From Minisyncoccota bacterium (GTDB lineage: Bacteria > Patescibacteriota > Minisyncoccia > Phycocordibacterales > UBA9973): a stretch of 64,000 bases of DNA. The DNA lies in the NCBI GenBank assembly GCA_041665925.1, contig JBAYHW010000002.1, forward strand, positions 26,838 to 90,837. The letters are read 5' to 3'. This document shows positions 1-64,000 of this stretch, one piece after another (position 1 is the stretch's first letter; every line of letters begins with the position of its first letter). Position numbers and translations under genes: made by a program. The notes beneath the pieces were generated by a model that saw nothing but the letters and a program-made list of their open reading frames with translations, was not told the origin of the DNA and did no database searches.

Positions 1-306
1 GTATACTCGGCTTTTTTTGATACTTTCTAAATCCGAATCTTTTTCTACTATGAGTAGGGTAGAGGAATCCGTATTTACGTTTCCGCAGATATCACAAAGT
101 TTTTCCGTACCTTTCTCGGCAATAAAAAATCTAAAACATTCTTTACACTGCGCAATTTCTTTTTTTAAATCTAAAATAAGCCCCGATAAATTTTCACTAT
201 AAGCAGGGCTTCTAGACATAAGAAAATACACAAAACGCTTAGCTTGCCTCTCACCAATTCCCGGAAATTCTTTAAAAACTTCTGCTAACTTATCTATAAT
301 ATCCAT
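1..306 (-). CDS. recR: Recombination protein RecR, N-terminal ~102 codons; 3' part lies beyond window start
   Basis: Minus-strand ATG at 306-304. Translation MDIIDKLAEVFKEFPGIGERQAKRFVYFL... has the RecR HhH motif (PGIG), a Cys4 zinc finger (CKEC...CDIC) and the start of the Toprim domain (LLIVEKDSD). Reading frame is open to position 1. Confidence 0.8.
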   Translation of the reverse strand, partial: MDIIDKLAEVFKEFPGIGERQAKRFVYFLMSRSPAYSENLSGLILDLKKEIAQCKECFRFFIAEKGTEKLCDICGNVNTDSSTLLIVEKDSDLESIKKSRVY

Positions 307-308
307 TG

Positions 309-1715
309 TTAAAATTCATCTAATTCTCCTCCTATTTTTGAAGGAGCGAATTCACTCAAGCTACTCTTTTCAAGGTTTAGGAATGTTGTGGTCTTTTCGT
401 CAAAGTACAAATCAATTTTCCCCGTTGGTCCATTTCTGTGTTTTTCAATTAAGATTTCGGCGATATTAGTTTTCTCAGATTCATCTTTTCCTTTATCTTC
501 GCGGTGAATAAACATTACAACGTCAGCATCTTGTTCAATGGACCCGGAGTCTCGCAAGTCTGAAAGGCGAGGTTTCCCTCCGCGAGATTCCACCGCACGA
601 GAAAGCTGAGAGAGGGCGAGGACAGGAACGTCGAGCTCTTTCGCCAGGCTTTTCAATGAGCGAGAAATCTCGGTGACCTGGTTAACCATAGAGTCATAAT
701 TTTTCGAAGTGGTCATCAGCTGTAGATAGTCTACGACAATAAGGTCTACTCCTTTTTCTGCTTTAATTCTGCGGGCTAGAGCTTTCATTCTGACAATAGA
801 GTTCCCGGGCTGGTCATCAATATAAATTTTCGCCTTAGCGAGTTTGTCTAATGAGTCGCGGAGTTGAGAAAATTCTCGGTCTGAAGAAAGGCGTCCAGTG
901 CGCAGATTCCAGGCGTTCACGCGAGACTCAGCTGAAAGCATTCTGTCTACTAGTTGCTGAGAAGACATTTCCAAAGAAAAAATTAAAACAGATTTCTCGT
1001 GAGTCGTAGAGGCCATTCGGGCAATATCAAGGGCTAGGGTAGTCTTACCCATTGATGGTCTTGCCGCAAGTATTATTAAGTCAGATTTCTGTAGACCTGA
1101 GAGCATAGTATCTAATTCTTTGAATCCTGTCGGTAGTCCGCGGAGCATTCCTTTATTCTCGTGAAGTTTTTCCATGCGCTCATAAGCCTCCGGCAAAGCG
1201 TCCTTGAGATTTACATATTTTTGATTTTTTGGACTGGAAACAACATGAAAAATTTTCTTCTCGGCCATATCTAGAATATCATCCATATGGTCATCGCCTT
1301 CTTCGAAGGCGAGCTCAGACACATAGTCTGCGGCTTCAATCAAACTTCGGAGGACATATTTCTTCTGGACAATATCAGCGTAATGTTTAACATTTGTAGA
1401 AGAGGGAACGACGTTTACAATCTCAGCCAGATATTGGTTGCCACCGATGGCGCTTAATAACTTTTGTTCACTAAGTTTAGTAGAAAGGGAGAGCATATCT
1501 ATCGGTTCGTTCTTTACCGAGAGGTCTAGCATAGCTCTGAAAATAATCTTGTGTTTTTCCACATAGAAAGATTCTGGAGTTACCATGTCTTCCACTTCAT
1601 GCATTGCGTCTTTGCGGAGCATAATTGACCCCAGAACTGCTTGTTCAGATGGGATGCTCTGTGGAGGGATGCGGAGATTAGCGTTTTTTGTAGTGCCCTT
1701 TTTTGTGATTACCAT
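309..1715 (-). CDS. dnaB: Replicative DNA helicase DnaB
   Basis: 468 aa. N-terminal PPQSIPSEQAVLGSIML matches the DnaB N-terminus. Walker A is ARPSMGKTTLALDIA, and the RecA-like C-domain motifs are present. Confidence 0.93.
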   Translation of the reverse strand: MVITKKGTTKNANLRIPPQSIPSEQAVLGSIMLRKDAMHEVEDMVTPESFYVEKHKIIFRAMLDLSVKNEPIDMLSLSTKLSEQKLLSAIGGNQYLAEIVNVVPSSTNVKHYADIVQKKYVLRSLIEAADYVSELAFEEGDDHMDDILDMAEKKIFHVVSSPKNQKYVNLKDALPEAYERMEKLHENKGMLRGLPTGFKELDTMLSGLQKSDLIILAARPSMGKTTLALDIARMASTTHEKSVLIFSLEMSSQQLVDRMLSAESRVNAWNLRTGRLSSDREFSQLRDSLDKLAKAKIYIDDQPGNSIVRMKALARRIKAEKGVDLIVVDYLQLMTTSKNYDSMVNQVTEISRSLKSLAKELDVPVLALSQLSRAVESRGGKPRLSDLRDSGSIEQDADVVMFIHREDKGKDESEKTNIAEILIEKHRNGPTGKIDLYFDEKTTTFLNLEKSSLSEFAPSKIGGELDEF

Positions 1716-1806
1716 AGAGCCATTCTAGCACAAGAGAACTATTGTCAAAGTGTTCAAGTGCGTAAAACTGTTATTAAAATGTGGAGAATTATGATAATAT
1801 ATTTGT

Positions 1807-2763
1807 ATGTCAAAAAAAGTAATTTTGTCAGGGATTCAGCCTTCTGGTAGGCCCCATATTGGGAACTATTTCGGAATGATGAAGCAACTCCTAGCCGAGC
1901 AGGAAGATTATGAAGTTTATGTGCTCATAGTGGACTATCATGCAATGAAGTCGGTACGTAGCGCAAAGGAGATGAAAGAAAACATTACTAATGTTGTGCT
2001 AGATTATTTAGCTCTTGGGCTTAATCCAGAGAAGGTTACATTTTTTAAGCAGAGTGATGTATCTGAACATACAGAGCTTTGTTGGATTTTCGATACCATT
2101 ACGACAATGCCATATCTGATGCGAGCGCACGCGTTTAAAGATGCCGAAGCCAAGAATAAAGAAATTGATGTCGGGACATTTAATTATCCGATGCTTATGG
2201 CTGCTGACATTTTATTATATAGTCCAGACATTATTCCAGTCGGCGCTGATCAAAAACAACACATTGAGATAGCTCGAGATACAGCAGAGAAATTTAATCG
2301 CACATTCGGAGAGACATTTAAACTGCCGGAAGCTATGATTATGAAAGATGTTGCCGTGGTGCCGGGCACAGATGGACGCAAGATGAGCAAGAGTTACAAC
2401 AACACCATCCCACTTTTTGCCGAGTATGAAGAAATTAAAAAGTGCGTGATGAGTATTGTCACGGACTCTGATGGAAGTTTTCCAAAAAACGTTTTTGCTA
2501 TACATATGCTTCTTCCTTTTTATTCAAATAATGAGTTGAGTAAAATTTATGAAGAACACCCTCGAGAGTATAAATTTTTAAAAGAGTTACTCATAGAAGA
2601 TTTAGAGAAATTTATTGCTCCGCTTCGTGAAAATAGAAAAGAATTTGAAAAAGATATCCCCAAAGCGCTTGCCATACTTAAAGCAGGAGGAGAAAAGGCT
2701 AAAAAGGTAGCAGAAGCGAAAATGGACGAAATTCGAGAGAAAATCGGGGTAAAGGTTTACTAA
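1807..2763 (+). CDS. trpS: Tryptophanyl-tRNA synthetase
   Basis: 318 aa. N-terminal SGIQPSGRPHIGNY is the class I HIGH-type motif. KMSKS motif is present (GRKMSKSYNN). Confidence 0.92.
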   Translation: MSKKVILSGIQPSGRPHIGNYFGMMKQLLAEQEDYEVYVLIVDYHAMKSVRSAKEMKENITNVVLDYLALGLNPEKVTFFKQSDVSEHTELCWIFDTITTMPYLMRAHAFKDAEAKNKEIDVGTFNYPMLMAADILLYSPDIIPVGADQKQHIEIARDTAEKFNRTFGETFKLPEAMIMKDVAVVPGTDGRKMSKSYNNTIPLFAEYEEIKKCVMSIVTDSDGSFPKNVFAIHMLLPFYSNNELSKIYEEHPREYKFLKELLIEDLEKFIAPLRENRKEFEKDIPKALAILKAGGEKAKKVAEAKMDEIREKIGVKVY

Positions 2764-2770
2764 GGTTTCT

Positions 2771-3067
2771 ATGGAAAAGAAAAATCCTAAAATACTAGAA
2801 TACAAAAAAGAACTTCTGGAAGTTTTTTCAAGTATTAAGGGCGATAAAAAGCTAATGGCAGAATTTTTAATAGATATTTTGACACCCGCAGAGTTCGATG
2901 ACCTGGCCCTCAGGTGGCAGTTAGTAAAAAGATTGTATAAAGGAGATACCCATAGAGCTGTAGCAGGGGAGTTGGGTTTGGGTTTAGGGAAAGTCATGAG
3001 AGGATCTAGAGAACTTCGTAATAAAAAAGGGGGGTTTAATCTAATTCTTAAAAAACTAAGTAAGTAA
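2771..3067 (+). CDS. YerC/YecD-family (TrpR-like) helix-turn-helix protein
   Basis: 98 aa. DILTPAEFDDLALRWQLVKRL...GDTHRAVAGELGLGLGKVMRGSRELRN...GGFNLILKKL matches the conserved TrpR/YerC-YecD pattern (LLTP.E...L..R, TG.S..TI.R, GG[YF].L.L). It starts 8 nt after trpS and is probably co-transcribed. Confidence 0.7.
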   Translation: MEKKNPKILEYKKELLEVFSSIKGDKKLMAEFLIDILTPAEFDDLALRWQLVKRLYKGDTHRAVAGELGLGLGKVMRGSRELRNKKGGFNLILKKLSK

Positions 3068-3099
3068 ACACGGTACAGAGATTTAAAAGTTATCCCCAG

Positions 3100-3144
3100 A
3101 TGCAATTTGCATTATTTTTTTGTCCTGCTACTATGTACTAGTAC
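3100..3144. promoter_or_regulatory. Operator-like palindromes: ATGCAA-T-TTGCAT (3100-3112) and GTACTAGTAC (3135-3144), with flanking GGTACAGA direct repeats
   Basis: Perfect 6+1+6 and 10-bp palindromes read directly from the sequence. GTACTAGTAC contains the ACTAGT half-site of the classical E. coli TrpR operator (GTACTAGTTAACTAGTAC). They lie immediately downstream of the trpS / TrpR-like pair. Confidence 0.35.
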
Positions 3145-3309
3145 ATGGGTACAGACTAAAAAGATAGATTAGGTACACATGTGACGACAATTATGAAAGA
3201 CAATAATAAAACAAATAAATTAACTAAATCATGGTGGGGTGGAGAGCTTATAGCTTTTGCGCTGTTCCGTTGATTTCTTTTCTCCTAATTTTCAAACAAG
3301 AAATTTACC

Positions 3310-3338
3310 AAATGGCGCACAAGCGCCATTTGTTCTTT
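3310..3338 (+). terminator. Putative intrinsic terminator: 9-bp perfect stem AAATGGCGC/GCGCCATTT, loop ACAA, then TTGTTCTTT
   Basis: Inverted repeat and downstream T-rich tract seen in sequence. It lies ~240 nt downstream of the TrpR-like gene stop. Confidence 0.35.
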
Positions 3339-3374
3339 ATGCCACCTCTAATAATAACTGAAAGGACCAGTGCC

Positions 3375-3548
3375 ATGGATGACAAAAGATCGGAAAATGT
3401 ATACACAGAACAGATGAAAGATGCACAAGAACTCATTTCCAAAGCCAGTGAAGCTCTGGGTGAGTTCAAATTTCGTACCGCATCCACTCTACTCAAACAA
3501 GCGACCGAACAGGTCGATGCACTGTGGGTAGACAAAACTTACTGGTAG
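3375..3548 (+). CDS. Hypothetical small protein (57 aa)
   Basis: Internal ATG of the 3231-3548 ORF, with AAAGGA upstream. The upstream part of the longer ORF looks non-protein-like. No recognisable family. Confidence 0.3.
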   Translation: MDDKRSENVYTEQMKDAQELISKASEALGEFKFRTASTLLKQATEQVDALWVDKTYW

Positions 3549-3579
3549 TTATTTTAGAAATAGAAGGGAGGTGATCCAG

Positions 3580-3609
3580 ATGTCTCTTTGGGATGACTGG
3601 TGGCAGTAG
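3580..3609 (+). CDS. Mini-ORF MSLWDDWWQ (9 codons, 3 Trp): candidate leader peptide
   Basis: Strong SD GGGAGGTGA 5 nt upstream of the ATG. Three Trp codons in nine. Followed 40 nt downstream by an intrinsic terminator. Confidence 0.3.
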   Translation: MSLWDDWWQ

Positions 3610-3647
3610 GAGCCTGATGGTAGCGGAAGTGGCTCCACCGCATCGCT

Positions 3648-3681
3648 GGTCCCGACGTAAAAATCGGGGCCATTTTTATTT
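3648..3681 (+). terminator. Intrinsic terminator: stem GGTCCCGA/TCGGGGCC (8 bp, one G-U), loop CGTAAAAA, then ATTTTTATTT
   Basis: Hairpin plus U-tract seen in sequence, directly after the Trp-rich mini-ORF. Confidence 0.5.
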
Positions 3682-3734
3682 CAGAGTAGTAGTATGATAG
3701 TATTGGGGCATTAATCAAGTTTTCCACAGGTCTA

Positions 3735-3762
3735 TTGCATTTGGTTTTTGGTATGTTATAAT
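3735..3762 (+). promoter_or_regulatory. Sigma-70-like promoter: TTGCAT (-35), 16 nt spacer, TATAAT (-10)
   Basis: Near-consensus hexamers with near-optimal spacing, upstream of the small Cys/His ORF and the GC-rich island. Confidence 0.45.
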
Positions 3763-3994
3763 ACACATGTAATGAAAATTTCACAGCGTAACAACTTTTT
3801 CTTTTTTAACTTTAGCCCTAACCTTAGAGGTCAGATATTTGCGCTGTAAAAAAGAACTTAAACAAAAACTTACAACTCAAACACCTGCCCTCTAAGGGGT
3901 GGGTGTTTTCGTTTCTGCGTGTGGCAGGAGCGAAAGGGTAAAGGGGCTACCTATCATAAAGTCCTTAATGAGTTGTTCTTTGGGAGAAATAGCC

Positions 3995-4168
3995 ATGTTT
4001 GATATCTCCACCCAAGTTGAGTGCCGCGAATGCGGCGCGAAGTTCGATCCGTTTTTCGGGCATAACTGCCCGAAGCAGAACAGCGTTGCCGTGGCGCCGA
4101 CAGCGTCGCGACGGGAACGAATCAGCTCGGATTTCCCCGACACAGGGACGTCCAACTGGTCGAAGTAA
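3995..4168 (+). CDS. Small Cys/His-containing protein (57 aa), possible zinc-ribbon
   Basis: SD GGGAGA 7 nt upstream of the ATG. MFDISTQVECRECGAKFDPFFGHNCPKQ... has CxxC...H..C. GC-rich. Flanked by its own promoter and terminator. Confidence 0.4.
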   Translation: MFDISTQVECRECGAKFDPFFGHNCPKQNSVAVAPTASRRERISSDFPDTGTSNWSK

Positions 4169-4194
4169 TTATTCGACCAGATCACAAGGAAGGA

Positions 4195-4236
4195 GGGGGC
4201 GAAGTCTTAACCGACAAGCCCCCACCCCTTTTTCTT
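4195..4236 (+). terminator. Intrinsic terminator: stem GGGGGC/GCCCCC, then ACCCC and a T-run
   Basis: Hairpin and T-tract seen in sequence, directly downstream of the small ORF's stop codon. Confidence 0.45.
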
Positions 4237-4353
4237 AAAAAATATATGAAAAATAAAATTTTAAAATATAATAATTTTTTCTTCAGCGTCAGGATTTACC
4301 CCGAGAGCTGATTTTTGCGTTTAAAAATATCCTAACAAAATATTTTAAAAACA

Positions 4354-4380
4354 AACACCAGCTCTCGTAGAGCTGGTGTT
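4354..4380. promoter_or_regulatory. Perfect 11-12 bp hairpin AACACCAGCTCT / AGAGCTGGTGTT
   Basis: Perfect inverted repeat with a 3-5 nt loop and no following U-tract, ~90 nt upstream of the fusion gene start. It could be a regulatory or processing stem-loop. Confidence 0.3.
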
Positions 4381-4467
4381 CCCGTTTAGCGGGGACATTG
4401 ATCTTTGACAAGTGAATAGTTGTTCTTTTTACGTTGGGGTCAAATCCAAAGAAAGGAGGTGAAGAAA

Positions 4468-6039
4468 ATGAATCCTACAGAAGTTAAAATTGTCATGGAG
4501 ACAATCAAAAAGTCTCTAGGCAACGGCGAGGATGGCTATAACCTGGCGGCACTTCTAAGAAGTGCAATCCAGAAGAAGGTCGCAGAGCTTGAAAAAGAAC
4601 GAAAAGAGAGGGGGGAAGAGGAAATTCAAAGGAAACTCGCTCTCCCTATTCAGCGGGCGGACAAACTTCTTTCTTCTGTTCCACGCCTAGTACTGGAAGA
4701 GATAGACAGTTACACCCGAAGTCATAAATGGGGCGAGCTGTCAGTCTCAGCCCAGCAGAAGTTGCATGAACTGGGCGTTCTCGATCTGTGGGCGAAACGC
4801 CGGACTTACGGACCGGATGGTGGAGAGAAACCTTCAGTCAGCTGGTTTGAACCATTCGGGAAAGCTCTGAAAAATCTCATCTGTAACAAGGTAGATGAGT
4901 TGCGTCGAAGTGACGCAGAGGCCACAGAGGCAGCTCGACAAGCTAGGTTGCAGCCAGCCCAAGAGCTTTTGAATGAGCTTTTAGCAAAGTCCGTCAGGCT
5001 TTCGCTCGAAGATGCAAAAGCTTGTAAGGAGGCGCTGGAGAAGTGGATCGAGGACAATGCCTACCGGCCGTACAGTGGTGGCGGCGGGGGTGGGAGTGGT
5101 TGTGTGGTTTCTGATTCGCAAGAGCCGTTCTTGCGAGGGCGATGGGGCCCGCCTATGAAGTGGCCCCCAACAAATTTTTCGGAGAGACAAATGAATCCGA
5201 TCAAAATCGCAGTGGTGGGATTCGGGGATTTCGGTTCCCGATTCGTTAGGTGGCTCCGGAAAGCGAGAGTCGGTGTCGAAACCATCGCGGTGGTAGACCC
5301 GATTCCTGGGAAAATCTGGGGCCCCGCGGGCGTTCTCGTGAGCCCCAGCATCCACGCAATCTCGCAGCGGGTCCTTTCACAGGTGCAGGTCTTCGTCGAT
5401 TGCACTTCCAAAGGGCAAGGCAAGGAGAATCTTGGTCTGTACCAAGCGCTCGGCAGACCGGCCGTGTTTCAAAACGGCGAAGACCGAGCGCTGTGTCAGT
5501 TGTTCCGCGCGGGCTCGACATTTCTTGCGGGAGCGCCGTACCTCCGCATCCCGCAGTGCTCGGCGCTGGCGACAATGAGTGTGTTTGAAGCGCTTCATCC
5601 GCTTCTCGACATTCGTTCCGTCTACACGCTCCATGCCAAGATCAACAACAAAGACAAAATGCTCGGCCTGGGCGACAAGTCTGCGGCCGACATCACCACG
5701 CTCGCAGAGATTCCGGCGGTCGTTGACGTGTGGTACTTGCGAGAGAAGCCGAAGCAGGGCCGCACGCAGTACGTCTACCACGGCAATCTGCACTTTCAGT
5801 GTGGGGGTGCAATTCCGTCGGCGGATCGCATTCGGAAAGCGCTCATGGCGTCCCGTGTGCCACTGTGTACGCAGGAGCTCGACTCGCTGATTTCACCACG
5901 TCTCACGCAGACGCACGTGGTCGCGGAGAGCATTTCGGTTCAGGGAAACAGCGTTCGCATGAACGTGATTTCCTGGACACCGGAAGTGAACTTTCCACAA
6001 AACCTGGCCGCAATCAAATTGCTGGCCAAAGTTCTTTAA
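4468..6039 (+). CDS. Fusion protein: unknown coiled-coil N-domain + poly-Gly linker + archaeal type-II GAPDH-like NAD(P)-binding dehydrogenase domain
   Basis: Strong SD AAAGGAGGTG 8 nt upstream of ATG 4468 (the track ORF starts at 4420). C-terminal half has IAVVGFGDFGSR (Rossmann), VFVDCTSKGQGKENLGLYQALGRPAVFQNGED (archaeal GAPDH signature DCTP.G.G..N...Y...G..A.FQGGE) and a conserved Cys in RIPQCSAL at the position of catalytic SCNTT. N-terminal ~230 aa has no recognisable family. Linker is SGGGGGGSG. GC is ~58% against a ~35% background. Confidence 0.6.
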   Translation: MNPTEVKIVMETIKKSLGNGEDGYNLAALLRSAIQKKVAELEKERKERGEEEIQRKLALPIQRADKLLSSVPRLVLEEIDSYTRSHKWGELSVSAQQKLHELGVLDLWAKRRTYGPDGGEKPSVSWFEPFGKALKNLICNKVDELRRSDAEATEAARQARLQPAQELLNELLAKSVRLSLEDAKACKEALEKWIEDNAYRPYSGGGGGGSGCVVSDSQEPFLRGRWGPPMKWPPTNFSERQMNPIKIAVVGFGDFGSRFVRWLRKARVGVETIAVVDPIPGKIWGPAGVLVSPSIHAISQRVLSQVQVFVDCTSKGQGKENLGLYQALGRPAVFQNGEDRALCQLFRAGSTFLAGAPYLRIPQCSALATMSVFEALHPLLDIRSVYTLHAKINNKDKMLGLGDKSAADITTLAEIPAVVDVWYLREKPKQGRTQYVYHGNLHFQCGGAIPSADRIRKALMASRVPLCTQELDSLISPRLTQTHVVAESISVQGNSVRMNVISWTPEVNFPQNLAAIKLLAKVL

Positions 6040-6160
6040 CGCAAAGCTTGCCGGCGGAATTGGCAGGTAATTACAAAGAAAGGGGCAGTCTCAAATCAAA
6101 TCATCGAGACGTAAGACCCCTTTTTCTTTTTCATTATTTTTATGCTAAAATGCCATCACA

Positions 6161-7177
6161 ATGCCGAACGCAAGTCATATTAATTTAAACCCTTACCCAC
6201 TAATGCTTTATGGCAGTCCGAGTGGAGTCAAGCATAGTCTAGTCGTTAAGGTTGCGAAGTTGTTGAAAAAACCTCTTTCCCCCTCTACTTATAAAGAATT
6301 TAAAGACGGTTCATTTTTGGTTCATCACAATGATTCAGTTCGAGATCGTGACGTTTATTTAATTCTACAACCTCGCTTTGGTAACAGAGAAATTCTTTCC
6401 TATGATTTAGACGAATGCGAATCTATGGTTTTGGCGCTAAAGCAAGGAGAGCCAAGTCGTATTACAGTCGTTATCCCATGTCTGCCATATTCAAGGCAAG
6501 ACAGAGGGTCTAATCACCGAGAGCCTGTACTAGTGCAAAAAGTTCCTATGCGTCTTCAGATGGCTGGGGCACACCGTCTCGTAACACTCCGACTACACAA
6601 TCCAGCGAGCTATAATGCCCATCCTTCTACGATACCTATTGTCGATGTGAATGTAGACGACCTTCTGGTAAAACATATTCGTTCAAAAAAGTTTGATCTA
6701 AAAAAATTTAAAATAGTCGCCCCAGACTTAGGCGCTGCTCCTTCGTGCAGAAAGCTTGCTCGCGAGCTCGGTATCCCAGAAAATATAATTATCATAAATA
6801 AGGTGCGTGATCCGAAAAAAGCAAACCACAATGAAGTCATGGAAGTGATAGGAGATGCAAAAGGTTTTAACTGCATTATTCCTGACGACATGGCCGATAC
6901 GTGCGGTACGGCTATAAAATCACTTTATGCGCTAAAAGAAAATGGAGCCAAGGATGTATATTTTACAGCGACGCACGCTGTTCTGTCTGGGACAGCTGTA
7001 CAGGATTTAAATAAGGCTCCGTTTGCCGGTATTTGGTTTACAGATTCTTGCATAGAAGGGGAAAAAGGGAAAATAAAAAATCTTGAAATAATCTCTACTG
7101 CGAAACTAATCGCAAAGATCATTGATAATTTACATAATGGCAAGTCAGTCACCGAACTTTGGCATAATGGAAAATAA
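6161..7177 (+). CDS. prs: Ribose-phosphate pyrophosphokinase (PRPP synthetase)
   Basis: 338 aa. LPYSRQDR (ribose-5-P binding loop) and IPDDMADTCGT (PRPP-binding motif DDM.DTGGT) are present. Overall collinear with Prs. Confidence 0.8.
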   Translation: MPNASHINLNPYPLMLYGSPSGVKHSLVVKVAKLLKKPLSPSTYKEFKDGSFLVHHNDSVRDRDVYLILQPRFGNREILSYDLDECESMVLALKQGEPSRITVVIPCLPYSRQDRGSNHREPVLVQKVPMRLQMAGAHRLVTLRLHNPASYNAHPSTIPIVDVNVDDLLVKHIRSKKFDLKKFKIVAPDLGAAPSCRKLARELGIPENIIIINKVRDPKKANHNEVMEVIGDAKGFNCIIPDDMADTCGTAIKSLYALKENGAKDVYFTATHAVLSGTAVQDLNKAPFAGIWFTDSCIEGEKGKIKNLEIISTAKLIAKIIDNLHNGKSVTELWHNGK

Positions 7178-7272
7178 AATTTTTGTGTTAAAATATATTT
7201 TATACCTGTCCCGTTAGAAAATCAACGGACTTGTATAAAAAAGGAAGTTTATTATTTTAATTTTTTAATGGG

Positions 7273-8622
7273 ATGAAAAATCGTATTTATATTAAAGATT
7301 TGAAAGAAAACGTGGGGCAAGAAGTTCTTATTGCCGGCTGGGTGGATGTACGTCGTGATCAAGGCAAGATGGTATTTTTTGATATGCGGGATATGACAGG
7401 CAAGGTACAATGCGTGGTTTTGCCGAATCATATGGAGGCGATAGAGCAAGCAAAAGAGGTTAGACTAGAATGGGTTCTTAAAATGACTGGAATAGTAAAC
7501 AAACGTCCAGACAAAAATGTTAAGGCGGGAGTTTTGAATGGCGATATAGAAATCGAAGTTTTAGATATTGAAGTATTGTCTGAAGCGGCGCCTTTGCCTT
7601 TTGACATGTCGCTTGATGGATACAATTTAGATTTGACCACCGAGCTTGATAATCGAGCGTTGGTTCTCCGTCAACCGAAAGTGCAAGCGGTTTTTAAAGT
7701 GCAAGAGACCGTAATCGACTCCTTCCGTGAATTTATGAAAAAAAATATGTTTTTTGAATTTCAAGCGCCGAGTATCGCCCCGGCTGTCGCCGAAGGTGGG
7801 AGTGAAGTTTTTAAAGTTGATTATTTTGACAAGAAAGCATATTTAACTCAATCACCCCAGCTTTATAAGCAAATTGTAATGTCTGCTTTTGAGCGAGTTT
7901 TTTCAGTCAACAAAGTTTTCCGAGCCGAGCCTTCTTCTACGACTAGACATTTGACTGAAATTGTTTCCCTTGATGCCGAAATGGGTTTTATTGATTCTTG
8001 GGCAGATGTTCGTGATATGGCAGAAGAAACAGTAAGATACATACTAAAACAAGTTGAACAAAAAAATTCTGAACATTTGAAAATTTTAAATGCTGAGCTT
8101 CCAAAAATGATAGAAAAAACTCCCACCATGTCTCTGCGAGAAGTTCAGCAGAAAATTTTTGAAAAATCTGGACGAGATGTACGCGGAGAAAAAGATACCA
8201 ATCCTCAAGATGAACGTGAAATTTGCGAAATAATAAAAGAAGAAACCGGCTCTGATTTTGTATTTATATATGGATATCCGACCAGGAAAAAGCCTTTTTA
8301 TGTTTATCCAAATCCAGAGGAGCCTGAATACAATGAAGGTATGGATTTAATCTGTAGAGGCGTAGAATGGCTTTCAGGTGGAAGAAGAATTAATGATTAC
8401 AATCAACTTATGAAGCATGTGGAAATCTGGAAAATGGATCCAAGTAAAGTAAAAATGTTTTTGGAAGCTTTCAAATATGGAGTACCACCTGAAGGTGGAT
8501 TTGCTTTTGGCGCTGAACGTATCACCATGCAGCTTTTGGGTCTAAAAAATGTCCGTGAAGCCTCAATGTTTCCCCGAGACATGAACAGGATAGACGATAA
8601 ACTTAACAGCGACGGATATTAA
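7273..8622 (+). CDS. aspS: Aspartyl-tRNA synthetase, archaeal/eukaryotic-type class IIb (possibly non-discriminating). AsnRS not fully excluded.
   Basis: 449 aa. N-terminal OB-fold anticodon-binding domain. QSPQLYKQ, FRAEPSSTTRHLTEIVSLD and GAERITMQLLG are class II motifs 1-3 of the Asp/Asn/Lys subclass. Confidence 0.7.
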   Translation: MKNRIYIKDLKENVGQEVLIAGWVDVRRDQGKMVFFDMRDMTGKVQCVVLPNHMEAIEQAKEVRLEWVLKMTGIVNKRPDKNVKAGVLNGDIEIEVLDIEVLSEAAPLPFDMSLDGYNLDLTTELDNRALVLRQPKVQAVFKVQETVIDSFREFMKKNMFFEFQAPSIAPAVAEGGSEVFKVDYFDKKAYLTQSPQLYKQIVMSAFERVFSVNKVFRAEPSSTTRHLTEIVSLDAEMGFIDSWADVRDMAEETVRYILKQVEQKNSEHLKILNAELPKMIEKTPTMSLREVQQKIFEKSGRDVRGEKDTNPQDEREICEIIKEETGSDFVFIYGYPTRKKPFYVYPNPEEPEYNEGMDLICRGVEWLSGGRRINDYNQLMKHVEIWKMDPSKVKMFLEAFKYGVPPEGGFAFGAERITMQLLGLKNVREASMFPRDMNRIDDKLNSDGY

Positions 8623-8632
8623 TTATTTTTTT

Positions 8633-8989
8633 ATGCAATACATATTCTCCGGCATAGTTATAAAAGGAGATGGTAACGGCAAGAAAATCGGCTATCCGAC
8701 GATAAACATAGATGAGAAAGATTTCTCATCACTAAAAAAGAAACCAGTTTTTGGTGTTTATAGTGGCAAGGTAACTTTGTCGAGTAAAGTTTATAATGCA
8801 GGGATAATCATAGGCCCTTTGGATAAAAAAGGGTTACTGAAGATTGAAGCACACTTGATAGGCTATAAGGGGAACGCCTATGGCAAGCAAGCAGTTTTCG
8901 AAGTTGCTCGCTTTTTACGCAAATTTAAAAAATTCAAAACTGAAAAAGAGCTTATCAAACAGATAGAGAAAGACTTAGAAAAGTGTTAA
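8633..8989 (+). CDS. Riboflavin kinase (monofunctional, RibF C-domain-like)
   Basis: 118 aa. GIVIKGDGNGKKIGYPTINI matches the G.V..G.G.G...G.PTAN flavokinase motif. C-terminal EAHLIGYKGNAYGKQAVFEVARFLR is also present. Confidence 0.65.
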   Translation: MQYIFSGIVIKGDGNGKKIGYPTINIDEKDFSSLKKKPVFGVYSGKVTLSSKVYNAGIIIGPLDKKGLLKIEAHLIGYKGNAYGKQAVFEVARFLRKFKKFKTEKELIKQIEKDLEKC

Positions 8990-9000
8990 GATAATATTCT

Positions 9001-9924
9001 ATGACATCATACACTGGACCTATTTTTATTATTATTGCAGCGCTGCTCTGGGCCTTTGATGGGCTTATTCGCCAGCATCTATACACACTCCCACCGATTA
9101 CAATAATATTTTTCGAGCATTTAATTGGTTTAATTATTTTATCTCCTTTTGTCCTTAAATATGTTTTAGAAACTAAACTTTCAAAACGAGAGTGGTGGCT
9201 AATAATATTGATATCAATTTTAAGCGGACTCTTCGGAACACTGTGGTTTACGACAGCGCTCGGCAAGGTGCACTTTATTTCAATTTCTGTAGTATTTCTT
9301 TTACAAAAATTACAGCCGATTTTTGCTATTACTTCGGCTCGTATTTTCTTGAAAGAAAAGCTAGATAGAAGATACATTAAATGGGCCCTCTTAGCACTCG
9401 CTTCTGCATATTTTGTAACTTTTCCGAACGGTATTGTAAATTTACAAACAGGTGAGGGGACAGTGATCGCAGCTTTATTTGCTCTCGGGGCTGCCTTTGC
9501 TTGGGGAACGTCTACCACATTTTCTAAAATGCTTTTAGGTAAGCTAGATTTTAAAGTCAGTACTTTTTATAGGTTTTTATTTACTCTTATCATCGCGTTT
9601 CCATTTGTATATATATTCGGTAGATCCTTTGGTGGATTTGAGCAAGTGCGTATATTTGCTATCCCGAGCGTATCACAATTTGCTTGGCTGGCGCTCGTCG
9701 CTGTGTCCACGGGCATGGTGGCGCTCCTCATTTATTATCGAGGGCTTGCAAAAACTTCTGTGCATGTTTCTACAATTCTAGAGCTGACGTTCCCATTCGT
9801 AGCTATTCTGCTTGATTTTACAGTAAACAACACAGTATTGTCTCTGTCACAATGGGTAGCGTCTTTTGTGCTCGTGTTTAGTATTTACCAAATAGCTCGC
9901 TTACGTGAAAATCTAAATGTCTAA
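9001..9924 (+). CDS. EamA/DMT-family membrane transporter
   Basis: 307 aa, about ten predicted TM helices arranged as two EamA-like halves. Confidence 0.55.
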   Translation: MTSYTGPIFIIIAALLWAFDGLIRQHLYTLPPITIIFFEHLIGLIILSPFVLKYVLETKLSKREWWLIILISILSGLFGTLWFTTALGKVHFISISVVFLLQKLQPIFAITSARIFLKEKLDRRYIKWALLALASAYFVTFPNGIVNLQTGEGTVIAALFALGAAFAWGTSTTFSKMLLGKLDFKVSTFYRFLFTLIIAFPFVYIFGRSFGGFEQVRIFAIPSVSQFAWLALVAVSTGMVALLIYYRGLAKTSVHVSTILELTFPFVAILLDFTVNNTVLSLSQWVASFVLVFSIYQIARLRENLNV

Positions 9925-10249
9925 TGATTTATTAAATAAAAAATGCGTACCATGCGAAGGGGGAGTGTTCCCGCTGACACGCGAAGAAATACCCCCTTAC
10001 ATGGCACAAATAAATGGCTGGGAACTTTCCGAAGACGCTACCGAGATTTCTAAGCAGTATAAATTCAAGGATTTTATCGGTGCGATAAATTTCGTGAATC
10101 ACGTAGCCGAAATTGCGGAGGCAGAAGGTCACCATCCAGACATTCATATCAATTACAATAAAGTGAAACTCGTGCTCTCCACGCACGCCATCGGCGGTCT
10201 CTCCGAGAACGACTTTATCCTAGCTGCGAAAGTAGACGCGAGCAAATAA
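9917..10249 (+). CDS. Pterin-4-alpha-carbinolamine dehydratase (PCD/DCoH)
   Basis: 110 aa. CVPCEGG...L near the N-terminus, and the EGHHPDI motif typical of PhhB/DCoH. Confidence 0.7.
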   Translation: MSNDLLNKKCVPCEGGVFPLTREEIPPYMAQINGWELSEDATEISKQYKFKDFIGAINFVNHVAEIAEAEGHHPDIHINYNKVKLVLSTHAIGGLSENDFILAAKVDASK

Positions 10250-10316
10250 AAAAAGGGCGTAGTAGTTGTGTTCCAAACTTGCTACGTCCTCTTTTGCGCG
10301 GGCCAGGCGCGATGAA

Positions 10317-10880
10317 TCAGTGAATGCCACCAGAACTTCCGCAGTAGTGCGAGTCCGATTTAAGCCGGAGTACAATGAACCCACGACGGCGAAGTTGTAA
10401 GAGAGGGTGACGGTTTCCGTTTTTGAATGCGGAAATCGACTTCTCGCGATCTCTGAGGTCTGCTCTGTACTTCTGCATGTCCGTTTTGTATTTCAGAGAG
10501 TACAGCTTGTTGATCTCGTCGATCACCTTCGAGAGTGATCTTTCCAAACCAAGAGATTTAATCTCAGAGATCCTGATTTTAATCTGGCTTCCCTCGAAAC
10601 AAACCTCATCTCTGTAAAGATACGAAGTCTTGGGATTAAATGCCCTCTCGAGCCCTTGACGAATCCATTCAACAGTGAGCTTGCTAGTACCCCGAGGACG
10701 CTTGGGACGGATAGGTTTCCGGAATAGGTCGTCGATGAGATTCTCTTCGCGCTTGTAGACCGCACATGGAATGTTCACTGATGCGAGCGTCTCATCGATT
10801 GTTCCAGTCGCATCCTTGAGTTCTTTCCAATTTCGTACGATCTTGCCGCGCTTGACCGAATATTTTTCGATACTAAGCAT
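10317..10880 (-). CDS. Hypothetical protein (187 aa), unknown family, elevated GC
   Basis: Strong SD AAAGGAGGTGA 8 nt upstream of the minus-strand ATG. GC ~47% against a ~35% background. No recognisable motifs. Lies downstream of a TrpR-like gene of similar GC. Confidence 0.55.
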   Translation of the reverse strand: MLSIEKYSVKRGKIVRNWKELKDATGTIDETLASVNIPCAVYKREENLIDDLFRKPIRPKRPRGTSKLTVEWIRQGLERAFNPKTSYLYRDEVCFEGSQIKIRISEIKSLGLERSLSKVIDEINKLYSLKYKTDMQKYRADLRDREKSISAFKNGNRHPLLQLRRRGFIVLRLKSDSHYCGSSGGIH

Positions 10881-10939
10881 CCCTTTTCACCTCCTTTCTA
10901 TTTGATTTTAAAGAACGATAGGTTTTTCCTACTAACGCA

Positions 10940-10968
10940 AAACCCCCTCCACAATGGAGGGGGTTAGG
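10940..10968. terminator. Bidirectional intrinsic terminator CCCCCTCC-ACAATG-GGAGGGGG flanked by A/T runs
   Basis: Perfect 8-bp GC stem with A-run upstream and T-run downstream (AAAACCCCCTCC...GGAGGGGGTTAGG). Sits between the two minus-strand genes. Confidence 0.5.
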
Positions 10969-10984
10969 TTCGAAATAAAAATAA

Positions 10985-11377
10985 TTACGAGCTCAAACGC
11001 AACCCTTTCCGTTGTGGAGAAGAGTTGCTGCGATGTAAACGAGAAAGAATCAAGCGGTAGCCACCGAGGGAGCCGTAAAGCCATTTGGCGATGCGGGCGA
11101 TGGTGGTGGAAGAAAGCCCCGTCGATTCGCTGATAGCTTCGTATTGGACGTCGCGAGAGAGAAGCCGTGCGGCTTCGAGGCGCTTGCTGAATTCGGTAAT
11201 TTCCGCGGGGGTCAGGAGGTCGCGGAGAAACCGCTTAGCTTCATCGGTCGTTTTCAGCTCTAAAATACCAGCCACCAGCTGCCTGGTTTCCTTGGTATTC
11301 CAATCCGCATCCGAGCCGATCTCGGTCACCAGCCGGACTGTTTTTACCTTCGTATTTTTATTCATTCCCGTACTCAT
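10985..11377 (-). CDS. YerC/YecD-family (TrpR-like) DNA-binding protein, second paralog
   Basis: 130 aa. LRDLLTPAEITEFSKRLEAARLLSRDVQYEAISESTGLSSTTIARIAKWLYGSLGGYRLILSRL matches the YerC/TrpR family pattern very closely. GC ~52%. Confidence 0.75.
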   Translation of the reverse strand: MSTGMNKNTKVKTVRLVTEIGSDADWNTKETRQLVAGILELKTTDEAKRFLRDLLTPAEITEFSKRLEAARLLSRDVQYEAISESTGLSSTTIARIAKWLYGSLGGYRLILSRLHRSNSSPQRKGLRLSS

Positions 11378-11380
11378 CCG

Positions 11381-11423
11381 TCTACTTTAGCAAACTAAAG
11401 TACTTTAGTCAAGTAAAGTAGAT
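11381..11423. promoter_or_regulatory. Operator array: four alternating half-sites TACTTTAG / CTAAAGTA, including the perfect 14-bp palindrome CTAAAGTACTTTAG
   Basis: Read directly: TCTACTTTAG-caaa-CTAAAGTACTTTAG-tcaag-TAAAGTAGA. It lies immediately upstream of the TrpR-like gene start (11377, minus strand) and in the divergent promoter region of the GNAT gene. GTAC core as in TrpR operators. Confidence 0.5.
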
Positions 11424-11475
11424 AAAAAAGGTGTGGATAACTTTTTTCTTATAATCTATTTGCTATAATGCCTGG

Positions 11476-12009
11476 ATGGCTGAAGATTTGTTTAAAATAG
11501 AAGACGCTAAGCCGGAAGATGTGGTTGGAATACGCAGTATCATCCGAGATAGCTGGCTAAAGATTTACCCCAACGAAGATTATGGAATCAAAGTTGAAGA
11601 TATTGCCACGATTGACTGGTTTAATGCTGAAAGCCTGGAGATTCGGAGAAAAGAAATTATGGAAAAAACTGATTCAGTTCACGTCTTTGTCGTAAAAAAT
11701 GACAAAAAAGATATCATGGCTTTTTGTAAAGTTTTGAGACATGACGATTGCGGGGAAATAGATGCGATATACATCGTTCCTGAATTTCAGCGAAAGGGAA
11801 TAGGCCAAAAGCTAATACAAAAAGCTTTTGAGTGGCTAGGACCTGAACTCGATATAAAATTAGTGGTAGTAAAATACAATTATCCGGCAATCGAATTCTA
11901 CAAAAAATTCGGGTTCAAAGAAACTGCGAAAAAAGTTATTTATGATGGGACCCAACTCCCGAGCGGAAAAGAAATTCCTAGAATTGAAATGGTAAGACTA
12001 AAAAATTAG
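11476..12009 (+). CDS. GNAT-family N-acetyltransferase
   Basis: 177 aa. Acetyl-CoA-binding motif QRKGIGQKL and surrounding GNAT core (IVPEFQRKGIG...). Confidence 0.7.
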   Translation: MAEDLFKIEDAKPEDVVGIRSIIRDSWLKIYPNEDYGIKVEDIATIDWFNAESLEIRRKEIMEKTDSVHVFVVKNDKKDIMAFCKVLRHDDCGEIDAIYIVPEFQRKGIGQKLIQKAFEWLGPELDIKLVVVKYNYPAIEFYKKFGFKETAKKVIYDGTQLPSGKEIPRIEMVRLKN

Positions 12010-12014
12010 ATTGG

Positions 12015-14591
12015 TCAATTAGGGGTATTTAAGAACTTTTCGATAATTTTTCGATCGCGTTTGAGCCAAACGATATTACCTTCGAGGCGTTCAAGGACCT
12101 GGGTGATGGCCCTGGAGGCCCCAGGGGCTTCGTGAATGCTGAAGAACTTACGGAAGCTATTTAGATGCTTCTGCTCGGCGCTACCGCTTATGGCCTTTAC
12201 AACCCTTGCTAGATTAAGTCCACCTTCACCGTAGCGAGATACGAGGGTTTTCCAATTCTTTTGAATAAAATTCCACCAAATGTCTCGGCCCAGGGGATTG
12301 GCTCCGATAGAAGAGAGGATGCCCATTGTGTCTTGCGGGCGGACATGTTTAGACATTGCGAATTCACAAGTTCTTTTTAATAATGTAGGACTTTTAAAAT
12401 CACCCAAAATTCCACCAATTCTATTTTTCTCTTCGTGCAGAGTTTCTTTTTTATATAAATTTATAAATTGATTGAATTCTTTTGTTCCACTGTGAGTCGC
12501 AACTATGCCGTATACTGCTCCACGAATGTCTGGAGAAATATTTTTTGTATTAAATTTCTTACGAGCTTCGGCAATTATTTTCTTATCACCGGCGTGTCCA
12601 GCACGAGAAATTGCAAGCGAGCGGAGCAATACATCCATATGGGCTTCTTTTGGTTTCTTTTGCCAGCTAAGTTTTAAAGCAAGAGGGGAGAAGAGGCCTA
12701 GAATTAATTTATTTAAATTATCTTCTGCTCCAGTTTTCACCAACAACTGCTCTAGTCGTGCTAGACCTGTGGCTATTTCTACCCAGACTGTGTAATTGTT
12801 TTCGTTTTTGTATGCTGATAAAAATTCTAAGGCATCGGTGGTGGGTATTGTTCCAGCTTCTGCCAGGGCAAATAAGTCACGAATGATTCCCAGCCTGTCG
12901 CTTGCGTTTAATTCTTTATTTTTAACTGGGGCGCGTAACTTTTCCAATAATTCCTTAGAGTAAGCGGTTCTATAAAATCCTGTTTCGCCGAAATTCAGTT
13001 TTATGTAAATATGAAAACCAAACTTTTTATCGGTACGGAATTTTTTAAGCTTAAAAATTCCTGAAGTCGGCTCGCCGTCGCTCGCCAAACCCCTAAAAAA
13101 GTTTGTTTTCATGTTCTGTATGGGAATATCCCAAACCGTTTTATTTTTGGCTTTTTTAGCAGATATTGGACTTGCAAAAAATCTTTCTTGCGACAATAGA
13201 AGTTCATTATTTTTTAGACTTGCTTTGACGACAGGGTAGCCGGGTTTGGATGTCCAATCGTGCATCATCTTAGCTACTGGTTTGCCTGAGACTTTTTCAA
13301 ATGCTTGCCATAGATGCAGAGTCGCCGTGTTTTTATAACTGTGCTTTTTTAAATAGAATCGCAGGCCGTCTCGGAAATCTTGCTCTCCTAAATAATTTGC
13401 GAGCATACGAATTATCGAGGCACCCTTGGAATACGATACCTCATCAAAAATTTCTCCAATTTCGTCTGGGTGGTGGACTTCTACTTCTATGGGGTGCGTA
13501 GTTTTAAGTGCATCAAGTCTAAGGGCAACACCAAGGTCGTTTGTGATGAACTGCGTCCAGATGTCCCACTTAGGGAAAAGTTTATCAACGGCAAGGTATT
13601 CAATGTATGAAGCGAAGCCTTCATTCAGCCATAAATGCGTCCACCATTCCATGGTTACTAAGTTGCCGAACCATTGATGGGCTAGCTCGTGGGCAACGAC
13701 AAGAGCCACCCATTGCTTATTTGATGCCGAAGAGTGGGCTTCGTCTACTAAAAGGGCGCTCTCGCGATAGGTGACTGCTCCCCAGTTCTCCATTGCCCCA
13801 GAAGAGAAGTCTGGAATCGCGATCATATCAAGAGCTGGTAAAGGATATTTAATATCAAAATACTTTTCATAAAATTCTAAAGTTTTCACAGCGCAATCAA
13901 GTGCGAACCTTGCTTGATGTTTTTTCCCTGGCACAGTAAATACTCTCACAAGGGTGCCATTTCTTGTCTTTGACTTTATATGTTCAAAATCTCCTACAAT
14001 GAAGGCTAGAAGGTAAGTGGACATCTTGGGCGTAGGGGAAAATTTAATGACATTATATCCTGATTCGTGTTCAAGCGTAGAGACCGGTAGGGTGTTTGAG
14101 ATTGCGGTTTTGCCCTTCGGCACAATAAGAGAAACGTGGAAGATAGCTTTATGTGTTGGCTCGTCAAAACAAGGAAAAGCTCGCCTAGCGTCTGTGGCTT
14201 CGAACTGGGTGGTTGCCATATGAAATTCTTTTTTATCAACGTTGTATTTACTTCTGTAAAAACCACGCATTTTGTCGTTCAAAATACCCTGGAACACGAG
14301 AGTAAGTTTTGTCTTGCCCTTAGGAATAATTTTTGGGAACGTAAATGTTGCTGTTTCGGACTTTTTGTCATATTTAATTTTTCCAAATAGTTTTTCTTTT
14401 CCAATTTCTATATCTACAGTTTCGATGTCTATTTCTTTACTATGCAACATTACTGTTATAGTTTTTTGCAAAATACTAAGATGTATAGTTTCTCGGCCAG
14501 AGAAAGTAAAGTTCTCTAGATCAGGTTTGAGCTCAATCTTATACTCGGTCGGTATGATATTTTTAGAAAGACGGACATTTTTCTTTTGCAT
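12015..14591 (-). CDS. pepN: Aminopeptidase N (M1 family zinc metallopeptidase)
   Basis: 858 aa. GAMEN exopeptidase motif (SSGAMENWG) and HEXXH-x18-E zinc motif (HELAHQWFGN...WLNEGFA). Confidence 0.9.
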   Translation of the reverse strand: MQKKNVRLSKNIIPTEYKIELKPDLENFTFSGRETIHLSILQKTITVMLHSKEIDIETVDIEIGKEKLFGKIKYDKKSETATFTFPKIIPKGKTKLTLVFQGILNDKMRGFYRSKYNVDKKEFHMATTQFEATDARRAFPCFDEPTHKAIFHVSLIVPKGKTAISNTLPVSTLEHESGYNVIKFSPTPKMSTYLLAFIVGDFEHIKSKTRNGTLVRVFTVPGKKHQARFALDCAVKTLEFYEKYFDIKYPLPALDMIAIPDFSSGAMENWGAVTYRESALLVDEAHSSASNKQWVALVVAHELAHQWFGNLVTMEWWTHLWLNEGFASYIEYLAVDKLFPKWDIWTQFITNDLGVALRLDALKTTHPIEVEVHHPDEIGEIFDEVSYSKGASIIRMLANYLGEQDFRDGLRFYLKKHSYKNTATLHLWQAFEKVSGKPVAKMMHDWTSKPGYPVVKASLKNNELLLSQERFFASPISAKKAKNKTVWDIPIQNMKTNFFRGLASDGEPTSGIFKLKKFRTDKKFGFHIYIKLNFGETGFYRTAYSKELLEKLRAPVKNKELNASDRLGIIRDLFALAEAGTIPTTDALEFLSAYKNENNYTVWVEIATGLARLEQLLVKTGAEDNLNKLILGLFSPLALKLSWQKKPKEAHMDVLLRSLAISRAGHAGDKKIIAEARKKFNTKNISPDIRGAVYGIVATHSGTKEFNQFINLYKKETLHEEKNRIGGILGDFKSPTLLKRTCEFAMSKHVRPQDTMGILSSIGANPLGRDIWWNFIQKNWKTLVSRYGEGGLNLARVVKAISGSAEQKHLNSFRKFFSIHEAPGASRAITQVLERLEGNIVWLKRDRKIIEKFLNTPN

Positions 14592-14613
14592 AAAGAAATG
14601 TTAGCATATAAGG

Positions 14614-15369
14614 GTGAATGAGCAAACTTATCAAATAAAAACCGCTGGTTTTGAGGGCCCTTTTGGCTTACTTTTGGACTTAATAGAAAAGCGCAAGCTT
14701 CATATAAATGATGTATCTTTAGCGGAAGTTACCGAGGAATACCTAGAGCATATGAATAAGATGGGCGGGTTAAGCCCCGCAGAAATTTCTAGCTTTGTGC
14801 TCGTGGCTTCGACTTTACTTTTAATCAAATCAAAATCACTCTTGCCGAATCTTGACCTTACCTCCGAAGAAGAAGGAGATATCAAGAGCCTGGAAGAAAG
14901 GCTTCGTCTGTATGAACTATTTACAAGATTGGGGGGAAATATAAAAAGTAATTTCGGAAAGAAAATAATCTTTGCTCCACTAGAAAGAAAAAATGATTTC
15001 TTGGTTTTTCTTCCTGACGACAGTATAACACCAGAATCCATGATGACTTTCGCTAGGAACGCCCTAGGAGCTATGCCGAAAAAAGTTTTCTTGCCAGAAG
15101 TGGAAGTGCGCAAGGTGATAAGTATAGAAGAAATGATAGATAATTTAACCAAAAGAATTACAAAATCACTGAAAATGAATTTCAAGGATTTACATGGCCA
15201 CAATGGTGGGGTTCATTCAAAAGAAGAAAAAATAGTTGTAATTGTTGGATTTCTTGCTATGCTTGAACTTGTAAGACAGGGGATAATGGATGCTACACAA
15301 AATGAGATTTTTGAGGATATTTTTATAGAGAAGACTGAAGTAATTATTGAAAATACAGATGAACAATAG
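14614..15369 (+). CDS. scpA: Segregation and condensation protein A (kleisin)
   Basis: 251 aa. N-terminal FEGPFGLLLDLIEKRKLHINDVSLAEVTEEYL is the conserved ScpA N-terminus. Confidence 0.85.
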   Translation: MNEQTYQIKTAGFEGPFGLLLDLIEKRKLHINDVSLAEVTEEYLEHMNKMGGLSPAEISSFVLVASTLLLIKSKSLLPNLDLTSEEEGDIKSLEERLRLYELFTRLGGNIKSNFGKKIIFAPLERKNDFLVFLPDDSITPESMMTFARNALGAMPKKVFLPEVEVRKVISIEEMIDNLTKRITKSLKMNFKDLHGHNGGVHSKEEKIVVIVGFLAMLELVRQGIMDATQNEIFEDIFIEKTEVIIENTDEQ

Positions 15370-15934
15370 TCTAGAAAACAAAATAGAAGCAATACTTTTC
15401 TTTAAGGGTGAACCGGTATCTTTTAAAAAATTAGAAGATATTTTGCAAGTTTCCAAGAACGAAATTAAAGATGCTATTTTTAATTTAAAAAATAATTTAG
15501 AAAATAGGGGAGTGGTGCTTTTAGAACAAGGTGAAGAGATAACACTTGGCACCGCACCCGAATTTTCTAAACTCATAGAACATTTACAGAAAGAAGAATT
15601 GAATAAGGAACTTTCTAAAGCATCGCTAGAAACACTTTCAATTGTTTTATATAAAAATGGAGCTAGTCGAGCAGAGATTGATTATATTCGCGGAGTAAAT
15701 TCTAGCTTCACTCTACGTGCACTTTCTGTGCGCGGGCTAGTAGAAAAGACCCTAGATCCGAAGGACAACAGGCGATATATCTATAAACCAAGCTTTGATC
15801 TTATTTCATTTATGGGAGTTACATCTGTGGAAGAACTGCCAGATTATTCAGAAGTGATCAACGGTATTGAAATCGCCACTAAGACCCTAGAAGAAGAAAC
15901 AAAAAAAGAGGAAGCAAATGCAAGCGCAAACTAA
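15347..15934 (+). CDS. scpB: Segregation and condensation protein B
   Basis: 195 aa. IEAILFFKGEPVSFKKLEDIL... and a second winged-helix GASRAEIDYIRGVNSSFTLRALSVRGLVEK, typical of ScpB. Overlaps scpA. Confidence 0.85.
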   Translation: MKIQMNNSLENKIEAILFFKGEPVSFKKLEDILQVSKNEIKDAIFNLKNNLENRGVVLLEQGEEITLGTAPEFSKLIEHLQKEELNKELSKASLETLSIVLYKNGASRAEIDYIRGVNSSFTLRALSVRGLVEKTLDPKDNRRYIYKPSFDLISFMGVTSVEELPDYSEVINGIEIATKTLEEETKKEEANASAN

Positions 15935-17669
15935 AACCTGCCAAAATTGCAAAAACGACTTCACCATAGAGCCGGACGATTTTGGATTTTATGAAAAAAT
16001 AATAGTTCCTCCACCGACCTTTTGCCCGGAGTGTAGACTGCAAAGGAGGCTCGCTTGGAGGAATGAAAAAAGTTTGTATAGTCGAGAATGTGATTTATGT
16101 AAAAAGAAGATGATTTCTATATACAGCGTAGAGGCGAAATCTTTGGTTTATTGCAATCAATGCTGGTGGGGCGATGGATGGGAAGGAAATCAGTACGCAA
16201 TGGATGTGGATTTCTCAAGACCTTTTCTGAATCAGTTTTTTGATCTTTTCCATAAAGTTCCTGCTCCCAACCTTTTTGCGTTTAGTAAAAATATGGTTAA
16301 TTCCCAATATTGCAACATGGCCAACGATATGAGAAATTGTTATTTGGTCCACGATGGAACCTTTGACGAAAACGTTTCTTATGGTAGTGGAGTTTTTCAT
16401 TCCAAAGATTCTCAAGACGTTACAATGGTTCGTAAATGTGAGCTGTGTTATGAAATTATAACCTGCATTAATTGCTACCATACTACTTTTTCACAGCAGT
16501 GTGAGGATTGCGTTGACGTACACTTTTCTTTTGGGCTAAGGGGTTGCAACAATTGTTTTGGTTGCGTGAACTTACACAAGCAGAGTTATTGTATTTTCAA
16601 TGAACAATATACCAAAGAGGAATATGAAGAAAAATTGAAATCGTTTGGAATTGATTCTTATAAAAAGGTGAATGAATTGAAAGATAAGGTACACGAGTTC
16701 TGGAAAAAATTCCCCAAGAGATATTATTTTGGTGTTCAAAATTTAAACGTAACGGGTGACTATCTTGAGCATTCTAAAAACGCAAAGTCCTGTTTTGGTG
16801 CAGCAAATTTAGAAGATTCAAAATTTTGTTCATTTGTTTCGAACGGACCAGTAAAAACAACTTATGATTTTACCCATTACGGAGATAACATAGAACTAGT
16901 CAACGAATCTTTGCAGTCAGGAGACGGCATATATAATATAAAATGTGGTTGGGGCACATGGACTAATTCAAGGAATGTGAATTACGGCATTACTTGTCCA
17001 GGAGTTTCAGATATTTTTGGATGTGTTGGGGTTAAGAAAAAACAATATTGTATTTTAAATAAACAATATACTAAAGAAGAATACAAAGAATTGGTTTCAA
17101 AAATTATTAAACATATGAATGAGATGCCTTACATTGATAAGAAAGGCAGAATTTATAAATATGGTGAATTCTTCCCAGTAGATTTTTCACCTTTTGGATA
17201 CAATGAAACGACTGCGCAAGAATATTTTCCCCTAGATCAAGCGCAAGCAATTGCAAAAGGTTACAATTGGAAAGAAAACAAGGAACGAAATTATCACATA
17301 ACAAAAGATTCAGAAGAACTTCCTGATAATATCAATGAAATTGCTGACTCACTTTTAGACGACGTAATTGGCTGTGCACACAAGGGAAGATGTGAAGATG
17401 ACTGTATGACTGCTTTTAAAATTTTATCCGAGGACTTGAAATTTTACCGACGAATGAATTTGCCCTTACCCAGACTTTGCCCCAACTGCAGACGCTACCA
17501 GAGAATAAAATTAAGGAATCCGCTCAAACTTTGGCACAGGCAATGCATGTGTGATAAAAAGCACCCTAACCACGAAGGAAAATGCGAAGTAGAATTCGAA
17601 ACTTCCTACGCACCCGATAGACCAGAAATAATTTATTGCGAAAGTTGTTATAACAAAGAAGTCTACTAA
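15918..17669 (+). CDS. Large cysteine-rich protein (583 aa, ~36 Cys mostly as CxxC pairs), unknown family; paralog A
   Basis: N-terminal zinc-ribbon module CQNC...FYEKIIVPPPTFCPECRLQRRLAWRN...CDLC. Homologous C-terminal module FYRRMNLPLPRLCPNCRRYQRIKLRNPLKLWHRQCMC. Central Cys-rich repeats end in YCIFNEQYTKEEYEE / YCILNKQYTKEEYKE. Overlaps scpB stop by 17 nt. Confidence 0.7.
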   Translation: MQAQTKTCQNCKNDFTIEPDDFGFYEKIIVPPPTFCPECRLQRRLAWRNEKSLYSRECDLCKKKMISIYSVEAKSLVYCNQCWWGDGWEGNQYAMDVDFSRPFLNQFFDLFHKVPAPNLFAFSKNMVNSQYCNMANDMRNCYLVHDGTFDENVSYGSGVFHSKDSQDVTMVRKCELCYEIITCINCYHTTFSQQCEDCVDVHFSFGLRGCNNCFGCVNLHKQSYCIFNEQYTKEEYEEKLKSFGIDSYKKVNELKDKVHEFWKKFPKRYYFGVQNLNVTGDYLEHSKNAKSCFGAANLEDSKFCSFVSNGPVKTTYDFTHYGDNIELVNESLQSGDGIYNIKCGWGTWTNSRNVNYGITCPGVSDIFGCVGVKKKQYCILNKQYTKEEYKELVSKIIKHMNEMPYIDKKGRIYKYGEFFPVDFSPFGYNETTAQEYFPLDQAQAIAKGYNWKENKERNYHITKDSEELPDNINEIADSLLDDVIGCAHKGRCEDDCMTAFKILSEDLKFYRRMNLPLPRLCPNCRRYQRIKLRNPLKLWHRQCMCDKKHPNHEGKCEVEFETSYAPDRPEIIYCESCYNKEVY

Positions 17670-17703
17670 TTCCCCCATATCAGCCATGGCGTAAATGAGG
17701 GAA

Positions 17704-18528
17704 TTACAGGCACTCGGGGTTAATACCAAGTACGTAATCGTTTACGAGATTCATTCTTTTTACGTTCTCATCACCGGCAAAACCAGCTATGTCATTATTA
17801 GTCACTAGAGCTTTATATTTTTCAGTAAACTCTTTTGCAAGAGGTAAGTAAGACCAGTGCCACTTTTCTTCATTGTAGCCAGTGGGGCGAGCTTGGCCTT
17901 TTGCAGTATACGGCTGACAGAATCCAAAGCTGGCAGCATTGACGACTAGCCACTCATAAACTTTTCTTCCTGCTTCTGTCTGGAAGTAGTAGGGGACTGT
18001 CATGTTTATATCTATATCTGTGCCCCAATGGTGCCTGGAGGTGCTAGGCACTGAGCTATATTCTAATATTTTCTTAAATCTTTCTAAGCCGTCAGGAATG
18101 GATTCATTTAATTTCTTTCCGTCAACTAAAGTAACACCTGTCCATTTATCATCCCAAATCTTTTTCTGGGAATTGAAATTTCTCACAGCAGAAACTATCT
18201 GTAGATCCACATTTTCTTTTTTAGCTGTTTCGGCCATTTGAATAAAAGCTTCTAGGGCTTCCTTTCTTAAATATGTCGTGTACCCGCTCATGTTGTATTC
18301 TTTAGGGACGTGTACGAAATCTTCTCTATCGCTCGGATTAAATTTACCCAACAAATAAAGCCTCGTTTCTGCGTCTTTTTTAAGCTGTTGCTCAATCAAT
18401 ATTTTTTGTTTAACAATTTCCTCCTCTTTTTGTTTTTTTAACGCTGAAATTGAGGAATTTATCATCATTCCGCCAATAACTACCAACAAAACCAAAGGAA
18501 AAATGTATTTTATAATATCTTTTTTCAC
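17704..18528 (-). CDS. VanY-like D-alanyl-D-alanine carboxypeptidase (peptidase M15B), membrane-anchored
   Basis: Motifs SAVRNFNSQKKIW (SxxRS..Q), SRHHWGTDIDIN (SxHxxGxAxD) and FGFCQPY...EEKWHWSY (YGF...EPWHxxY). N-terminal TM anchor. Start taken as GTG at 18528. The track ORF extends to 18735, but that stretch overlaps the neighbouring gene start and looks non-coding. Confidence 0.7.
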   Translation of the reverse strand: MKKDIIKYIFPLVLLVVIGGMMINSSISALKKQKEEEIVKQKILIEQQLKKDAETRLYLLGKFNPSDREDFVHVPKEYNMSGYTTYLRKEALEAFIQMAETAKKENVDLQIVSAVRNFNSQKKIWDDKWTGVTLVDGKKLNESIPDGLERFKKILEYSSVPSTSRHHWGTDIDINMTVPYYFQTEAGRKVYEWLVVNAASFGFCQPYTAKGQARPTGYNEEKWHWSYLPLAKEFTEKYKALVTNNDIAGFAGDENVKRMNLVNDYVLGINPECL

Positions 18529-18564
18529 TCGCAAAGAATAGCATATTTTGGTACAATTTACTAA

Positions 18565-20301
18565 ATGAAGGCGGAAATTAAAGTTTGTCAAAACTGCAAG
18601 AGTGATTTTACGGTAGAGCCGGATGATTTTGGATTTTATGAAAAAATCAAAGTTCCTCCACCGACCTTCTGTCCGGATTGTAGGAGACAGAGACGCTGGG
18701 CTTGGCGGAACAACATGTCGCTCTATAATCGACAATGTAAGTCCTGCGGCAAAGGCGTGATTTCACTTTACCATCCTGATTCAGGCCTAACTGTTTATTG
18801 TAATAAGTGTTGGTGGAGCGACAAATGGGATTCAAAAAGTTTTGGCGTAGATTATGATTTTTCAAAACCATTTTTTACTCAATTCCGAGAACTTATAGGA
18901 AAAGTTCCACACATGTCTATTGTAAATGATAATGATATTGCAAGTTTAAATTGCGAATATACCCACGACTGGTGGTTCTCTAAGAATTGCTATATGTGTT
19001 TTTCTGGGTGGAATACAGAGAATATAATGTATAGTTTTTTTATTCTTGCTGGTAGAGATATGGTTGACTGTATGAACATAAGATCAAAAAGTGAGCAGTT
19101 ATATGAATGTATTATTTGTTCGCATGGTTACCAAGTTAAAAATTCAATTTATTCTAGTTCTTGTTTGAATTCACAATTTTTATATTGGTGTAAAAATTGC
19201 AGTGATTGTTTTTTGTGTTCAGAATTAGTTGGTAAAAAATATTGTTACAAGAATGAGCAATATTCAGAAGAAGAATACGAAAAGATTTTAAAAGAATATA
19301 GATTAGATACTTGGAGCGGGGTAGAGCGGGCTCAAAAAGAATATGATGAATTTATTTTAAAATTTCCTAGAAAATATAGTAATTCTATTCGGAACTTAAA
19401 TTGTACTGGAGAGCTAGTATCTGATTCAAAGAATTCAAAAAATTGTTTTGTGACAAAAAATGCGGAAAATTGTAGATATAATGAATATTCGGGAGATGGT
19501 AATAATTCAAATAAAGATTGCTACGATATTACAACCACAGGTGGAGTATCGGAATGTTATGAATGTGTTGTTGGAGATCACTCGCAGTTTAATTTGTTTG
19601 GACTTTTTTCGGTTAAAAGTCAAGATATAAAATATTGTCAGCATTGTCATAACTGTAAACATTGTTTCGGGTGCGTCGGGTTGCGCAATGCGAATTATTG
19701 TATTTTTAATAAACAATATACCAAGAAAGAATATGAGGAGTTAGTGCCTAAAATAATTAGACATATGAATGACATGCCTTATGTCGACAAAAGAGGAAAT
19801 GAGTATAAATTTGGGGAGTATTTTCCTGTAGAGCTTTCGTATTTTGGATATAATGAATCCTGCGCAATGGAACAATTTCCCCTTGATAAACAGAAAGTCC
19901 TTGAGAACAAATATAATTGGCAAGACAATATTCAGCGAACAACAGGGAAGGAAACACTAGAATCAGACAAAATTCCCGAAAGTATAGATGAAGTAAACGC
20001 TTCAATACTGAAGGAAGTGCTAGCTTGTATAGAATGCCACAGAAACTACAAAATAGTTCCTAATGAATTAATATTCTACAGAAAAATGAAGATTCCTATT
20101 CCGAGAAAGTGTTTTTATTGTCGTCATGAGGCTAGAATTAAAAGAAATAATCCTTTTAAACTCTGGCATAGGCAATGTATGTGTGATAAGAAACATCCAC
20201 ATCACGAAAAGAAGTGCGGGATAGAATTTGAGACGAGTTACGCACCCGATAGACCGGAGATAGTGTACTGTGAAAAATGTTATCAAGCGGAAGTTTATTA
20301 G
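18565..20301 (+). CDS. Large cysteine-rich protein (578 aa), paralog B of 15918-17669
   Basis: Collinear with paralog A. MKAEIKVCQNCKSDFTVEPDDFGFYEKIKVPPPTFCPDCRRQRRWAWRN... at the N-terminus and ...NPFKLWHRQCMCDKKHPHHEKKCGIEFETSYAPDRPEIVYCEKCYQAEVY at the C-terminus are near-identical to A. Central CxxC repeats with YCIFNKQYTKKEYEE. Confidence 0.7.
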   Translation: MKAEIKVCQNCKSDFTVEPDDFGFYEKIKVPPPTFCPDCRRQRRWAWRNNMSLYNRQCKSCGKGVISLYHPDSGLTVYCNKCWWSDKWDSKSFGVDYDFSKPFFTQFRELIGKVPHMSIVNDNDIASLNCEYTHDWWFSKNCYMCFSGWNTENIMYSFFILAGRDMVDCMNIRSKSEQLYECIICSHGYQVKNSIYSSSCLNSQFLYWCKNCSDCFLCSELVGKKYCYKNEQYSEEEYEKILKEYRLDTWSGVERAQKEYDEFILKFPRKYSNSIRNLNCTGELVSDSKNSKNCFVTKNAENCRYNEYSGDGNNSNKDCYDITTTGGVSECYECVVGDHSQFNLFGLFSVKSQDIKYCQHCHNCKHCFGCVGLRNANYCIFNKQYTKKEYEELVPKIIRHMNDMPYVDKRGNEYKFGEYFPVELSYFGYNESCAMEQFPLDKQKVLENKYNWQDNIQRTTGKETLESDKIPESIDEVNASILKEVLACIECHRNYKIVPNELIFYRKMKIPIPRKCFYCRHEARIKRNNPFKLWHRQCMCDKKHPHHEKKCGIEFETSYAPDRPEIVYCEKCYQAEVY

Positions 20302-20339
20302 GTATTTCTTAAAAAAGGTTAAAATGATATGATATATCC

Positions 20340-21395
20340 ATGCTTTTGAATTTGGTTAAAATTTCAATACCGACAGCTTTTGCTTTCTTTCTTGGCTTTT
20401 TACTTACTCCCATTGCCACGCATTTCTTCTACAAATACAAAATGTGGAAGAAGTATTCTAGGAACCTAGATGCTAAGGCACAGGATTTTCATAAAATACA
20501 CAACGAGCAAGATGAGCTTAAAACCCCACGAGTAGGAGGAATAATTATTTGGTTTTCTGTTCTATGCACTACACTCGTTTTTTATTTATTGTTTATTTTT
20601 TTTCCTTCGACCAGCTCCGCGAAGATGAATTTCTTAAGTCGTAATCAAACCTTGATACCATTTTTTACTTTACTGCTTGGGTCACTCATTGGGCTCTGGG
20701 ACGATTTGATACAAATATATGGAAAAGGAAAATTTGCTCGAGATGATAAGTCGTGGCGAATTTGGAAAATTATATTGGTATCAGTTATGTCATTTTTTAT
20801 TGGCTTTTGGTTTTTCTATAAGCTGGGGATGGATTCTTTTCACATTCCATTCGGGGGAGAAATTTTTATTGGTATTTTAATTATTCCATTTTTTATGTTG
20901 GTGGCCTTGGCGACATTTTCCGGTGGAGTTATCGATGGCATTGACGGTCTTTCCGGTGGAGTTCTATCTTCAATCTTTGGCGCTTATGCAGTGATAGCTC
21001 TCGCCAATAATCAGATAGACCTGGCAGCATTTTCGGGAGTTATAATGGGGGCGATTTTGGCATTTTTGTGGTTTAATATTCCGCCGGCGAGATTTTATAT
21101 GGGAGAGACAGGGATAATGGGGCTGACTATTACCCTAGCTACGCTCGCATTTCTGACTGATTCGATTTTAATTTTGCCAATAGTTGCATTACCACTTGTT
21201 ATAACCTCGGCTTCTGTGATTCTTCAACTTGTTTCTAAAAAATTCCGAGGGGGGAAAAGATTGTTTAAGCTGGCACCACTTCACCACCACCTAGAAGCTA
21301 TCGGGTGGTCTTCTTATAAAATTACTATGCGTTTTTGGATTTTCTCAGTCATGTTTGCGGTCGTAGGAATTATTTTAGCAATTATTAGTCGATAG
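20340..21395 (+). CDS. mraY: Phospho-N-acetylmuramoyl-pentapeptide transferase
   Basis: 351 aa polytopic membrane protein. DGIDGLSGG (MraY DG.DGLA motif) and LAPLHHHLEAIGW (PIHHHFE.GW). Confidence 0.88.
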   Translation: MLLNLVKISIPTAFAFFLGFLLTPIATHFFYKYKMWKKYSRNLDAKAQDFHKIHNEQDELKTPRVGGIIIWFSVLCTTLVFYLLFIFFPSTSSAKMNFLSRNQTLIPFFTLLLGSLIGLWDDLIQIYGKGKFARDDKSWRIWKIILVSVMSFFIGFWFFYKLGMDSFHIPFGGEIFIGILIIPFFMLVALATFSGGVIDGIDGLSGGVLSSIFGAYAVIALANNQIDLAAFSGVIMGAILAFLWFNIPPARFYMGETGIMGLTITLATLAFLTDSILILPIVALPLVITSASVILQLVSKKFRGGKRLFKLAPLHHHLEAIGWSSYKITMRFWIFSVMFAVVGIILAIISR

Positions 21396-21412
21396 ATAAT
21401 TTAGTGAGATAA

Positions 21413-22513
21413 ATGAAAGAAAAAAAAGTAGATAAATTTTTCTTAATAATTATATTTATTTTACTCGCCTTTGGCGTGGCAATGTTTATTTCGGCGTCTT
21501 TAGGGGTTCTGGCGAAAAATGCAAATATTTTTTATTCCATACTTTTTAGTCAGCTGATCCTAGGGCTTGGGCTGGGATTGGTAGGTATGTACATTGCTTC
21601 AAAAATACATTATAAAGTTTGGCGTAATTTTTCTTTTCTAATTTTTTTGGCATCCATACTTCTAACTGCTGCGGTTTTTATACCTTCTTTTGGGTGGAGT
21701 CATGGAGGAGCCCAGAGGTGGATACAGATAGGAGGTTTTACTTTTCAACCTGTTGAATTTTTAAAATTTGGTTTTGTGATTTATTTTGCAGCATGGTTAT
21801 CTTGGGTGAAAACCAGGGTAGGGGATTTCAGATTTGGAATCTTACCCTTCGGTATTATGTTAGCGGTTATTGCCTTTGTTTTATTAAAGCAACCAGATAC
21901 AAAAAGCTTTATTTTGATTACAATTACTGGGATTTCCATGCTTTTCCTTTCTGGGGTTCCGATTAAATATATTTTCGGTGTTGGCTTTGGGGTAGTATTT
22001 TTATTGGCTGGGCTTGTGTATTATAAACCATACTTACAAGATAGGGTTAAAACTTATATTAATCCAAGTGCAGATGCTCGAGGATCTTCTTATCAAATTC
22101 AGCAATCGTTTATTGCTCTCGGCTCGGGCGGGGTATTAGGAAGGGGATTTGGTCAAAGCGTTCAGAAATTCGGCTACCTTCCTGAACCGCAAGGAGATTT
22201 TATTTTTGCTGTTATGGGAGAAGAACTTGGTTTTGTCGGCGGGCTGGTGACTATATTTTTATATCTTTTATTTTTATTGCGAGGGTTTCGTATTGCGAAC
22301 AGGTCGCCAGATTTGTTCAGTGGACTTTTAGTCTACGGAATTGTTATACTCATTACTGTACAGTCGTTTATGCACATTGCTTCGGTTACTGGAGTGTTCC
22401 CGTTGACGGGGGTGCCCCTAGTTTTTATGAGTCAGGGGGGGACTTCGCTTATGGTATATCTGGTCGCAATAGGTATTGTATTTAACGTATCAAAATTTCA
22501 AAAAAATTTATGA
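21413..22513 (+). CDS. ftsW: SEDS-family peptidoglycan glycosyltransferase FtsW/RodA
   Basis: 366 aa, ~10 TM helices. Conserved FIFAVMGEELGFVGG and the MSQGG.S motif typical of FtsW/RodA. Confidence 0.85.
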   Translation: MKEKKVDKFFLIIIFILLAFGVAMFISASLGVLAKNANIFYSILFSQLILGLGLGLVGMYIASKIHYKVWRNFSFLIFLASILLTAAVFIPSFGWSHGGAQRWIQIGGFTFQPVEFLKFGFVIYFAAWLSWVKTRVGDFRFGILPFGIMLAVIAFVLLKQPDTKSFILITITGISMLFLSGVPIKYIFGVGFGVVFLLAGLVYYKPYLQDRVKTYINPSADARGSSYQIQQSFIALGSGGVLGRGFGQSVQKFGYLPEPQGDFIFAVMGEELGFVGGLVTIFLYLLFLLRGFRIANRSPDLFSGLLVYGIVILITVQSFMHIASVTGVFPLTGVPLVFMSQGGTSLMVYLVAIGIVFNVSKFQKNL

Positions 22514-23640
22514 AAATAGTTTTTACAGGAGGAGGCACCGGAGGACATTTCTATCCAATAATTGCTGTCGTCCAAAAAGTAAATCAAATCATTGATCGGG
22601 AGCACATAGTCGGTGCAAAATTATACTATATTTCTGATAGTCCTTACGACAAAGAAGTTTTAATGGAAAACGGGCTGCTATACGAAGGAATAATTACCGG
22701 CAAGATGCGGACGTACTTTTCCTTTAAAAACTTTTCCGATGTTTTTAAAATATTTTTCGGCACTATCAATGCAATTTATAAATTGTTTTCTATTTATCCA
22801 GATGTGGTTTTCGGTAAGGGCGGATATGCGTCATTTCCGACAATCTGCGCGGCGAGATTTTTACGTATTCCTGTTATTATCCATGAATCTGATTCTGCTC
22901 CAGGACGGGTAAATAGATGGGCAGGAAAATTTGCTAAAAAAATTGCCGTCTCGTTTCCTGAGGCCGTAGAATATTTCCCCAAAGATCGCACAGCTTGGAC
23001 AGGGCAACCAATAAGAACTGAAATAGAAAACAGAGCTCCTAGAGAAGAAGCTCTAGAATATTTCAAACTTGAATCAAACTTGCCAGTGATTTTTATTACT
23101 GGAGGTTCACAAGGGGCAGAACTAATAAATAATGCCATCCTAGACGCCTTGCCAAAACTAGTAGAAAATTATCAGGTTATTCATCAAACTGGAGTGAAAA
23201 ATTTCCCTACGACTTCAGGACAAGCCGAGGTGGTTCTCTCTGGCAATAAACATAAATCTAGATACTTACCTTTTCCTTTTTTAAACGTTCTACAGATGAA
23301 AATGGCGGCTGGGGCAGCAACTATAATAATTTCACGCGCCGGATCTACGCTGTTTGAAATTGCGGCTTGGAACGTACCCTCAATTTTAATTCCTTTTACG
23401 AATTCCAATGCTGATCATTCTAAGAAAAATGCTTTTAATTACGCTAGAGCCGGAGCATGTAGTGTCATAGAAGAAGCAAATATGACTGCCAATATTCTAA
23501 ATTCTGAAATTGAGAGAATTTTAACTGATAAGCAAGGTTATGAACAAATGAAGCAGAGCGCTATAGCTTTCAATAAACCTGGTGCGGCGGAAAAAATCGC
23601 CCGTGAAATAGTAGATATTGCTCTCAGCCACGAGAAGTAA
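22510..23640 (+). CDS. murG: UDP-N-acetylglucosamine--N-acetylmuramyl-(pentapeptide) pyrophosphoryl-undecaprenol N-acetylglucosamine transferase
   Basis: 376 aa. N-terminal VFTGGGTGGHFYPIIAV and C-terminal GT-B fold region (ISRAGSTLFEIAAWNVPSILIP). Confidence 0.88.
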   Translation: MKIVFTGGGTGGHFYPIIAVVQKVNQIIDREHIVGAKLYYISDSPYDKEVLMENGLLYEGIITGKMRTYFSFKNFSDVFKIFFGTINAIYKLFSIYPDVVFGKGGYASFPTICAARFLRIPVIIHESDSAPGRVNRWAGKFAKKIAVSFPEAVEYFPKDRTAWTGQPIRTEIENRAPREEALEYFKLESNLPVIFITGGSQGAELINNAILDALPKLVENYQVIHQTGVKNFPTTSGQAEVVLSGNKHKSRYLPFPFLNVLQMKMAAGAATIIISRAGSTLFEIAAWNVPSILIPFTNSNADHSKKNAFNYARAGACSVIEEANMTANILNSEIERILTDKQGYEQMKQSAIAFNKPGAAEKIAREIVDIALSHEK

Positions 23641-23705
23641 CTCTTGCTTTTTTCAATAATTGTGATATAATATATTTAATCAAACTGTACATTTAGGAGG
23701 AGACG

Positions 23706-24182
23706 ATGTTTCAGAAGTTCGTGTCTCTGGGGGAGTTCAGCAAACTCTCACATAAAGACAAAACGGTTGTGATGACCACTGGGGTGTTTGACGTGCCACA
23801 CGTAGGGCATCCACGCTACTTATACACGGCAAGGATGCTGGGCGACCTGCTCGTGGTCGGAGTGCATTCCGACGAGCTGGTTCGCCAGAGGAAGGGTGAA
23901 GGACGACCGATTTACCCACTGGAAGAGCGGGTGGAGTTGTTGTCTTATTACGGTTGCGTGGACTTCATCCTGGAACTCAAAGACCAGGAAGATGTCTATG
24001 GGACGATCCGGACCGTAAGGCCAAAAATCCTAGTGGTGTCGACGACCACTGAGGACGAGGCCAACAGCCCGGCCACCATGAGCTCAATGTTCGGCGACAG
24101 CATGGCGGTTGCCGTACTCGGGCCACAGTCATTCCGACACACGACAGATCTCGTCGAAAAACAGGAGGTGATCGAAAAATGA
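23706..24182 (+). CDS. Cytidylyl/adenylyltransferase-like protein (RfaE domain II / TagD-like nucleotidyltransferase), GC-rich
   Basis: 158 aa. TTGVFDVPHVGHPRYLYTARMLGDLLVVGVHSDELVRQRKGEGRPIYPLEERVELL matches the HIGH-type nucleotidyltransferase core of heptose-1-P adenylyltransferase / glycerol-3-P cytidylyltransferase. SD GGAGGAG upstream. GC ~54% against ~35% in the flanks. Confidence 0.65.
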   Translation: MFQKFVSLGEFSKLSHKDKTVVMTTGVFDVPHVGHPRYLYTARMLGDLLVVGVHSDELVRQRKGEGRPIYPLEERVELLSYYGCVDFILELKDQEDVYGTIRTVRPKILVVSTTTEDEANSPATMSSMFGDSMAVAVLGPQSFRHTTDLVEKQEVIEK

Positions 24183-24255
24183 GCCTATCGAGGGAAGACT
24201 ATGCTTTCTTTGGTAGGCTTTTCTCATTTTCATATAAAAATGCTAAAATGGACAT

Positions 24256-25671
24256 ATGTCAGATAAAGTAGTAACAAGATTTGCGCCTTCGCCTACGGGT
24301 TTTATGCATGTGGGTGGAGTACGAACGGCTCTTTATGCTTGGCTTTTAGCCAAGAAAGAAAACGGACAGTTTATTTTACGTATTGAAGATACTGATAAAG
24401 AAAGAGAAGTGGAGGGGTCTATTGGCCATATTCAAGAGTCATTAAAATGGCTTGGGCTTAATTGGGATCAAGGTCCTGATATTGGCGGGCCACATGCTTC
24501 ATATATTCAATCTGAAAGATTAGATTTATATAAAAAATACGGTGAGCAACTTATCGAAAAAAATTTCGCCTATGCTGATCCTTATACAGAAGAAGAAATA
24601 GAAAATTTTAGAAAAAAATCTGAAGAAGATAAAAAGCCATTTTTATATCGCGAGCACAGACCCGAGAATCCGCCAATGTGGGATGGCACAAAGCCTCTTC
24701 GTTTTAAAGTTTCTGAATTAAAACGTACAGAATGGAAAGACATTGTCTGGGGAGATTTATCCGCAGGACCAGAAGCTCTAGATGATTTTATTTTAATAAA
24801 GAGTGACGGGTATCCGACTTATAACTTTGCCCACGTGGTGGACGACATAGAGATGGGAGTGACACACGTAATGCGTGGACAAGAATTTATTTCTTCTACG
24901 CCGAAGTTTCTGGCATTATACGAAGCGCTAGGTGCTACACCGCCACTTTTTGCTACGACTCCGCCAATAATGGGCCCTGATGGCAAGAAAAAGCTTTCTA
25001 AGCGTGATGGAGCGAAGGATCTACTGGATTATGAAAAAGAAGGCTACCTACCGGAAGCAATGATAAACTACCTTGCTTTTCTCGGTTTTAATCCCGGCGG
25101 AGAAAAAGAAATTTATACGCCAGAAGAATTGATAAAAGTTTTTGATTTAACTAAAATCCAACGCTCTGGTGCGAGATGGGACGACGAGAAATTAAACTGG
25201 ATGAATAAGGAACATATTAAATTACTTCCTAAAGAAGAAATTGAGAAAAACATTTTAGCTATATTGCCAGAGAGCATGCAAAATCCGAAACTTGTTCCAG
25301 TAATCTTAGAGAGGATTTCCAAATGGGGAGATGTAAAAGATATGGTAGCAAGAGGGGAGTTAGATCTATTTTTTAAAGCGCCTGAATTTGAGAAAAACAA
25401 ACTTATTTTTAAGAATACTTCACCCGAAAAAATAACTGAGAATTTAAATTCCGCAATTCAAACACTTTCTTCTTTGGAAGAAAAGAATTTTACGTATGAA
25501 AATATTAAAAACTCTCTGATGTCAATAGCCGATAAATTAGAGAGTAGGGGAGAGGTGCTTCATCCGGTGCGCTATGCCCTCTCAGGAAAAGATAAATCTC
25601 CAGATCCGTTTATTATTGCCGAGATTTTAGGAAAAAATGAAACTTTATCAAGACTACAAAACGCTATTTAA
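24256..25671 (+). CDS. gltX: Glutamyl-tRNA synthetase
   Basis: 471 aa. RFAPSPTGFMHVGGVRTALY (HIGH region) and KLSKRDG (KMSKS). Confidence 0.92.
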   Translation: MSDKVVTRFAPSPTGFMHVGGVRTALYAWLLAKKENGQFILRIEDTDKEREVEGSIGHIQESLKWLGLNWDQGPDIGGPHASYIQSERLDLYKKYGEQLIEKNFAYADPYTEEEIENFRKKSEEDKKPFLYREHRPENPPMWDGTKPLRFKVSELKRTEWKDIVWGDLSAGPEALDDFILIKSDGYPTYNFAHVVDDIEMGVTHVMRGQEFISSTPKFLALYEALGATPPLFATTPPIMGPDGKKKLSKRDGAKDLLDYEKEGYLPEAMINYLAFLGFNPGGEKEIYTPEELIKVFDLTKIQRSGARWDDEKLNWMNKEHIKLLPKEEIEKNILAILPESMQNPKLVPVILERISKWGDVKDMVARGELDLFFKAPEFEKNKLIFKNTSPEKITENLNSAIQTLSSLEEKNFTYENIKNSLMSIADKLESRGEVLHPVRYALSGKDKSPDPFIIAEILGKNETLSRLQNAI

Positions 25672-26899
25672 TATAATACTTTTATTGATTTTGGCTATAG
25701 CTCCGGTGGGTTTTTCTTATGCGCAGACTGCTGAAGAAATAAGAAATATGATTAATCAGAAAGATAATGACATAGCGGCGCTAGAAAAAGAAATTTCTTC
25801 CTACCAAAATCAACTTGAAACTCTAGGAAAACAGAAAAGCTCTCTGGCAAGCTCTATTAAACAACTTGATTTAACCAAGAAGAAATTGACGGCAGACATT
25901 GCAGTTACTCAAAATAAAATTGATAAAACAAATTTAAAAATAAAAAATCTAAGTTCGGATATAGGAACCAAAGAGAATTCTATTAATACCAACTTAGACT
26001 CAATTAAACTTGAAATAAGGAATACCAATGAATATGAACAAGAGAGCCTAGTGCAGAGTATCTTGTCCCAAGATGACTTTAGCCTTGTCTGGAACGATAT
26101 AGACAACATTGCTACTATAAGAGACAGGCTTAGGTCAAATATTGTGACCTTAAAACAGATGAAAGGTGAACTAGAAGATACTAGGCAGGTTACTATTGAT
26201 GCTAAAAATGAACTTACTAAATTAAAATCTCAACTTTCCGCTCAACATAAAATAGTTATCCAGAATACAAACGAGAAAAATAAATTACTTCAACAAACAA
26301 AAAACAATGAAGCCAACTATCAAACTTTATTGAAAGACAGAATTGCAAAGAAAGAAGCATTCGAAAAGGAGCTTAGTGATTATGAAGATCAACTTAAATT
26401 TATCCTAGATCCGTCCCAGCTTCCCAAGGGGCGGGTTTTAAGTTGGCCACTCGATAAGATACTGGTGACTTCGCCTTATGCTCCTAGATGGGGGGGCTTT
26501 CACAGAGGGACTGACTTTAGGGCTTCTATAGGTACTCCAGTGAAAGCTATGGCCGATGGGGTAGTAAAAGGGGCTGGAGATACGGATTTATGCTGCCCAG
26601 GAGCCTCCTATGGTAAATGGATCTTCATTGAATACAACAATGGGCTTTCTAGTACCTTCGGGCACCTTTCTCTTATTTCTGTTTCTTCTGGACAAAGGGT
26701 CAAAAGAGGACAAGTGGTTGGATATAGCGGGAATACAGGATCTTCTACAGGACCACATCTGCATGTTTCTTTATATGTCTCAAGTGGAGTTAAGGTAGAT
26801 TCATTTCCTAGTAAATCCTATAAAGGCAAGACACTAATTCAGCCAATTTCAGCGATAGAAGCCTACATTGATCCTATGAAGTATCTTCCTCCACTATAA
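25637..26899 (+). CDS. M23-family peptidase with long N-terminal coiled coil (EnvC-like)
   Basis: 420 aa. Signal peptide, ~250 aa heptad-rich region, then an M23 domain with HRGTDF...GTPVKAMADGVV and GNTGSSTGPHLHVS. Confidence 0.8.
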   Translation: MKLYQDYKTLFNIILLLILAIAPVGFSYAQTAEEIRNMINQKDNDIAALEKEISSYQNQLETLGKQKSSLASSIKQLDLTKKKLTADIAVTQNKIDKTNLKIKNLSSDIGTKENSINTNLDSIKLEIRNTNEYEQESLVQSILSQDDFSLVWNDIDNIATIRDRLRSNIVTLKQMKGELEDTRQVTIDAKNELTKLKSQLSAQHKIVIQNTNEKNKLLQQTKNNEANYQTLLKDRIAKKEAFEKELSDYEDQLKFILDPSQLPKGRVLSWPLDKILVTSPYAPRWGGFHRGTDFRASIGTPVKAMADGVVKGAGDTDLCCPGASYGKWIFIEYNNGLSSTFGHLSLISVSSGQRVKRGQVVGYSGNTGSSTGPHLHVSLYVSSGVKVDSFPSKSYKGKTLIQPISAIEAYIDPMKYLPPL

Positions 26900-26945
26900 G
26901 CAAAATCATTTGCCACTTTTAAATATTTAGTGGTAAAATATAGGC

Positions 26946-27098
26946 ATGAAACATAAATTAAAAAATAATCAGCAAGGGGGGTTCCTTCAATTAATTCTCT
27001 TTATTGTTATTGCATTACTTATAATGAAATATTTTAATATTACTATCTCTGACATCATTAACTGGTTTCAATCTTTATTTGGAAGTGTTTTACGATAA
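26946..27098 (+). CDS. Possible small membrane peptide (50 aa)
   Basis: Unannotated ORF MKHKLKNNQQGGFLQLILFIVIALLIMKYFNITISDIINWFQSLFGSVLR with a single hydrophobic helix. No strong RBS. Confidence 0.2.
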   Translation: MKHKLKNNQQGGFLQLILFIVIALLIMKYFNITISDIINWFQSLFGSVLR

Positions 27099-27119
27099 AT
27101 TAATAATTTAATTTAAAAA

Positions 27120-27443
27120 ATGAAAAATTATAATAAAAATGCAGGGCTAAGTATACTAGGAATCCTGTTTTTAGGAGTTATTATTATTCTTGTATTAAGT
27201 TACTTCAACATTAGCATAAAATCGGTGGTAGACAGCCCTACAGCCCAAGAAAACATCGATTATGTCGGGGGAGGCACCAAGAGCCTTTGGACGACCTATT
27301 TGGCGGAACCCGCAGATTATCTTTGGAATGATATCTGGTTGCCAATTTTTTGGAGACCATTTGTTTCTAACATGGAGCGCATTCGTGATGGATTGCCTAC
27401 AGATGTAGATCGAGCGGCTAATAACCTCCAAATTCAGCAATAA
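27120..27443 (+). CDS. Hypothetical single-pass membrane protein (107 aa)
   Basis: N-terminal TM helix (LSILGILFLGVIIILVLSYF). No recognisable domain. Confidence 0.4.
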   Translation: MKNYNKNAGLSILGILFLGVIIILVLSYFNISIKSVVDSPTAQENIDYVGGGTKSLWTTYLAEPADYLWNDIWLPIFWRPFVSNMERIRDGLPTDVDRAANNLQIQQ

Positions 27444-27534
27444 TTGAGGGGAGGGCTTTTCTATATTAGCACTTCAATACTTGTTACCCAACATATATTG
27501 TGCGACACGTACCTATATTATAAACACGGCTCCC

Positions 27535-27864
27535 CTAATACATTTGGCTCTTTATCTTTTTCAATTCTGCGATAATGTTTTCATCAGTAATTTTTGTAAA
27601 TCTTTTTATAGTTTTATTTTCTTTTATTACATTCCCCATCCACATTTCGAGTGGTCTTAGGTCATAAAATTTTCCAGCCTTGAAAGCCTTACTTTCATAA
27701 ATTGGCATGTATACTGCCATGTTCGCATCTTCAGGCCTACAATCATCTTCACTATGTATCCCCACCCCTATTAGCTCATAAGCGTAGTTGTTTATAGAAA
27801 TGGTTGGATCATGCTTATAATGATAGTAGAAACCTTTCTCTGGAATTTTTTCTGGAACTTTCAT
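27535..27864 (-). CDS. DUF1653-like small protein
   Basis: 109 aa. GFYYHYKHDP...YAYELIGVGIHSE...VYMPIYE resembles the DUF1653 consensus (YRHYKG..Y.V.G.A.HTE...VVYR.LY). Confidence 0.45.
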   Translation of the reverse strand: MKVPEKIPEKGFYYHYKHDPTISINNYAYELIGVGIHSEDDCRPEDANMAVYMPIYESKAFKAGKFYDLRPLEMWMGNVIKENKTIKRFTKITDENIIAELKKIKSQMY

Positions 27865-27870
27865 ATTGTT

Positions 27871-28254
27871 TTAATTACACGAGGTTGATAAGGTATAACC
27901 AGCTTGTTCTGCCTGTTCAGCTGTTGCAAAATATACTCTATTTTCTTGTTTGATAGTTTTTCCTGCTGAGCAACCCAAAGAATAATACTTACTCCCCCTA
28001 CTGGAGGCAAAGAAACTTTTGTCAATTCCGGAAGTTTGGTTTTCAGTACTCGGAACACTAGAAATAATATTTGCTGACTGATTTGATATAGCCTTACCAT
28101 ACTGGTCTGTATATTCTATTTTGAGGCCTGAAGTATCATTTTGTTTAGATAATCTACCGAGTTCAAAGGACCCTAACCCTACTAAAATGACTATAAGCAC
28201 AATTAGGATGTCCTTCCCTTTCTCGCTTGTGATAAATTGCTTGATTTTTTCCAT
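27871..28254 (-). CDS. Membrane-anchored hypothetical protein with C-terminal Ada-Zn-binding-like motif
   Basis: Start moved to MEKIKQF (ATG 28254). One TM helix. C-terminal KYYSLGCSAGKTIKQENRVYFATAEQAEQAGY resembles the Ada metal-binding fold pattern but has only 2 Cys. Confidence 0.4.
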   Translation of the reverse strand: MEKIKQFITSEKGKDILIVLIVILVGLGSFELGRLSKQNDTSGLKIEYTDQYGKAISNQSANIISSVPSTENQTSGIDKSFFASSRGSKYYSLGCSAGKTIKQENRVYFATAEQAEQAGYTLSTSCN

Positions 28255-28311
28255 ATAATTGGCTATACTCCTTTTGCTAGTAATTTTAACATTAAATAAG
28301 ACAAAGACAAT

Positions 28312-28584
28312 ATGGCACATAGAAAAGCCGGCGGAACCGCCAAAAACTTAAGAGACTCAAACCCAAAATACCTCGGTATTAAGCTTGCAGACGGGCAAAT
28401 GGCTCAAGCGGGCTCTATAATCGTACGTCAGCGCGGGACAGCCATTATGGCCGGTACAAACGTATCTGTAGGTAAAGATCATACCCTATTTGCCCTTAAA
28501 CCTGGAGTTGTAAAATTCGGCTCTAAGCGTAAAACCTCCTTCCATGGGAAATCCGCAGTCAAGAAAACAGTAAACGTAATTTAA
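28312..28584 (+). CDS. rpmA: 50S ribosomal protein L27
   Basis: 90 aa. [24 protein letters not shown]...[26 protein letters not shown] is the canonical L27 sequence pattern. Confidence 0.92.
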
Positions 28585-28625
28585 ACTAAAAATCCCCACT
28601 AAGGGGATTTTTAGTTTGGGTATCT

Positions 28626-29405
28626 TTACTGGCTGGAGCTTGAAAATAATTCTTTTGCGCGGGGTAATTCCCCTGGCGCACCTGGTTTTTTGTGGAGTCG
28701 CAAGGAAGATTTACCCACTTGCACCTCAACTTCTGGGCATTTTTCTGAGAGCGCCTTGGCCCAAGCTTTAACCTTGGGTTCTGTAATCGGAGGTATCTCA
28801 TTTAAACCTTCAAACTGCACAAAGATAAGACCGTTTTCATTTAACAGCTTATACCAACTTCGGATTGTGTGATCTAGGATAGCTGAATCCATTCTCATGT
28901 CGTAAAGAGGCGCTACGATTCTAGAAATTATCAAATCAACTTTTTGTGTGTTGAGGGTGTGTTTAAGTCGGATAAAAGTTTTAACATCAAAAATATCGCC
29001 TGCAACTATAGTATGGTGATACATTTCGTCGATGACCTTCTCTTTTGTTTTGCGCACATCTTTAAGACAAATTCCAGCAGTACGGTTAAAAAATCCTTCA
29101 GAGAAAGATCTAAACAATGCCGAGCCTGGGCCACCGAGCTCTATGGCGATGTTGTGCCCAGAATTCTGGAGAACCTGCTCGATGTATTGTCTAAACATTT
29201 CCGCTATTTGCTGAAGACCTGGTTCTCTAGAATCATAAAGTTTCTGGTACGGCGGTAAGACTTCTTTAAAAGTTGAAGCGAATCTCTCTATCGGGGAATC
29301 GTAAGCTGACCAACTACCCTCTTCCTTTTTTTGTTTTTCTGCAGTATCCCGGTTGATCCTTACAGCTCTTCTTAGCTTGCTGAAATTATTAGTTTCTAAG
29401 GCCAT
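28626..29405 (-). CDS. Class I SAM-dependent methyltransferase-like protein with basic C-terminal tail
   Basis: 259 aa. Motif I IELGGPGS, post-I CLKD, motif II VAGDIFD, motif III VDLIISR. Substrate unknown. Confidence 0.5.
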   Translation of the reverse strand: MALETNNFSKLRRAVRINRDTAEKQKKEEGSWSAYDSPIERFASTFKEVLPPYQKLYDSREPGLQQIAEMFRQYIEQVLQNSGHNIAIELGGPGSALFRSFSEGFFNRTAGICLKDVRKTKEKVIDEMYHHTIVAGDIFDVKTFIRLKHTLNTQKVDLIISRIVAPLYDMRMDSAILDHTIRSWYKLLNENGLIFVQFEGLNEIPPITEPKVKAWAKALSEKCPEVEVQVGKSSLRLHKKPGAPGELPRAKELFSSSSQ

Positions 29406-29413
29406 AATTATTC

Positions 29414-29857
29414 TTAAAACTTCAAAATTATTAGTTTAAACGAAGATTTTTTGTGTTTGATTTCAATTGGAATTTCAAACTCCCCTATTTCTTTCAGCGG
29501 TTTTTCTAGTATTATGAATTCAGCGCTAATGTCGGCGTGATTTTGTTTTTTCATTTCTTCTACGATTTCTTTCGTATGGATGCCTTTAAAAAGGTGTCCT
29601 TTTTCATCTGCCTTAGCCTTTATGGTGAGGACTTTGCCTTTGATTTCTTCTAAATTTTTCATTAAAAGATCTTCTTGCACTTCCCTCTCTATTTCAATAT
29701 TTTTCTTTCTTTTTTCTAAATCAGCGACAGCTTTCGGCGTGGCAATTTCTGCAAGTTTTCTCGGAATTAAAAAATTCATAACGTAACCGTCATTTACTTC
29801 TTTTATGTCATGCCTCTTCCCTACTCTAGGCACATCTTGTAAAAAAATTACACGCAT
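29414..29857 (-). CDS. rplI: 50S ribosomal protein L9
   Basis: 147 aa. MRVIFLQDVPRVGKRHDIKEVNDGYVMNFLIPRKLA is the conserved L9 N-domain. Confidence 0.88.
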   Translation of the reverse strand: MRVIFLQDVPRVGKRHDIKEVNDGYVMNFLIPRKLAEIATPKAVADLEKRKKNIEIEREVQEDLLMKNLEEIKGKVLTIKAKADEKGHLFKGIHTKEIVEEMKKQNHADISAEFIILEKPLKEIGEFEIPIEIKHKKSSFKLIILKF

Positions 29858-29861
29858 ATTT

Positions 29862-31100
29862 TTATTTCAATAATAATTCTACTGCCTTACTAAGTTGTGG
29901 ATCTATTTTTGCTTCTACATCTTTGGCCGTAACCTTTACCTCATAGTCTGGGGTCAAGCCCTTTTCGGAAATAGAAGTTCCATCTGGAGTTAACCATTTG
30001 GCTACAGTAATTTTTAAAAGAGTATCAGGGGTTAGCTTAACAACTTCTTGCACGGAGCCTTTACCGAAGCTCTGGGTCCCTACGAGTTTAGCTTTGCCAT
30101 TGTTCTGTAGCGCTCCCGCTAGAATTTCCGAAGCTGATGCCGAGCCACCATCTATCAAAATAACAAATTTTAATTTATCATTGAATATATCGTAGCCTTT
30201 GCTCCTATAAATATCCTGCTCTTTCTTGTCACCATAATCTTCAGTGACAACCACTTTCCCGTTTGGTAGGAACCAGCTGGCCATGCTTACAGCCGCATCC
30301 AAGTATCCTCCCGGGTTGCCTCGTAAATCAAGTAAAAGTTTATCGGTCTTGGCTTCGACAAATTCTTTCATCGCAGCTCGGAAAAGGTTGGCTGATGTTG
30401 CCGAAAAACTATAAAGTTTAATTACAAAAATTCCATCCTTGCGTAATTCTGTATCTAAAGTTGGAATACTGACTGTGTCGCGGACTATAACCACGTCTTT
30501 CGGTTGTTTTTCTCCTTCACGAAAAATCGTAAGAGTAACTGTCGATCCCTTTGGTCCTCGAATTAACTTTATAGCCCCGTCAATTCCTAAATCTGATGTA
30601 GAGGTATTGTTGATTTTTAAAATTTTATCACCAGACTTAATTCCAGCTCGGTAGGCCGGAGTATCTTTAAGTGGAGCTATGACCGTGAGGACATTATCTT
30701 TTATGCCTACTTCCATTCCTATTCCTTCAAAATTGCCGGAGATCTCTTCTTCGAAGGATTTAGCTTCTGTGGGTTTGAAAAACACAGTGTAGGGGTCATT
30801 TAAAGCGCCCACAAGCCCTGAAATTGCGCCGTAAACCCTATCTTGGTCGGTTATCTTATCAGCACTTAAGGACTTCTCATTGAGCGTATTCCAAGCTTTC
30901 CAAAATGGCGCGAAATCAGCCGTTGTAGTTACCGCAGTTTCCTTACCTGAAATGCCTGCAACTTTTTCTATCTCTGATCTATTTTGAATACCCACATAAA
31001 CACCTGCAATAAAAAACAATCCTATCAATATGACAGTAATTAAATATTGTTTTGTTTTAGAAAAATTCTCCATGTTGCATCTATTCTTCTGTAGCTTCAA
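29862..31100 (-). CDS. ctpA: Carboxyl-terminal processing protease (S41, tail-specific protease)
   Basis: 412 aa. TM anchor, PDZ domain, and the S41 catalytic region LDLRGNPGGYLDAAVSMASWF. Confidence 0.85.
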   Translation of the reverse strand: MKLQKNRCNMENFSKTKQYLITVILIGLFFIAGVYVGIQNRSEIEKVAGISGKETAVTTTADFAPFWKAWNTLNEKSLSADKITDQDRVYGAISGLVGALNDPYTVFFKPTEAKSFEEEISGNFEGIGMEVGIKDNVLTVIAPLKDTPAYRAGIKSGDKILKINNTSTSDLGIDGAIKLIRGPKGSTVTLTIFREGEKQPKDVVIVRDTVSIPTLDTELRKDGIFVIKLYSFSATSANLFRAAMKEFVEAKTDKLLLDLRGNPGGYLDAAVSMASWFLPNGKVVVTEDYGDKKEQDIYRSKGYDIFNDKLKFVILIDGGSASASEILAGALQNNGKAKLVGTQSFGKGSVQEVVKLTPDTLLKITVAKWLTPDGTSISEKGLTPDYEVKVTAKDVEAKIDPQLSKAVELLLK

Positions 31101-31350
31101 TAACTACCTCTTCTTCAATTACGGCGTCATTAAAATTGTTTTCTTTAAAATTGTCGAAGGGTCTATCCTGCAATTCTTTTATTTTGTGTTCTTTGTAGAT
31201 TGTGTAGCTGAAATAAGCTAAGGCTAATCCGGAAAGAGTAGTCAGTATGTCTTTCCATGAATATGGGAAACCCGTGTAGGGTATAATAGCTACCCAAATA
31301 CCCAAAATTAAAAGTGTTCGTGCTTTTTTCATACCTATAGTATATTTCAC
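31081..31350 (-). CDS. Hypothetical small membrane protein (89 aa)
   Basis: Two predicted TM helices and an acidic C-terminal tail. Overlaps ctpA start. Confidence 0.4.
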   Translation of the reverse strand: MKYTIGMKKARTLLILGIWVAIIPYTGFPYSWKDILTTLSGLALAYFSYTIYKEHKIKELQDRPFDNFKENNFNDAVIEEEVVIEATEE

Positions 31351-31373
31351 GTTGGCTTTTAATGCAAATAGGT

Positions 31374-33068
31374 TTATTTAAAATATTCTGGGGTATTTAT
31401 CGACATCCAATCAATAAGTTGGCGCATTACCGAAGATGCTCCCACGCTATTCGTATTAGGTCCAGCTTCCATCATTATGGCAAAAGCGTACCTTGGATTT
31501 TCGTATGGGAAAAAGCCAATTACCCAGGAATTTACCTTGTTCTTGTTGACTCCAAGCTGCGCAGTACCTGTCTTCGCAGCAATTTTTACATAAGGTACAT
31601 TGAGAGATGTCGCGGTGCCGAATGTAACGGTGCCTCGCATCCCTTCATGGATAAAATTGTAATATTCTTGACTTAAATCAAGAGTAGTAAATTTATTTTC
31701 TTTTTCTTTATCACCTAGCACTAAGTGTGGGGTTAAAAGTTTTCCTCTATTCGCTATGGCGCCAGTAGCTCGAACCATCTCTATTGGAGTAACCTGGAAG
31801 CCATATTGCCCTATGGCTGTATGATAAGTATCTCCAATGCGCCAGGGGTCTCCTTTAAAATTTTTTAGTTTCCATTCTGGGCTTGGAATAGTCCCCTGTT
31901 TCTCATCAGGTAAATCTATTCCTGTTTTTTCTCCAAAACCGAAAAGTCTCGCATATTTTTCTATGTTGGCAATACCTAAACCTTTTTGACCTTCAAATCC
32001 TCCGCCAACTTCGTAAAAATATATGTCTGACGACACAGCTATAGCTTCCATCATATTAGTCCAGCCGTTAACTCTCCAGTCCTTAAAGACAGTTTTCTGG
32101 TCTGGGAAATACGGGTTTGGAATAGATATGGAGCCCGTGGATAAAATTTTCTTATAAGGATCAATAACTCCTTCCGCTAAAGCCCCGATTGCAAAGAACG
32201 GTTTCACTATTGACCCAGGAGTATAAAGTCCAGAAATATCCCTGTCTAAGAAAACTTTCCTCTTGTCATTAAAATAATTTTTTATCGTTGGAGCATCTTT
32301 TCCTATTGATAATATTTCTGAGCTATATTCTGGAAAGCTTGTGGAAGTAATAATTTCTCCATTTGTGGCATCCATTATTATTCCCGATCCTCCCGTAAAG
32401 GCTTTATCAGTAGAAAGATTGCCAATCAATTTAAATAATTCTTTTTGTATTCTGGAGTCTATGGTTGTAATTAGGTCTGTGCCTTGTTTTGGAGCGTTGA
32501 CAATGTTTTCTGAGTATACCTTACCTAGGGCATCTGTTTCTATTATTTTTGCTCCGTTTTCTCCTTTAAGAGTATTATTATATTGTTTTTCTAAGCCGTC
32601 TTTTCCTATAAATTCTCCCTGCCAAAAGTTGCCAGTCTTATCTTTTGTTGGGTAACTTACATATCCCATTACATGAGAAAACCCTGGGGACAAATATGCC
32701 CGAGTGGGTACGGTGTCTAACTCCTCTTTCTTGTTCCAGACCATTGCTGTCTTATTGCGATCATAAATTATTCCCCTATCGGTAAAGATTATTGCTTTTT
32801 CTAGAACATTGTTTTGACTTCGATTAAAATATGCCTCACCTTTTTCTATCTGTAGATATATAAGTCGAGTCCCGAAAATTCCAGTAAAAAATAAAAATAA
32901 AATTCCAAGAAGTAGAATCGTCTTTTTTGGAATAGGTCTTTCTATGCGTCCTTCAAATTGCTGACTGTCAAAATTCTGGAGATTCCTTGAATCTAGAAAA
33001 ATTTCATCGGGTTCGACGAACGTGTTCTTTGTTCTTAGGCTATTTTTCTTAATTATTCTGGTTATCAT
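31374..33068 (-). CDS. Class B penicillin-binding protein (PBP2/FtsI-type transpeptidase)
   Basis: 564 aa. N-terminal TM anchor and dimerisation domain. Transpeptidase motifs SIVKP (SxxK), SSD (SxN-like) and KTGTAQ. Confidence 0.85.
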   Translation of the reverse strand: MITRIIKKNSLRTKNTFVEPDEIFLDSRNLQNFDSQQFEGRIERPIPKKTILLLGILFLFFTGIFGTRLIYLQIEKGEAYFNRSQNNVLEKAIIFTDRGIIYDRNKTAMVWNKKEELDTVPTRAYLSPGFSHVMGYVSYPTKDKTGNFWQGEFIGKDGLEKQYNNTLKGENGAKIIETDALGKVYSENIVNAPKQGTDLITTIDSRIQKELFKLIGNLSTDKAFTGGSGIIMDATNGEIITSTSFPEYSSEILSIGKDAPTIKNYFNDKRKVFLDRDISGLYTPGSIVKPFFAIGALAEGVIDPYKKILSTGSISIPNPYFPDQKTVFKDWRVNGWTNMMEAIAVSSDIYFYEVGGGFEGQKGLGIANIEKYARLFGFGEKTGIDLPDEKQGTIPSPEWKLKNFKGDPWRIGDTYHTAIGQYGFQVTPIEMVRATGAIANRGKLLTPHLVLGDKEKENKFTTLDLSQEYYNFIHEGMRGTVTFGTATSLNVPYVKIAAKTGTAQLGVNKNKVNSWVIGFFPYENPRYAFAIMMEAGPNTNSVGASSVMRQLIDWMSINTPEYFK

Positions 33069-33337
33069 TTTCGTAAGAATTCTAAATTTGAGCTTCTTTT
33101 AAAAGCTTCGACTAAAAGGATTACTATTATAGAAATAAAAAAAGAAACAAAAATCATTCCTGAAAACTTCGCCTCTTTTACTCCATAAAGTACATCAGAC
33201 AACAAAAGCAGTGTCACAGCCTCCCAATAGTGTGAGAAATATACCATTCCCACTATGGCTAGCAAAACAGATAGCCAAAAAGGCCAAAAAATGACAGAAA
33301 TAAAAAGTAAAATTGAGAAAAGAATTCTGGGTACCAT
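33065..33337 (-). CDS. Hypothetical small membrane protein (90 aa), possibly MreD-like
   Basis: Three hydrophobic helices. Translationally coupled upstream of the PBP2 gene, the position MreD usually occupies. No sequence motif to confirm. Confidence 0.35.
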   Translation of the reverse strand: MVPRILFSILLFISVIFWPFWLSVLLAIVGMVYFSHYWEAVTLLLLSDVLYGVKEAKFSGMIFVSFFISIIVILLVEAFKRSSNLEFLRK

Positions 33338-33346
33338 ATACCCATA

Positions 33347-34714
33347 TTACAAGGATGCGAGTTTTGGTGCAAGGCCTACGTAGTTTTCTGGAGTAATTCC
33401 CAGAAGCTCTTTTTTTATTTTATCGCTGACATTCAGGGAGCGTATGAATTGATGGATGTCTTCTAGTGTAACTTTTTTCCCACGAGTAAGATCCTTCAAT
33501 TTTTCATACGGTGTTTCTACTCCTTCTCTGCGCAATATAGTCTGAATAGCTTCAGTAATGACCTCAGGGTGTTCCAATAAAGTCTTCACAACTTTCTCTT
33601 TATTAACTTCTATTCTAGATAATCCACTTAGTAAATATTCATATGCAATAAGTGAGTGTGCGAAGGCTACGCCGAAATTTCTTTCTACTGTAGAGTCAGA
33701 TAGGTCACGCTGTAGACGCGAAATCGGAAGTTTTCTAGCGAAAAATTCAAAGAGAGAATTAGCTAACCCAAAATTTCCTTCACTGTTTTCAAAGAAAATC
33801 GGATTTATTTTATGTGGCATTGTAGATGATCCTACTTCCCCTGCTTTTGGTTTCTGGACTACCCATTCGTCAGAAATATATCTCCAGATATCTTGGTTGA
33901 AATCAAGTAAAATTGTGTTTATTCTCCTGAGCGTATCGAAAATTGCTACATAACTATCATGGCATTCAATCTGGGTGGTAATAAGATTTGGCGCTAGCTT
34001 CTGTGTTCTTTTTTTATTAAAGCTCTCAATATATTTTTTACTGAATTCTATCCAATTTACATGTGGGTATGCTGACATGTGAGCATTAAAATTTCCCGTT
34101 GCCCCGTTTAACTTAGCTGCAATTTTTATGCTTTCTAATCCTTCCAATCTTTTCTCTATCCTTGTGGCGAAAACTTTCATTTCTTTGCCGAAAGTTGTAG
34201 GAGAAGCAGGCTGTCCATGGGTGCGAGCTAGCATGGGTAGATTTTTGTATTTTTTTGCAAGTAGATTTAATTCTGAGATTATCTTTTCAATTTTAGGAAT
34301 TAAAACATTTTCTAGAGAACCTGAAAGCATTAAGGCGTAAGCTATGTTGTTCGTATCTTCGGAAGTTAAAGCAAAATGTACCCACTCCACACTATCCTTG
34401 AGGGAAGTTTTTTCCAATTTTTCTTTAATAAAGTATTCTACAGCTTTAACGTCGTGATTTGTGGTATTTTCTATTTCTTTTATATTTTTATATGAAACTT
34501 CATTAAATTTTTCAGAAAGGTTTCTGATAATTTTTATTTCAGCTGGAGTAAATTTTCTTAGAGCTGTTTTCCTGGAAAGCGAAAGAGCAATTAAGTATTC
34601 ACCCTCCATCAATACTCGATATTTCATTAAAGCCTCTTCGGAGAAATAAGCCGCAAGCGCGTGAGTTTTTTCAAAATATCTTCCATCTATTGGACTGATA
34701 ACATTATTATACAT
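33347..34714 (-). CDS. purB: Adenylosuccinate lyase
   Basis: 455 aa. SPIDGRY N-terminus and fumarate-lyase signature SSTMPHKINP. Confidence 0.9.
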   Translation of the reverse strand: MYNNVISPIDGRYFEKTHALAAYFSEEALMKYRVLMEGEYLIALSLSRKTALRKFTPAEIKIIRNLSEKFNEVSYKNIKEIENTTNHDVKAVEYFIKEKLEKTSLKDSVEWVHFALTSEDTNNIAYALMLSGSLENVLIPKIEKIISELNLLAKKYKNLPMLARTHGQPASPTTFGKEMKVFATRIEKRLEGLESIKIAAKLNGATGNFNAHMSAYPHVNWIEFSKKYIESFNKKRTQKLAPNLITTQIECHDSYVAIFDTLRRINTILLDFNQDIWRYISDEWVVQKPKAGEVGSSTMPHKINPIFFENSEGNFGLANSLFEFFARKLPISRLQRDLSDSTVERNFGVAFAHSLIAYEYLLSGLSRIEVNKEKVVKTLLEHPEVITEAIQTILRREGVETPYEKLKDLTRGKKVTLEDIHQFIRSLNVSDKIKKELLGITPENYVGLAPKLASL

Positions 34715-34766
34715 ACATATATTATACCATAATTATTAATATTTTACAAGTACTCCAGAAAACCCA

Positions 34767-35759
34767 TTATTTTTTCAAATTTTTAGTAATTCTTTCTAAG
34801 ACGGGCATACTAAAATCATGGTTGAAAGGTTGACCAGTAATCATTTCGTAAATTTCTATATAACGACGGGAAAGCTCAGCTACTAGCTCAACTGGGGCAG
34901 GAGGCAAAACTTCATCTTTGTACGGATCGCAATGCTCCTTAAACCAAAGCCTAAGAAATTCTTTGTCGAAATATTCTGGTTCTTCTCCTTGTTGAAATCG
35001 GGCCTCATAACTTTCTGCTTTCCAGTATCGAGAAGAGTCGGGGGTATGAATCTCGTCTATTAACATTAACTTCCCGTTTTCATCTATTCCCATCTCATAT
35101 TTTGTATCCACCAGTATTAATCCCCTACTAAGAGCAACTTCTTGACCCCTCTTGAAAAGTTTTAAGGCTGTTTCAGACATTTCCGCCCATAATTCTTTTG
35201 AAACTATATTTTCTTCTATAATTTCTGCCGAGGTAATTGGGCGGTCGTGTTCATCGGACTTTGTAGTCGGAGTCAAAACCGGAGTGTCTAATTTTTGGTT
35301 TTTCTTCATTCCTTCTGGCAATGTGAAGTCTCCGAAATTTCTCTGTCCGTTATTATAAATAGTCCAGAGAGAAGTATTTGTTGAGCCAGTAATGTAGCCA
35401 CGAACCACCATTTCTATCGGAATTACCTTGCATTTTTTTGCTACTAAGACATTCGGGTCAGGTGTACTTAGAACATGATTTTGAACAATGTCTTTTGTTT
35501 TTTCAAACCAGAATAAACTTATTTGATTTAAGACTTCCCCTTTGAAAGGTATGGAGGCTATATTTCTATCGAATGAAGAATGTCTGTCGGTGGAGATAAG
35601 GGTAATGTGATCTTGGGCGACATAAATATCTCTTACTTTACCTATCTTCCTTTCACCGAGTTCGGGAAAATTAGTTTCTTTTAATACATCATCTATATGT
35701 TCCTTAATTTTACCTATGTCCATATTAAAAAATTTATTTATAAATAATAATTTTACCAA
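34767..35759 (-). CDS. purC: Phosphoribosylaminoimidazole-succinocarboxamide synthase (SAICAR synthetase), long form
   Basis: 330 aa. IGKVRDIYVAQDHITLISTDRHSSFD matches the PurC ATP-binding N-terminus. Long (eukaryote/Gram-positive-like) form. Confidence 0.85.
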   Translation of the reverse strand: MVKLLFINKFFNMDIGKIKEHIDDVLKETNFPELGERKIGKVRDIYVAQDHITLISTDRHSSFDRNIASIPFKGEVLNQISLFWFEKTKDIVQNHVLSTPDPNVLVAKKCKVIPIEMVVRGYITGSTNTSLWTIYNNGQRNFGDFTLPEGMKKNQKLDTPVLTPTTKSDEHDRPITSAEIIEENIVSKELWAEMSETALKLFKRGQEVALSRGLILVDTKYEMGIDENGKLMLIDEIHTPDSSRYWKAESYEARFQQGEEPEYFDKEFLRLWFKEHCDPYKDEVLPPAPVELVAELSRRYIEIYEMITGQPFNHDFSMPVLERITKNLKK

Positions 35760-36894
35760 GTGTAAGTTTTGAATTTACTAAAACTCTTGGCTCATCTTCT
35801 TTTGTAATTTTACCGGCAATTTTTGCTTTTATGGAAAAATCCTTAGCTCTTTTGATGCAATAATCCGCATCTTTTTCATCCACTACTATCAACATACCTT
35901 GTCCCCCATTCCATACTTCATAAAATTCTTCATCGGAGATGTTGTGCCACAAGGCGCACTTCTTCATAATTTCTGGAGGTTCCCACAGATCAAAAAGTTC
36001 TGCGGACAGTTTTTTCGAGAAAAGAATATCTTTTGCAAGTTTCTCTTTAAGTGCTCCTCCTGAAAGGTGAACAATAGATTTTATTTCTATTTCAGATTTA
36101 AAATTGGGATCATACCATCCATGTAAAGTATTAATAAATACATCATACAGTACAGATGGGCATGCTGCTTGTTTGATACTTGTTTGTGCTTCTGGGTTTT
36201 CCCACCATTTTGTCCCGAATTTATCTTGAAATGCTTTTCTCACTGAAGTTCCGCCATTACACCTGAAACCTTCTTCTTTTAGGGCTATTATCACTTGTCC
36301 TGGTTTTAATTTATCCCCAGTTATCATTTTCAGAGGATGGTAAGCTCCGATCATTACTCCAGACCAATTAAATTTTGTTTGCGATCCAATTATCTCTGAA
36401 CCTAGAGCATCTTTTACTTGGGCAGTCTCCCCCTTGAGTGCTACTATATTGCTAATTTTTGTGACTTCACCTAAACCTCGCAAAAGATTTTTATAAGTTT
36501 CACTAACTTCATTTCCGGCTTGCCCTATGCCGTTGGTATCCAAGATATTAAGAAAAACTAAAGGTATGCCTCCATAACGGGTTACATCGCTTGCGGTCAT
36601 GGCGATAATATCATAAGCTGCCGTTCTGTGCATTTTAGCTGCGTCTACCAGAATACCCTTAGTTCCCATACCATCAGCTGTTGCCTCAATAAAATATCCT
36701 TCTGGTAAATTTTTAAAAACAAAAGGCCTAGGACCCCTAAAATTACCTTCAGATAAATCTTTTACTTCTACGTATGGAGAATTGTTATAACTTTCTTTAC
36801 AAATAGACCCAGCAAAACTACTAAACGCTGCTTCTTCATCAATGTCTACACCATCCTGCGAAGAAATTTTTGTTTTGGTAGTGTTTTCATCCAT
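35734..36894 (-). CDS. purM: Phosphoribosylformylglycinamidine cyclo-ligase (AIR synthetase)
   Basis: 386 aa. TADGMGTKGILV (DGVGTK motif), with PurM N- and C-domains collinear. Confidence 0.85.
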   Translation of the reverse strand: MDENTTKTKISSQDGVDIDEEAAFSSFAGSICKESYNNSPYVEVKDLSEGNFRGPRPFVFKNLPEGYFIEATADGMGTKGILVDAAKMHRTAAYDIIAMTASDVTRYGGIPLVFLNILDTNGIGQAGNEVSETYKNLLRGLGEVTKISNIVALKGETAQVKDALGSEIIGSQTKFNWSGVMIGAYHPLKMITGDKLKPGQVIIALKEEGFRCNGGTSVRKAFQDKFGTKWWENPEAQTSIKQAACPSVLYDVFINTLHGWYDPNFKSEIEIKSIVHLSGGALKEKLAKDILFSKKLSAELFDLWEPPEIMKKCALWHNISDEEFYEVWNGGQGMLIVVDEKDADYCIKRAKDFSIKAKIAGKITKEDEPRVLVNSKLTLGKIIIYK

Positions 36895-36897
36895 GTT

Positions 36898-37413
36898 TTA
36901 TTTCTCTAAATATTTCTTATATCCAATTTCTGAAAGCTTATCACCTTTAGTGGTCTGCTCGTCGCTCATTTTTATTTTATAATCCTTTAATTTTTCTTCT
37001 AGATCTTTGTCTTCAGTAGCAAGGATCTGTATTGCTAGAAGCCCCGCATTTTTCCCTGCATTGATACCTACCGTGGCAACAGGAATTCCTGGAGGCATTT
37101 GAACTGTTGAGAGAAGTGAATCTAATCCGTCTAAGCTTTTGGCTTTTACAGGCAAGCCGATAACTGGGAGCGTCGTATGCGCGGCGATAACTCCAGCTAA
37201 GTGTGCTGCGCCTCCTGCGCCAGCAATTAAAACTTTGATCCCACGTTCTCTGGCACCAGAGGAATATTTTTGCGCTCTTTCTGGGGCGCGATGGGCAGAA
37301 CCGACTGTCATGTCGTAAGTTACCCCAAATTCTTCAATAATTTTTGCCGCTTCAGCGAAGACTTCTAAATCCGAATCCGAACCCATTATTATGCCAACTT
37401 TTGGATTTTTCAT
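36898..37413 (-). CDS. purE: N5-carboxyaminoimidazole ribonucleotide mutase
   Basis: 171 aa. VGIIMGSDSDLEV and the conserved GGAAHLAGV loop. Confidence 0.88.
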   Translation of the reverse strand: MKNPKVGIIMGSDSDLEVFAEAAKIIEEFGVTYDMTVGSAHRAPERAQKYSSGARERGIKVLIAGAGGAAHLAGVIAAHTTLPVIGLPVKAKSLDGLDSLLSTVQMPPGIPVATVGINAGKNAGLLAIQILATEDKDLEEKLKDYKIKMSDEQTTKGDKLSEIGYKKYLEK

Positions 37414-37491
37414 CCCAGTATCAAAAATTTAAAATTTATAATATGACCTTTAACTTACCTCCGTAGATTTTGATACGGGACAGGTATAAAT

Positions 37492-38778
37492 TTACTTTAA
37501 CATTTTTAACGCATTTTCGCCAATATCTTTTCTGTATTGCATTCCTTCAAATGAAATTTTTTCTATTGCTGCATACGCTTTGTTTAAAGCTTCTTCTAAA
37601 GTATTTCCCGAGGCGCTAATGCCGAGTACTCGGCCTCCATTTGTGACCAAGTTATCATTTTCAATTTTTGTTCCAGCATGAAAAATAACAATATCAGAAA
37701 AGAGTTCGGCATCTTTTATTCCAGAAATGATTTTACCTTTTTCGTAGTTGCCAGGGTAGCCACCGGATGCCAGGATTACTGTGCAAGCGAAAAGTTTTGT
37801 CCACTTAACTTCTATTTTATCCAAGGTTCCGTCAATACACGCGTCAAAAATGTCTAAAATATCTGAATCGAGCAATCTCATATAAGTCTGGGTTTCAGGA
37901 TCACCAAAACGTGCATTGTATTCTAAAATTTTTGGACCATCTTTTGTTAACATTAGCCCTGGGTATAAAACTCCCGCGAAGGGGGTGCTCATTCCTGCCA
38001 TTGAGGAAATCGTTTTCAAGACAATATTTTCTTCTATTTCCTTCACTAATTCTTGTGATACGAACGGGAGTGGAGCAATTGTTCCCATGCCTCCAGTATT
38101 TAACCCCGTATCTCCCTCTCCGATTTTTTTATGATCTTGGGAAGGTGGGAACATTAGATAATTTTTACCATCAGAAAATGCATGAATAGAAATTTCTGGG
38201 CCGGCTAAAAATTTCTCTATAACAATTTCTCTCCCCGCATCACCGAAGACTTTTTTGATAAAAATTTCTTCAAGTGTTTTATCTACGTCTTCCCGAGTCT
38301 CACAGATGATTACACCCTTACCTAAAGCAAGCCCGCTTGCTTTTATTACCAAGGGCAACATTTCACTAGCGGCATATCTCTTCGCATTTTCATAGTCATT
38401 AAATATTTCAAATTTAGCCGTAGGCAAGCCATTTTTAGCCATAAATTCTTTAGAAAAAGCCTTGGACCACTCGAGCCGAGCAGCAGCCTTGGTGGGGCCC
38501 CAGATGCGTAGACCAGCGTCCTTAAAAGTGTCTACTATTCCTAAGGCGAGTGGGTCATCGGGTAAGGCTAAAGTTAAATCAATCTTTTCTTTTTTAGCAA
38601 AATCTAAAAGCCCCTTAATGTCTGTGGCTTTCAAGTCTACGTTGGTGCCAAGTTTTGAAGTACCAGCATTACCAGGAGCAAAAAATATATCTCCGGCTCG
38701 GAGTGATTGCTTCACTTTCCAGCCAATGGAGTGTTCCCTACCACCACTACCTATTATTAAAATTTTTATTTTTCCCAT
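37492..38778 (-). CDS. purD: Phosphoribosylamine--glycine ligase (GAR synthetase)
   Basis: ATP-grasp. Start placed at MGKIKILIIGSGGREHS (the track ORF extends 17 codons further). C-terminal EGMQYRKDIG. Confidence 0.85.
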   Translation of the reverse strand: MGKIKILIIGSGGREHSIGWKVKQSLRAGDIFFAPGNAGTSKLGTNVDLKATDIKGLLDFAKKEKIDLTLALPDDPLALGIVDTFKDAGLRIWGPTKAAARLEWSKAFSKEFMAKNGLPTAKFEIFNDYENAKRYAASEMLPLVIKASGLALGKGVIICETREDVDKTLEEIFIKKVFGDAGREIVIEKFLAGPEISIHAFSDGKNYLMFPPSQDHKKIGEGDTGLNTGGMGTIAPLPFVSQELVKEIEENIVLKTISSMAGMSTPFAGVLYPGLMLTKDGPKILEYNARFGDPETQTYMRLLDSDILDIFDACIDGTLDKIEVKWTKLFACTVILASGGYPGNYEKGKIISGIKDAELFSDIVIFHAGTKIENDNLVTNGGRVLGISASGNTLEEALNKAYAAIEKISFEGMQYRKDIGENALKMLK

Positions 38779-38783
38779 ATCTT

Positions 38784-39497
38784 CTATATTATAACTTTTT
38801 GAGTTTCTTGTAACTTTTTTTCGTAACATTCATCAATTTTTTCGATAAAATCTGCGGATGAAAAGGTGTCGATATTGTTGTAGAAAAACTCACTCAACAT
38901 TATTCTAACTTGTCTTAAATTATTATACACGGTTTCAAAAGAGGGTTCAGCTTTTTTTAAATTATCAAAATCTCCTATTACAAAATCCAAAGTTCTTGGC
39001 TCCTGTTTACTTAATAAAAAGAAATATATATCTGCTACAGCAAATTTAAAACCTTTTGCAGCCGCATCTAATGCTTCTTGAAAACACGCATTTAAAAAAA
39101 ATTCTAAAGCAACAGTTTTTTTCATGAACTCTTCGCCATAACGATACATATTAAATCTACCGTTGCTTCCTATGCAAATTTGATCATTGAGAAAACCATC
39201 AGTCATTAAAATACTTTTCCCGTCTGTCCCTATCCTGAAAGTTGGAAAAACTTTTAATCCACTATTTTTTGCCAGTACGTACATTTCAAATGCATGCCGT
39301 ACTAATTCCTGTGATTTTTTTTCTGAAAAATAACTCTTATTATACTTTTTTATAACAAATTGTTTGGGCTTACCTCTAACGTTGACGATGGAAGTAAATA
39401 TATTTCCCATTCCTCCTGTGTCATCTAGGAGTTTCTCTTCAGAAATTTGTACAGCAGTTTCTTTTCCTGTATGTTTTTGAAAAATTTCTTCTTGCAT
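38784..39497 (-). CDS. Hypothetical protein (237 aa) embedded in the pur operon; weak protein-kinase-like motifs
   Basis: No confident family. FVIKKY (VAIK-like), ILMTDGF and VIGDFDNL (DFG-like) hint at a kinase-like fold. Tightly packed between purD and purN. Confidence 0.45.
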   Translation of the reverse strand: MQEEIFQKHTGKETAVQISEEKLLDDTGGMGNIFTSIVNVRGKPKQFVIKKYNKSYFSEKKSQELVRHAFEMYVLAKNSGLKVFPTFRIGTDGKSILMTDGFLNDQICIGSNGRFNMYRYGEEFMKKTVALEFFLNACFQEALDAAAKGFKFAVADIYFFLLSKQEPRTLDFVIGDFDNLKKAEPSFETVYNNLRQVRIMLSEFFYNNIDTFSSADFIEKIDECYEKKLQETQKVII

Positions 39498-39561
39498 TTT
39501 TATTTAAATGTTATAACAAATTTGAGAACAAGGTGATGAAGTAGTCATCACTATTATTATT

Positions 39562-40191
39562 CTATGATGCTGTTAATTTTTCTAAAACTTCTACATACAA
39601 AGCGTTTTCTTTTTTCTTCAACCTAGAGTATAAAGATTCAACATTGTCGTAATCCTCAATTTTTTCAAAACATCTTCCCAAGACAGGGCCGAAATCAAAA
39701 TTTAAAGTAAGGAAATGAATAGAACTTCCGGCAAAAGTTGCTTTTTTGTCTAAAAAGTTACCTATAGCTTTGGTGGTTAACATTCCTTTATTCCAAAGGG
39801 CCAGAGTGTTATCGGGACTTTTTACACTCCCGTTTTCAGTATCAGGAATTAAACCAGGATGTAGATTTAAGATTTTATTAGGAAATGTTTGTATAACCTC
39901 GTCTAAAATAATTTGTTTCCAACCAGCCAAACAAACATAATCCAAATTTAATTTCAATAAAAGTGGTAGCAATTCTTCCTTTGTCGAACAGATTTCAATA
40001 GGTAAATTATGTTTTCGCGCACGCTCTAATCCTTGCGCCTCAGTTTTGTCTGAAATCACTATGGCGATCTCTGCTTGGATTTTTCCATTTTCAATGCCGT
40101 CAATTATAGCCTGAAGATTCGTGCCGGTACCTGTGTCGGAAATAAGAACTGCCAGCCTTAATAATTTTTTCGTATTATTTATTTGGGACAT
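39562..40191 (-). CDS. purN: Phosphoribosylglycinamide formyltransferase
   Basis: 209 aa. LAVLISDTGTGTNLQAII N-terminus and the NLHPGLIP motif region of formyltransferases. Confidence 0.8.
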   Translation of the reverse strand: MSQINNTKKLLRLAVLISDTGTGTNLQAIIDGIENGKIQAEIAIVISDKTEAQGLERARKHNLPIEICSTKEELLPLLLKLNLDYVCLAGWKQIILDEVIQTFPNKILNLHPGLIPDTENGSVKSPDNTLALWNKGMLTTKAIGNFLDKKATFAGSSIHFLTLNFDFGPVLGRCFEKIEDYDNVESLYSRLKKKENALYVEVLEKLTAS

Positions 40192-41569
40192 CGTAATTTA
40201 TTTCTTTTCGACGTTCTTTTAAATCAATAGGATACTCTCCCGTAAAAAAAGAGGTGGATAGTTCATTTTTGGGTAATCCGATAGATTTAATTAAACCGTC
40301 GAGAGATAAATAATGCAGCGATGTAGCTCCGAGGAATTTCCTGATTTCTTCAACTGTTTTATTTGATGCAATTAATCCTTTTTGATTTGGGGTATCAATG
40401 CCGTAAAAATCTGGGAATCGGATAGGTGGAGATGATACTAAGAAGTGTACTTCTTTCGCTCCAGCCTCAAATAAAGTTTTAACTATTCCTCTACTAGTCG
40501 TCCCCCTAACTATAGAATCATCAATAACAGCTATACTTTTATCTTTCAACGCTTCATTTAAAGGTATGAGCTTAAGAGCCACAGAATGTTCTCGCGATTT
40601 TTGGTCCGGCTCGATAAATGTTCTGTGCACATATCTATTTTTTACTAAAGCCATTTCAATGGGGATTCCTGAAATTTCACTATATCCTAGAGCCACTGGA
40701 GTTGCTGTGTCAGGTACTGGAACTATCGCATCAACCTTCAATTTATATTCTCGAGCGAGTTCTCGACCGAAGTTTTTCCTGACGTTGTAAATTAATTTTC
40801 CTTCTAGGATGCTATCTGGGCGAGAAAAATACACATATTCAAATATGTCATGTTTAGGGTTCGGTTCTGCTAATTTGATGCTCTTCAAACCTTTACTATT
40901 TATTACAATCATTTCTCCTGGAATGACCTCTCTTATAAAATTAGCCCCAATGGTTGCAAGCGCGCATGTTTCGGATGCCACCACATAACCCTTCTTAATT
41001 TTTCCCAGCACTAGTGGACGCATTCCATATTCGTCTCTCACAGCGACTAAATTATCTTTATCCATCATCACTAGAGAGAAAGCTCCTGTTATTAAAGGGA
41101 AAACTTTTGTCAGGGCGTCGGGTACGGTGTTCCCATTTTTTATGTAAAAATCAATAGCGTCAGTAACAAGCTCTGAGTCCATCCTATTTTTCTGGAGAGT
41201 CTTATGTGAAGATAAGAATTTTTCAAGTGCCTTGACGCTGGGAAGATTTCCATTATGTGCTAAAGCAAAAGAATGTTCTTTATTGATAACAGGTTGAGCG
41301 TGATCTAGGGCTCCACCACCGGAAGTAGAATATCTATTGTGTCCTATCCCAATATATCCTTTTAAATTTTCTATATCTTGCTCTTTATAAACCTGAGCAA
41401 CGAGACCAGCGCCTTTATGGTTATGTAATTTCTTCCCATCACTTGTGGTTATTCCAGAAGCTTCTTGTCCCCTATGCTGCAGTGCAAAAAGAGAAAAAAA
41501 CGCCAATCTTGAAACTGGTAATCCTTTACCGTATATTCCTACGATTCCACATTTTTCTTTTAGTTCCAT
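40175..41569 (-). CDS. purF: Amidophosphoribosyltransferase
   Basis: 464 aa. N-terminal nucleophile CGIVGIYG directly after Met. PRTase domain follows. Confidence 0.88.
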   Translation of the reverse strand: MELKEKCGIVGIYGKGLPVSRLAFFSLFALQHRGQEASGITTSDGKKLHNHKGAGLVAQVYKEQDIENLKGYIGIGHNRYSTSGGGALDHAQPVINKEHSFALAHNGNLPSVKALEKFLSSHKTLQKNRMDSELVTDAIDFYIKNGNTVPDALTKVFPLITGAFSLVMMDKDNLVAVRDEYGMRPLVLGKIKKGYVVASETCALATIGANFIREVIPGEMIVINSKGLKSIKLAEPNPKHDIFEYVYFSRPDSILEGKLIYNVRKNFGRELAREYKLKVDAIVPVPDTATPVALGYSEISGIPIEMALVKNRYVHRTFIEPDQKSREHSVALKLIPLNEALKDKSIAVIDDSIVRGTTSRGIVKTLFEAGAKEVHFLVSSPPIRFPDFYGIDTPNQKGLIASNKTVEEIRKFLGATSLHYLSLDGLIKSIGLPKNELSTSFFTGEYPIDLKERRKEINYDVPNK

Positions 41570-42322
41570 TTATTTATTAAAGTATTTAATTGCGTTTCTA
41601 AATATCTGTAAGCCTTGCCCTTCTCTGGCTCCTTTTTTATTAATGTACCAAAGCGGACTTTGATGTGAAAACATTCCTCGTTCTGGGTGCGGCATTAGGC
41701 CTAGAACTCTGCCATTATACGACAAAACTCCAGCAATGTCATAGTCTGAACCGTTTGGATTTTTTTCTAGATTTTGGAATTTACATATGTTTCCCTTTTC
41801 GTAAACAAAAGCAATTTGTTTACTTTTTTGCATTTTTGCGTACTCATGAGCTGAAATAACATAATGTCCTTCTCCGTGGGCTATCGGAAGAGATAATTTC
41901 TTAATCCCCATAAGCCAAGGACTTTCTCCGGTTACTTTTAGATCCACCCACCTATCTATGTATTTCCCGTTTTTATTAAAAGTAAGTCCACCTGGCAAAA
42001 TTCCGAGGTTGGTCGCAATCTGAAATCCGTTACAAATACCTATTACTAAAGTATCGCGAGATAAAAATTCTTGGAGTTCTTTCGCTAAATGATTTTTAAA
42101 TTTATTTGCATAAGCTTTCCCACTTCCCGTGTCGTCTCCATAAGAAAATCCTCCAGGGAAAGCAAGAACCTGATAATCTTTTAAGATTTTCGGTTTAGAG
42201 ATTAAATCATTCAAATGCACAATATCAGCCTGTCCTCCAGCCCACTCAAAAGCAAACTTCGTTTCCTCTTCACAATTGAGCCCATACCCCGACATTATTA
42301 TAATTTTTGGCTTTTGTTTCAT
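41570..42322 (-). CDS. purQ: Phosphoribosylformylglycinamidine synthase, glutamine amidotransferase subunit
   Basis: 250 aa. IIIMSGYGLNCEEE...GICNGFQI (catalytic Cys in a GATase1 fold) and the MPHPER motif. Confidence 0.85.
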   Translation of the reverse strand: MKQKPKIIIMSGYGLNCEEETKFAFEWAGGQADIVHLNDLISKPKILKDYQVLAFPGGFSYGDDTGSGKAYANKFKNHLAKELQEFLSRDTLVIGICNGFQIATNLGILPGGLTFNKNGKYIDRWVDLKVTGESPWLMGIKKLSLPIAHGEGHYVISAHEYAKMQKSKQIAFVYEKGNICKFQNLEKNPNGSDYDIAGVLSYNGRVLGLMPHPERGMFSHQSPLWYINKKGAREGQGLQIFRNAIKYFNK

Positions 42323-45210
42323 TTGTTTTTATTAGAGAAATTATGGTATATGGTGTGCAATTTTTTTGCGTTTAATTCAGCTAATTTCATTTTATCTGTG
42401 ATTACGAAATTCTTGTCTTTGGAGACTTTTCCGATCTTAGCATGTGGAATATTTTTGATAATTTTTTCAAACGCAGAAACGTTTTTGTGTGACACAGACA
42501 CAAGGATTCTTCCTTGGCTTTCAGAAAAAAGTTTCACTTCTGGTGAACTTGCTGTTCCTGGAAGATTTTTTATTGAAACATTACAGCCAATCATACCGCC
42601 TAGGCTTGCCTTTGCTAAGGCTATAGCAAGCCCCCCAGAATTTATAGAAATCGCAGAGGCTACCAATTCTTTTTCGATTGTTTGCTCTAATGCTTTATAA
42701 ATTTTTATATGCTTCCTTACATCAACTTTAGGAACAGCGTTACCTACATAACCCAGCATCTTAAAATATTCTCCACCACCGAGCTCATCGTAAGTTTCTC
42801 CAAGAATATAAATTACATCGCCACTGCTTTTAAATTCTGGCGATACGGTTTTGTTAAAGTTTGGCATTACACTCAAGGCCGAAATTAGGAGAGTTGGAGG
42901 GACAGAAATAGCCACAGGATTCCCTTTTTCGTCGTACCCTTTGAAATCGTTAAACATGCTATCTTTTCCGGAAATAAAAGGTGTGCCGAAGCCTACAGCA
43001 GTGTCGTAGCAAGCTTTTACAGCCTCTGTGAGCTGATATAAACGCTTAGGGTCATTTGAGCTACACCAGCAGAAATTGTCTAAAATAGCGATATTTGAGA
43101 GCTTCCCACCAGCTGATATGGTGTTCCGGATGGCAGTATCTATAGCACAAGAGGCCATATCATAGGTGCTAATGTCGCCATATGAAGGATAAGTACTGGA
43201 AGTTACTACAATCCCCTTTTTTGAATTTAGGACAGGGTTGAAAACTTGAGCGTCAGTATTTATGCGTCCCTGACCAGAGAGTGGTTTTAAAACAGAGGAC
43301 GCTTGAACTTCGTGATCGTATTGCCCTGAGACGAACGAAAATCCACTAATGTTTTTTTGTCCAAGTAACCTTTCAAGTTCAGCTGTGTAAGATTTTTTGT
43401 TATTAAGTACAGGCTCCGAATGTTTTTCTATGAAGGGTGAAGTTAGTAATTGGTGTTTCGGTAATCCGTCGTGTAGGAAATCCATGTCAATATCCATGAT
43501 TTTTTTACCTTTGTATTCCACAATACATTTTTCAGAATCTGTAAATGTACCTACGATTGTAGCTTCTACTCCGCGGCTATCCATTAAATTTTTAAATATT
43601 TTCCATTTTGATTTTGGTATCGAGAGAGTCATACGCTCTTGAGATTCTGAAATCCAAATTTCCCACGGACGTAAGCCAGGATACTTGAGGGGCACCTTTT
43701 CTAGGTCAACTTTCGCTCCACCACACTCCTTTGCCATTTCTGCAATTGAGCAAGAGATTCCTCCAGCGCCATTATCGGTGATGCTATTATATAAACCCAA
43801 GTCTCGCACCTCTTTCACTATCGCATCACTTAATTTCTTTTGAGTTATTGGGTCACCAATTTGCACCGCAGCAGCAGGAGAATTTGAATCCGTAGCCACA
43901 GAAGAAAATGTCGCTCCATGAATACCATCTAGCCCAACTCTTCCTCCAGCGACTACAATATAATCCCCCACCTTAGCTTTCTTGAGGTGAGAAAGCTTCC
44001 CATTAATTTTTCTTGGAATTAACCCTATAGTACCAGCGAAGACCAAAGGTTTCCCGCGATAACGATCATCGAATTTTAAAAATCCATTTAAAGTAGGAAT
44101 ACCTGAACAATTCCCCCCAGAATTTATTCCTTTAACTACGCCATCCATTATACGTTTAGGAGGTAGCATCAGTTGGGTTAAACTTTTATCCCTATAAAAT
44201 TTCCGCTTATCTTCAGGATTTCCAAAACAGAAACCGTATACATTTGCTACCGGCTTAGCTCCCATGCCGAAACCAATAGTATCTCGGTTTACGCCCACAA
44301 TACCAGTAATAGCTCCCCCGAAAGGATCTAAGGCCGATGGGCTGTTGTGGGTTTCTACTTTATGGGTTATTAAATAATCATTATCGAAAATTATTCCGCC
44401 AGAATTATCACTAAATACCGAGACACAGAAATCCTTCTTCCCTTTTTGTTTGCGAATTAAGTTCGTAGCACCTTTGATGTACGTTTTATATAAACCATCT
44501 TTAATGTCATCAATAGGATTTGCAAAAATAGTGTGCTTGCAGTGTTCTGACCACGTCTGCGCCAATGCCTCGAGCTCGATATCTATAGGATTCCTCTTTA
44601 AACCAAGGAAGTGTTCTTTGATTACCTGCATTGAAGGTAAATCGAGGGCAAGTGGGCCACGTCGGGAACCATTTCTATCTAAAATTCCAAGCTTACCGGT
44701 GTTTTCTAGTTCTTCATCTGTAAAATTTTTGAGTGGGACTTCAATTACTGGAAGAGTTTTTTCTAAAATTACTTGAGGGGCTTTCAGGGGCAGACCCTTT
44801 GTTTTTTGTATCTCTGAAAAACTAGCAATATACGAGCGTTCAATTAATGGATTATGTAGAGAAAGCGCAATTTTCTTTACTTCTTCTGGTTTACTAGATT
44901 TCGAAATAATAAATATCTTTGAAGCATAGACGGCAAACTGCCCATCATTTTTCATGTGAAATAAATCGCAGATAGTTTCTTCAGTAGTGTGTCCGACATT
45001 ATCGGTGACTCCAGGCTTGTATCCAATTTCAATAACGTATGAAAATTTAATAATTTTAGGGAATTTGTTTATAGAAAAGTCTTCAAGGACGGGGTTCGTC
45101 AGAGCTTTCGCTATTTTTTGAATTTTTTCATTAGAGAATTTGTGCGTTATGAGATAGGAGTCAACGAAGTTGGCTTTTCCCTTAGATATCACATATATCC
45201 TTGAAATCAT
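42319..45210 (-). CDS. purL: Phosphoribosylformylglycinamidine synthase, PurS-like N-terminal duplication fused to PurL
   Basis: 963 aa. Two N-terminal PurS-like units (KPGVTDNVGHTTEETICDLF; LTNPVLEDFSI / LHNPLIERSYI) followed by the full PurL AIRS/AIRS-C repeats. Confidence 0.8.
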   Translation of the reverse strand: MISRIYVISKGKANFVDSYLITHKFSNEKIQKIAKALTNPVLEDFSINKFPKIIKFSYVIEIGYKPGVTDNVGHTTEETICDLFHMKNDGQFAVYASKIFIISKSSKPEEVKKIALSLHNPLIERSYIASFSEIQKTKGLPLKAPQVILEKTLPVIEVPLKNFTDEELENTGKLGILDRNGSRRGPLALDLPSMQVIKEHFLGLKRNPIDIELEALAQTWSEHCKHTIFANPIDDIKDGLYKTYIKGATNLIRKQKGKKDFCVSVFSDNSGGIIFDNDYLITHKVETHNSPSALDPFGGAITGIVGVNRDTIGFGMGAKPVANVYGFCFGNPEDKRKFYRDKSLTQLMLPPKRIMDGVVKGINSGGNCSGIPTLNGFLKFDDRYRGKPLVFAGTIGLIPRKINGKLSHLKKAKVGDYIVVAGGRVGLDGIHGATFSSVATDSNSPAAAVQIGDPITQKKLSDAIVKEVRDLGLYNSITDNGAGGISCSIAEMAKECGGAKVDLEKVPLKYPGLRPWEIWISESQERMTLSIPKSKWKIFKNLMDSRGVEATIVGTFTDSEKCIVEYKGKKIMDIDMDFLHDGLPKHQLLTSPFIEKHSEPVLNNKKSYTAELERLLGQKNISGFSFVSGQYDHEVQASSVLKPLSGQGRINTDAQVFNPVLNSKKGIVVTSSTYPSYGDISTYDMASCAIDTAIRNTISAGGKLSNIAILDNFCWCSSNDPKRLYQLTEAVKACYDTAVGFGTPFISGKDSMFNDFKGYDEKGNPVAISVPPTLLISALSVMPNFNKTVSPEFKSSGDVIYILGETYDELGGGEYFKMLGYVGNAVPKVDVRKHIKIYKALEQTIEKELVASAISINSGGLAIALAKASLGGMIGCNVSIKNLPGTASSPEVKLFSESQGRILVSVSHKNVSAFEKIIKNIPHAKIGKVSKDKNFVITDKMKLAELNAKKLHTIYHNFSNKNK

Positions 45211-45249
45211 ACAAATATAGTATAATATATAAGCACTAAAGACAAATTT

Positions 45250-46227
45250 ATGAAAAACATCGTAACCGTAGGAGGAGGTACAGGTAGCTATACAATTTTG
45301 TCCGGATTAAAAAATCTTCCGGACGTTTCTTTGACTGCGCTTGTGTCTATGGCTGACGATGGAGGGTCTGGCGGAGCACTTCGAAATGAACTTGGAGTTC
45401 TTCCCCCAGGAGATGTAAGACTATGCCTCGTAGCTTTATCTGAACACAGCAATATAATGCGTGAACTTATGAATTATAGGTTTAAAGAAGGAACATTAAG
45501 GGGGCATAGTTTTGGAAATTTATTTTTAGCCGCATTTGAAAAAATTACAGGAGATTTTGCAAAAGGTGTGGAAGCAGCTTCGGAAATTCTAAAAATCAAA
45601 GGTAATGTAATACCTGTGACAAAGGACAAAGCAGAATTAGTTGTTGTGCTTTTGGATGGTAAAAAATTTGAAGGAGAAAACAACATACAAGATGCCGACT
45701 TGCAGTCTGTAGGGCTTAAGGAAGTTTTTTACAAAAACGACGTTTTCTTAAATGAACATGCCAAGCTCGCAATACTAAAGGCAGATTATATTATTTTAGG
45801 TCCTGGGAATTATTTTTGCTCTATTGTGCCCAACCTAATAGTTAAAGGTTTTAAAGAGGCAGTCTCAGAAAGTAAAGCTAAGATTATTTTACCTTTAAAT
45901 TTAACAAACAAATCAGGCCACACTAAGAACTGGAAAGTAAGTAGCTATATAACTGATATAGAGAAATACCTAGAAAAACCAGTAGATTTCATCTTAGTGA
46001 ATAAAGATGAACTATCTCACGAACAAATTGAACGCTATAAACAAGAAGAAGGAGAAGGAGTTATCATCGAAGACGACTTTAATGATACTCGGGTTATTCG
46101 GGCTTCCCTGCTCTCCAGTGTTATATTTGAAAAAGCTAAAGAAGATGTACTCCCAAGTACTAAAGGTTTCATTCGTCACGATTCGGAAAAATTAGCAGAA
46201 TGTATAAATAAAATAATAAATAAATAA
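45250..46227 (+). CDS. YvcK / CofD-like family protein (UPF0052; gluconeogenesis factor / 2-phospho-L-lactate transferase family)
   Basis: 325 aa. NIVTVGGGTGSYTILSGLKN...VSMADDGGSGGALRNELGVLPPGDVRLCLVALSE matches the YvcK/CofD signature nearly residue for residue. Confidence 0.8.
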   Translation: MKNIVTVGGGTGSYTILSGLKNLPDVSLTALVSMADDGGSGGALRNELGVLPPGDVRLCLVALSEHSNIMRELMNYRFKEGTLRGHSFGNLFLAAFEKITGDFAKGVEAASEILKIKGNVIPVTKDKAELVVVLLDGKKFEGENNIQDADLQSVGLKEVFYKNDVFLNEHAKLAILKADYIILGPGNYFCSIVPNLIVKGFKEAVSESKAKIILPLNLTNKSGHTKNWKVSSYITDIEKYLEKPVDFILVNKDELSHEQIERYKQEEGEGVIIEDDFNDTRVIRASLLSSVIFEKAKEDVLPSTKGFIRHDSEKLAECINKIINK

Positions 46228-46228
46228 T

Positions 46229-46849
46229 ATGGCAAAGTATAAATACATTTTTGACTTCGACGATACATTATTTAAAAACACAGAACTGCTCAAACCACGC
46301 ATTTTTAGCATGATTTCGAAGGCTACTGGTACATCAGAAAAAGACATTGAAACTCGATACTATACTCCAGCTATCCGGGATCATTTTTCATTGATTGAAT
46401 TTATTCAAGAATTTTTTACCCAGAAAGGTATCCCCCAAGACGGAGTCGACTCACTTTTTAAAGAAATAATGAGCGAAAGTCACAAATTTTTAAATGTTGA
46501 ATTATTAGAAGAAATAAAAAAAATCCCCCCTGAAGACTGTTATATCGTTACCACTGGACGACAAGATTGGAACTGGAGCAAACTAGCATATAGTGGTATT
46601 TTAGAATATTTTATTCCACAAAATATTGTTGTTGTTCCGGGGAAAAAGAGTAGATCCATTAGAAATATTTGTCACGAGAATAAAGATTTCACTGTTATTT
46701 TCATTGATGATAAATCAAGGTTCATTGAAGAGTTAAAACAAGAAAAAGTACCTAACCTTCAATGTCTTTTATATAAAGGAGAAAATTTGACAGAATTGGT
46801 AAAAAAAATTGAAGGATATAGGTCTAGTGAACTACGTGGACTAAAATAA
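46229..46849 (+). CDS. HAD-superfamily hydrolase
   Basis: 206 aa. Motif I FDFDDTL, motif II IVTTG, motif IV IFIDDK. Confidence 0.65.
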   Translation: MAKYKYIFDFDDTLFKNTELLKPRIFSMISKATGTSEKDIETRYYTPAIRDHFSLIEFIQEFFTQKGIPQDGVDSLFKEIMSESHKFLNVELLEEIKKIPPEDCYIVTTGRQDWNWSKLAYSGILEYFIPQNIVVVPGKKSRSIRNICHENKDFTVIFIDDKSRFIEELKQEKVPNLQCLLYKGENLTELVKKIEGYRSSELRGLK

Positions 46850-48238
46850 CTACCAATATCTCTCTACTACATGATGCTCTTCGGGTCCAGTGCCGACGTA
46901 GATGATTTTAGCATTTAGGATTTTTTCTAGAAATTTAACATACTCAAGTGCTTCTTTGGGCAACTTGCTACCATGGTCTGATAGTTTTCCTTTCCAGCCA
47001 GGAAAAGTTCTATAGATACATTTTATTTTTTCTCTAGAGAGATCAAAAGGGACTTCCTCGGTTTTTTTACCGTTAATTATATAACTAGTACAAACTTTAA
47101 TTTTCTTTAGACCAGAAAGTACGTCCAATTTTGTCAACACGAGGTCAGTAGCGTAGTTCATTTCTATCGCATATTTTAATAAAGGAATATCAATCCATCC
47201 AGTTCTCCTTAATCTGCCAGTGGTGGCCCCTATCTCATTTCCAGCGCGCCTTATAGCTACGCCCTGCTCAAATTCATTTTCACTATTTAAGTTAGGCATA
47301 GGGAATTTTGCTTTTTCTTCAGAATATTTTTTATCTCTACACCATACGGCCGACCTCTCTCCTCCAAGTTCCGTTGGGAAAGGCCCTTCTCCTACTTTTG
47401 TAACATAAGCTTTCATTATACCTATAGCTCCTCCGACATATGACGGAGGAATTCCTAGCCCTGTGCCTACTCCACTAGCTATTGTGTGTGATGAAGTAAC
47501 ATACGGATAATGACCAAATCGGACATCTAAAAGCGCTCCTTGTGCTCCTTCAGCTATGACTACATTTCCACGAGCTAAGGCGTCCCCTACTATCTTCGCA
47601 GAGTCTACTAGTTGTATTGATCGTAGAAATTTAATTCCTTTGAAAAATTGCTCTTCATTTTTCTTTAGTTCATTATCCGGAACCTCATAATCAAAAACTT
47701 TTTTTAATGTATCTCTGTGTTCCGCCGTTAAAGCCTTGTATTTCTTTTCAAAATCTTTATAGAAGATATCTCCAACGCGCAATGCTCGCCTTAAGGTCAG
47801 GTCAGTATAAGATGGGGAAATTCCCTTCCCTGTTGAACCAATTTTCTTTTTACCTTTTGTCTTTTCTGATACGGAATCTAAAATTAAATGAGTCGGTATT
47901 GTCAGAACCGCATGCGGAGAAACAGACATTCTCTTCAGGAATGAGATTTCTCTAGGAATCATCTTTACCTCTTCAGCAAGCGCCCCAGGATTTATGACCA
48001 TCCCCGCGCCTAGATGAATTTGTGCTTTACCAAAAACTCCGGACGGAATTAAATGAAAGACATAGCAAATCCCCTTATGCCAGATTGTATGCCCAGCATT
48101 ATTTCCTCCTTGGAATCTTACTATTAAATCTTTGTTTGATAAACCTGAAGCTATCTTAGCGACACCTTTCCCTTTCCCTTCATCTCCCCACTGTAAGCCG
48201 ATCAGAGGAGTAATTTTAGATCTCTTTTTTTTTATCAT
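46850..48238 (-). CDS. purA: Adenylosuccinate synthetase
   Basis: 462 aa. GLQWGDEGKGKGV P-loop and FQGGNNAGHT. Confidence 0.92.
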   Translation of the reverse strand: MIKKKRSKITPLIGLQWGDEGKGKGVAKIASGLSNKDLIVRFQGGNNAGHTIWHKGICYVFHLIPSGVFGKAQIHLGAGMVINPGALAEEVKMIPREISFLKRMSVSPHAVLTIPTHLILDSVSEKTKGKKKIGSTGKGISPSYTDLTLRRALRVGDIFYKDFEKKYKALTAEHRDTLKKVFDYEVPDNELKKNEEQFFKGIKFLRSIQLVDSAKIVGDALARGNVVIAEGAQGALLDVRFGHYPYVTSSHTIASGVGTGLGIPPSYVGGAIGIMKAYVTKVGEGPFPTELGGERSAVWCRDKKYSEEKAKFPMPNLNSENEFEQGVAIRRAGNEIGATTGRLRRTGWIDIPLLKYAIEMNYATDLVLTKLDVLSGLKKIKVCTSYIINGKKTEEVPFDLSREKIKCIYRTFPGWKGKLSDHGSKLPKEALEYVKFLEKILNAKIIYVGTGPEEHHVVERYW

Positions 48239-49707
48239 TGTTTTTTGTAATTGGGCGCTGGGCTAACCATAAAGATATCGTGGACATGACTTTCATTTAA
48301 GCCAGCAGAAGTAATAGTATAGAAAGAAGCATCGCGAAGTTCAGTAATATTTCGAGCTCCCAAATAACCCATTCCTGCACGCAACCCTCCCATGTATTGA
48401 TGGATTATTTCTGAAAGTGCTCCTTTATAAGAAACATGACCAGAAACTCCTTCGGGGACTAATTTTGTTGAATCATTCTGATCTTCCTGAAAGTATCTAT
48501 CTTTAGATCCTCTTTGCATTGCGCCGAGAGATCCCATGCCTCGATATTTTTTAAATTTTTGATCGTTCATGGTTATAGTATCTCCGGGGGCTTCATCGGT
48601 GCCAGCGAACATACTACCAGCCATTACCACGTCCGCACCAAAAGCGAGCGCCTTAACAACATCTCCGCTGTGTTTTATCCCACCATCGGCAATAACAGGA
48701 ATATTTAGTTTTTTACAAGCTTCATAAACAGACGAAACGGCAGAAAGTTGTGGAACTCCAACCCCAGATACTATGCGTGTAGTACAAATTGAACCTGGGC
48801 CAATACCAACTTTTATTGCGTTTGCTCCTGCCTTTATTAAATCTAGAGCAGCTTTCCCTGTGGCTACATTGCCAGCAATAATATCTAATTTAGGGTATGC
48901 TTTTCGTATTTTTTTAACTGCCTCGAGTACACCTTTAGAGTGGCCGTGAGCAGTGTCTACACATACTGCGTCTACATTACTTTTTACTAATGCATCTACT
49001 TGAGCTAGAACATCAGATCCAGCCCCCACAGCAGCCCCGACGCAAAGTCGGCCGAGCTTGTCTTTTGTTGCTAATGGGTATTCTTTTGATTTCGCAATAT
49101 CTCGATAAGTAATCAATCCGACTAATCTATTATTTTTATCAACCAAAGGAAGTTTCTCTATGCCATATTTGCTAAATAAATTATTTGCTTCCTCTATGGT
49201 AGTGTTCGGTCCACCAGTTATGAGTTTAGTGGTCATTATTTTTTCTATTGGAGTTGCAGCATCTTTCTGAAAACGCATATCTCTATTGGTGACTATACCT
49301 ACCAATAAACCATTTTTATCAACTACCGGGAACCCCCCAAAGTGATACTTTTTTTGTATTTCAAATACGTCACCAGCCGTAGCTTCGACTGGAATCGTAA
49401 CTGGATCGGTAATTCGTCCCGACTCGTAACGTTTTACTCGTTCTACTTCATGGGCTTGATCGATGATAGAAAGATTTTTGTGAATAATGCCCATCCCCCC
49501 TAGCTCTGCCATAGCTATAGCCATTTTTGATTCTGTCACGGTATCCATAGCGGCTGACATGAATGGGATATTGAGGCTAATATTTTTCGTAAGTTGAGTT
49601 TTAGTTATTACGTTTTTTGGTAAAACTTCACTATAATTTGGCACCAGTAAAATATCATCAAAAGTAAGTCCTTGTCCAAGATTTTTTGGGGAAGAGTTTT
49701 TTGGCAT
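48235..49707 (-). CDS. guaB: Inosine-5'-monophosphate dehydrogenase
   Basis: 490 aa. [17 protein letters not shown]-terminus, tandem CBS domains, and catalytic loop [11 protein letters not shown]. Confidence 0.92.
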
Positions 49708-49727
49708 ATATTCTTTATAACATATAA

Positions 49728-50147
49728 TTATTTTTTTACCAAAAATTTATCCAAACACCAGGAATCTATTCCATAAAGGAATATTGATATTGTGGCCATT
49801 GAAAGTCCAAAGTCACGAACTCCAATACCGTTATACCCAACTGTAAATGTTATATGCAACATATGAAGAGCTAGAAGAAACGCCGTAGCTTTTGTAAAAT
49901 AACCCATAAGTAAACATAACCCAAACACGATTTCAAACGCTCCATTAAAATGCACGAAACCAACAGCACTAATTCCAGAGATAGAGGTAATCCATGAAGG
50001 AATAAGATTAACCCACGCACTTGTGTTAATTATTTGCTGAGTCCCAAACCACAAAAACACAACCGCTAAACCTAAGCGAACGACTATTGGAGCAAAACGC
50101 TTCATCTTTACTTCTAATGTTTCGCTAACAAGATTTATTTCATTCAT
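49728..50147 (-). CDS. DoxX-family membrane protein
   Basis: 139 aa, four TM helices. RLGLAVVFLWFGTQ resembles the DoxX N-terminus. Confidence 0.5.
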   Translation of the reverse strand: MNEINLVSETLEVKMKRFAPIVVRLGLAVVFLWFGTQQIINTSAWVNLIPSWITSISGISAVGFVHFNGAFEIVFGLCLLMGYFTKATAFLLALHMLHITFTVGYNGIGVRDFGLSMATISIFLYGIDSWCLDKFLVKK

Positions 50148-50157
50148 ATGGTTTAAG

Positions 50158-50553
50158 TTATTTTGTATAGCTTCCTATTTTAAAACTATTTAATACATTT
50201 TCAGGATTTTGTTGTCCTCCGTGTTGGCCCAGGAAAGCAATGGTTGCATCCTTCCCACATGTACTGATAATTGCTTCTGACCCACCAGGATGTTGAGTTA
50301 TCCAAGCCGTCAAATCATATACGTTATTTTTTACAACTGTCCAACAATTAGATGCACTTGAATGTGCTTTTACTTGAGCTAAAGTGTAACTCGTAGTTTC
50401 TATTTTGGTAACTATCGATATATTTTTATCTACGGGTTTATATGAACTAGCAGATCTATTAGAAATATTATTGGCTAATAAGGTAATAATAATTACTACT
50501 AAAAACGAAATTATTAAAAACGAAATTATTGATTTAATTTTTTTGCTTTCCAT
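50158..50553 (-). CDS. Membrane-anchored cytochrome b5-like heme-binding domain protein
   Basis: 131 aa. N-terminal TM helix, then TLAQVKAHSSASNCWTVVKNNVYDLTAWITQHPGGSEAIISTCGKDATIAFLGQHGG. This matches cyt-b5 pattern Y.L.E...H...W..VYD.T.F...HPGG.E.I....G.DAT..F...H, with both His ligands. Confidence 0.6.
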   Translation of the reverse strand: MESKKIKSIISFLIISFLVVIIITLLANNISNRSASSYKPVDKNISIVTKIETTSYTLAQVKAHSSASNCWTVVKNNVYDLTAWITQHPGGSEAIISTCGKDATIAFLGQHGGQQNPENVLNSFKIGSYTK

Positions 50554-50565
50554 ATATTTATTATA

Positions 50566-50859
50566 TCACAACATCACACCTTCTTTAAGAAGTAAGTTCA
50601 TCTTTTGTTTTATCCCGCCCTTTCCTGAATATCCCCCAAGGGTTCCATTACTGCGAATTACCCTATGGCACGGAATATTTGGAGCCATGGGGTTTACCCC
50701 CACAGCATTCGCTACAGCACGAATAGCTCTTGGTCTGCCGATCTTTTTAGCTAATTCTTTATAAGTTATGGTCTTCCCTTTCGGAATACCCAACAAAGCT
50801 CTCCAAACTTTTTTTTGAAATTTAGTACCTTTCAGTTTTTCAATTTCAATTTTCTGCAT
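50566..50859 (-). CDS. ogt: Methylated-DNA--protein-cysteine methyltransferase, C-terminal domain only
   Basis: Start placed at MQKIEIEKL (the track ORF starts 15 codons earlier in low-complexity sequence). FQKKVWRALLGIPKGKTITYKELA...NPMAPNIPCHRVIRSNGTLGGY with the PCHR active site. Confidence 0.8.
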   Translation of the reverse strand: MQKIEIEKLKGTKFQKKVWRALLGIPKGKTITYKELAKKIGRPRAIRAVANAVGVNPMAPNIPCHRVIRSNGTLGGYSGKGGIKQKMNLLLKEGVML

Positions 50860-50892
50860 ATAAAAATAATATATCATAAAATATGAAATATA

Positions 50893-50921
50893 AAAATACC
50901 CCATAATTAGAGGGGTATTTT
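50893..50921 (-). terminator. Intrinsic terminator AAAATACCCC-ATAATTAGA-GGGGTATTTT
   Basis: Perfect 10-bp stem plus T-tract on the minus strand, directly after the stop of the 50940-52130 gene. Confidence 0.5.
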
Positions 50922-50939
50922 TATATTGATTTACAGCAA

Positions 50940-52130
50940 CTAAGGTTTAGTCATGAAAGATAAGCTACTCCCATAGTCTGTTCCATATTGATTCTTTGCG
51001 ACAACTCGAAAAAAGTATTTTGTATTTTTACTTAATCCGGCAATATTTGCTTCTACACTCACCGCACTAGTTCCTGCGGCAAGCGTTTTAACAGTTGTTC
51101 CTCCCCCTATGATTATTCCAAATAATGAATCTTCGCTATACTCAAACCAGTATGTTGTGTCGACACCATTAGGATTAACACGACCGTTAAGTGTTGCCTT
51201 AGAGTTAGCGATATCAGAAGCTTGAATAGTTGTGGCAGTTGGAGAGCTAGGATCAGCGGGACCTTTGGTAATGAAATTCAAAGTGGCACCATTTACTGTT
51301 CCGAATTTATTTTGAGCATTTACTCGGAAGTAATATTTCGTTAGGGGTTCTAGATTCGAAAGATTGATCGATACTACTAATTTTGAGTTAAGATCTGAAT
51401 CATTTGTTATAGATTTAATAGAATCTACGTTACCGAAGTTGGTGTCAGTACCATACTCAAACCAATAATTTGTTGCCCATCCATTAGGACTAACTTCACC
51501 GTTTAATGTTGCAGTCGTTCGTAATATAGCCGTAGCTGCTCTTGTGCGAGGAGTTGGGATAGCTGCCTTTGGTTCAGGGTCACTATTAGTTTTTAGACTA
51601 AAGATTTCACCATTCATAGTTCCAAAACTGTTATTCGCACTTAAGCGAAAATAATAGACAGTGTCTGATTTCAACCCAGTTATATAAGCAGGGGTAGAAA
51701 TTGAAGCAAAACTTGAGCCAATTGCTTGCGCTTTAGTCTTGGTCCCAAGTGTGTTAGATGTGCCGTATTCAAACCAATAAGTCGTCGGCATACCATTTGG
51801 AATAACTAATCCATTGACTAGAGCTGTAGAAATTGAAGCGGAAAAATTTGGGCTGGTTTCTACTTTTGGTACTCCTTGTATTGGAGTTTGATTTTGCGAT
51901 GGAGTGACTACTGAAGAAGGATTTTCTGTTATTACCGGTTCAGCGGTTGAAGGCGTTGTATTATCTTTCAATAAAAAATAACCACCAACAATAAGAACTA
52001 TTACAACTAATATTCCAATAATAATGTTTTTATTCATAAGATTTAGAAAATAAATTTTTTGATTAATAAAAAACGTAATAATATAGACAGCTCGACCTTC
52101 GCCAACCATAATGACGAAAAGATAGAGCAA
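50940..52130 (-). CDS. Membrane-anchored surface protein with three tandem fibronectin-III-like repeats
   Basis: 396 aa. N-terminal TM helix, then three ~95-aa repeats each with PNG..T.YWFEYG...YYFR(V/L).A.N..GT..G. Confidence 0.6.
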   Translation of the reverse strand: MLYLFVIMVGEGRAVYIITFFINQKIYFLNLMNKNIIIGILVVIVLIVGGYFLLKDNTTPSTAEPVITENPSSVVTPSQNQTPIQGVPKVETSPNFSASISTALVNGLVIPNGMPTTYWFEYGTSNTLGTKTKAQAIGSSFASISTPAYITGLKSDTVYYFRLSANNSFGTMNGEIFSLKTNSDPEPKAAIPTPRTRAATAILRTTATLNGEVSPNGWATNYWFEYGTDTNFGNVDSIKSITNDSDLNSKLVVSINLSNLEPLTKYYFRVNAQNKFGTVNGATLNFITKGPADPSSPTATTIQASDIANSKATLNGRVNPNGVDTTYWFEYSEDSLFGIIIGGGTTVKTLAAGTSAVSVEANIAGLSKNTKYFFRVVAKNQYGTDYGSSLSFMTKP

Positions 52131-52146
52131 TTATTACATATAGACT

Positions 52147-53232
52147 CTATTTTATAATCTCTATCAGGGCTGGTTCTATGTTTGTAGAGACAAGATTAAA
52201 CCGTAAGTGACCTATATTTTGACCTTGGGCTGTTTTAACGCTAACTCTCCATTTTCCTGGAGCTAAGTCTATGCGCATAGAATAAGTACGGAATCCACCG
52301 TCTCGTCCTCCAACGACCAGTAGATTCACCTTGCTTTCAGTTACCCACTCTTTCAAAGTTTCATTATAGTGTTGCCATTCATGCACTATCGTCAAATTAA
52401 GGCCTTTGGGTGAAAATATAGCACTGTACGCAAACACTGCAGCACCAGGTAAAACATTAAAATCAGGGTAAAGCTGAAAATATCTTTTCCAGCCATTTTT
52501 TTCATACTGCACTAGATAATTCCCATCTTTATTTTTCTGAATTAAATGAAAAGCTCCAGCATCCTTTAAAGACAGCGGAATTGGAGGGATTAAATTTATA
52601 AAATATAGAAAATTTACCGTTACGAAAATACCTAAAATTAATAAAATTAATTTTTTGCTTTCAGTAAATTTCTCTTTTGCGAAATGGAACAGAACTAAAA
52701 TAAATATAGTAATAAAAATCAAACTTACTAAACCTGAAAGGAGGAACACACCAGTCCCGATTTTATGCAAGATAACTGGTACCAGGAAGATTGTAAAGGA
52801 ATAAACTGAAAGGAAAAATAAACTTATTTGAAAACTTAACCTCGCGTGGTGTTTTTTTAAGGATTCATTTGCCCAGAATGCCACCGCAAGTATTAACACG
52901 AACGGCCAAACCACGAAAATATCAGCACTTCTAAAATATAGAACCAAATTAGCTGAGAGAACCCCACCGAAACAAAATTGTAAGATAACTAAATACCAAA
53001 AATGAGTCCGCTCTGAGTTTTGTTCTTTCCCACTAGTAGCCTCTTCTCTGTGAAGAAGTAAAATAAAAATTCCTATTAGTATAATATATCCGAGTATCCA
53101 CAAATTTTCCCAAAGTTTATCCGCCCGCTTGATAGTTAAAGCGTCAATAATAAATCCAAGAATTAGAAACAACGAAGAAACCTGATGCTCATAACGACCA
53201 TAGAAATTTCGAATTGGTTCAATAAAAAACAT
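52147..53232 (-). CDS. Polytopic membrane protein with C-terminal extracytoplasmic domain (unknown family)
   Basis: 361 aa. ~7 TM helices followed by a ~140 aa soluble domain. Part of an operon with the ECF sigma factor. Confidence 0.45.
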   Translation of the reverse strand: MFFIEPIRNFYGRYEHQVSSLFLILGFIIDALTIKRADKLWENLWILGYIILIGIFILLLHREEATSGKEQNSERTHFWYLVILQFCFGGVLSANLVLYFRSADIFVVWPFVLILAVAFWANESLKKHHARLSFQISLFFLSVYSFTIFLVPVILHKIGTGVFLLSGLVSLIFITIFILVLFHFAKEKFTESKKLILLILGIFVTVNFLYFINLIPPIPLSLKDAGAFHLIQKNKDGNYLVQYEKNGWKRYFQLYPDFNVLPGAAVFAYSAIFSPKGLNLTIVHEWQHYNETLKEWVTESKVNLLVVGGRDGGFRTYSMRIDLAPGKWRVSVKTAQGQNIGHLRFNLVSTNIEPALIEIIK

Positions 53233-53256
53233 TTTTGTATTATAACACTTTATAGT

Positions 53257-53955
53257 TTAATCTTCTGTGGCATTTCTCTCTTCATGTTTTATATTTTCTT
53301 CATTTTTCTGTTTGTTTTCTTTTCTATTTCGTACTCTTTCAATAACAGATTCTAAGGCTTGTTTGTTTTCTTCCCTCTCTTTTTCGCGTATTTTCTTAAT
53401 TTTCTCGGAATGTTGCTCTAGACTTACTTCTAATTCTCCTTCAAGACGATTAATGTTATTATTATCTTTCGCTCTTTCTCTGATCTGACGTATATTTTCG
53501 TCAAAATCATTAAAGTTTTTATTTAAATCTTTTTCAATTCTTTCTGTTTTTTCTTTAGTCAATTTTCCTTTTGCTGATAATCGTTCAAATTCATCTACTC
53601 TGTTTTCTATTTTCTTAAAGCTGTACTCTGCTCTGCTTTCTGGGGTGAAGTAGATAAAATTTGGAATTTTTTCGACAAAATTTGTTTTAACTCCATACAA
53701 CACATCTCCAGGTAGTGCATCCAAGGAAGCGAAGGCTGTCGCACTAGTAATTGATAGTAAAAAAATTGCAGAAAATCCAACTTTCAAGAAACTGCTACGA
53801 ATCGAAAAAGAAAAAAACGGGCTAGGTATTGAATAAGATAACTTAGTATCTGAATCCTTTTTCAAGATAGTATTGGAAATACGCTTAAAAAGCTCTTTTT
53901 TCTCAAGATCTGATAATTTTATATCTTTTAATTTTTTTAATTCGTGCATTTTCAT
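53257..53955 (-). CDS. Putative anti-sigma factor (single TM helix, charged coiled-coil C-domain)
   Basis: 232 aa. Cytoplasmic N-terminus, TM helix (VGFSAIFLLSITSATAF), K/E/R-rich coiled coil. Immediately downstream of the ECF sigma gene. Confidence 0.45.
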   Translation of the reverse strand: MKMHELKKLKDIKLSDLEKKELFKRISNTILKKDSDTKLSYSIPSPFFSFSIRSSFLKVGFSAIFLLSITSATAFASLDALPGDVLYGVKTNFVEKIPNFIYFTPESRAEYSFKKIENRVDEFERLSAKGKLTKEKTERIEKDLNKNFNDFDENIRQIRERAKDNNNINRLEGELEVSLEQHSEKIKKIREKEREENKQALESVIERVRNRKENKQKNEENIKHEERNATED

Positions 53956-53961
53956 TTTATA

Positions 53962-54477
53962 TTATATATGAAGTAACGATTTAAGTAAGCTGACTCCCCG
54001 ATTTATTCTGACAGATATCACGTTTGAGGATACTCCCAGTATCTCGGCGATTTCTTTGGGTGACAATTCTTCGACATACCGTAAGTAAACAGCTTCTCTA
54101 TATATTGGCTCTAAGCCCGCCATCTTTTCAATTATCATTTTAGCTTCGAGCTTGACGTCTACTCCTATAATATTGCCTTCAAACATATCCATGAAGACTT
54201 CAGTTTTTTCAGAATTTTCTCCAGCAAATGTCTGTACGGGTATACTTTTCTTCTTTTTATACCAATCGATCACTAAATTCCTTGCTATTCGATAAAGTAA
54301 GGCTCTTGGTTCAAGCACGGCCTCCTTTTGTAAGGTCTGCCAAAATCTGAGATAAGTATCTTCAACTATATCTAAGGCTTGATCTTTATCCGACACTCTA
54401 TATAAGACGAAACGAAAAAGGGCATCGGTATTTTCTCTATAGGCTTTTTCAAATAATTTTGACAAATGTGGATTCAT
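53962..54477 (-). CDS. ECF-subfamily RNA polymerase sigma-70 factor
   Basis: 171 aa. Region 2 (DIVEDTYLRFWQTL, ARNLVIDWYKKKK) and region 4 HTH (LSPKEIAEILGVSSNVISVRINRG). Confidence 0.8.
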   Translation of the reverse strand: MNPHLSKLFEKAYRENTDALFRFVLYRVSDKDQALDIVEDTYLRFWQTLQKEAVLEPRALLYRIARNLVIDWYKKKKSIPVQTFAGENSEKTEVFMDMFEGNIIGVDVKLEAKMIIEKMAGLEPIYREAVYLRYVEELSPKEIAEILGVSSNVISVRINRGVSLLKSLLHI

Positions 54478-54641
54478 AAGAGCTGACGACGTAGGATCGT
54501 ATAACTTACTATATTAACATTAAATTACAGAAAATTATAGATTCAGTAAGTTTATCAGCCATAAGTCGTCTTTATCTGTAGGGAGATTAATTTTTGATCT
54601 TCCTACATTATTAACATTATAAATTAACGTAGAAAAATATT

Positions 54642-55448
54642 ATGAACAAAATAAAAAACATCACGAAAGGTTTCCTTGTATTAGCCCTCTTGGCAGGTGC
54701 CTTTATGGCAACTCCAGTGAGAGCTGAAGATAACAATAGTGGGAATGAATTCTCTAATGCCCGCGCATCTTTAAAAGCTGATGCGATGATTAGATTAGAT
54801 AATTCAGTAGGAGTAGTTATGGGTTCCAACAACGCGATTAGAGTTATGGGTGCGAAAGTCACTGCTGTATCTGGTAATGACATAAGCGTAACTGTTCCAT
54901 TCGGAAATAGTTCTCTCAACTTCGTCGTGAAAACTAATACCCAAACTAAAGTAAACGGTAAATTACTATCTGATCCATCTGTGCTCGCTTTGCTTAAAGT
55001 TGGGAATAAAATCAGCTTCGCTGGTATAATTTCATCTTCTTCTAGCTCTTCTATCACCGTAGATGGAAGTCATGTAGTCAGTCAGGATCTTTATAGTAAT
55101 GGTAGACCAGAAAATAAAACTTCTTTCCAGGGTGAAGTAAAAGCAATCAACGTTGCTGATAATTCATTTACGCTTAAACTAAAAAGTGGCGTATCTGTAA
55201 AGGTAGCTCTCTCAAGTGCTGCTGTTATCACTCTAGATGGAACAGTTAAAACTTTAGCTTCATTAAACGTAGGAGATGAAGTGAAGTTAATTGGTGAATT
55301 GAATTCTGATGGAACAGTTATCACTGCGTCAAAAGTTATCATAGATAGTAATGACGATAATAATGATAACGACAACAACGGAAAAAATGATGAAGGAAAA
55401 GAAAATAAGAGCTGGTTCGGAAAGTTCCGAAACTGGTTTTGGAACTAA
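54642..55448 (+). CDS. Secreted beta-rich repeat protein with D/N-rich stretch and aromatic C-terminus
   Basis: 268 aa. Signal peptide (LVLALLAGAFMATPVRA). Two or three similar ~60-aa units (e.g. VTAVSGNDISVTV / VKVALSSAAVITLDG). C-terminal DDNNDNDNNGKNDEGKENKSWFGKFRNWFWN. Confidence 0.5.
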   Translation: MNKIKNITKGFLVLALLAGAFMATPVRAEDNNSGNEFSNARASLKADAMIRLDNSVGVVMGSNNAIRVMGAKVTAVSGNDISVTVPFGNSSLNFVVKTNTQTKVNGKLLSDPSVLALLKVGNKISFAGIISSSSSSSITVDGSHVVSQDLYSNGRPENKTSFQGEVKAINVADNSFTLKLKSGVSVKVALSSAAVITLDGTVKTLASLNVGDEVKLIGELNSDGTVITASKVIIDSNDDNNDNDNNGKNDEGKENKSWFGKFRNWFWN

Positions 55449-55510
55449 TCATCTCTGATATATCCTAAATATATCTTAACAAAAAGAGCCCATCTGGGCT
55501 CCTTTTGTGT

Positions 55511-56104
55511 TTATTGTGCTAATGCGGTATTTACAATATCCTCTAATTCTTGTTCGTTAGTGAATAAATATGATTTAATCCCTAAACTCTGAGCTACATC
55601 TATGTGTTTTTGTTGATCATCAAAATATATGCAATCTCCTGGTTTAAGATTATTTTCAGCTAATACTAATTCCCAAGCTCTTTTGTCAGGTTTTTTAAAT
55701 CCAGTTTGCCAAGAAAAATAGACTTTATCTACTGCTTCGTGGACCCAAGAATAATGTCCGTAGTATTCTGATCGTTCCTTAAAATTATTAGAAAGAATAA
55801 AAACCTTAATCCCCTTTTCTCTAAGAGATTTTGCAAATTCTATCATTTGCTCTGAAGATTTTTCTGCCTGAAACCAATAATCCCAGAATTCTTTTTCAGA
55901 AAAATTAATTTTCCATTTTTCTAAATATGGTTTCCAATATTGAAAAGCAGGCCCAGCATCTGGCTGTCTTACTTTAGTCATTATCTCTAATAAGATAGGT
56001 TTAAATTCAGATTTTGGAATATTGAAATCCTTTTCAAACCTGTCACTTAGTTTGGGACTTTGTAAAAATATTCCATTTAGATCAAAAATTACTGCTTTTA
56101 TCAT
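55511..56104 (-). CDS. HAD-superfamily (subfamily IA-like) hydrolase
   Basis: 197 aa. Motif I VIFDLNGIF (variant), motif II ILSNN, motif III K in KKPD, motif IV IYFDDQ. Confidence 0.55.
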   Translation of the reverse strand: MIKAVIFDLNGIFLQSPKLSDRFEKDFNIPKSEFKPILLEIMTKVRQPDAGPAFQYWKPYLEKWKINFSEKEFWDYWFQAEKSSEQMIEFAKSLREKGIKVFILSNNFKERSEYYGHYSWVHEAVDKVYFSWQTGFKKPDKRAWELVLAENNLKPGDCIYFDDQQKHIDVAQSLGIKSYLFTNEQELEDIVNTALAQ

Positions 56105-56246
56105 TATCTTAATATATTTTTTTGCAATTCTTTCAGGAACATAAAATTTTAATATAAAAACTTGGTATCTGATACTATATTGAAGTAGTTTTACCTTAAA
56201 ATTCCAATACCTACCAACAGCTGATCAATTAATTTAAATATATCGG

Positions 56247-56927
56247 TCAATTTATAAGCTTCGTACTGGGCTTCAAACATTTTTTTACCTTATGTGTTTG
56301 TTTCATTATTTCACTTAATACCTGAGGTTGCACTAAGCGATTCGCTAGTGTAGCGATACCATCTTTCGTATCAATTTCCCTATCTTCAAAATCGTCTATT
56401 AATTGAATAAGGAAACCGAGTTCCTCGTAGCAATTTTGTTTTTTTATATCCATATGGGGGCTTACCTCAAGGGCAAGCATTAAGGCAGCCTTGCCTCCTT
56501 TTCTTTTGGTTATGTCACGGATCGTGTTTAAAGAAATACCCTTCTCTCTTTGTTGTATAGAGTCTATTTGAGCTTTAGTTAAATCTACAAGTACAGCCAA
56601 GGATTCTGTGGTTAGGTTTTCTTGTGCCAATACCAAGGCGCGATTTAAATAAGAATCTAAATGTGGAGATTTTGTTTCCCTTTCAGTAATTACTCGCAAT
56701 ATCTCTCTTCCTCTAAGTTTAGCGGTTTGTGTGTTTTTTTGATCGAAAGCAGAATCAAAAGTTCTCTCTGCTCCTCCAATAATTGCTGCAGCATTTTTTT
56801 GATTTTTATTTAATTTAACACCTTCTAATTCGGAAATAATTTTTGCTACTCGCACTGATTTTTCAGCGCTAATTACTTCAGCGCCAAGTTCAGGTGCTAT
56901 AACTTTTGATGGTTCGATTTCTCTCAT
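56247..56927 (-). CDS. Polyprenyl synthetase-like protein, N-terminally short (lacks first DDxxD region)
   Basis: 226 aa. Second aspartate-rich motif FLIQLIDDFED and KGGKAALMLALE resemble the C-terminal two-thirds of trans-isoprenyl diphosphate synthases. No FARM-type first motif. The start abuts a tRNA gene. Confidence 0.45.
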   Translation of the reverse strand: MREIEPSKVIAPELGAEVISAEKSVRVAKIISELEGVKLNKNQKNAAAIIGGAERTFDSAFDQKNTQTAKLRGREILRVITERETKSPHLDSYLNRALVLAQENLTTESLAVLVDLTKAQIDSIQQREKGISLNTIRDITKRKGGKAALMLALEVSPHMDIKKQNCYEELGFLIQLIDDFEDREIDTKDGIATLANRLVQPQVLSEIMKQTHKVKKCLKPSTKLIN

Positions 56928-56949
56928 GATTTTGTCATATTAAACTTAC

Positions 56950-57023
56950 TGGCTGGGAGACTTGGAATCGAACCAAGATTCACGGCTTCAAAGGCCGCTG
57001 TCCTACCGTTAGACGATCTCCCA
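56950..57023 (-). tRNA. tRNA-Gln (anticodon UUG), CCA encoded
   Basis: Manual fold of the reverse complement: acceptor UGGGAGA/UCUCCCA (7 bp), D-stem GUCU/GGAC, anticodon stem GCGGC/GCCGU with loop CUUUGAA (U33, anticodon UUG, A37), T-arm CUUGG-UUCGAUU-CCAAG, discriminator G, CCA. Confidence 0.8.
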
Positions 57024-57064
57024 ATAACACACATCTAGATTAACATAATTCTCTCCATAAATCA

Positions 57065-57508
57065 TTATTGATATTTTTTGTATTTACGCAAGAATTTTTT
57101 CAACTTTTTTGTTAGAATTCCTATTCTATACTTGTTGATCTCAAACATTTCCTTTTCTTGATTTGTACTTTCATTGGTGTAAGTAGCCCAAGATCGTTCA
57201 TAACGTTTTAGCATGTCCTCTATATTCTTCAAAGTAACATCGGCGTTCACTAAGGCTGTTTTTAAGTCAAAAATTTCTAAACCTTTAATTTGTTTTTCCC
57301 AATTTGATATATTTTTTTCAAAACTTTGTAAAAAGACCCTCGAAGGTATATCTCGATTTTCTAATTCTAGTGGGCTTAAAGCTGAATCGTCTCCAGCCAT
57401 CCAGTCTACAGCCGCATTCATTTCGTCAGGTGAAGCATTTTCCTGCCCAGTAAGATGTAATGATAGTTTCTCCTTTGGATCTTCCTTTTTGGGCTGTTTT
57501 TCTTTCAT
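57065..57508 (-). CDS. Hypothetical protein (147 aa)
   Basis: Overlaps dnaX stop. Charged, with a K-rich C-terminus. Not YbaB-like. Confidence 0.4.
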   Translation of the reverse strand: MKEKQPKKEDPKEKLSLHLTGQENASPDEMNAAVDWMAGDDSALSPLELENRDIPSRVFLQSFEKNISNWEKQIKGLEIFDLKTALVNADVTLKNIEDMLKRYERSWATYTNESTNQEKEMFEINKYRIGILTKKLKKFLRKYKKYQ

Positions 57509-58551
57509 TTTATTTTTTTTTCTTCTAAAATCTTTATTAACGCAAGTTCGAGTGGGAGTTCAGCTATAAAAGCATTATCTATGTTTTGATAAGCTTCTAG
57601 GAGAACAGAGAGCGCCCCAGAACGAAGCATACCTTCCTTGTCTTCTTTCACCAGGTCTTTTAGAAATTCTAAATCTCCTTCCGACAACTCCCCCATCATT
57701 GTATCTTTTAATTTCGGTGCATAGCGTAAAATTATCGCCATTCGGAATTTCTGGATTACGAGTTTGAAATATAATTTAATGTCTAAATTGTCTCCAGAAA
57801 CATTTTTAAGAACCGCAATCCCTTTTTCTAAATCCTTGTGAGCTATGGCCGAAATAAACTCATTAACCAGGGTCGTCTTCGGTGCCCCAGTAATCTTCTC
57901 CACGTCTTCTCTTTTGATTTTCTTTCCTTTGGCGAAGTTTAAAACTTTTTGTAACTCTCCCAAAGCATCACGAAACGAGCCGTCAGCCAAGATAGATAGG
58001 AGTTCTGCAGATCCAGCGTCTAGCTCGAATCCCTCCTGCTCTGCGACATCTAAAATAATTTTTCTTAAAATCACTTCAGTTGGCTTTTTGAAAGTGAAAA
58101 CCTGACAGCGAGAAATTATTGTTTCGGGTACCTTGTGAAATTCAGTAGTCGCTAAAATAAATATCACGTGCTTCGGAGGTTCTTCTAGCGTTTTAAGTAA
58201 TGCGCCCCAAGCATCCTTGGAAAGCATGTGTACCTCATCAATAATGTAGACCTTGTACTTTGAATCAAATGGTAATACCCGGACTCCATCTCGAAGCTCT
58301 TTAATATCCTCTATGCCTCTATTGGAAGCAGCGTCTATTTCATAGAGATCATTAACTGATACACCAATTTTATCAGCAAAAATTCTAGCCACTGAGGTCT
58401 TCCCCGTACCCCGAGAACCAACGAATAGATACGCATGAGAGACTTTATTCGTCTCTACTGAGCTTTCTAGGACCTTGACGATATGATCCTGACCTAAAAC
58501 TTCCTTGAAGTTTTTCGGCCTGTATTTACGGTATAAAGCTAAATCATGCAT
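57505..58551 (-). CDS. dnaX: DNA polymerase III subunit gamma/tau (short form)
   Basis: 348 aa. KYRPKNFKEVLGQDHIV...HAYLFVGSRGTGKTSVARIFA (AAA+ clamp-loader Walker A) and a sensor/SRC region. Confidence 0.85.
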   Translation of the reverse strand: MHDLALYRKYRPKNFKEVLGQDHIVKVLESSVETNKVSHAYLFVGSRGTGKTSVARIFADKIGVSVNDLYEIDAASNRGIEDIKELRDGVRVLPFDSKYKVYIIDEVHMLSKDAWGALLKTLEEPPKHVIFILATTEFHKVPETIISRCQVFTFKKPTEVILRKIILDVAEQEGFELDAGSAELLSILADGSFRDALGELQKVLNFAKGKKIKREDVEKITGAPKTTLVNEFISAIAHKDLEKGIAVLKNVSGDNLDIKLYFKLVIQKFRMAIILRYAPKLKDTMMGELSEGDLEFLKDLVKEDKEGMLRSGALSVLLEAYQNIDNAFIAELPLELALIKILEEKKIK

Positions 58552-58587
58552 AAAATCATTCTAGCAAATTATTATGTAAAAATCACT

Positions 58588-59490
58588 TTATTTTCGCAAG
58601 ATCGTAATCATATATACCCATAATCTTTCCCTAAAAGCATAAGGCATTAGATAACCCGCTGGTATGTTATAAAGAAATTTTTTAGGTAAAATTATTTTTA
58701 ACAACTTAGCCAACAAAGGGCGGTGAAAATACCTATCAGCTAAACGTTCCATTCTTTTACTAGAGGGTATTAGGTATAAAGAAACATCTTCTTCTTTAAT
58801 AATTGTAAAATTATTTTTTTGAATTATGTTTTTAAAACCTTTATATGTTTCAAGTTTATTCAATGCTAATCCTCTCTCAATTAATTTCATAGCCAATAAC
58901 TCATTAGATGAATATTTTTCTTCTTCATTTCGATAACCATCAAAAATAACAAAAAAACCACCCGGCTTAAGAACACGATGAACTTCAGATACCACCTGAT
59001 TTTTATCTTCACTATGACACAAAGCTTCGATAACGAAAACTATATCGAAGGAAGAAGATTTAAAAGATTTAAGGTTGTGGTAATCCTCATTTTTTAAGTG
59101 AAAATTCCGCACTTTCGCTGTTTTTTCATAAGCATGAGTTAATTGAGCATTAGAGATATCTATTCCATAAAATTCTGTATGAGGAAATTTGTTTGATAAA
59201 TAAAAAGAATTAGAACCTCTTCCTGTGGCTAACTCAAGCACTTTTGTTGAATGATTTTCTTTTATTATGTTTTGAATAATTCTAGCTTGTTCTAATAAGT
59301 CTGATTCTTTATAGATACCGTCTCGACTTATACCAAAATGTATATAATCTTTATTATAGAAAAATGTGTAAGGAGTCTGATTAATTTTATAATATTTCTG
59401 AATATATGACTCATCGCTTTTTAATTTAATTATGGCTTCCACATCAAACACATTTTTTATTGTATTAAGTTTTGTTTCTAGTTCGTTCAT
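58588..59490 (-). CDS. Class I SAM-dependent methyltransferase
   Basis: 300 aa. Motif I VLELATGRGSNSFYL, acidic YGIDIS, motif IV-like LKPGGFFVIFD. Very AT-rich gene. Confidence 0.6.
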   Translation of the reverse strand: MNELETKLNTIKNVFDVEAIIKLKSDESYIQKYYKINQTPYTFFYNKDYIHFGISRDGIYKESDLLEQARIIQNIIKENHSTKVLELATGRGSNSFYLSNKFPHTEFYGIDISNAQLTHAYEKTAKVRNFHLKNEDYHNLKSFKSSSFDIVFVIEALCHSEDKNQVVSEVHRVLKPGGFFVIFDGYRNEEEKYSSNELLAMKLIERGLALNKLETYKGFKNIIQKNNFTIIKEEDVSLYLIPSSKRMERLADRYFHRPLLAKLLKIILPKKFLYNIPAGYLMPYAFRERLWVYMITILRK

Positions 59491-60446
59491 ATAGCATTTA
59501 AAAAATCATTAGTAATATTTTCCACCTGTGAAGCATCTTCGGCTTCCATTAACTTCATGCGGAGTTCTTTGGCGCCATCGAAACCGTTCACGTATGCTTT
59601 GTAGTGCTTTTTCATGATTGCAAAATTTTTATACTCACCTAATAGTTCTTCGAAAAGTTTCGTATGCTCAACCATTACTTGTAACTTTTCTTTAAGTGAT
59701 GGAATCCTGCCACTAAAAAGCCACGGGTTCCCAAAAATTGCTCTACCGAGCATCACTCCATCACAACCAGTTTCTTCTACTTTTCTTTTTGCATCTTCTA
59801 GGTCAACTACATCACCATTTCCGAAAATTAAAGTGTTCGGACTCACCTCATCTCTAATTTCAACAATACGTTTCATCAGATCCCAGTGTGCAGGCACGTC
59901 CGACATTTCTTTACGAGTTCGCAAATGCACAGTCAATACTGCTAAGTCTAGAGAGAGGAGCTCACGAATCCAAGTCTCGATTTCGTTCTTATTGTATCCA
60001 ATTCGTGTTTTTACAGATACAGGTAATCCTCCTCCGCCTTCTTTCGCAGCTTTTATTATTTCTTTTGCTAAATGTGGATCTTTAATACATGCAGCACCAG
60101 CACTTTGTTTTTCTACAGATTTATCAGGACATCCCATATTTATGTCTATGCCATCAAAACCGAGCTCCTTACAAAGCTTGGATGCCTCTTTTATATTTTC
60201 TGGTTTACCCCCGAATATCTGCGCGATTATCGGATGTTCGTTTCCCGCATACTTCAAATCAATTAGAAGTTTTTCCCGGGCTTGGGGGTGCGAGAGCCCA
60301 TCCGCAGATACGAATTCAGTCCAGAACACGTCTGGTTTACCGTATTTATTAATAATCTGCCTGAAGGCACAGTCAGTCACGTCCGCCATCGGAGCCAAAA
60401 CAAAAACTGGTTTCTGTAATTTTCCCCAAAAGCCCAAATAACTCAT
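59487..60446 (-). CDS. tRNA-dihydrouridine synthase
   Basis: 319 aa. VFVLAPMADVTDCAFRQI N-terminus, TIM-barrel FMN site (DINMGCP), and catalytic Cys region. Confidence 0.85.
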   Translation of the reverse strand: MSYLGFWGKLQKPVFVLAPMADVTDCAFRQIINKYGKPDVFWTEFVSADGLSHPQAREKLLIDLKYAGNEHPIIAQIFGGKPENIKEASKLCKELGFDGIDINMGCPDKSVEKQSAGAACIKDPHLAKEIIKAAKEGGGGLPVSVKTRIGYNKNEIETWIRELLSLDLAVLTVHLRTRKEMSDVPAHWDLMKRIVEIRDEVSPNTLIFGNGDVVDLEDAKRKVEETGCDGVMLGRAIFGNPWLFSGRIPSLKEKLQVMVEHTKLFEELLGEYKNFAIMKKHYKAYVNGFDGAKELRMKLMEAEDASQVENITNDFLNAI

Positions 60447-61318
60447 TGGAATTTGTTGTAAACCTTATTCCCAAACCTTAGATCAATGTATAAAAGTGAA
60501 GACAAATTATTTTTTAATTTAGACTTTAGAGGTTCTGTGCTAATCGCTGCTTGTAAATTTTCTGCTACTTTCTCTAAGTCATCGTCTAGTTTAAAAATTA
60601 TTTTTCCACCTACTCCTGGTTCCTTAGAAAGAGCAAAATTTCCATTACCCGAATTGTCAGACCAGAAAGCGGTCGGGCTAGGCATCATTTTTTCAATTGC
60701 TATTTTAAATTTCACTACCTCCGCGAACTTATTTTTAAGGAAATAAAATCCCAAAGGAGTTTCAGCACTTAAATTTTCAATAGAACCATAGAATTTAAAA
60801 TAAACTCCTCCGGAAAAATATGGCGCTTCATCAAAGATATATCCATCGGCATCCATAAAATAACATTTTTGATTATCGACACTACTTAAAACTGGCACAA
60901 TTTCCCCGCACCAAGTATATTTAGCTTCCCGCTCAGTTATCGTAACTTCTAAAATTTTATTATCTTTTATTGTTAGGGTGATATCTTTAATTCTTTTAAA
61001 TCTATCATGCAGTGCATTTTTTATTGATTCTTTGGAATAGTATAGAATATTTGTTTTTGGGAATAGCCAGAGATGCTTACCTGCGAGTTTGTCTTTGATG
61101 GAACTTTTTAATATTTCACTATCTAGAACTTTATTACCGACAATTTGAATTTCTCCAATATTAATATTTTTAAGACTAGAGACGTATGCCAACCCCCCGA
61201 AAATTACCACTAATCCTATCAGTAAAATTAAAAATTTATTCAAAACAGCTAAACGGCGTCTTTTTTTCAACTCTGAAAGACGTGGTGAGCTTAAAACATT
61301 TCGTCTCTTTGTCCTCAT
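60443..61318 (-). CDS. Cell division protein FtsQ/DivIB-like (POTRA)
   Basis: 291 aa. Basic N-terminus, one TM helix, then POTRA-like IGEIQIVGNKVLDSEILKSSIKDKLAGKHLWLF. Confidence 0.5.
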   Translation of the reverse strand: MRTKRRNVLSSPRLSELKKRRRLAVLNKFLILLIGLVVIFGGLAYVSSLKNINIGEIQIVGNKVLDSEILKSSIKDKLAGKHLWLFPKTNILYYSKESIKNALHDRFKRIKDITLTIKDNKILEVTITEREAKYTWCGEIVPVLSSVDNQKCYFMDADGYIFDEAPYFSGGVYFKFYGSIENLSAETPLGFYFLKNKFAEVVKFKIAIEKMMPSPTAFWSDNSGNGNFALSKEPGVGGKIIFKLDDDLEKVAENLQAAISTEPLKSKLKNNLSSLLYIDLRFGNKVYNKFQ

Positions 61319-62601
61319 TTAATGAATTGCTTACCTCCCATATATGGTACTAAAACATCTGGAATTTTAATTGAACCGTCTTCTTGTTGATAGTTTTCTA
61401 CTATTTGGCAAATTATTCTAGGCATAGCGAGAGCGGTGTTGTTGAGTGAATGTACAAAACGAAGCTTACCATCATCGTCTTTATATCGAATACTTAATCT
61501 CCTAGTCTGAAAATCATGAAAATAAGATGAGGAGTGTGTTTCTCTATATTTGCCATCACTCGGCATCCAGGCTTCTATGTCATATTTTTTTACTTGTCCG
61601 AGGCCTAAGTCTCCTCCACAATTCACAACTACATGATATGGTAGCTTTAACTCTTGCAGTAGAGCTTCGGAATTTAAAGTAAGCTCTTCATGTAGACGCA
61701 CAGACTCTTCGTGAGATGCTTCACATAAAACGACTTGTTCATATTTTACAAATTCATGAATTCTAAATATTCCTTTAGTATCCTTACCGTGACTCCCCGC
61801 TTCTCGTCGAAAACATGGAGAAGAAGAGAAAAATTTAATCGGTAAATCTTTCTTATCAATTATTTCATTCATATAGTAACCCATCGTAGAAACTTCAGCC
61901 GTCCCAGCAAGGTAGTCAGAATCTTGAGTTTTATATAAATCCTCTTCACTTTGAGGTAAATACCCAGTACCGACGAAAGGCTCTCGACGAAGAAGCGAAG
62001 GTACAACCATAGGTGTAAATCCTTCGCGATTCATAAAACGATCTTCTACGAAATGCATCAATGCCCATTCTAGTCGCGCGCCATCGTTCTTCATAAAATA
62101 TCCTCGAAATCCTGCAACTTTACTCCCTCGCTCGTAGTCTGCCATGTCGTGCATGAGCATCAGCTCCACGTGACTTTTGGGAGTAAAAGAAAAATTTGGT
62201 TTTTCTCCCCAGGCTCGTACCTCCACATTTTCCTCATCTGAAGCGCCTTCTGGTACTGACATATCTGGAATATTTGGTACCTGAACCATTAATTTCTGCC
62301 AATCTTCCATCAAAACTTTCAATTTTTCTTCTTTGGTTTTTGTTTCTTCTTTAACTGCGCGCATTTCCTCGATGAGTTGAATTTTAAGTGCTGGGTCTTG
62401 ATCGCGAGCAATGTCGTTAGAAACTCTATTGACTTCGCTTCGAAGTTCTTCTACTTCTTTTAAGACTGCCAGCCTCTCATCATCTAATTTTATCAAGGCT
62501 TCAATGTCTATGTCTATACGCTTTTTCTTGGCGCCTGCCTGTACTATGTCTTTATTTTCACGAATGAATTTGATATCTAACATATTTGTATTGTATAACA
62601 A
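61315..62601 (-). CDS. serS: Seryl-tRNA synthetase
   Basis: 428 aa. N-terminal coiled-coil arm (MLDIKFIRENKDIV...) and class II core motifs. Confidence 0.9.
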   Translation of the reverse strand: MLYNTNMLDIKFIRENKDIVQAGAKKKRIDIDIEALIKLDDERLAVLKEVEELRSEVNRVSNDIARDQDPALKIQLIEEMRAVKEETKTKEEKLKVLMEDWQKLMVQVPNIPDMSVPEGASDEENVEVRAWGEKPNFSFTPKSHVELMLMHDMADYERGSKVAGFRGYFMKNDGARLEWALMHFVEDRFMNREGFTPMVVPSLLRREPFVGTGYLPQSEEDLYKTQDSDYLAGTAEVSTMGYYMNEIIDKKDLPIKFFSSSPCFRREAGSHGKDTKGIFRIHEFVKYEQVVLCEASHEESVRLHEELTLNSEALLQELKLPYHVVVNCGGDLGLGQVKKYDIEAWMPSDGKYRETHSSSYFHDFQTRRLSIRYKDDDGKLRFVHSLNNTALAMPRIICQIVENYQQEDGSIKIPDVLVPYMGGKQFIK

Positions 62602-63479
62602 AATGTTATAATCACAAAGTGGAAATCAGAAAGTTACCAAAACAAAAATTTCCTAAAGCGTTATTGGAAATTCCTCAGCCCCCGAAGGATCTATGGGTAA
62701 TGGGCGAAATGCCTCCCGAAGATTTAATTTATCTGTGTGTGGTTGGATCTAGGAAATTTACTTCGTATGGACGTGAAGCTTGTGAGAAAATTATTTCGGG
62801 ACTAAAGGGTTATCCGATAGTTATCGTGTCTGGTCTAGCTATGGGTATCGACGCTATCGCACATAAAAAAGCTCTATCTGTGGGTCTGCGAGCTCTTGTA
62901 TTCCCCGGTTCTGGACTTTCCCCCGAAGCAATGTATCCGAAGACTAATGTAAAATTAGCAAATGAAATTCTAGCCGAAGGTGGGTGTTTAATTTCAGAAT
63001 TTGAACCCGACTTCAAGGCAACGTTGTGGGGTTTCGGAAGGCGCAATAGATTAATGGCAGGAATTTCTAAAGCTGTCCTAATTATAGAGGCCGAAGAAAA
63101 GTCAGGCACACTCATAACCGCTCGCTTGACTACGGAATATAATAGAGATCTCCTTGTTGTCCCTGGTTCCATATTTTCACCAAATTCTAAAGGTGTAAAT
63201 AAATTATTACGAATGGGAGCAACGCCCATAACCTCAAGCGAAGATGTTTTAGAAGCACTTGGCTTCGAACTTCCGAAAGATGAAGAAAAACAAGCAAAAT
63301 TATTTTTAGATTTATTACCTGAAGAAAAAATGGTAGTTAATTTACTTCGTGAGCCACTTCCTCGAGATGATTTAATTCGTGCGATGAAAATGCCCACCCC
63401 CACAGCGAACGCCCTACTTTCCGTAATGGAAATTAAGGGATTGATAAAAGAAGAACTCGGAGAAATACAATTATCATAA
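62586..63479 (+). CDS. dprA: DNA processing protein DprA/Smf
   Basis: 297 aa. VVGSRKFTSYGREACEKII...IVIVSGLAMGIDAIAHKKAL Rossmann-like DprA core, and a C-terminal winged-helix domain. Confidence 0.85.
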   Translation: MYCITKCYNHKVEIRKLPKQKFPKALLEIPQPPKDLWVMGEMPPEDLIYLCVVGSRKFTSYGREACEKIISGLKGYPIVIVSGLAMGIDAIAHKKALSVGLRALVFPGSGLSPEAMYPKTNVKLANEILAEGGCLISEFEPDFKATLWGFGRRNRLMAGISKAVLIIEAEEKSGTLITARLTTEYNRDLLVVPGSIFSPNSKGVNKLLRMGATPITSSEDVLEALGFELPKDEEKQAKLFLDLLPEEKMVVNLLREPLPRDDLIRAMKMPTPTANALLSVMEIKGLIKEELGEIQLS

Positions 63480-63530
63480 TTTGCTAAAAAAATAGATTTC
63501 GTGTAATACTTGGTCAATAGATACATAAGT

Positions 63531-64000
63531 ATGAAATTATTAATTGTAGAATCACCAAGTAAAGCCAAGACTATCGAGAAGTATCTCAAGGGGGCTTTTA
63601 CCGTGCGAGCATCCGTCGGACACATTCGCGATTTACCAAAATCAAATAAACAAGCGATAGATATTGAAGGTGGATTTATCCCACATTATGAAATTTCCAA
63701 AGGCAAAGAAAAAGTCGTGCATGAACTTCAAGGACTAGCAGAAAAAGCGACAGAGATTCTCTTAGCCACAGACCCTGATCGTGAAGGAGAAGCAATTGCT
63801 TGGCACATAGAGACACTTTTAAAATTAGATAAAAAACTCAAAGCGCCGATGGAACGAGTAACCTTTCATGAAATTACTAAAGAAGCAGTGGAAGAAGCAC
63901 TGAAATATCCGAGGAAAATTGACACAGCCTTGCGTAAAGCTCAAGAAGCTCGCAGAGTACTAGACAGGCTCGTGGGTTATGATTTATCGGGTCTAATATG
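63531..64000 (+). CDS. topA: DNA topoisomerase I, N-terminal part (continues beyond window end)
   Basis: MKLLIVESPSKAKTIEKYLKG...VGHIRDLP (Toprim), ATDPDREGEAIAWHI (DxD), and RVLDRLVGYDLSGL. No stop codon before the window end. Confidence 0.88.
   Translation, partial: MKLLIVESPSKAKTIEKYLKGAFTVRASVGHIRDLPKSNKQAIDIEGGFIPHYEISKGKEKVVHELQGLAEKATEILLATDPDREGEAIAWHIETLLKLDKKLKAPMERVTFHEITKEAVEEALKYPRKIDTALRKAQEARRVLDRLVGYDLSGLI

Follow-up and report, generated by a model that had tools for sequence, protein, structure and literature searches.

What is a GC-rich gene doing between two AT-rich housekeeping genes of a Patescibacteria genome, where did it come from, and what might its product make? 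The gene in question (23706..24182, forward strand; 158 aa, ATG start) is placed between the murG stop at 23640 and the gltX start at 24256 of a 64-kb stretch of DNA, hereafter the window. Both neighbors are AT-rich and native: murG on the left (22510..23640, forward strand), with the N- and C-terminal Glyco_transf_28 domains of Pfam, and gltX on the right (24256..25671, forward strand), with Pfam tRNA-synt_1c.

The compositional break at this locus is pronounced. The gene has a GC content of 0.541 and a third-position GC (GC3) of 0.673, against 0.387 and 0.305 for murG, 0.379 and 0.299 for gltX, and a GC content of 0.379 over the whole window. Its GC3 ranks highest among the 61 open reading frames (ORFs) of at least 100 aa in the window, corresponding to z = 7.2 relative to the 56 native ORFs (mean 0.310, s.d. 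0.050). A preliminary description of the sequence had put the gene at about 54% GC and out of line with its flanks, as these values bear out, although the flanks measure about 38% and not about 35% as it stated. In windows of 30 codons, GC3 stays between 0.63 and 0.73 throughout the gene, compared with 0.20–0.41 in the windows closing murG and 0.27 in those opening gltX; the composition step is therefore sharp and covers the whole coding sequence. No GC-rich donor tract was visible in the ends of murG and gltX. Codon usage, which the preliminary description had proposed to check, likewise marks the gene as foreign to the native model: its synonymous codon usage lies about 12 s.d. from the native genes (log-likelihood under the native model), and the difference in codon log-likelihood between the native model and that of L042, a GC-rich relative described below, is −0.195 for this gene (native minus L042), against +0.219 ± 0.033 for native genes. 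The best codon-usage fit was to the other GC-rich islands of the window. Amino-acid composition is shifted in the same direction, and so is GC1.

The gene appears to be equipped with its own control elements. Reading the sequence, we recognized a candidate promoter (23644..23671, forward strand) with a −35-like TTGCTT (23644–23649), a 16-nt spacer and an extended −10 element, TGaTATAAT (23663–23671). The element TTGTGATATAAT, directly 3′ of the murG stop, is kept in all cassette-bearing relatives, including L042. A consensus promoter scan did not call this promoter, because its −35 fits at only three of six positions. The Shine-Dalgarno sequence AGGAGG (23695..23700, forward strand), also read from the sequence, is located 5 nt upstream of the ATG, with GGAGG or AAGGAG as its counterpart in relatives. 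Downstream, a terminator scan detected an intrinsic terminator (24181..24230, forward strand) consisting of a hairpin with a 17-bp stem (24181–24220) followed by TTCTCATTTT; its predicted RNA fold has an energy of −23.5 kcal/mol (z = −4.9), and an equivalent hairpin and T-run are present in the relatives. The gltX promoter, called by the promoter scan (24221..24249, forward strand; TTCTCA, 17 nt, TAAAAT with an upstream TG), marks where the insertion site ends on the right. In relatives this promoter element appears as TGCTAAAAT or TGTTAGAAT 3′ of the cassette terminator, and in L044, a relative with an empty site, it stands directly after the murG stop. Taken together, positions 23641–24255 read as a self-contained accessory cassette of promoter, Shine-Dalgarno sequence, 158-aa gene and terminator, in which the gene is predicted to be monocistronic. 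The promoter region and Shine-Dalgarno sequence noted in the preliminary description are thereby recovered, together with a terminator. The AT-rich nature of the promoter is no guide to origin: the intergenic control elements of the window are conserved in L042 at the DNA level and are AT-rich even there.

About 12 other Nomurabacteria-like contigs have this promoter-gene-terminator cassette in their murG–gltX slot, and the gene is therefore no one-off foreign insertion. The order mraY-ftsW-murG-NT-gltX-M23, where NT is the nucleotidyltransferase gene, was seen in L001, L003–L009, L013–L018, and L043. However, in our empty-site set, the four relatives nearest by MurG whose downstream sequence is readable (L044, L045/46, L048, and L049/50; MurG 81–83% identical to that of the window), murG and gltX are separated by only 16–56 nt and there is no cassette, whereas the cassette-bearing AT-rich group is farther by MurG (71–74% identical). 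The presence of the cassette is thus patchy at exactly the murG–gltX site among Nomurabacteria-like Patescibacteria. These empty sites agree with the earlier statement that the gene was inserted between murG and gltX, and they led us to revise a reading of in situ allele replacement at a universally conserved slot.

Composition in these relatives follows the host. In the AT-rich relatives the GC3 of the cassette gene is 0.18–0.32, equal to that of its own flanks, and the twelve AT-rich relatives examined revealed no GC enrichment specific to the cassette gene. The preliminary description would have given up a foreign origin had homologs of equal GC been found at the same position in relatives; homologs do occupy the same slot, but with the GC of their own genomes. 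Among the relatives, only L042, a short soil contig whose GltX is 87% identical to that of the window, has a GC-rich cassette copy, next to an equally GC-rich gltX (GC3 0.59 for both genes); this contig spans only 1.7 kb, and its genome-wide GC is inferred from these two genes. Further afield, L011 carries an AT-rich family copy (GC3 0.32) among neighbors with GC3 of 0.56–0.66, and the copies in L011 and L019 lie in genomic contexts other than murG–gltX. Such mismatches suggest that this nucleotidyltransferase family moves between genomes. The best homolog of the window’s protein is 63% identical, all pairs in the gene tree are 53–68% identical, and the tree is star-like. By neighbor joining, the window’s copy falls inside the Patescibacteria subfamily (94% bootstrap), in a basal position and not as sister to L042, with internal support of at most 55%.

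We consider it probable that the cassette copy in the window is a recent import from a GC-richer Patescibacteria lineage whose murG–gltX slot contains this cassette as well. Foreign composition and codon usage, along with the empty sites in the closest relatives, support the horizontal acquisition proposed earlier. The donor would be a related Patescibacterium and not a distant organism, because same-slot homologs are found in relatives and the only GC-rich copy is that of L042, beside a GC-rich gltX. Either the site was empty beforehand, or a resident allele would have been replaced. DNA uptake was probably the route, followed by recombination, homologous or of the short-homology type, at flanks conserved across the GC divide: the murG 3′ end, the gltX 5′ end and, between them, the AT-rich elements of promoter and terminator. 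The imported coding sequence would not yet have drifted to the AT-rich codon usage of its host. In Saccharibacteria, experiments have demonstrated natural competence and the homology-directed insertion of a cassette (PMC10633639), and the majority of detected Patescibacteria gene transfers are between Patescibacteria (PMC12455944). The window resembles transfer by natural transformation and homologous recombination in this group in that a gene of foreign composition lies between conserved housekeeping genes, a donor from within the group is inferred, and DprA is encoded at 62586–63479. It differs in that the import comprises a single gene together with its control elements, in a slot that is full or empty depending on the lineage, and without integrase, transposase, or flanking repeats.

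Two other explanations of the GC-rich copy were weighed against import. Had the cassette been inherited vertically from a common ancestor with L042, its GC would have been kept or raised in situ: by selection on expression or mRNA stability, by GC-biased gene conversion at a hot spot of recombination, or because an ancestor was richer in GC. L042, the closest relative by GltX, does have a cassette with GC3 0.59, the murG–gltX locus is a recombination hot spot, and the 63% identity between the cassette proteins of the window and L042 is in line with the rapid evolution of this gene at comparable flank divergence, as in the L001–L003 pair (64%, at a MurG identity of 85%). Yet a genome-wide AT mutational bias would have reset the synonymous sites of the gene as it has in gltX, where GC3 is 0.30 for the window but 0.59 for L042 although the proteins are 87% identical; the shift extends to GC1 and amino-acid composition; and neither the absence of gene-specific GC enrichment in the twelve AT-rich relatives nor the absence of the gene from the four closest relatives by MurG fits such a history, which we regard as quite improbable. 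An assembly or binning chimera, in which some 500 bp of a co-occurring GC-rich relative were spliced into an AT-rich contig, could draw on relatives that differ in composition, some GC-rich and others AT-rich, but share the synteny and short conserved intergenic elements. Those elements (11–14 nt) are, however, shorter than the assembly k-mers, and a chimera would need two exact crossovers, 500 nt from each other, with promoter, Shine-Dalgarno sequence, reading frame, and terminator all left intact. Moreover, an independent Logan assembly contig, L041 (1518 nt), is identical to window positions 22786..24303, and the MEGAHIT k141 contig and the Logan contig agree over both composition junctions, which makes an artifact extremely improbable.

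Several further features of the locus were considered as traces of its history. We found no direct or inverted repeats flanking the cassette, no Rfam match that could point to a tRNA site, and no integrase, transposase, or other mobility gene adjoining it, and the lack of flanking repeats speaks against a mobile element as its carrier. An ATGA overlap at 24179 with a short ORF beyond it could have been the remnant of a downstream donor gene; this was ruled out, the segment being the terminator hairpin of the cassette, which is also found in relatives. AT-rich relatives have a hairpin and U-run between promoter and Shine-Dalgarno sequence that is absent in the window, and we discarded this absence as a marker of the left recombination junction since L042 and L043 are also without the hairpin. 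A structured RNA or antisense gene as the cause of the high GC is disfavored by an Rfam scan, which returned no match, and antisense ORFs of 51–60 aa are an expected by-product of high GC. A defense or phage link is similarly disfavored: PADLOC gave no match, and the sole PHROG match was to a generic HldE-like family, covering the N-terminal half.

On the preferred reading of import, the locus would be a well-bounded example of exchange among ultra-small Patescibacteria whose genomes are about 20 points apart in third-position GC. It is an ordinary kind of gene-exchange event and opens no long-standing question; the full-or-empty slot agrees with the known pattern of the phylum, namely frequent transfer within Patescibacteria and natural competence.

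We then turn to the product. The protein matches Pfam PF01467 (CTP_transf_like; 52.9 bits, gathering cut-off 21) and TIGR00125 (54 bits, cut-off 27.7), and the HxGH (HIGH) signature after its first strand, H32-V-G-H35, is invariant in both of our alignments (A1 and A2). Its AlphaFold2 model (pLDDT 92, pTM 0.87) has the Rossmann-like alpha/beta fold of the family, and the top PDB matches of the model are all members of the cytidylyltransferase-like family. Its nearest relatives among HIGH-type nucleotidyltransferases are HldC and RfaE domain II. Sequence and model together identify the product as an intact nucleotidyltransferase of the HIGH-motif type whose fold resembles that of HldC. It belongs to a small Patescibacteria-specific subfamily with the signatures PHVGHPRYL, VVSETTED, and QSxxHSTD, which comprises only about a dozen clusters. 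The window’s protein retains 50 of the 51 positions invariant in this subfamily, and on that basis the gene is predicted to be functional. The HIGH-type core of the preliminary description is confirmed, and all motifs that it quoted are found in the sequence.

The chemistry is most likely the transfer of a nucleoside monophosphate: the enzyme would move it from an NTP to a small molecule that bears a phosphate, with NDP-X and pyrophosphate as products, and the catalytic parts are likely H32-x-G-H35, K63-G64, and the C-terminal H145-T-T-D motif. The identity of the acceptor is less certain. With HldC/RfaE domain II the protein has in common its single-domain size, the HxGH and KG motifs and, at the C-terminal end, an (S/T)TT-type motif that precedes a helix. 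It nevertheless scores 94.4 bits against the HldC/RfaE-II equivalog TIGR02199, below the cut-off of 181.5, and the ATP-stacking Phe143 of HldC is not conserved. The hallmark motif of heptose nucleotidyltransferases is (F/L)xxGxSTT (PMC11573728, PMC11461863); at this position the window has PQSFRHTT and the subfamily consensus (P/A)QSxxHSTD, with Gly and Ser replaced, and the window’s copy retains the Arg at position 5. HldC also has predicted heptose-1-phosphate motifs, TNG/NSD/KG/ExTP/KGG (PMC7993394), for which a pairwise alignment to BpHldC gives TTG, HSD, KG, QEDV, and VST. Only one of the five (KG) is kept, and the replaced motifs are conserved in the same form across the subfamily. The predicted acceptor pocket is accordingly unlike that of characterized heptose-1-phosphate adenylyltransferases, and the substrate assignment stays putative for this reason. 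The single most likely candidate is a sugar 1-phosphate, which we put forward tentatively. The earlier designation as an RfaE-domain-II-like or glycerol-3-phosphate cytidylyltransferase core stands as regards the HIGH-type fold and the proximity to HldC/RfaE-II, but both equivalog cut-offs are missed (for TagD, TIGR01518, 27.9 bits against 165.4) and the heptose hallmark motifs are absent.

Could the enzyme instead be a CDP-alcohol-type cytidylyltransferase like TagD, ECT, or CCT, one that supplies a membrane or wall polymer with an activated polyol phosphate or amino-alcohol phosphate? Superfamily and fold are shared, the alignment is good over the N-terminal two thirds, and the subfamily profile scores 88 bits against ECT (both domains), level with the 89 bits for HldC. 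In addition, a distant family member, P0271, carries two fused domains as read from its sequence, a membrane domain resembling CDP-alcohol phosphatidyltransferases and a GT2 domain. The score against the TagD equivalog, however, is far under its cut-off, and the C-terminal substrate and CTP motifs are absent from the window’s protein. RYVD, GDDW, and RTEGISTT are the motifs of the TagD/ECT/CCT group, and none is present in the subfamily alignment. With no transferase partner in the 64-kb window either, we judge this reading unlikely. We give still less weight, and see little chance, for a cofactor adenylyltransferase, either an FMN adenylyltransferase serving the standalone riboflavin kinase of the window (8633–8989) or an archaeal-type phosphopantetheine adenylyltransferase. 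The kinase domain lacks the usual fused FAD-synthetase domain and adjoins an EamA transporter, and there are weak matches to Pfam FAD_syn PF06574 (19.4 bits, gathering threshold 27) and to the archaeal-type phosphopantetheine adenylyltransferase NF001985 (45.6 bits, cut-off 104), but all cofactor-family scores fall under their own cut-offs. The FMN variant is further weakened by distribution: standalone riboflavin kinase occurs in hundreds of Patescibacteria, whereas the nucleotidyltransferase gene is rare, and since the subfamily has about a dozen clusters and is missing from the closest relatives, it is not a general riboflavin kinase partner. The Thermoplasma volcanium structure 3glv, deposited as ‘LPS core biosynthesis protein’ and presumably RibL-like (archaeal FAD synthetase), scores lower than HldC; RibL has conserved C-terminal cysteines, which the window’s protein does not appear to share.

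The preliminary description had further proposed that the enzyme feeds a surface glycopolymer pathway, and had suggested looking for a partner kinase or glycosyltransferase. This proposal finds no support within 64 kb: among the ORFs scanned there we detected no kinase, isomerase, or extra glycosyltransferase partner, and, in contrast to the HldC pathway, no GmhA, HldA, or GmhB. The gene does lie in a cell-wall gene neighborhood, between murG and gltX, but its tie to the cell-wall genes is positional only, the gene being apparently monocistronic. A literature search on Patescibacteria cytidylyltransferases returned nothing relevant. More speculatively, the VVSETTED/QSxxHSTD branch might have a remodeled acceptor pocket and produce an NDP-activated metabolite distinct from ADP-heptose, CDP-glycerol, and the known cofactors. 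Lineages would in that case exchange the gene as a promoter-to-terminator cassette at the fixed murG–gltX slot, its product being under diversifying, lineage-specific selection, for instance through contacts with hosts or phages at the cell surface; we hold this scenario to be possible but rather unlikely.

The subfamily is uncharacterized, and automated annotation labels its members ‘RfaE/HldE’ or ‘cytidyltransferase’. Because the subfamily is without the motifs that define those activities, such labels are unfit for inferring ADP-heptose synthesis in these organisms. Lastly, the C-terminal tail had been described as atypical and rich in Thr, Ser, and Ala. Its composition is real, but in the model the segment is a regular part of the fold, comprising the last regular strand (134–138) and a helix (146–157), and it carries motifs that are conserved across the subfamily.

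The nucleotidyltransferase gene between murG and gltX (23706..24182, + strand; 158 aa) stands out from an AT-rich segment (window GC 37.9%), with a GC of 0.541 and a GC3 of 0.673, against 0.387 and 0.305 for murG (stop at 23640) and 0.379 and 0.299 for gltX (start at 24256). Its GC3 is the highest among the 61 window ORFs of at least 100 aa and lies 7.2 sd above the compositionally normal ones (n=56; mean 0.310, sd 0.050), which bears out the GC-rich ORF reported at this position in the preliminary description. Every 30-codon window of the gene has a GC3 of 0.63-0.73, and the value falls to 0.2-0.4 in the stretches of murG and gltX next to it. We also compared how well synonymous codon choice fits a native model and a model derived from gltX of L042, a GC-rich soil contig; the gene gave a difference of -0.195 and native genes one of +0.219 ± 0.033, and its codon usage was best matched by the window's other GC-rich islands. 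An independent assembly of run SRR6484324, from Logan, matches window 22786..24303 exactly, covering both composition steps, and the NCBI record of the identical protein is a Candidatus Paceibacterota MAG (124-kb contig).

The gene is carried in a cassette (23641-24255) with its own control signals, all on the + strand. Read from the sequence, these are a -35-like TTGCTT (23644-23649), a 16-nt spacer, an extended -10 TGaTATAAT (23663-23671) and a Shine-Dalgarno AGGAGG (23695-23700) 5 nt 5' of the ATG. A consensus scan made no call for this promoter because its -35 is weak; its -10 block is kept in all relatives with the gene. A hairpin with a 17-bp stem and a T-run extends from 24181, inside the stop codon, to 24230 (-23.5 kcal/mol, z = -4.9), and the promoter scan placed the gltX promoter at 24221-24249. 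With its own promoter and terminator, followed by the gltX promoter, the gene is therefore a monocistronic unit, and its relation to mraY-ftsW-murG is positional, not operonic. Rfam gave no match at the locus, and no flanking repeats were found around the cassette. In AT-rich relatives, a short hairpin and U-run (ACCTCG...GAGGTTTTTT) separates the cassette promoter from the Shine-Dalgarno (L003 9935-9985; equivalent sites in L005, L009, L014, L015 and L017). This leader element, which looks like a terminator or attenuator, is missing from the window, L042 and L043.

The murG|gltX slot is occupied in roughly a dozen Nomurabacteria-like contigs (L001, L003-L009, L013-L018 and L043), in the same mraY-ftsW-murG-[gene]-gltX-M23 peptidase arrangement as in the window and with homologues 52-63% identical. 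Cassette-bearing relatives share the promoter block, terminator and gltX -10 element, and in these contigs the GC3 of the gene (0.18-0.32) equals that of its flanks without exception. The gene is fast-evolving, with protein pairs 53-68% identical versus 71-90% for MurG. These AT-rich contigs are not the window's closest relatives; a MurG search recovered >100 clusters 77-84% identical to the window protein. Four of the closest whose sequence can be read beyond murG were examined (L044, L045/46, L048 and L049/50; MurG 81-83%), and in all four the site was empty, with a murG-gltX gap of only 16-56 nt and, in L044, the gltX -10 element TGCTAAAAT directly 3' of the murG stop. A fifth relative, L047, has unrelated GC-rich sequence 3' of murG, at its contig end (2041-2110). 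Since other relatives bear the cassette and the four close ones examined have empty sites, it is a presence/absence polymorphism at a fixed site, which is usually empty among the organism's nearest neighbours.

The spacer 3' of murG looks like a local insertion hot spot: it contains two additional small ORFs with no family match in L001 (9014-9787), two small ORFs, one Nfu_N-like, in L017 (3950-4700), and ~580 additional nt in L010 (1106-1683). Two gltX allele types, only ~50% identical to each other, were also observed (L044 7148-8452, L048 3691-5001 and L005 8340-9647 compared with window 24256-25671). In relatives that are otherwise close, the type present does not track MurG identity, and this housekeeping neighbour of the slot has therefore itself been swapped between lineages.

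L042 (1.7 kb) has the cassette at the same place, with a GC3 of 0.59 in both the nucleotidyltransferase gene and gltX. Its GltX is 87% identical to the window's, compared with 83-85% in the empty-site AT-rich contigs L045 and L049 and ~73% in the cassette-bearing AT-rich L001 and L003. Thus, the required type of donor exists, a sister lineage of higher GC whose flanks are homologous. The intergenic control elements of L042 are AT-rich and alignable to the window's at the DNA level, so the AT-rich promoter region noted earlier is uninformative as to native origin; the import may have comprised the entire 23641-24255 segment. The window and L042 proteins are 63% identical and show no specific relationship, and a neighbour-joining tree placed the window copy within the Patescibacteria subfamily (94% bootstrap), in a basal position with weak internal support. 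The actual donor lies outside the sampled sequences.

The gene has a foreign composition, the cassette is conserved, close relatives have empty sites, and a GC-rich lineage bears the cassette; the most parsimonious account of these results is that the cassette was recently acquired from a Patescibacterium of higher GC. We infer the direction, mechanism and recency of this transfer, the last because GC3 is uniformly high with no drift to host codon usage. We consider vertical retention with GC enrichment of this gene alone unlikely: the gltX genes of the window and L042, at 87% protein identity, have diverged completely in GC3, and such gene-specific enrichment was seen in none of the 12 AT-rich relatives examined. 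An assembly chimera is likewise unlikely, as it would need two frame-preserving junctions and two assemblies agree. The earlier suggestion of horizontal acquisition is supported by foreign composition and empty sites in close relatives, with the correction that the donor is a related bacterium and the slot is common to other lineages.

The imported cassette would have either entered a vacant murG|gltX site or replaced an allele already there, probably by recombination in sequences alike across the GC divide, namely the 3' end of murG, the blocks with the promoter and the terminator, and the strongly conserved 5' end of gltX. The window encodes DprA (DNA-processing protein A; 62586-63479), consistent with natural transformation as a route for its imports. 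Natural competence and homology-directed cassette insertion have been demonstrated in Saccharibacteria (PMC10633639), and inferred Patescibacteria transfers are mostly Patescibacteria-to-Patescibacteria (PMC12455944). The event, a within-phylum transfer, and the enzyme, a divergent member of the cytidylyltransferase fold, are both of a known kind. A mirror image of the window anomaly is found in L011, where an AT-rich copy of the family (201-683; GC3 0.32) lies among genes with a GC3 of 0.56-0.66. L011 is a GC-rich Nomurabacteria-labelled MAG, with adjoining uvrB and tgt at 0.62-0.66; its copy and that of L019 are in genomic contexts other than murG|gltX.

The protein has the fold and catalytic motifs of a HIGH-motif nucleotidyltransferase, matching Pfam CTP_transf_like above threshold (52.9 bits; cut-off 21) and yielding a confident AlphaFold2 model (pLDDT 92, pTM 0.87). 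In this model, the C-terminal stretch, rich in Thr/Ser/Ala as previously noted, is no tail but belongs to the fold, as its final strand (134-138) and helix (146-157). Among solved relatives, HldC of Burkholderia pseudomallei is the best match (7.8e-17), with human ethanolamine-phosphate cytidylyltransferase and 3glv next. By analogy with the superfamily, the reaction would be NTP + X-phosphate -> NDP-X + PPi, with an acceptor probably other than the canonical heptose-1-phosphate. The (F/L)xxGxSTT hallmark of heptose nucleotidyltransferases (PMC11573728, PMC11461863) is replaced by PQSFRHTT in the window protein and (P/A)QSxxHSTD in close homologues, and the predicted heptose-1-phosphate motifs of HldC (TNG/NSD/KG/ExTP/KGG; PMC7993394) read TTG, HSD, KG, QEDV and VST. 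RfaE domain II is indeed the nearest family, as first proposed, but the replaced hallmark and a score far under the equivalog cut-off (rfaE_dom_II, the top NCBIfam model; 94.4 versus 181.5 bits) argue against membership; the TagD, archaeal phosphopantetheine adenylyltransferase and FAD_syn models were much weaker, all under their cut-offs. The replacements are kept throughout the gene's own subfamily, whose signatures are GVFDVPHVGHPRYL, LVVSETTEDxDNxPxTM and QSxxHSTD. Of the 51 positions that do not vary among 12 other members, the window protein retains 50 (sole change S146T), and it is therefore a constrained, presumably active enzyme.

The family is rare: when 1.84 billion representative proteins were scanned in full with HMMER, only 37 reached E <= 1e-30. 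Among them are lysine-rich single-domain proteins (150-205 aa) with identical C-terminal motifs, tandem-domain forms, and fusions, one with a HIT domain and one with a CDP-alcohol-transferase-like membrane domain and a GT2 domain. A sister subfamily (195-205 aa, with a C-terminal helical extension) occurs in L012 (4550-9156) and L020 (4868-10104) within a conserved deoxynucleotide and folate operon encoding dUTPase, DHFR, the nucleotidyltransferase, a dCMP-deaminase fusion, a HIT protein and ThyA, plus GlyA in L020. This operon context hints that part of the family acts in nucleotide metabolism rather than glycan synthesis.

Around the cassette, MurG, GltX and the M23 peptidase were assigned by Pfam, and MraY and FtsW by at least 70% identity to orthologues with a Pfam annotation. 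Among the ORFs scanned in the 64-kb window, none encodes a SIS isomerase, PfkB kinase or further glycosyltransferase, leaving the proposed feeding of a surface glycopolymer pathway unsupported by partner genes there. PADLOC gave no hit for the gene, and the only PHROG match was a generic HldE-like family. A standalone riboflavin kinase beside an EamA transporter (8633-9924) suggests that the gene could supply a missing FMN adenylyltransferase, but this is doubtful, since the same single-domain kinase architecture occurs in hundreds of Patescibacteria and the gene is rare. The kinase domain (118 aa) is without the fused FAD-synthetase domain of bacterial RibF, and the transporter directly 3' of it is possibly a riboflavin importer.

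Other genes of the window encode DnaB, TrpRS/TyrRS-type and Asx-type tRNA synthetases, SerRS, Dus, a GNAT protein, VanY, a CofD-like protein, a sigma factor and a HAD protein; the ORFs at 15918-17669 and 18565-20301 had no Pfam match when scanned. The window also holds, at 33347-49707, a complete de novo purine operon (purB, purC, purM-like, purE, purD, purN, purF, purQ and purL) along with purA and guaB, and prs at 6161-7177, a purine biosynthetic set fuller than usually reported for the phylum.

A second, larger GC-rich island (3900-6040; 54-60% GC) lies just upstream of prs, flanked by AT-rich spacers with strong hairpins. It contains a small Cys-rich ORF (3996-4168) and a 539-aa ORF (4420-6039; GC3 0.60) whose second half opens with a Rossmann-like MNPIKIAVVGFGDFG; it had no Pfam, PHROG or PADLOC hits, and its codon usage is similar to that of the nucleotidyltransferase gene. 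A third GC-elevated patch (9917-11377) comprises a pterin-4a-carbinolamine dehydratase (GC3 0.49), an uncharacterised 187-aa ORF (0.54) and a Trp-repressor-like ORF (0.62). Together, the three islands suggest that this AT-rich genome has repeatedly imported DNA from GC-richer ones.

Follow-up and report, generated by a model that had tools for sequence, protein, structure and literature searches.

The genome of a Minisyncoccota bacterium (assembly GCA_041665925.1) carries a purine biosynthesis cluster on the reverse strand of contig JBAYHW010000002.1, in which an ORF of 237 codons lies between purN and purD. The original prediction held that the cluster lacks purH and purK and that this ORF is a candidate for a missing or alternative step, or for a pathway-linked regulator. 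We asked what protein the ORF encodes (FAM hereafter, a name that also covers its family) and whether it fills the purH gap. The analysis was centred on a 64,000-nucleotide stretch of the contig, referred to as the window. The features of the cluster and of FAM are listed in Table 1.

Table 1. Genes of the pur cluster and conserved sites of FAM (window coordinates)
Feature	Position	Strand	Assignment or remark
purB	33347-34714	-	Pfam/NCBIfam
purC	34767-35759	-	Pfam/NCBIfam
purM (divergent)	35734-36894	-	Pfam/NCBIfam
purE	36898-37413	-	Pfam/NCBIfam
purD	37492-38778	-	TIGR00877 at 1.3e-152
FAM (237-aa ORF)	38784..39497	-	ATG start, TAG stop; GenBank MFA6520286.1, locus WCT44_01610, annotated hypothetical protein
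D-F-D of GDFDN, codons 176-178	38964..38972	-	Asp176, DFG metal-binding Asp equivalent; Asp178, second conserved acid
Asp156, putative catalytic-loop Asp	39030..39032	-	predicted beta6-beta7 loop (AF2 order)
Lys50 of FVIKKY	39348..39350	-	counterpart of the ATP-binding lysine in beta3 ('VAIK'); aligned with the VIK lysine of kinases
Gly-rich ATP loop remnant, codons 28-31 (G-G-M-G)	39405..39416	-	family consensus IGxGxFGxV
purN-FAM spacer	39498..39561	-	64 nt
purN-like GAR formyltransferase	39562-40191	-	Formyl_trans_N 2.4e-28; directly upstream of FAM
purF	40175-41569	-	Pfam/NCBIfam
purQ	41570-42322	-	Pfam/NCBIfam
purL (963 aa)	42319-45210	-	Pfam/NCBIfam
purA	46850-48238	-	Pfam/NCBIfam
guaB	48235-49707	-	Pfam/NCBIfam

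FAM is a genuine conserved gene and not a chance ORF. It reads from ATG to TAG, its homologues were recovered at E values of 1e-50 to 1e-22, and its predicted place inside the pur operon, 5 nt from purD, was confirmed. A profile search collected 484 clusters. This defines a protein family of about 480 clusters at 50% identity, previously annotated only as 'hypothetical', for which neither Pfam nor NCBIfam has a model and of which literature searches found no account. The protein of the window itself had no Pfam match even at E ≤ 10 and no usable match in NCBIfam, PADLOC, or PHROGs. The members are mostly from Patescibacteria, are about 230-260 aa long and consist of a single domain. Conservation was counted in an alignment of 136 relatives; the metagenome scan was run from an alignment of 40 sequences. 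Most members of the family sit outside purine contexts; the closest relatives of FAM are repeatedly pur-linked, in eight distinct loci with the order purN-X-purD.

Between the stop codon of FAM and the purD ATG at 38778 there are 5 nt (AAGAT); on the upstream side, 64 nt separate FAM from the purN stop. The 5-nt junction recurs in locus L001, and the genes around FAM in the window and in L001 are separated by 5 nt or overlap. Because purD starts only 5 nt past the FAM stop, the two genes are probably co-transcribed or translationally coupled. The purN-FAM spacer contains a perfect 7-bp hairpin (39533-39551, GTGATGA-CTACT-TCATCAC), which the promoter/terminator scan called terminator-like and whose T tail is weak. 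Candidate promoter sites were no commoner in the real sequence than in shuffled sequence; the promoter scan was therefore left out of the evidence. The purN-like gene scored 115 bits against TIGR00639, below the cut-off of 150. Gene order also differs from that of relatives. In the window, purE is directly abutted by purD, whereas purA, guaB, guaA, and purH lie between purD and purE in the relatives compared (L012, L014, and L043-L045); guaB and purA have moved upstream of purL in the window genome.

FAM is a minimal protein-kinase-like (PKL) domain protein. Its structure was predicted with AF2 (pLDDT 88.8, pTM 0.86). The model agrees with the bilobal PKL fold, with a predicted N-lobe made of a five-stranded sheet and alphaC, a hinge, and a helical C-lobe that would carry the beta6-beta9 catalytic and Mg loops. 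The best Foldseek matches in the PDB were PRPK/Bud32, Rio1, and CaMKII, each at probability 1.0, and viral kinases also matched structurally. Searched with the profile of the 136 members, the PDB yielded 34 matches at E ≤ 1, none of them strong (best E 0.022); those with recognisable names are protein kinases. Sequence search of the PDB returned only sub-threshold kinase matches. With HMMER, the consensus IGxGxFGxV...VIK was aligned to the Gly loop and the VAIK region, including the beta3 Lys, of PKR, Tie2, and EphB1, and weak matches to Pfam Pkinase or PK_Tyr_Ser-Thr were seen in 11-12 of the 136 members (best 6e-5). A weak thioredoxin match (E 0.1; 'GLKVFPTFRI' versus 'GIRVVPTFKI'), a local helix-hairpin resemblance, was rejected because the whole fold is that of a kinase.

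The two motifs that had been noted as weakly kinase-like, FVIKKY and DFD, proved to be real: the first carries the near-invariant beta3 Lys50 (135 of 136 relatives) and the second, as GDFDN, the invariant DFG-like Asp176 (136/136, within GD(F/L)D). Asp178 is kept in 125 and Asp156 in 132 of the relatives. In the Gly loop, G28 is found in 132/136 and G31 in 111/136; FAM of the window retains G28, G31, and K50, and its loop is degenerate, with D26 and M30. By its place in the predicted topology, Asp156 is the putative catalytic-loop Asp. No His-Arg precedes it, and the position at +5, which is Asn in HRDxxxxN, is hydrophobic. No acidic residue is conserved at 70% or more among the 136 relatives in helix 59-78, where an alphaC Glu was sought; the residues conserved in this helix are A66, A69, Y73, A76, and K77. 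Past the DFG-like motif, the AF2 model has just two helices, and an activation segment with APE and the full alphaF-alphaI set are lacking. Canonical kinases conserve an Asn in the catalytic loop and a Glu in alphaC, which this family does not; FAM could thus be an atypical transferase, an ATPase, or a pseudokinase.

FAM is among the smallest kinase-like domains, and its catalytic loop is unusual. The RIO kinases (Rio1/Rio2/RIOK3; A. fulgidus Rio1, PDB 1ZP9) resemble it in size, bilobal core, and truncated C-lobe; both lack an activation segment and substrate-docking helices, and both keep the beta3 Lys and the metal-binding Asp. However, the likeness is structural only. Pfam RIO1 (PF01163) matched 0/136 members at any threshold, identity is about 14%, and FAM has neither the Rio catalytic loop HxDLSxxN (no His, no Asn), nor the metal loop IDxxQ, nor a ribosome-biogenesis context. 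Bud32/PRPK, the KEOPS kinase-ATPase that supplied the best Foldseek matches (6wqx, 7szc, and 4ww5; TM about 0.5, probability 1.0), is a minimal kinase of about 230 aa, as is FAM, but identity is 11-13% and its HGDLTxxN loop is not conserved in FAM. Kae1/TsaD, Cgi121, and other t6A genes were not found among the annotated neighbours of FAM, many neighbours in the shorter loci being unannotated. HopBF1 (PDB 6PWD; 8% identity) is likewise a bacterial, very small kinase domain with a pared-down C-lobe. Whereas plant pathogens secrete HopBF1 as a type III effector, FAM has no secretion context and belongs to a biosynthetic operon of Patescibacteria. With Hanks-type Ser/Thr/Tyr kinases (PF00069/PF07714), FAM has in common subdomains I-II (consensus IGxGxFGxV...F-V-I-K) and the DFG-like GD(F/L)D; it differs from them in having no HRD...N, alphaC Glu, activation loop, APE motif, or alphaG-alphaI, and the protein of the window has no Pfam match. 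A canonical kinase domain exceeds the whole protein by about 100 aa.

The absence of purH and purK from the pur cluster of the window was borne out. A tblastn search with the purH of a relative found nothing credible in the window (sole match 40 aa, E 1.6). No purH or ATP-grasp PurK domain is present in the Pfam records for contig positions 19.5-100.5 kb, about 81 kb of the 124-kb contig. These records cover the window except about 740 nt (window 49.7-50.4 kb, two small ORFs) and reach about 10 and 7 kb past its two ends; the two contig ends (about 19 and 24 kb) and the other contigs of the MAG lie outside them. guaA is absent from the window as well. Among the best 120 purH relatives listed, the MAG's own purH was not recognised, as no accession near MFA6520286 was seen in the 30 clusters checked, and 18 of about 40 NCBI-sourced candidates carry no accession, so that they are not assignable to a genome.

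FAM is not the missing purH enzyme and is not a pathway step. In three related genomes (purN-X-purD loci L001, L012, and L014), an orthologue of FAM occurs together with a canonical bifunctional purH (MGS + AICARFT_IMPCHas), 5.8-7 kb away. The sister genomes L043, L044, and L045 have a complete cluster, purH included, in which purN abuts purD and FAM is missing. Clusters with FAM (L001, L011, L012, and L014) and without it (L043-L045) alike lack purK and have a SAHR-type (class I) PurE; the presence of FAM thus does not track the absence of purK. The PurE classes are distinguished by an Arg versus Lys difference (PMC10484210), and the absence of PurK in other organisms has been explained by non-enzymatic formation of N5-CAIR at high CO2 (PMC3261824). 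The PurH domains PF01808/PF02142 are absent from FAM, and its fold is unrelated to those of PurH, PurO, PurP, and PurK, with which it has in common only the purine-operon neighbourhood and, for PurP and PurK, the use of ATP. Against these results, a replacement of PurH by FAM, comparable to archaeal PurP/PurO, or of PurK, is extremely unlikely, although the window has neither gene while its PurE carries the class I SAHR motif, the purH of the MAG escaped recognition in the list described above, and FAM of the window forms a long branch. The ATP-binding fold of FAM could also be cited in its favour, as the kinase-like fold is distantly related to ATP-grasp.

The purH gene has left the pur cluster in the window and in the L011 lineage. 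guaA, which is normally next to purH, is also missing while guaB is intact, and this suggests that a guaA-purH block is located elsewhere in the window genome. A rearrangement that relocated this block accounts for the purH gap of the window better than FAM does, and a false lead on a purH gap in a candidate-phyla genome is closed. A takeover of the ATP-dependent, PurP-like step of AICAR formylation by the long-branch FAM of the window/L011 lineage is far less likely than the purine-linked signalling or salvage kinase considered below.

FAM is an optional, accessory gene, which is carried by some Paceibacterota pur operons and missing from those of close relatives. In the purD and purF trees, FAM-bearing and FAM-less clusters are interspersed. 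In other genomes, the slot between purN and purD is taken up by a gene for an HTH protein, an IS200-like transposase, or an alpha/beta hydrolase. One close relative of FAM, P0006, adjoins a large serine recombinase. No gene of the pur cluster evolves faster or is richer in AT than FAM: it is 40-44% identical to its orthologues versus 54-84% for the flanking Pur enzymes, and its GC content of 0.307 is the lowest (others 0.346-0.426). FAM of the window is the longest branch of its own clade. The lineages that share the slot have PurD proteins only about 68-74% identical, which points to long vertical retention of FAM.

On balance, it is probable that FAM is an accessory mini-PKL protein lodged in the purN-purD junction of one Paceibacterota/Nomurabacteria clade, where it performs no pathway step. 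It would most likely serve as an accessory ATP-dependent phosphotransferase or ATPase that is co-expressed with the pur genes. Judged from the fold and the conserved residues, ATP would be gripped beneath the Gly-rich loop and by Lys50, Mg2+ would be bound by Asp176 together with Asp178, and the catalytic-loop Asp156 would act on the acceptor, presumably a protein and not a small molecule. Like Rio, Bud32, and HopBF1, FAM has a reduced C-lobe, predicted to comprise two helices with neither an activation segment nor substrate-docking subdomains. Given this truncation, FAM most likely acts on one specific partner, as a phosphotransferase or ATPase switch, and not as a broad-specificity kinase. 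Through transcription together with the pur genes, its dose would track purine demand. The original prediction is supported in part: given the eight purN-X-purD loci, FAM may have a pathway-linked accessory or regulatory role.

Other roles for a kinase-like protein at this junction were weighed against the accessory phosphotransferase or ATPase. That FAM is a small-molecule kinase, acting on a substrate of purine salvage or of the pathway (a nucleoside or imidazole riboside) or, in the manner of APH/MPH, on a toxic compound or antibiotic, is doubtful, though it deserves some weight. Nucleotide-metabolism genes recur beside FAM homologues (the pur operon in eight loci, an IMPDH/GMP-reductase-family gene in L013, a LOG-family gene in L029, and ribonucleotide reductase in L003), and the patchy, mobile-element-linked spread of FAM is typical for resistance genes. 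Nevertheless, protein-directed kinases or ATPases head the list of structural and sequence matches, and the Gly-loop/VIK signature is that of eukaryotic-type protein kinases. Neither the Brenner motif HxDxxxxN nor the helical substrate-binding insertion of the C-lobe found in APH/choline-kinase-type enzymes is present; L043-L045 also complete the purine pathway without FAM. The persistence of FAM in the purN-purD slot in eight lineages and the neighbour in L013 could reflect a real purine-linked function and not hitch-hiking. A Patescibacteria-specific, purine-linked signalling or salvage kinase that is expressed within the pur operon and phosphorylates a Pur enzyme, a pathway intermediate, or a nucleoside is unlikely; if it were true, FAM would tune or feed de novo purine synthesis.

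It is quite unlikely that FAM is a selfish or conflict gene, such as a kinase serving as toxin in a toxin-antitoxin pair or a component of anti-phage defence, which occupies a permissive operon junction and is unrelated to purines. Its variable presence between close relatives, AT-richness, and fast divergence would fit such a gene, as would its surroundings: the serine recombinase that P0006 adjoins is directly downstream of it, and the region is seen in two orientations, an IS200-like transposase adjoins the homologue in L014 and L024, a small HTH gene is directly upstream in L002/L011 only, and a ParE toxin gene is nearby in L016. However, PADLOC matched 0/10 members even at E ≤ 1, no PHROG family of known function matched and no relatives were found on viral contigs, Pfam found no HipA_C or other toxin domain in the family, an antitoxin-sized partner is not consistent across loci, and the same operon slot has been held over diverged lineages. 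A dead pseudokinase, or a scaffold or sensor that binds ATP/GTP or a Pur enzyme without phosphate transfer, is very unlikely, since Lys50, Asp156, Asp176, and Asp178 are nearly absolute across the 136 diverged members, which argues for retained gamma-phosphate chemistry. The non-conserved catalytic-loop Asn, HRD His/Arg, and alphaC Glu are in line with such a protein, as are the nearest structural relatives, Rio and Bud32, which function chiefly as ATPases inside complexes.

The identification of FAM as an accessory mini-PKL protein is a gain in annotation and adds no new pathway. To our knowledge, very few regulators have been recognised in Patescibacteria. If the target of FAM is purine-related, a mini-kinase expressed from within a biosynthetic operon would be of use in studying the physiology of this group.

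A 245-aa ORF that follows the FAM homologue in L012 was considered as a tandem paralogue and is an alpha/beta hydrolase. When the neighbours of 42 FAM loci were clustered by family, no non-pur neighbour was consistent enough to assign a function to FAM. The recurrent non-pur partners were a DsbA-like protein and an ABC ATPase (three loci each), and a 177-aa methyltransferase-like ORF and a TrmB-type HTH protein (two loci each).

The kinase-like ORF starts 64 nt after the purN-like gene, and five bases separate its TAG stop from the purD ATG. Its coordinates, strand, size, and 5-nt spacing to purD, as described in the original prediction, were confirmed by reading the sequence. The ORF is a real gene; it is annotated as the hypothetical protein WCT44_01610 (MFA6520286.1) on the source contig, which is 124,365 bp long and belongs to a 'Candidatus Paceibacterota bacterium' MAG. 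The purN-ORF spacer contains an inverted repeat 36 nt ahead of the ORF start, with perfect 7-bp arms and a 5-nt loop (GTGATGA CTACT TCATCAC); it was scored as terminator-like in a scan, and its T tail is poor. Homologues were found in 10 clusters at 34-44% identity by word-indexed search. A profile search of 1.84 billion representatives recovered 484 clusters with E values up to 1e-3, 117 of which reached E <= 1e-30, with nearly all members single-domain proteins of 205-300 aa. All seven matches in species-representative genomes came from MAGs; the titles of six name Patescibacteria, Paceibacterota, or Nomurabacteria. The ORF matched no model of Pfam, NCBIfam, or PADLOC and no annotated PHROG. 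The family is best described as new, unannotated, and mostly confined to Patescibacteria.

Positions of the features in the window and in related loci
Feature	Locus	Position	Strand	Remark
ORF without Pfam match	window	4420-6039	+	~514-539 aa
u582 paralogues	window	15918-17669; 18565-20301	+	41-42% identity to L002 copy
purM	window	35734-36894	-	
purE	window	36898-37413	-	class I-type SAHR motif
purD-purE junction	window	37413-37492		
purD start	window	38778		ATG
Kinase-like ORF	window	38784-39497	-	237 aa; ATG start
Inverted repeat	window	39533-39551		
purN	window	39562-40191	-	
CofD-family gene	window	45250-46227		
206-aa ORF	window	46229-46849	+	no Pfam match
guaB-purA	window	46850-49707		
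u582 in relatives	L002	1652-6803		
u582 in relatives	L012	5279-7009		
u582 in relatives	L011	7216-8961		
u582 in relatives	L015	3-1118		
u582 in relatives	L043-L045			first gene
90-aa HTH gene	L002	9694-9966		
90-aa HTH gene	L011	890-1162		
IS200-like Y1 transposase	L014	687-1352	-	
IS200-like Y1 transposase	L024			
Alpha/beta hydrolase	L012	10706-11443		

According to Pfam and NCBIfam, the same-strand neighbours are purB, purC, a divergent purM, purE, purD, the purN-like formyltransferase, purF, purQ, a 963-aa purL, purA, and guaB. purM and purN are unusually divergent in this lineage, both scoring well under the NCBIfam equivalog thresholds (TIGR00878, 118 bits against a cut-off of 236; TIGR00639, 115 against 150); purM of the related locus L014 shares 25% identity with that of the window. 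The earlier observation that the cluster has no purH and no purK was upheld. tblastn with a relative's purH returned nothing credible in the window (sole match, 40 aa at E 1.6), and PurH, PurP, PurO, and ATP-grasp PurK were not among the recorded Pfam matches of genes at 19.5-100.5 kb of the contig (the window minus ~740 nt, plus ~10 and ~7 kb past its ends). In the window and L011, purE directly follows purD, unlike the common arrangement; the segment purA-guaB-guaA-purH, which normally lies between them in sister genomes, is gone from there. In the window, guaB-purA has a new place upstream of purL; neither guaA nor purH is present. The product of GuaB needs GuaA, and guaB is intact; most simply, the guaA-purH pair would lie elsewhere in the fragmented MAG rather than having been lost. 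Of the best 120 listed relatives of purH, none was recognised as belonging to the source MAG; 30 clusters were checked and none held an accession near MFA6520286, with many entries carrying no accession. The 206-aa ORF and the CofD-family gene are wedged as a pair between purA and purL on the opposite strand; tblastn found no counterpart in the related loci L001-L017.

The original prediction regarded the ORF as a candidate for a missing or alternative purine step. Eight distinct loci have the ORF or one of its closest relatives in the same purN-X-purD slot (window, L001, L002/L011, L012/L019, L014/L023, L020, L024, and L037). In L001, L012, and L014, the cluster also contains a canonical bifunctional purH (MGS + AICARFT_IMPCHas), 5.8-7 kb downstream; there, the ORF and purH co-occur. 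Three sister clusters (L043-L045) share the order purQ-purF-purN-purD-(purA, guaB)-guaA-purH-...-purE-purM-purC-purB-90aa-PBP; purN abuts or overlaps purD, and no trace of an ORF homologue was found in them. The purine pathway works without the ORF, which is dispensable for it. Clusters with and without the ORF are interspersed in simple, weakly resolved NJ trees of purD and purF, and the distribution of the ORF is patchy. ORF presence does not track purK either: every cluster compared, with or without the ORF, has the PurE SAHR motif and no purK. Arg versus Lys separates class I from human class II PurE (PMC10484210). PurK is lacking in many archaea, which has been explained by N5-CAIR forming non-enzymatically at high CO2 (PMC3261824); the window's lineage appears to combine a class I PurE with the absence of PurK, as some archaea are reported to do under such conditions. 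The ORF does not replace PurH or PurK, and for the family as a whole an alternative purine step is refuted; that the product is a missing-step enzyme is very improbable.

Structural prediction of the 237-aa protein, proposed earlier as a check, gave a confident AlphaFold2 model from a 10-sequence alignment (mean pLDDT 88.8, pTM 0.86). Foldseek matched it to PRPK/Bud32, Rio1, and then canonical kinases in the PDB (probability 1.0 each, TM ~0.5); its viral structure matches were kinases too. The profile of 136 family members gave 34 matches to PDB sequences at E <= 1, all weak (best E 0.022), and the recognisable names among them were protein kinases. In this alignment, the consensus IGxGxFGxV...F-V-I-K falls on the Gly-rich loop and beta3 lysine of PKR, Tie2, and EphB1. 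Weak matches to Pfam Pkinase or PK_Tyr_Ser-Thr were seen in 11-12 of the 136 members. Asp176 of the DFG-like GDxD is kept in all 136 and Lys50 of FVIKKY in 135, and therefore the two 'weak kinase motifs' noted originally (FVIKKY and DFD) are true VAIK-like and DFG-like motifs. Also conserved are Asp156, in the loop between predicted beta6 and beta7 (132/136), Gly28 (132/136), Thr86 (129/136), Asn193 (128/136), Arg88 (127/136), Asp178 (125/136), and Asp171 (124/136). Unlike canonical kinases, the family lacks the conserved alphaC Glu, the His/Arg before Asp156, and the Asn five residues after it. Just two helices follow the DFG-like motif, and hence the product has neither an activation segment nor a substrate-docking lobe, a minimal layout like that of Rio, Bud32, and HopBF1. 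Its fold and core residues place the product in the protein-kinase-like superfamily; it is a minimal kinase-like protein that is conserved and foldable and keeps the Lys/Asp/Asp set intact. It failed the membership tests for Pfam Pkinase, RIO1, Bud32/KEOPS, and APH-type kinases, for HipA toxins, and for PurH, PurP/PurO, and PurK.

The ORF is the most diverged gene of the cluster (40-44% identity to orthologues versus 54-84% for flanking enzymes) and the most AT-rich (GC 0.307 versus 0.346-0.426; GC3 0.235), and within its clade the window copy has the longest branch. In relatives, the purN-purD junction is a hot spot for insertions, where the kinase-like ORF is accompanied by a 90-aa HTH gene (L002/L011), an IS200-like Y1 transposase (L014 and L024), or an alpha/beta hydrolase (L012). 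A close homologue, P0006, nests within the pur-linked clade and occurs on >20 contigs, where it directly precedes a 547-aa large serine recombinase amid non-purine genes (L003-L006 and L021). This pairing, together with an adjacent LTD / S24-peptidase / SpaA-like block whose orientation in L004 and L006 is opposite to that in L005, and a second insertion context in L003, next to ribonucleotide reductase, suggests a mobile or invertible element. The gene is kept in L013, yet the 10 kb to each side of it hold no pur genes; it is flanked by a fumarase gene on one side and an IMPDH/GMP-reductase-family gene on the other, and the same 90aa-PBP block follows downstream. More distant family members adjoin DsbA/DsbB, sigma-70/primase, MurC, a TrmB regulator, a LOG-family gene, methyltransferases, and others, none of which is a consistent partner across the loci compared.

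We hold the kinase-like fold and accessory status of the ORF with high confidence, and with much more certainty than the nature of its target. The ORF is packed into the pur operon, 5 nt away from purD in the window; in L001, the orthologue overlaps purN by 8 nt and is equally close to purD. A mini-kinase or ATPase is a somewhat better than even proposal. In the product, the Gly loop, Lys50, and Asp176/Asp178 would bind ATP-Mg, and Asp156 would serve in gamma-phosphate transfer or hydrolysis. Like Rio, Bud32, and HopBF1, it may act on one particular partner rather than many substrates, and its level would follow pur-operon transcription. We consider a small-molecule kinase of salvage or detoxification unlikely, the closest structural matches being PRPK/Bud32 and Rio1. 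A conflict or toxin gene, with the recombinase-linked P0006 loci in its favour and the shared purN-X-purD slot of the closest relatives against it, is less likely still. Slightly lower again we place a pseudokinase or nucleotide sensor, with the missing canonical residues on one side and the near-invariant Lys50 and Asp176 on the other. The preferred mini-kinase reading is a useful annotation for a gene inside a biosynthetic operon of a reduced genome.

The ORF at 4420-6039, for which no Pfam match is on record, lies in a stretch with a GC of 0.53 versus ~0.37 in the rest of the window, and it may be horizontally acquired; its C-terminal half opens with a Rossmann-like motif, 'IKIAVVGFGDFG'. 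An rRNA was ruled out here, since Rfam finds one tRNA only in the window. The 'u582' family comprises ORFs of ~560-600 aa without a Pfam match. Relatives have insertions of one to three tandem copies, either between purL and purQ or following purB, and the window's paralogues sit among the cell-wall genes VanY, MraY, FtsW, and MurG.

Follow-up and report, generated by a model that had tools for sequence, protein, structure and literature searches.

A compact ECF sigma factor regulon, with a putative DUF5667 anti-sigma factor, predicted in a Paceibacterota bacterium

A 64-kb stretch of DNA (the window) from a tiny uncultured bacterium of the Paceibacterota, in the CPR, appears to carry a compact, self-contained ECF sigma regulon, with a neighbouring seven-transmembrane (7-TM) gene as a bystander. 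We give this reading a probability of roughly 70%. At its center are an ECF sigma factor and a putative membrane anti-sigma factor of the DUF5667 family, which together look, as judged from their genes, like an alternative sigma system of the ordinary type. A sequence-only reading of the same DNA had listed five open reading frames here, all of which are present with the same coordinates and strands, and its assignment of a sigma and an anti-sigma factor fits the domain matches, the topology and the gene adjacency described below.

The sigma gene (53962..54477, minus strand) encodes an ECF (group 4) sigma-70 factor of 171 aa which consists of sigma2 and sigma4 only (Pfam Sigma70_r2, 38.8 bits; Sigma70_r4_2, 48.7 bits) and scores 64.1 bits with the ECF superfamily model TIGR02937, above the cut-off of 42.9. 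It falls far short of the cut-off of every NCBIfam subfamily model (SigM, SigW, SigX, SigV, SigZ, BldN, SigE). The best match is SigM_subfam at 74.6 bits (cut-off 147.95), and SigW stands at 51.3 bits (cut-off 243.1). The BldN family model TIGR02952 is among the better matches, but its 64.7 bits are so far under the cut-off of 206 that membership in that family was ruled out. The nearest solved structures are those of SigW, SigL and SigE, the best being SigW (5wuq, E = 4e-11).

The gene that starts 6 nt past the sigma stop codon (53257..53955, minus strand) encodes the putative anti-sigma factor, a protein of 232 aa with a DUF5667 match (PF18915, 40.9 bits against a gathering cut-off of 27) and a single TM helix. 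From the N-terminus it has a cytoplasmic segment that is conserved (about 55 aa), the helix at residues 59-81 and the extracytoplasmic, helical DUF5667 domain. In each of the 19 distinct loci, from two phyla and with Chloroflexia included, where a DUF5667 gene was located, it comes right after an ECF sigma gene, with a gap of 0-22 nt or an overlap; 11 of these loci are genome loci that were retrieved by seeding with DUF5667 alone. Within the cytoplasmic part, the N-terminal segment KLKxIKLSDxEKxxLF is kept down to relatives of 25-28% identity. The adjacency, the N-in single-TM topology and the conserved N-terminus suggest that this protein is the anti-sigma factor of the adjacent sigma factor and would bind it.

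It could also be a co-expressed envelope protein, with the sigma factor controlled in some other way, which we consider very unlikely. In favour of this, the protein shows no likeness to characterised anti-sigma domains: searches of Pfam and the PDB gave no match of its N-terminus to any of them. The zinc motif of ZAS-type class I anti-sigma factors is also absent, as there is no HxxxCxxC, no zf-HC2-type Pfam match at E <= 0.1 and not a single Cys in residues 1-58, and the cytoplasmic segment is short. The unbroken adjacency across two phyla and the conservation of the N-terminal segment argue the other way, as does a topology that is the one found in most ECF anti-sigma factors. The DUF5667 family profile gathers 9853 cluster representatives at E <= 1e-3, and a literature search found DUF5667 mentioned in no paper.

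The sequence-only reading proposed a search for an ECF-type -35/-10 pair in the intergenic region shared by the sigma gene and a divergent gene of the DUF5666 family, and such a pair was found facing each of the two genes in 12 of 12 loci. These are the 12 independent Paceibacterota loci with DNA that contain the conserved unit, a divergent trio of DUF5666 on one side and sigma-DUF5667 on the other (the window, L001, L003, L005, L006, L009, L010, L017, L019, L101, L102 and L103), and each of them has two divergent ECF-type promoters of the form GTAAGT-N14-TCGTCT. The trio occurs in at least three distinct neighbourhoods: a DnaX/DoxX/IMPDH synteny, that of L001 and that of L102. A 13th locus, on a JGI contig, has the sigma-DUF5667 pair and a divergent 196-aa candidate gene without DNA or a Pfam hit, and stands outside the count of 12.

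In the window, P_sigma (GTAAGTTAT-N-TCGTCA; 54485..54509, minus strand) has the end of its CGTC 7 nt before the sigma ATG, and P_DUF5666 (GTAAGTTTA-N-TCGTCT; 54546..54570, plus strand) lies 72 nt before the DUF5666 ATG. The exact pattern GTAAG-N16-CGTC has two matches in the 64 kb, both in this spacer. The intergenic alignment has a mean column identity of 60%, yet the GTAAG(T) and TCGTCT blocks are invariant on each strand. With a position weight matrix (PWM) built without the window's sites, P_DUF5666 scored 25.8 bits and P_sigma 22.2 bits, and the best score in 645 kb of related control DNA without the sigma factor was 18.6 bits. Finding ECF promoters through motifs conserved 5' of autoregulated sigma genes is an established approach (PMC3817407). 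Here the pair 5' of the sigma gene is conserved in 12/12 loci and is predicted to be recognised by the gene's own product. In these loci 6-7 nt separate the core motif from the sigma ATG, which implies that the gene is leaderless and autoregulated.

The divergent gene (54642..55448, plus strand) encodes a DUF5666 protein of 268 aa that is predicted to be secreted. It had been described as a secreted beta-rich repeat protein, and the signal-peptide-like N-terminus, the DDNNDNDNN acidic/Asn linker and the WFGKFRNWFWN tail all stand, but the "repeats" appear in the structural model as two tandem OB-fold barrels (about residues 57-146 and 161-235). The aromatic-basic tail is conserved as GWFGK(I/F)RNWFWK in 17 orthologues. 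The window protein itself scores 24.8 bits with DUF5666 (PF18914), under the cut-off of 27, and 11 of its 18 homologues (itself left out) have a precomputed PF18914 match.

The predicted DUF5666 mRNA begins with a stem-loop (54577..54607, plus strand; -17 kcal/mol, z = -4.2) with a purine-rich 5' arm, GGGAGAU, and a pyrimidine-rich 3' arm. A hairpin is predicted 4-10 nt past the -10 element in all nine loci that were folded, contains G-U pairs in seven of them, and is on average more stable on the sense than on the antisense strand. At the other end of the gene, 3' of the stop codon, is an intrinsic-terminator-like hairpin with a T-tract (55486..55501, plus strand). L018, which has the DUF5666 gene but is the one locus to have lost the sigma and anti-sigma genes, has no P_DUF5666 motif. 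There the gene has TTGCTT-N16-TATAAT instead, and the hairpin is kept behind this sigma-70-like promoter. Since DUF5666 is kept in L018 without the pair, the protein should have a function independent of the sigma factor.

A possible refinement of the regulon reading, compatible with it but held tentatively, is that the DUF5666 protein is a detached sensor or co-regulator which docks on the DUF5667 ectodomain, as RseB does on RseA; its sigma-driven synthesis would then close a feedback loop. In the Chloroflexia locus L016, the protein right after the ECF sigma gene joins DUF5667 to four DUF5666 domains (111.5 bits), and DUF5666 is found again in the next gene and in open reading frames past the DUF5667 region of L014. 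The strict conservation of the divergent partner in the 12 Paceibacterota loci and the use of OB folds as generic ligand-binding modules fit this idea as well, and the conserved Trp/Lys tail could keep the protein at the membrane surface. It fits less well that L018 keeps DUF5666 under another promoter without the pair, that DUF5666 domains are absent from all of the closest DUF5667 cluster representatives, 138 in number, and that L025, L044 and L088 have single-OB DUF5666-like genes with no sigma gene nearby.

The 7-TM gene downstream of the DUF5667 gene (52147..53232, minus strand) encodes a DUF2914 protein of 361 aa (PF11141, 44.5 bits against a cut-off of 23.6) with seven predicted helices and a C-terminal Ig-like beta-sandwich. 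Its proposed membership in the module does not hold up. DUF2914 has more than 1272 homologues, which have variable neighbours and almost never a sigma gene among them, and of 64 metagenomic loci with DUF2914 only 3 have DUF5667 directly 5' of it. The gene also seems to have a sigma-70-type, leaderless promoter of its own, with an extended -10 box TGTTATAAT (53239..53247, minus strand) 6 nt before the ATG. Of 23 distinct regions upstream of DUF2914, 21 have a box that matches at least five of the six TATAAT positions and ends 4-8 nt before the ATG (5-6 nt in 19), and 14 of these 21 boxes have the TGn of TGnTATAAT. In support of leaderless starts in the window's genome, for the sigma gene as well, -10-like boxes end about 6 nt before the ATG in 15 of 48 genes, compared with 6 at a control offset. 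From its neighbours and its promoter, DUF2914 is best described as a conserved gene of the lineage, a neighbour rather than a regulon member, with read-through from the sigma promoter possible. The four minus-strand genes, which had been taken for a single operon, are thus probably three transcription units, as the promoter predictions indicate. A search for terminators on the minus strand found none to separate the units, so their boundaries come from these predictions only.

The last minus-strand gene (50940..52037) encodes a membrane-anchored surface protein with a TM segment at residues 1-27, a Pro/Ser/Thr linker and three FN3-like repeats. The mechanically assigned TTG start at 52130 was replaced by the ATG at 52037 (MNKNIIIG), which is also the start of the orthologue in L010 (9399-10487). 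Three tandem repeats of about 95 aa behind a membrane anchor had been proposed; the number and the anchor are right, but the repeats recur about every 105 aa (YWFEY at residues 87, 191 and 296), with pairwise identities of 38-43%. Pfam matches are fn3 (41.8 bits, cut-off 25), Pur_ac_phosph_N (57.9 bits, cut-off 30) and PhoD_N (48.8 bits, cut-off 30). The window's FN3 protein has no LPXTG-like motif and ends in SLSFMTKP, and neither a sortase nor a sortase-substrate homologue is found within the 64 kb.

In the 109-nt spacer between the DUF2914 and FN3 genes, 76 nt before the FN3 ATG, is a candidate ECF-type promoter of a second class, P3 (TGTAATAAT-N-TCGTCAT; 52113..52137, minus strand). In the window the class motif, TGTAATAA..TCGTC(A/T)T, stands before the FN3 gene; in relatives it stands before the gene of a Cys-repeat, LPXTG-like sortase substrate with its sortase. 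Eight such sites are known in seven loci, before surface-protein genes only; besides the window they precede the three-repeat FN3 gene or the Cys-repeat substrate gene in L003, L005, L006, L010 (two sites), L019 and L103. The -35 element is GTAAT or GTAAC, compared with GTAAG in the two core promoters. That distant sigma-DUF5667 pairs (L011-L013) have the P3 motif before their own sigma genes counts in favour of P3 as an ECF-type promoter. Since this related ECF-type site precedes the FN3 gene, a small regulon whose surface proteins are specific to the lineage, much as the sequence-only reading had it, is a fair reading. The co-conservation it expected of the whole cluster extends to sigma, DUF5667 and DUF5666 in the 12 loci, but not to DUF2914, and the FN3 gene joins them in no more than 2 of the 13 loci.

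It is also conceivable, but unlikely, that the functional unit is only sigma, anti-sigma and DUF5666, with the FN3 gene an unrelated syntenic neighbour and P3 fortuitous or not a promoter. The FN3 gene is seldom found alongside the module (2 of 13 loci), and the closest relative, L101, has a cytoplasmic-looking 239-aa gene in its position and no P3. A mixed PWM puts P3 at 13.3 bits, within the control background and near a chance match at 36330. But a P3-only PWM from the seven sites of other loci makes P3 the best match in the window at 16.7 bits, above anything in the 645 kb of control DNA (best 14.0). P3 is also in the right spacer and orientation, 67-76 nt from the ATG as are most other P3 sites, and in L010 there is one copy before each of the two genes, for the sortase substrate and for the FN3 protein.

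Another sigma factor may read the P3 class. In distant sigma-DUF5667 pairs (L011-L013) the motif TGTAATAAA..CGTCAT, as in P3, lies 7 nt before the sigma factor's own ATG, so that the -35 element of P3 is closer to these autoregulatory promoters than to P_sigma and P_DUF5666. A second ECF sigma factor of the L011-L013 type, encoded elsewhere, might then recognise TGTAATAAA..CGTC, and the FN3 and sortase genes would be another regulon. We find this quite unlikely, more so than a fortuitous P3: the window has no second sigma gene, P3 always lies 3' of this sigma-anti-sigma pair, at a distance of 0.1-2.5 kb, and it was not found across the 645 kb of related DNA without the pair.

Altogether, the regulon reading, built by sequence comparison, suggests the following mechanism, for promoters scanned in the window and in flanks of 7-9 kb; more members of the regulon, or a second ECF sigma gene, may lie beyond these. 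The co-transcribed, single-pass DUF5667 protein would hold the sigma factor at the membrane, with its short conserved N-terminus toward the cytoplasm and its helical domain outward, until an extracytoplasmic cue inactivates it. The freed sigma factor would direct RNA polymerase to three promoters with GTAA(G/T)-N16-CGTC. From P_sigma, transcription would start at or beside the sigma ATG, giving a leaderless mRNA and positive autoregulation of sigma and anti-sigma. The divergent promoter would yield the secreted two-OB-fold DUF5666 protein, from an mRNA with the 5' hairpin and the terminator at its end, and P3, of a weaker class, would yield the FN3 surface protein or, in relatives, the Cys-repeat LPXTG-like protein and its sortase. 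A role in envelope stress, or in host or episymbiont attachment, is speculation.

The closest likeness among known systems may be to SigW-RsiW, SigX-RsiX and SigM-YhdLK of Bacillus subtilis, which likewise pair a small sigma factor of sigma2 and sigma4 with an adjacent gene for a single-pass anti-sigma factor, and share autoregulation from a promoter whose -35, (T)GTAAx, and -10, CGTC, are about 16 nt apart. The regulons of these systems serve envelope and surface functions, as the system here seems to. Unlike them, the anti-sigma factor here has a DUF5667 ectodomain and no zinc-binding anti-sigma domain, the sigma gene is predicted to be leaderless, and the -35 core is GTAAG, not AAC. Escherichia coli sigmaE-RseA-RseB likewise combines autoregulation, a membrane anti-sigma factor and a separate secreted protein, whose counterpart here possibly acts on the outward-facing domain. 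The gene of RseB is part of the same operon and its product has another fold, whereas the DUF5666 protein is divergently transcribed, has OB folds and is also found without the sigma factor (L018). An outer membrane or an OMP signal would be unexpected in this organism, unlike in E. coli.

The products of the sigmaBldN regulon of Streptomyces are secreted or lie at the cell surface, and some are anchored by sortase. SigmaBldN and RsbN, likewise an ECF sigma factor with a non-canonical membrane anti-sigma factor, control chaplins and rodlins (PMC6101532). RsbN has no sequence relation to the DUF5667 protein, and the target proteins differ from those described here. In Chloroflexia L016 and L014, known from genes alone, the DUF5667 and DUF5666 families likewise lie directly 3' of an ECF sigma gene. 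There, the DUF5666 repeats are fused to the C-terminus of the anti-sigma factor or follow it, whereas here they make up a protein of their own, predicted to be secreted, which has an aromatic tail and is divergently transcribed.

All five open reading frames that the sequence-only reading had described were found in the window, which is part of a Candidatus Paceibacterota (CPR/Patescibacteria) metagenome-assembled genome. The sigma gene (53962-54477, minus strand) encodes 171 amino acids with Sigma70_r2 and r4_2 and no other domain. It clears the ECF superfamily model TIGR02937 and reaches no named subfamily model, so that by its profile matches it is an ECF sigma by definition, as first proposed, placed outside the named subfamilies; the nearest solved structures are SigW, SigL and SigE. 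The DUF5667 gene (53257-53955, minus strand) begins 6 nt past the sigma stop codon. Its product begins with a conserved segment of about 55 amino acids, followed by a single hydrophobic helix (residues 59-81) and a DUF5667 domain that is helical and charged. It was said to be a single-pass, charged, anti-sigma-like protein, and the layout agrees with that, but the match to a known anti-sigma does not: Pfam gave no zinc anti-sigma domain and the PDB no solved anti-sigma, and no meaningful match came from searching PDB sequences with either the DUF5667 or the DUF5666 profile.

The DUF2914 protein (52147-53232, minus strand) has seven predicted helices and a C-terminal beta-sandwich, in keeping with the 7-TM protein with a soluble domain described earlier. 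The sandwich was modelled confidently and is similar to Ig-like domains such as those in RhoGDI and in the carbohydrate-binding part of Wzt; the transmembrane bundle was modelled at pLDDT below 50, and so no fold is drawn for it. The true start of the FN3 protein is the ATG at 52037 (minus strand), the same start as in its orthologue at homologous locus L010. A transmembrane anchor and a Pro/Ser/Thr linker are followed by three repeats with 38-43% identity, so the tandem FN3-like repeats and the anchor stand, and the repeat length is corrected from about 95 to about 105 amino acids. On the plus strand, the DUF5666 protein (54642-55448) combines a signal peptide with two OB-fold barrels; its acidic/Asn linker is disordered and its C-terminal tail, GWFGK(I/F)RNWFWK, is conserved. 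It is secreted, divergent and aromatic at its tail, as claimed; its supposed repeats appear in the model as two OB-fold barrels. PADLOC found no defence-system component resembling any of the five proteins. Literature searches on DUF5667, DUF5666, DUF2914 and ECF sigma factors in CPR/Parcubacteria found no functional information; in the literature searched, DUF5666 appears in gene lists alone, and no experimental work on DUF5667 or DUF5666 was found.

The standard way to infer cognate ECF promoters is to look for motifs that are conserved ahead of sigma genes under autoregulation (PMC3817407). A search for an ECF-type -35/-10 in the spacer between the sigma and DUF5666 genes, proposed as a check on the regulon, found two divergent sites, and the same pair is conserved in 12/12 loci. 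The spacers share only 60% mean identity, yet GTAAG(T) and TCGTCT are invariant on each strand. With the spacing counted as 16 nt (GTAAG-N16-CGTC), the 64-kb window holds exactly two matches, at 54485-54509 (minus strand, toward the sigma gene) and 54546-54570 (plus strand, toward DUF5666). A position weight matrix built without the window sites gives the sigma-side site 22.2 bits and the DUF5666-side site 25.8 bits; 645 kb of related DNA that lacks the sigma reaches 18.6 bits at most. Only 6-7 nt separate the end of the sigma-side site from the conserved sigma ATG, and this position implies that the sigma transcript is leaderless and autoregulated. On the other side, the distance from the site to the DUF5666 ATG is 63-78 nt across loci. 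A separate anti-sigma promoter was considered and rejected: the TATAAT before the ATG in the window arises from sigma C-terminal codons, and its position is unconserved elsewhere. Three distant Paceibacterota loci (L011 8100-8124, L012 803-827, L013 8103-8127, plus strand) carry a conserved ECF-like site, TGTAACAAA-N-CGTCTAT, within the anti-sigma gene itself, at about codon 42 and ahead of the part that encodes the TM segment; it could give a truncated product without the presumed sigma-binding N-terminus, or may be mere conserved coding sequence.

A survey of loci anchored on DUF5667 and DUF5666 homologues was used to ask which genes travel together. The DUF5666 gene is divergent from the sigma-DUF5667 pair in 12/12 independent loci with DNA, and one further locus is known from gene calls only. 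Most of these lie within a DnaX...MGMT/DoxX/IMPDH synteny block. In two loci (L001 and L102) the trio sits in entirely different neighbourhoods, and the three genes therefore move as a unit. The ECF sigma gene is directly upstream of the DUF5667 gene in 19/19 distinct loci where the latter was located, including distant Paceibacterota (L011-13, L075) and Chloroflexia (L014-16). In one Chloroflexia locus (L016) the protein following the sigma gene is a DUF5667 fused to four DUF5666 domains, and in another (L014) DUF5666 reading frames come immediately after the DUF5667 region, which links the two domains across phyla. Among the 138 closest cluster representatives of DUF5667, no DUF5666 domain is present. 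Co-conservation of the whole cluster, the other check on the first claim, is thus partial: DUF5666, sigma and DUF5667 stay together (12/12), but DUF2914 adjoins the module in 6/13 loci and the FN3 gene in 2/13 (the window and L010/L052). A Cys-repeat (L/F)PTTG protein and a sortase are found in about half of the module loci.

Other features of the window were recorded along the way. Between the HAD hydrolase and DnaX genes, 56247-56927 (minus strand) encodes a 226-aa protein with weak HTH_26 and PADLOC "control protein" matches; its gene adjoins the window's sole tRNA gene (56953-57023, minus strand), and the insert is missing from the corresponding position in L003, L005 and L010. A GC-rich block at about 4500-6100 (50-60% GC vs about 37% for the genome) coincides with a 539-aa reading frame with a TTG start (4420-6039, plus strand), which has no Pfam match and shows a Rossmann-like IKIAVVGFGDFG motif in its C-terminal half. 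Rfam gave no family on the block, even at E <= 1, and the 1.3 kb before the reading frame (3105-4420) holds no long ORF. The block may be horizontally acquired DNA.

The sequence-only reading had placed the four minus-strand genes in one operon, and here the evidence points elsewhere. DUF2914 is a very conserved and very common Paceibacterota protein, with more than 1272 homologues (the best 120 at 62-68% identity). Its upstream neighbours fall into 49 clusters over 64 loci, with DUF5667 in 3/64, and of about 50 metagenomic loci that have the gene with 2.5 kb or more of flanking sequence, a sigma gene stands beside it only in L052 and L075. In the window, the 24-nt spacer before DUF2914 carries TGTTATAAT, an extended -10 of the TGnTATAAT type (53239-53247, minus strand), ending 6 nt before the ATG. 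A TATAAT box matching at 5/6 positions or better ends 4-8 nt before the ATG in 21/23 distinct non-window DUF2914 upstream regions (5-6 nt in 19), and 14 regions with a TATAAT-type box have the extended TGn. This predicted box argues for expression of DUF2914 independent of the ECF sigma. The minus-strand genes are better described as three units: sigma with the anti-sigma; DUF2914; and the FN3 gene, possibly on into the MGMT-like gene. No minus-strand terminators were detected between them, so read-through is possible. Across the window, 15/48 genes have such a -10 box near the ATG vs 6 at a control offset. Expression from leaderless mRNAs thus seems common in this Paceibacterota lineage, and a leaderless sigma gene is accordingly plausible. 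Shine-Dalgarno-like sequences were seen at few genes.

A third class of site, P3, is found in the 109-nt spacer between DUF2914 and the FN3 gene. It reads TGTAATAA(A)-N-TCGTC(T/A)T (52113-52137, minus strand) and lies 76 nt before the FN3 ATG. P3-like sites occur before the FN3 gene and before the sortase substrate in L010, and before the sortase substrate in L003, L005, L006, L019 and L103; none were found elsewhere in those loci. With a mixed matrix the window P3 scores only 13.3 bits, making it the weakest of the three sites. With a P3-only matrix from seven non-window sites it is the top match in the window at 16.7 bits, above the control maximum of 14.0 bits in 645 kb. In the distant L011-13 loci a P3-type motif, TGTAATAAA..CGTCAT, lies 7 nt before the sigma gene's own ATG, which supports P3 as an ECF promoter of the same family. 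A fourth match, GTAAT-N16-CGTC at 43446-43470 (plus strand), was put down to chance, being inside a 963-aa minus-strand coding region and having no extended consensus. Most P3 5' UTRs have a hairpin; the window's is not significant.

The Cys-repeat proteins (L003 8816-9304, L006 8811-9290, L010 8114-8599, L103 5041-5505, L005 8797-9207) are a small, secreted family. They have three repeats of Cys-x-(S/T)-x-(L/I)-G-Y-S-x(3-4)-G-x-(P/A)-C-x-G. At their C-termini, (L/F)PTTG is followed by a hydrophobic segment and then a basic tail. A Pfam scan of two of them (L003, L010) gave no match. All the genes lie behind a P3-class promoter and the intact ones are followed by a sortase gene; the L005 copy is truncated, without sortase.

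The DUF5666 transcript seems to begin with a structured leader. All 9 folded loci have a 6-14 bp stem-loop at the predicted 5' end, beginning 4-10 nt downstream of the -10 box. Its 5' arm is rich in purines (GGGAGAU or AGGAGGAU), and in 7/9 loci it contains G-U pairs in the stem. The window's folds at -17 kcal/mol (z = -4.2). The strand preference given by the G-U pairs is only moderate (mean -12.0 vs -9.6 kcal/mol). RNAalifold covariation counts are unreliable because MAFFT mis-registers the hairpin, and individual folds were used instead. A terminator-like hairpin follows the DUF5666 stop codon. An A/U-rich motif, (C)AUUAUUA(A/U)C, occurs just past the leader hairpin in the window (54608-54641, plus strand) and in other DUF5666 5' UTRs, and also in several P3-driven 5' UTRs (L003, L010, L019).

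One locus, L018 (7911-7975 and 8001-8804), has a DUF5666 orthologue (50% identity) in the same synteny block without sigma or anti-sigma. Both ECF sites are lost, and a TTGCTT-N16-TATAAT box stands at the equivalent place. The hairpin is kept behind this sigma-70-like promoter and is therefore part of the mRNA leader rather than of the ECF promoter; we infer that it is a 5'-end stabiliser or a regulatory leader. That DUF5666 is kept there without the sigma shows a sigma-independent role as well. Single-OB DUF5666-like secreted proteins of about 140-150 aa (L025 4611-5036, L044 6505-6960, L088 1-432) are encoded directly upstream of DUF2914 with no sigma gene nearby, and may point to a link between DUF5666 and DUF2914 that does not depend on the ECF module.

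In the proposed circuit, the DUF5667 membrane protein would bind and sequester the sigma, and an extracytoplasmic cue would free it. Free sigma would then amplify its own operon and switch on the secreted OB-fold protein together with one or more surface proteins. The fusion of the domains in Chloroflexia suggests that DUF5666 may be a co-sensor acting in physical contact with the ectodomain of DUF5667. The purpose first proposed, attachment or envelope stress, is something we only infer. A fuller and rather unlikely reading is that DUF5667 and the two-OB-fold DUF5666 make up a split extracellular sensor, the detached form of the Chloroflexia fusions, in an ultra-small bacterium that is probably host-dependent. 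The Trp/Lys tail would tether the OB protein at the membrane surface, and its binding of a cell-wall or host-derived ligand would gate sigma release, leading to adhesin-like display (the FN3 protein, the sortase substrate and sortase). If true, the Candidate Phyla Radiation would have its first defined signal-to-surface circuit.

Gene regulation in CPR/Patescibacteria is almost unexplored because the organisms are largely uncultured. The locus gives a concrete regulon that is open to testing: one sigma with its putative anti-sigma, a precise promoter motif that comes in two strength classes, and a handful of targets exposed at the surface. DUF5667 (thousands of cluster representatives) and DUF5666, both widespread, would gain a working role in ECF signalling, and housekeeping and ECF promoters in this lineage appear typically placed for leaderless transcripts. 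What seems new is a well-delimited ECF sigma/anti-sigma regulon, a directly testable circuit in CPR bacteria. Its logic is like that of classical ECF systems such as SigW/RsiW, of sigmaE/RseA/RseB, and of BldN/RsbN with its surface-protein targets, and nothing in it departs from known ECF logic.
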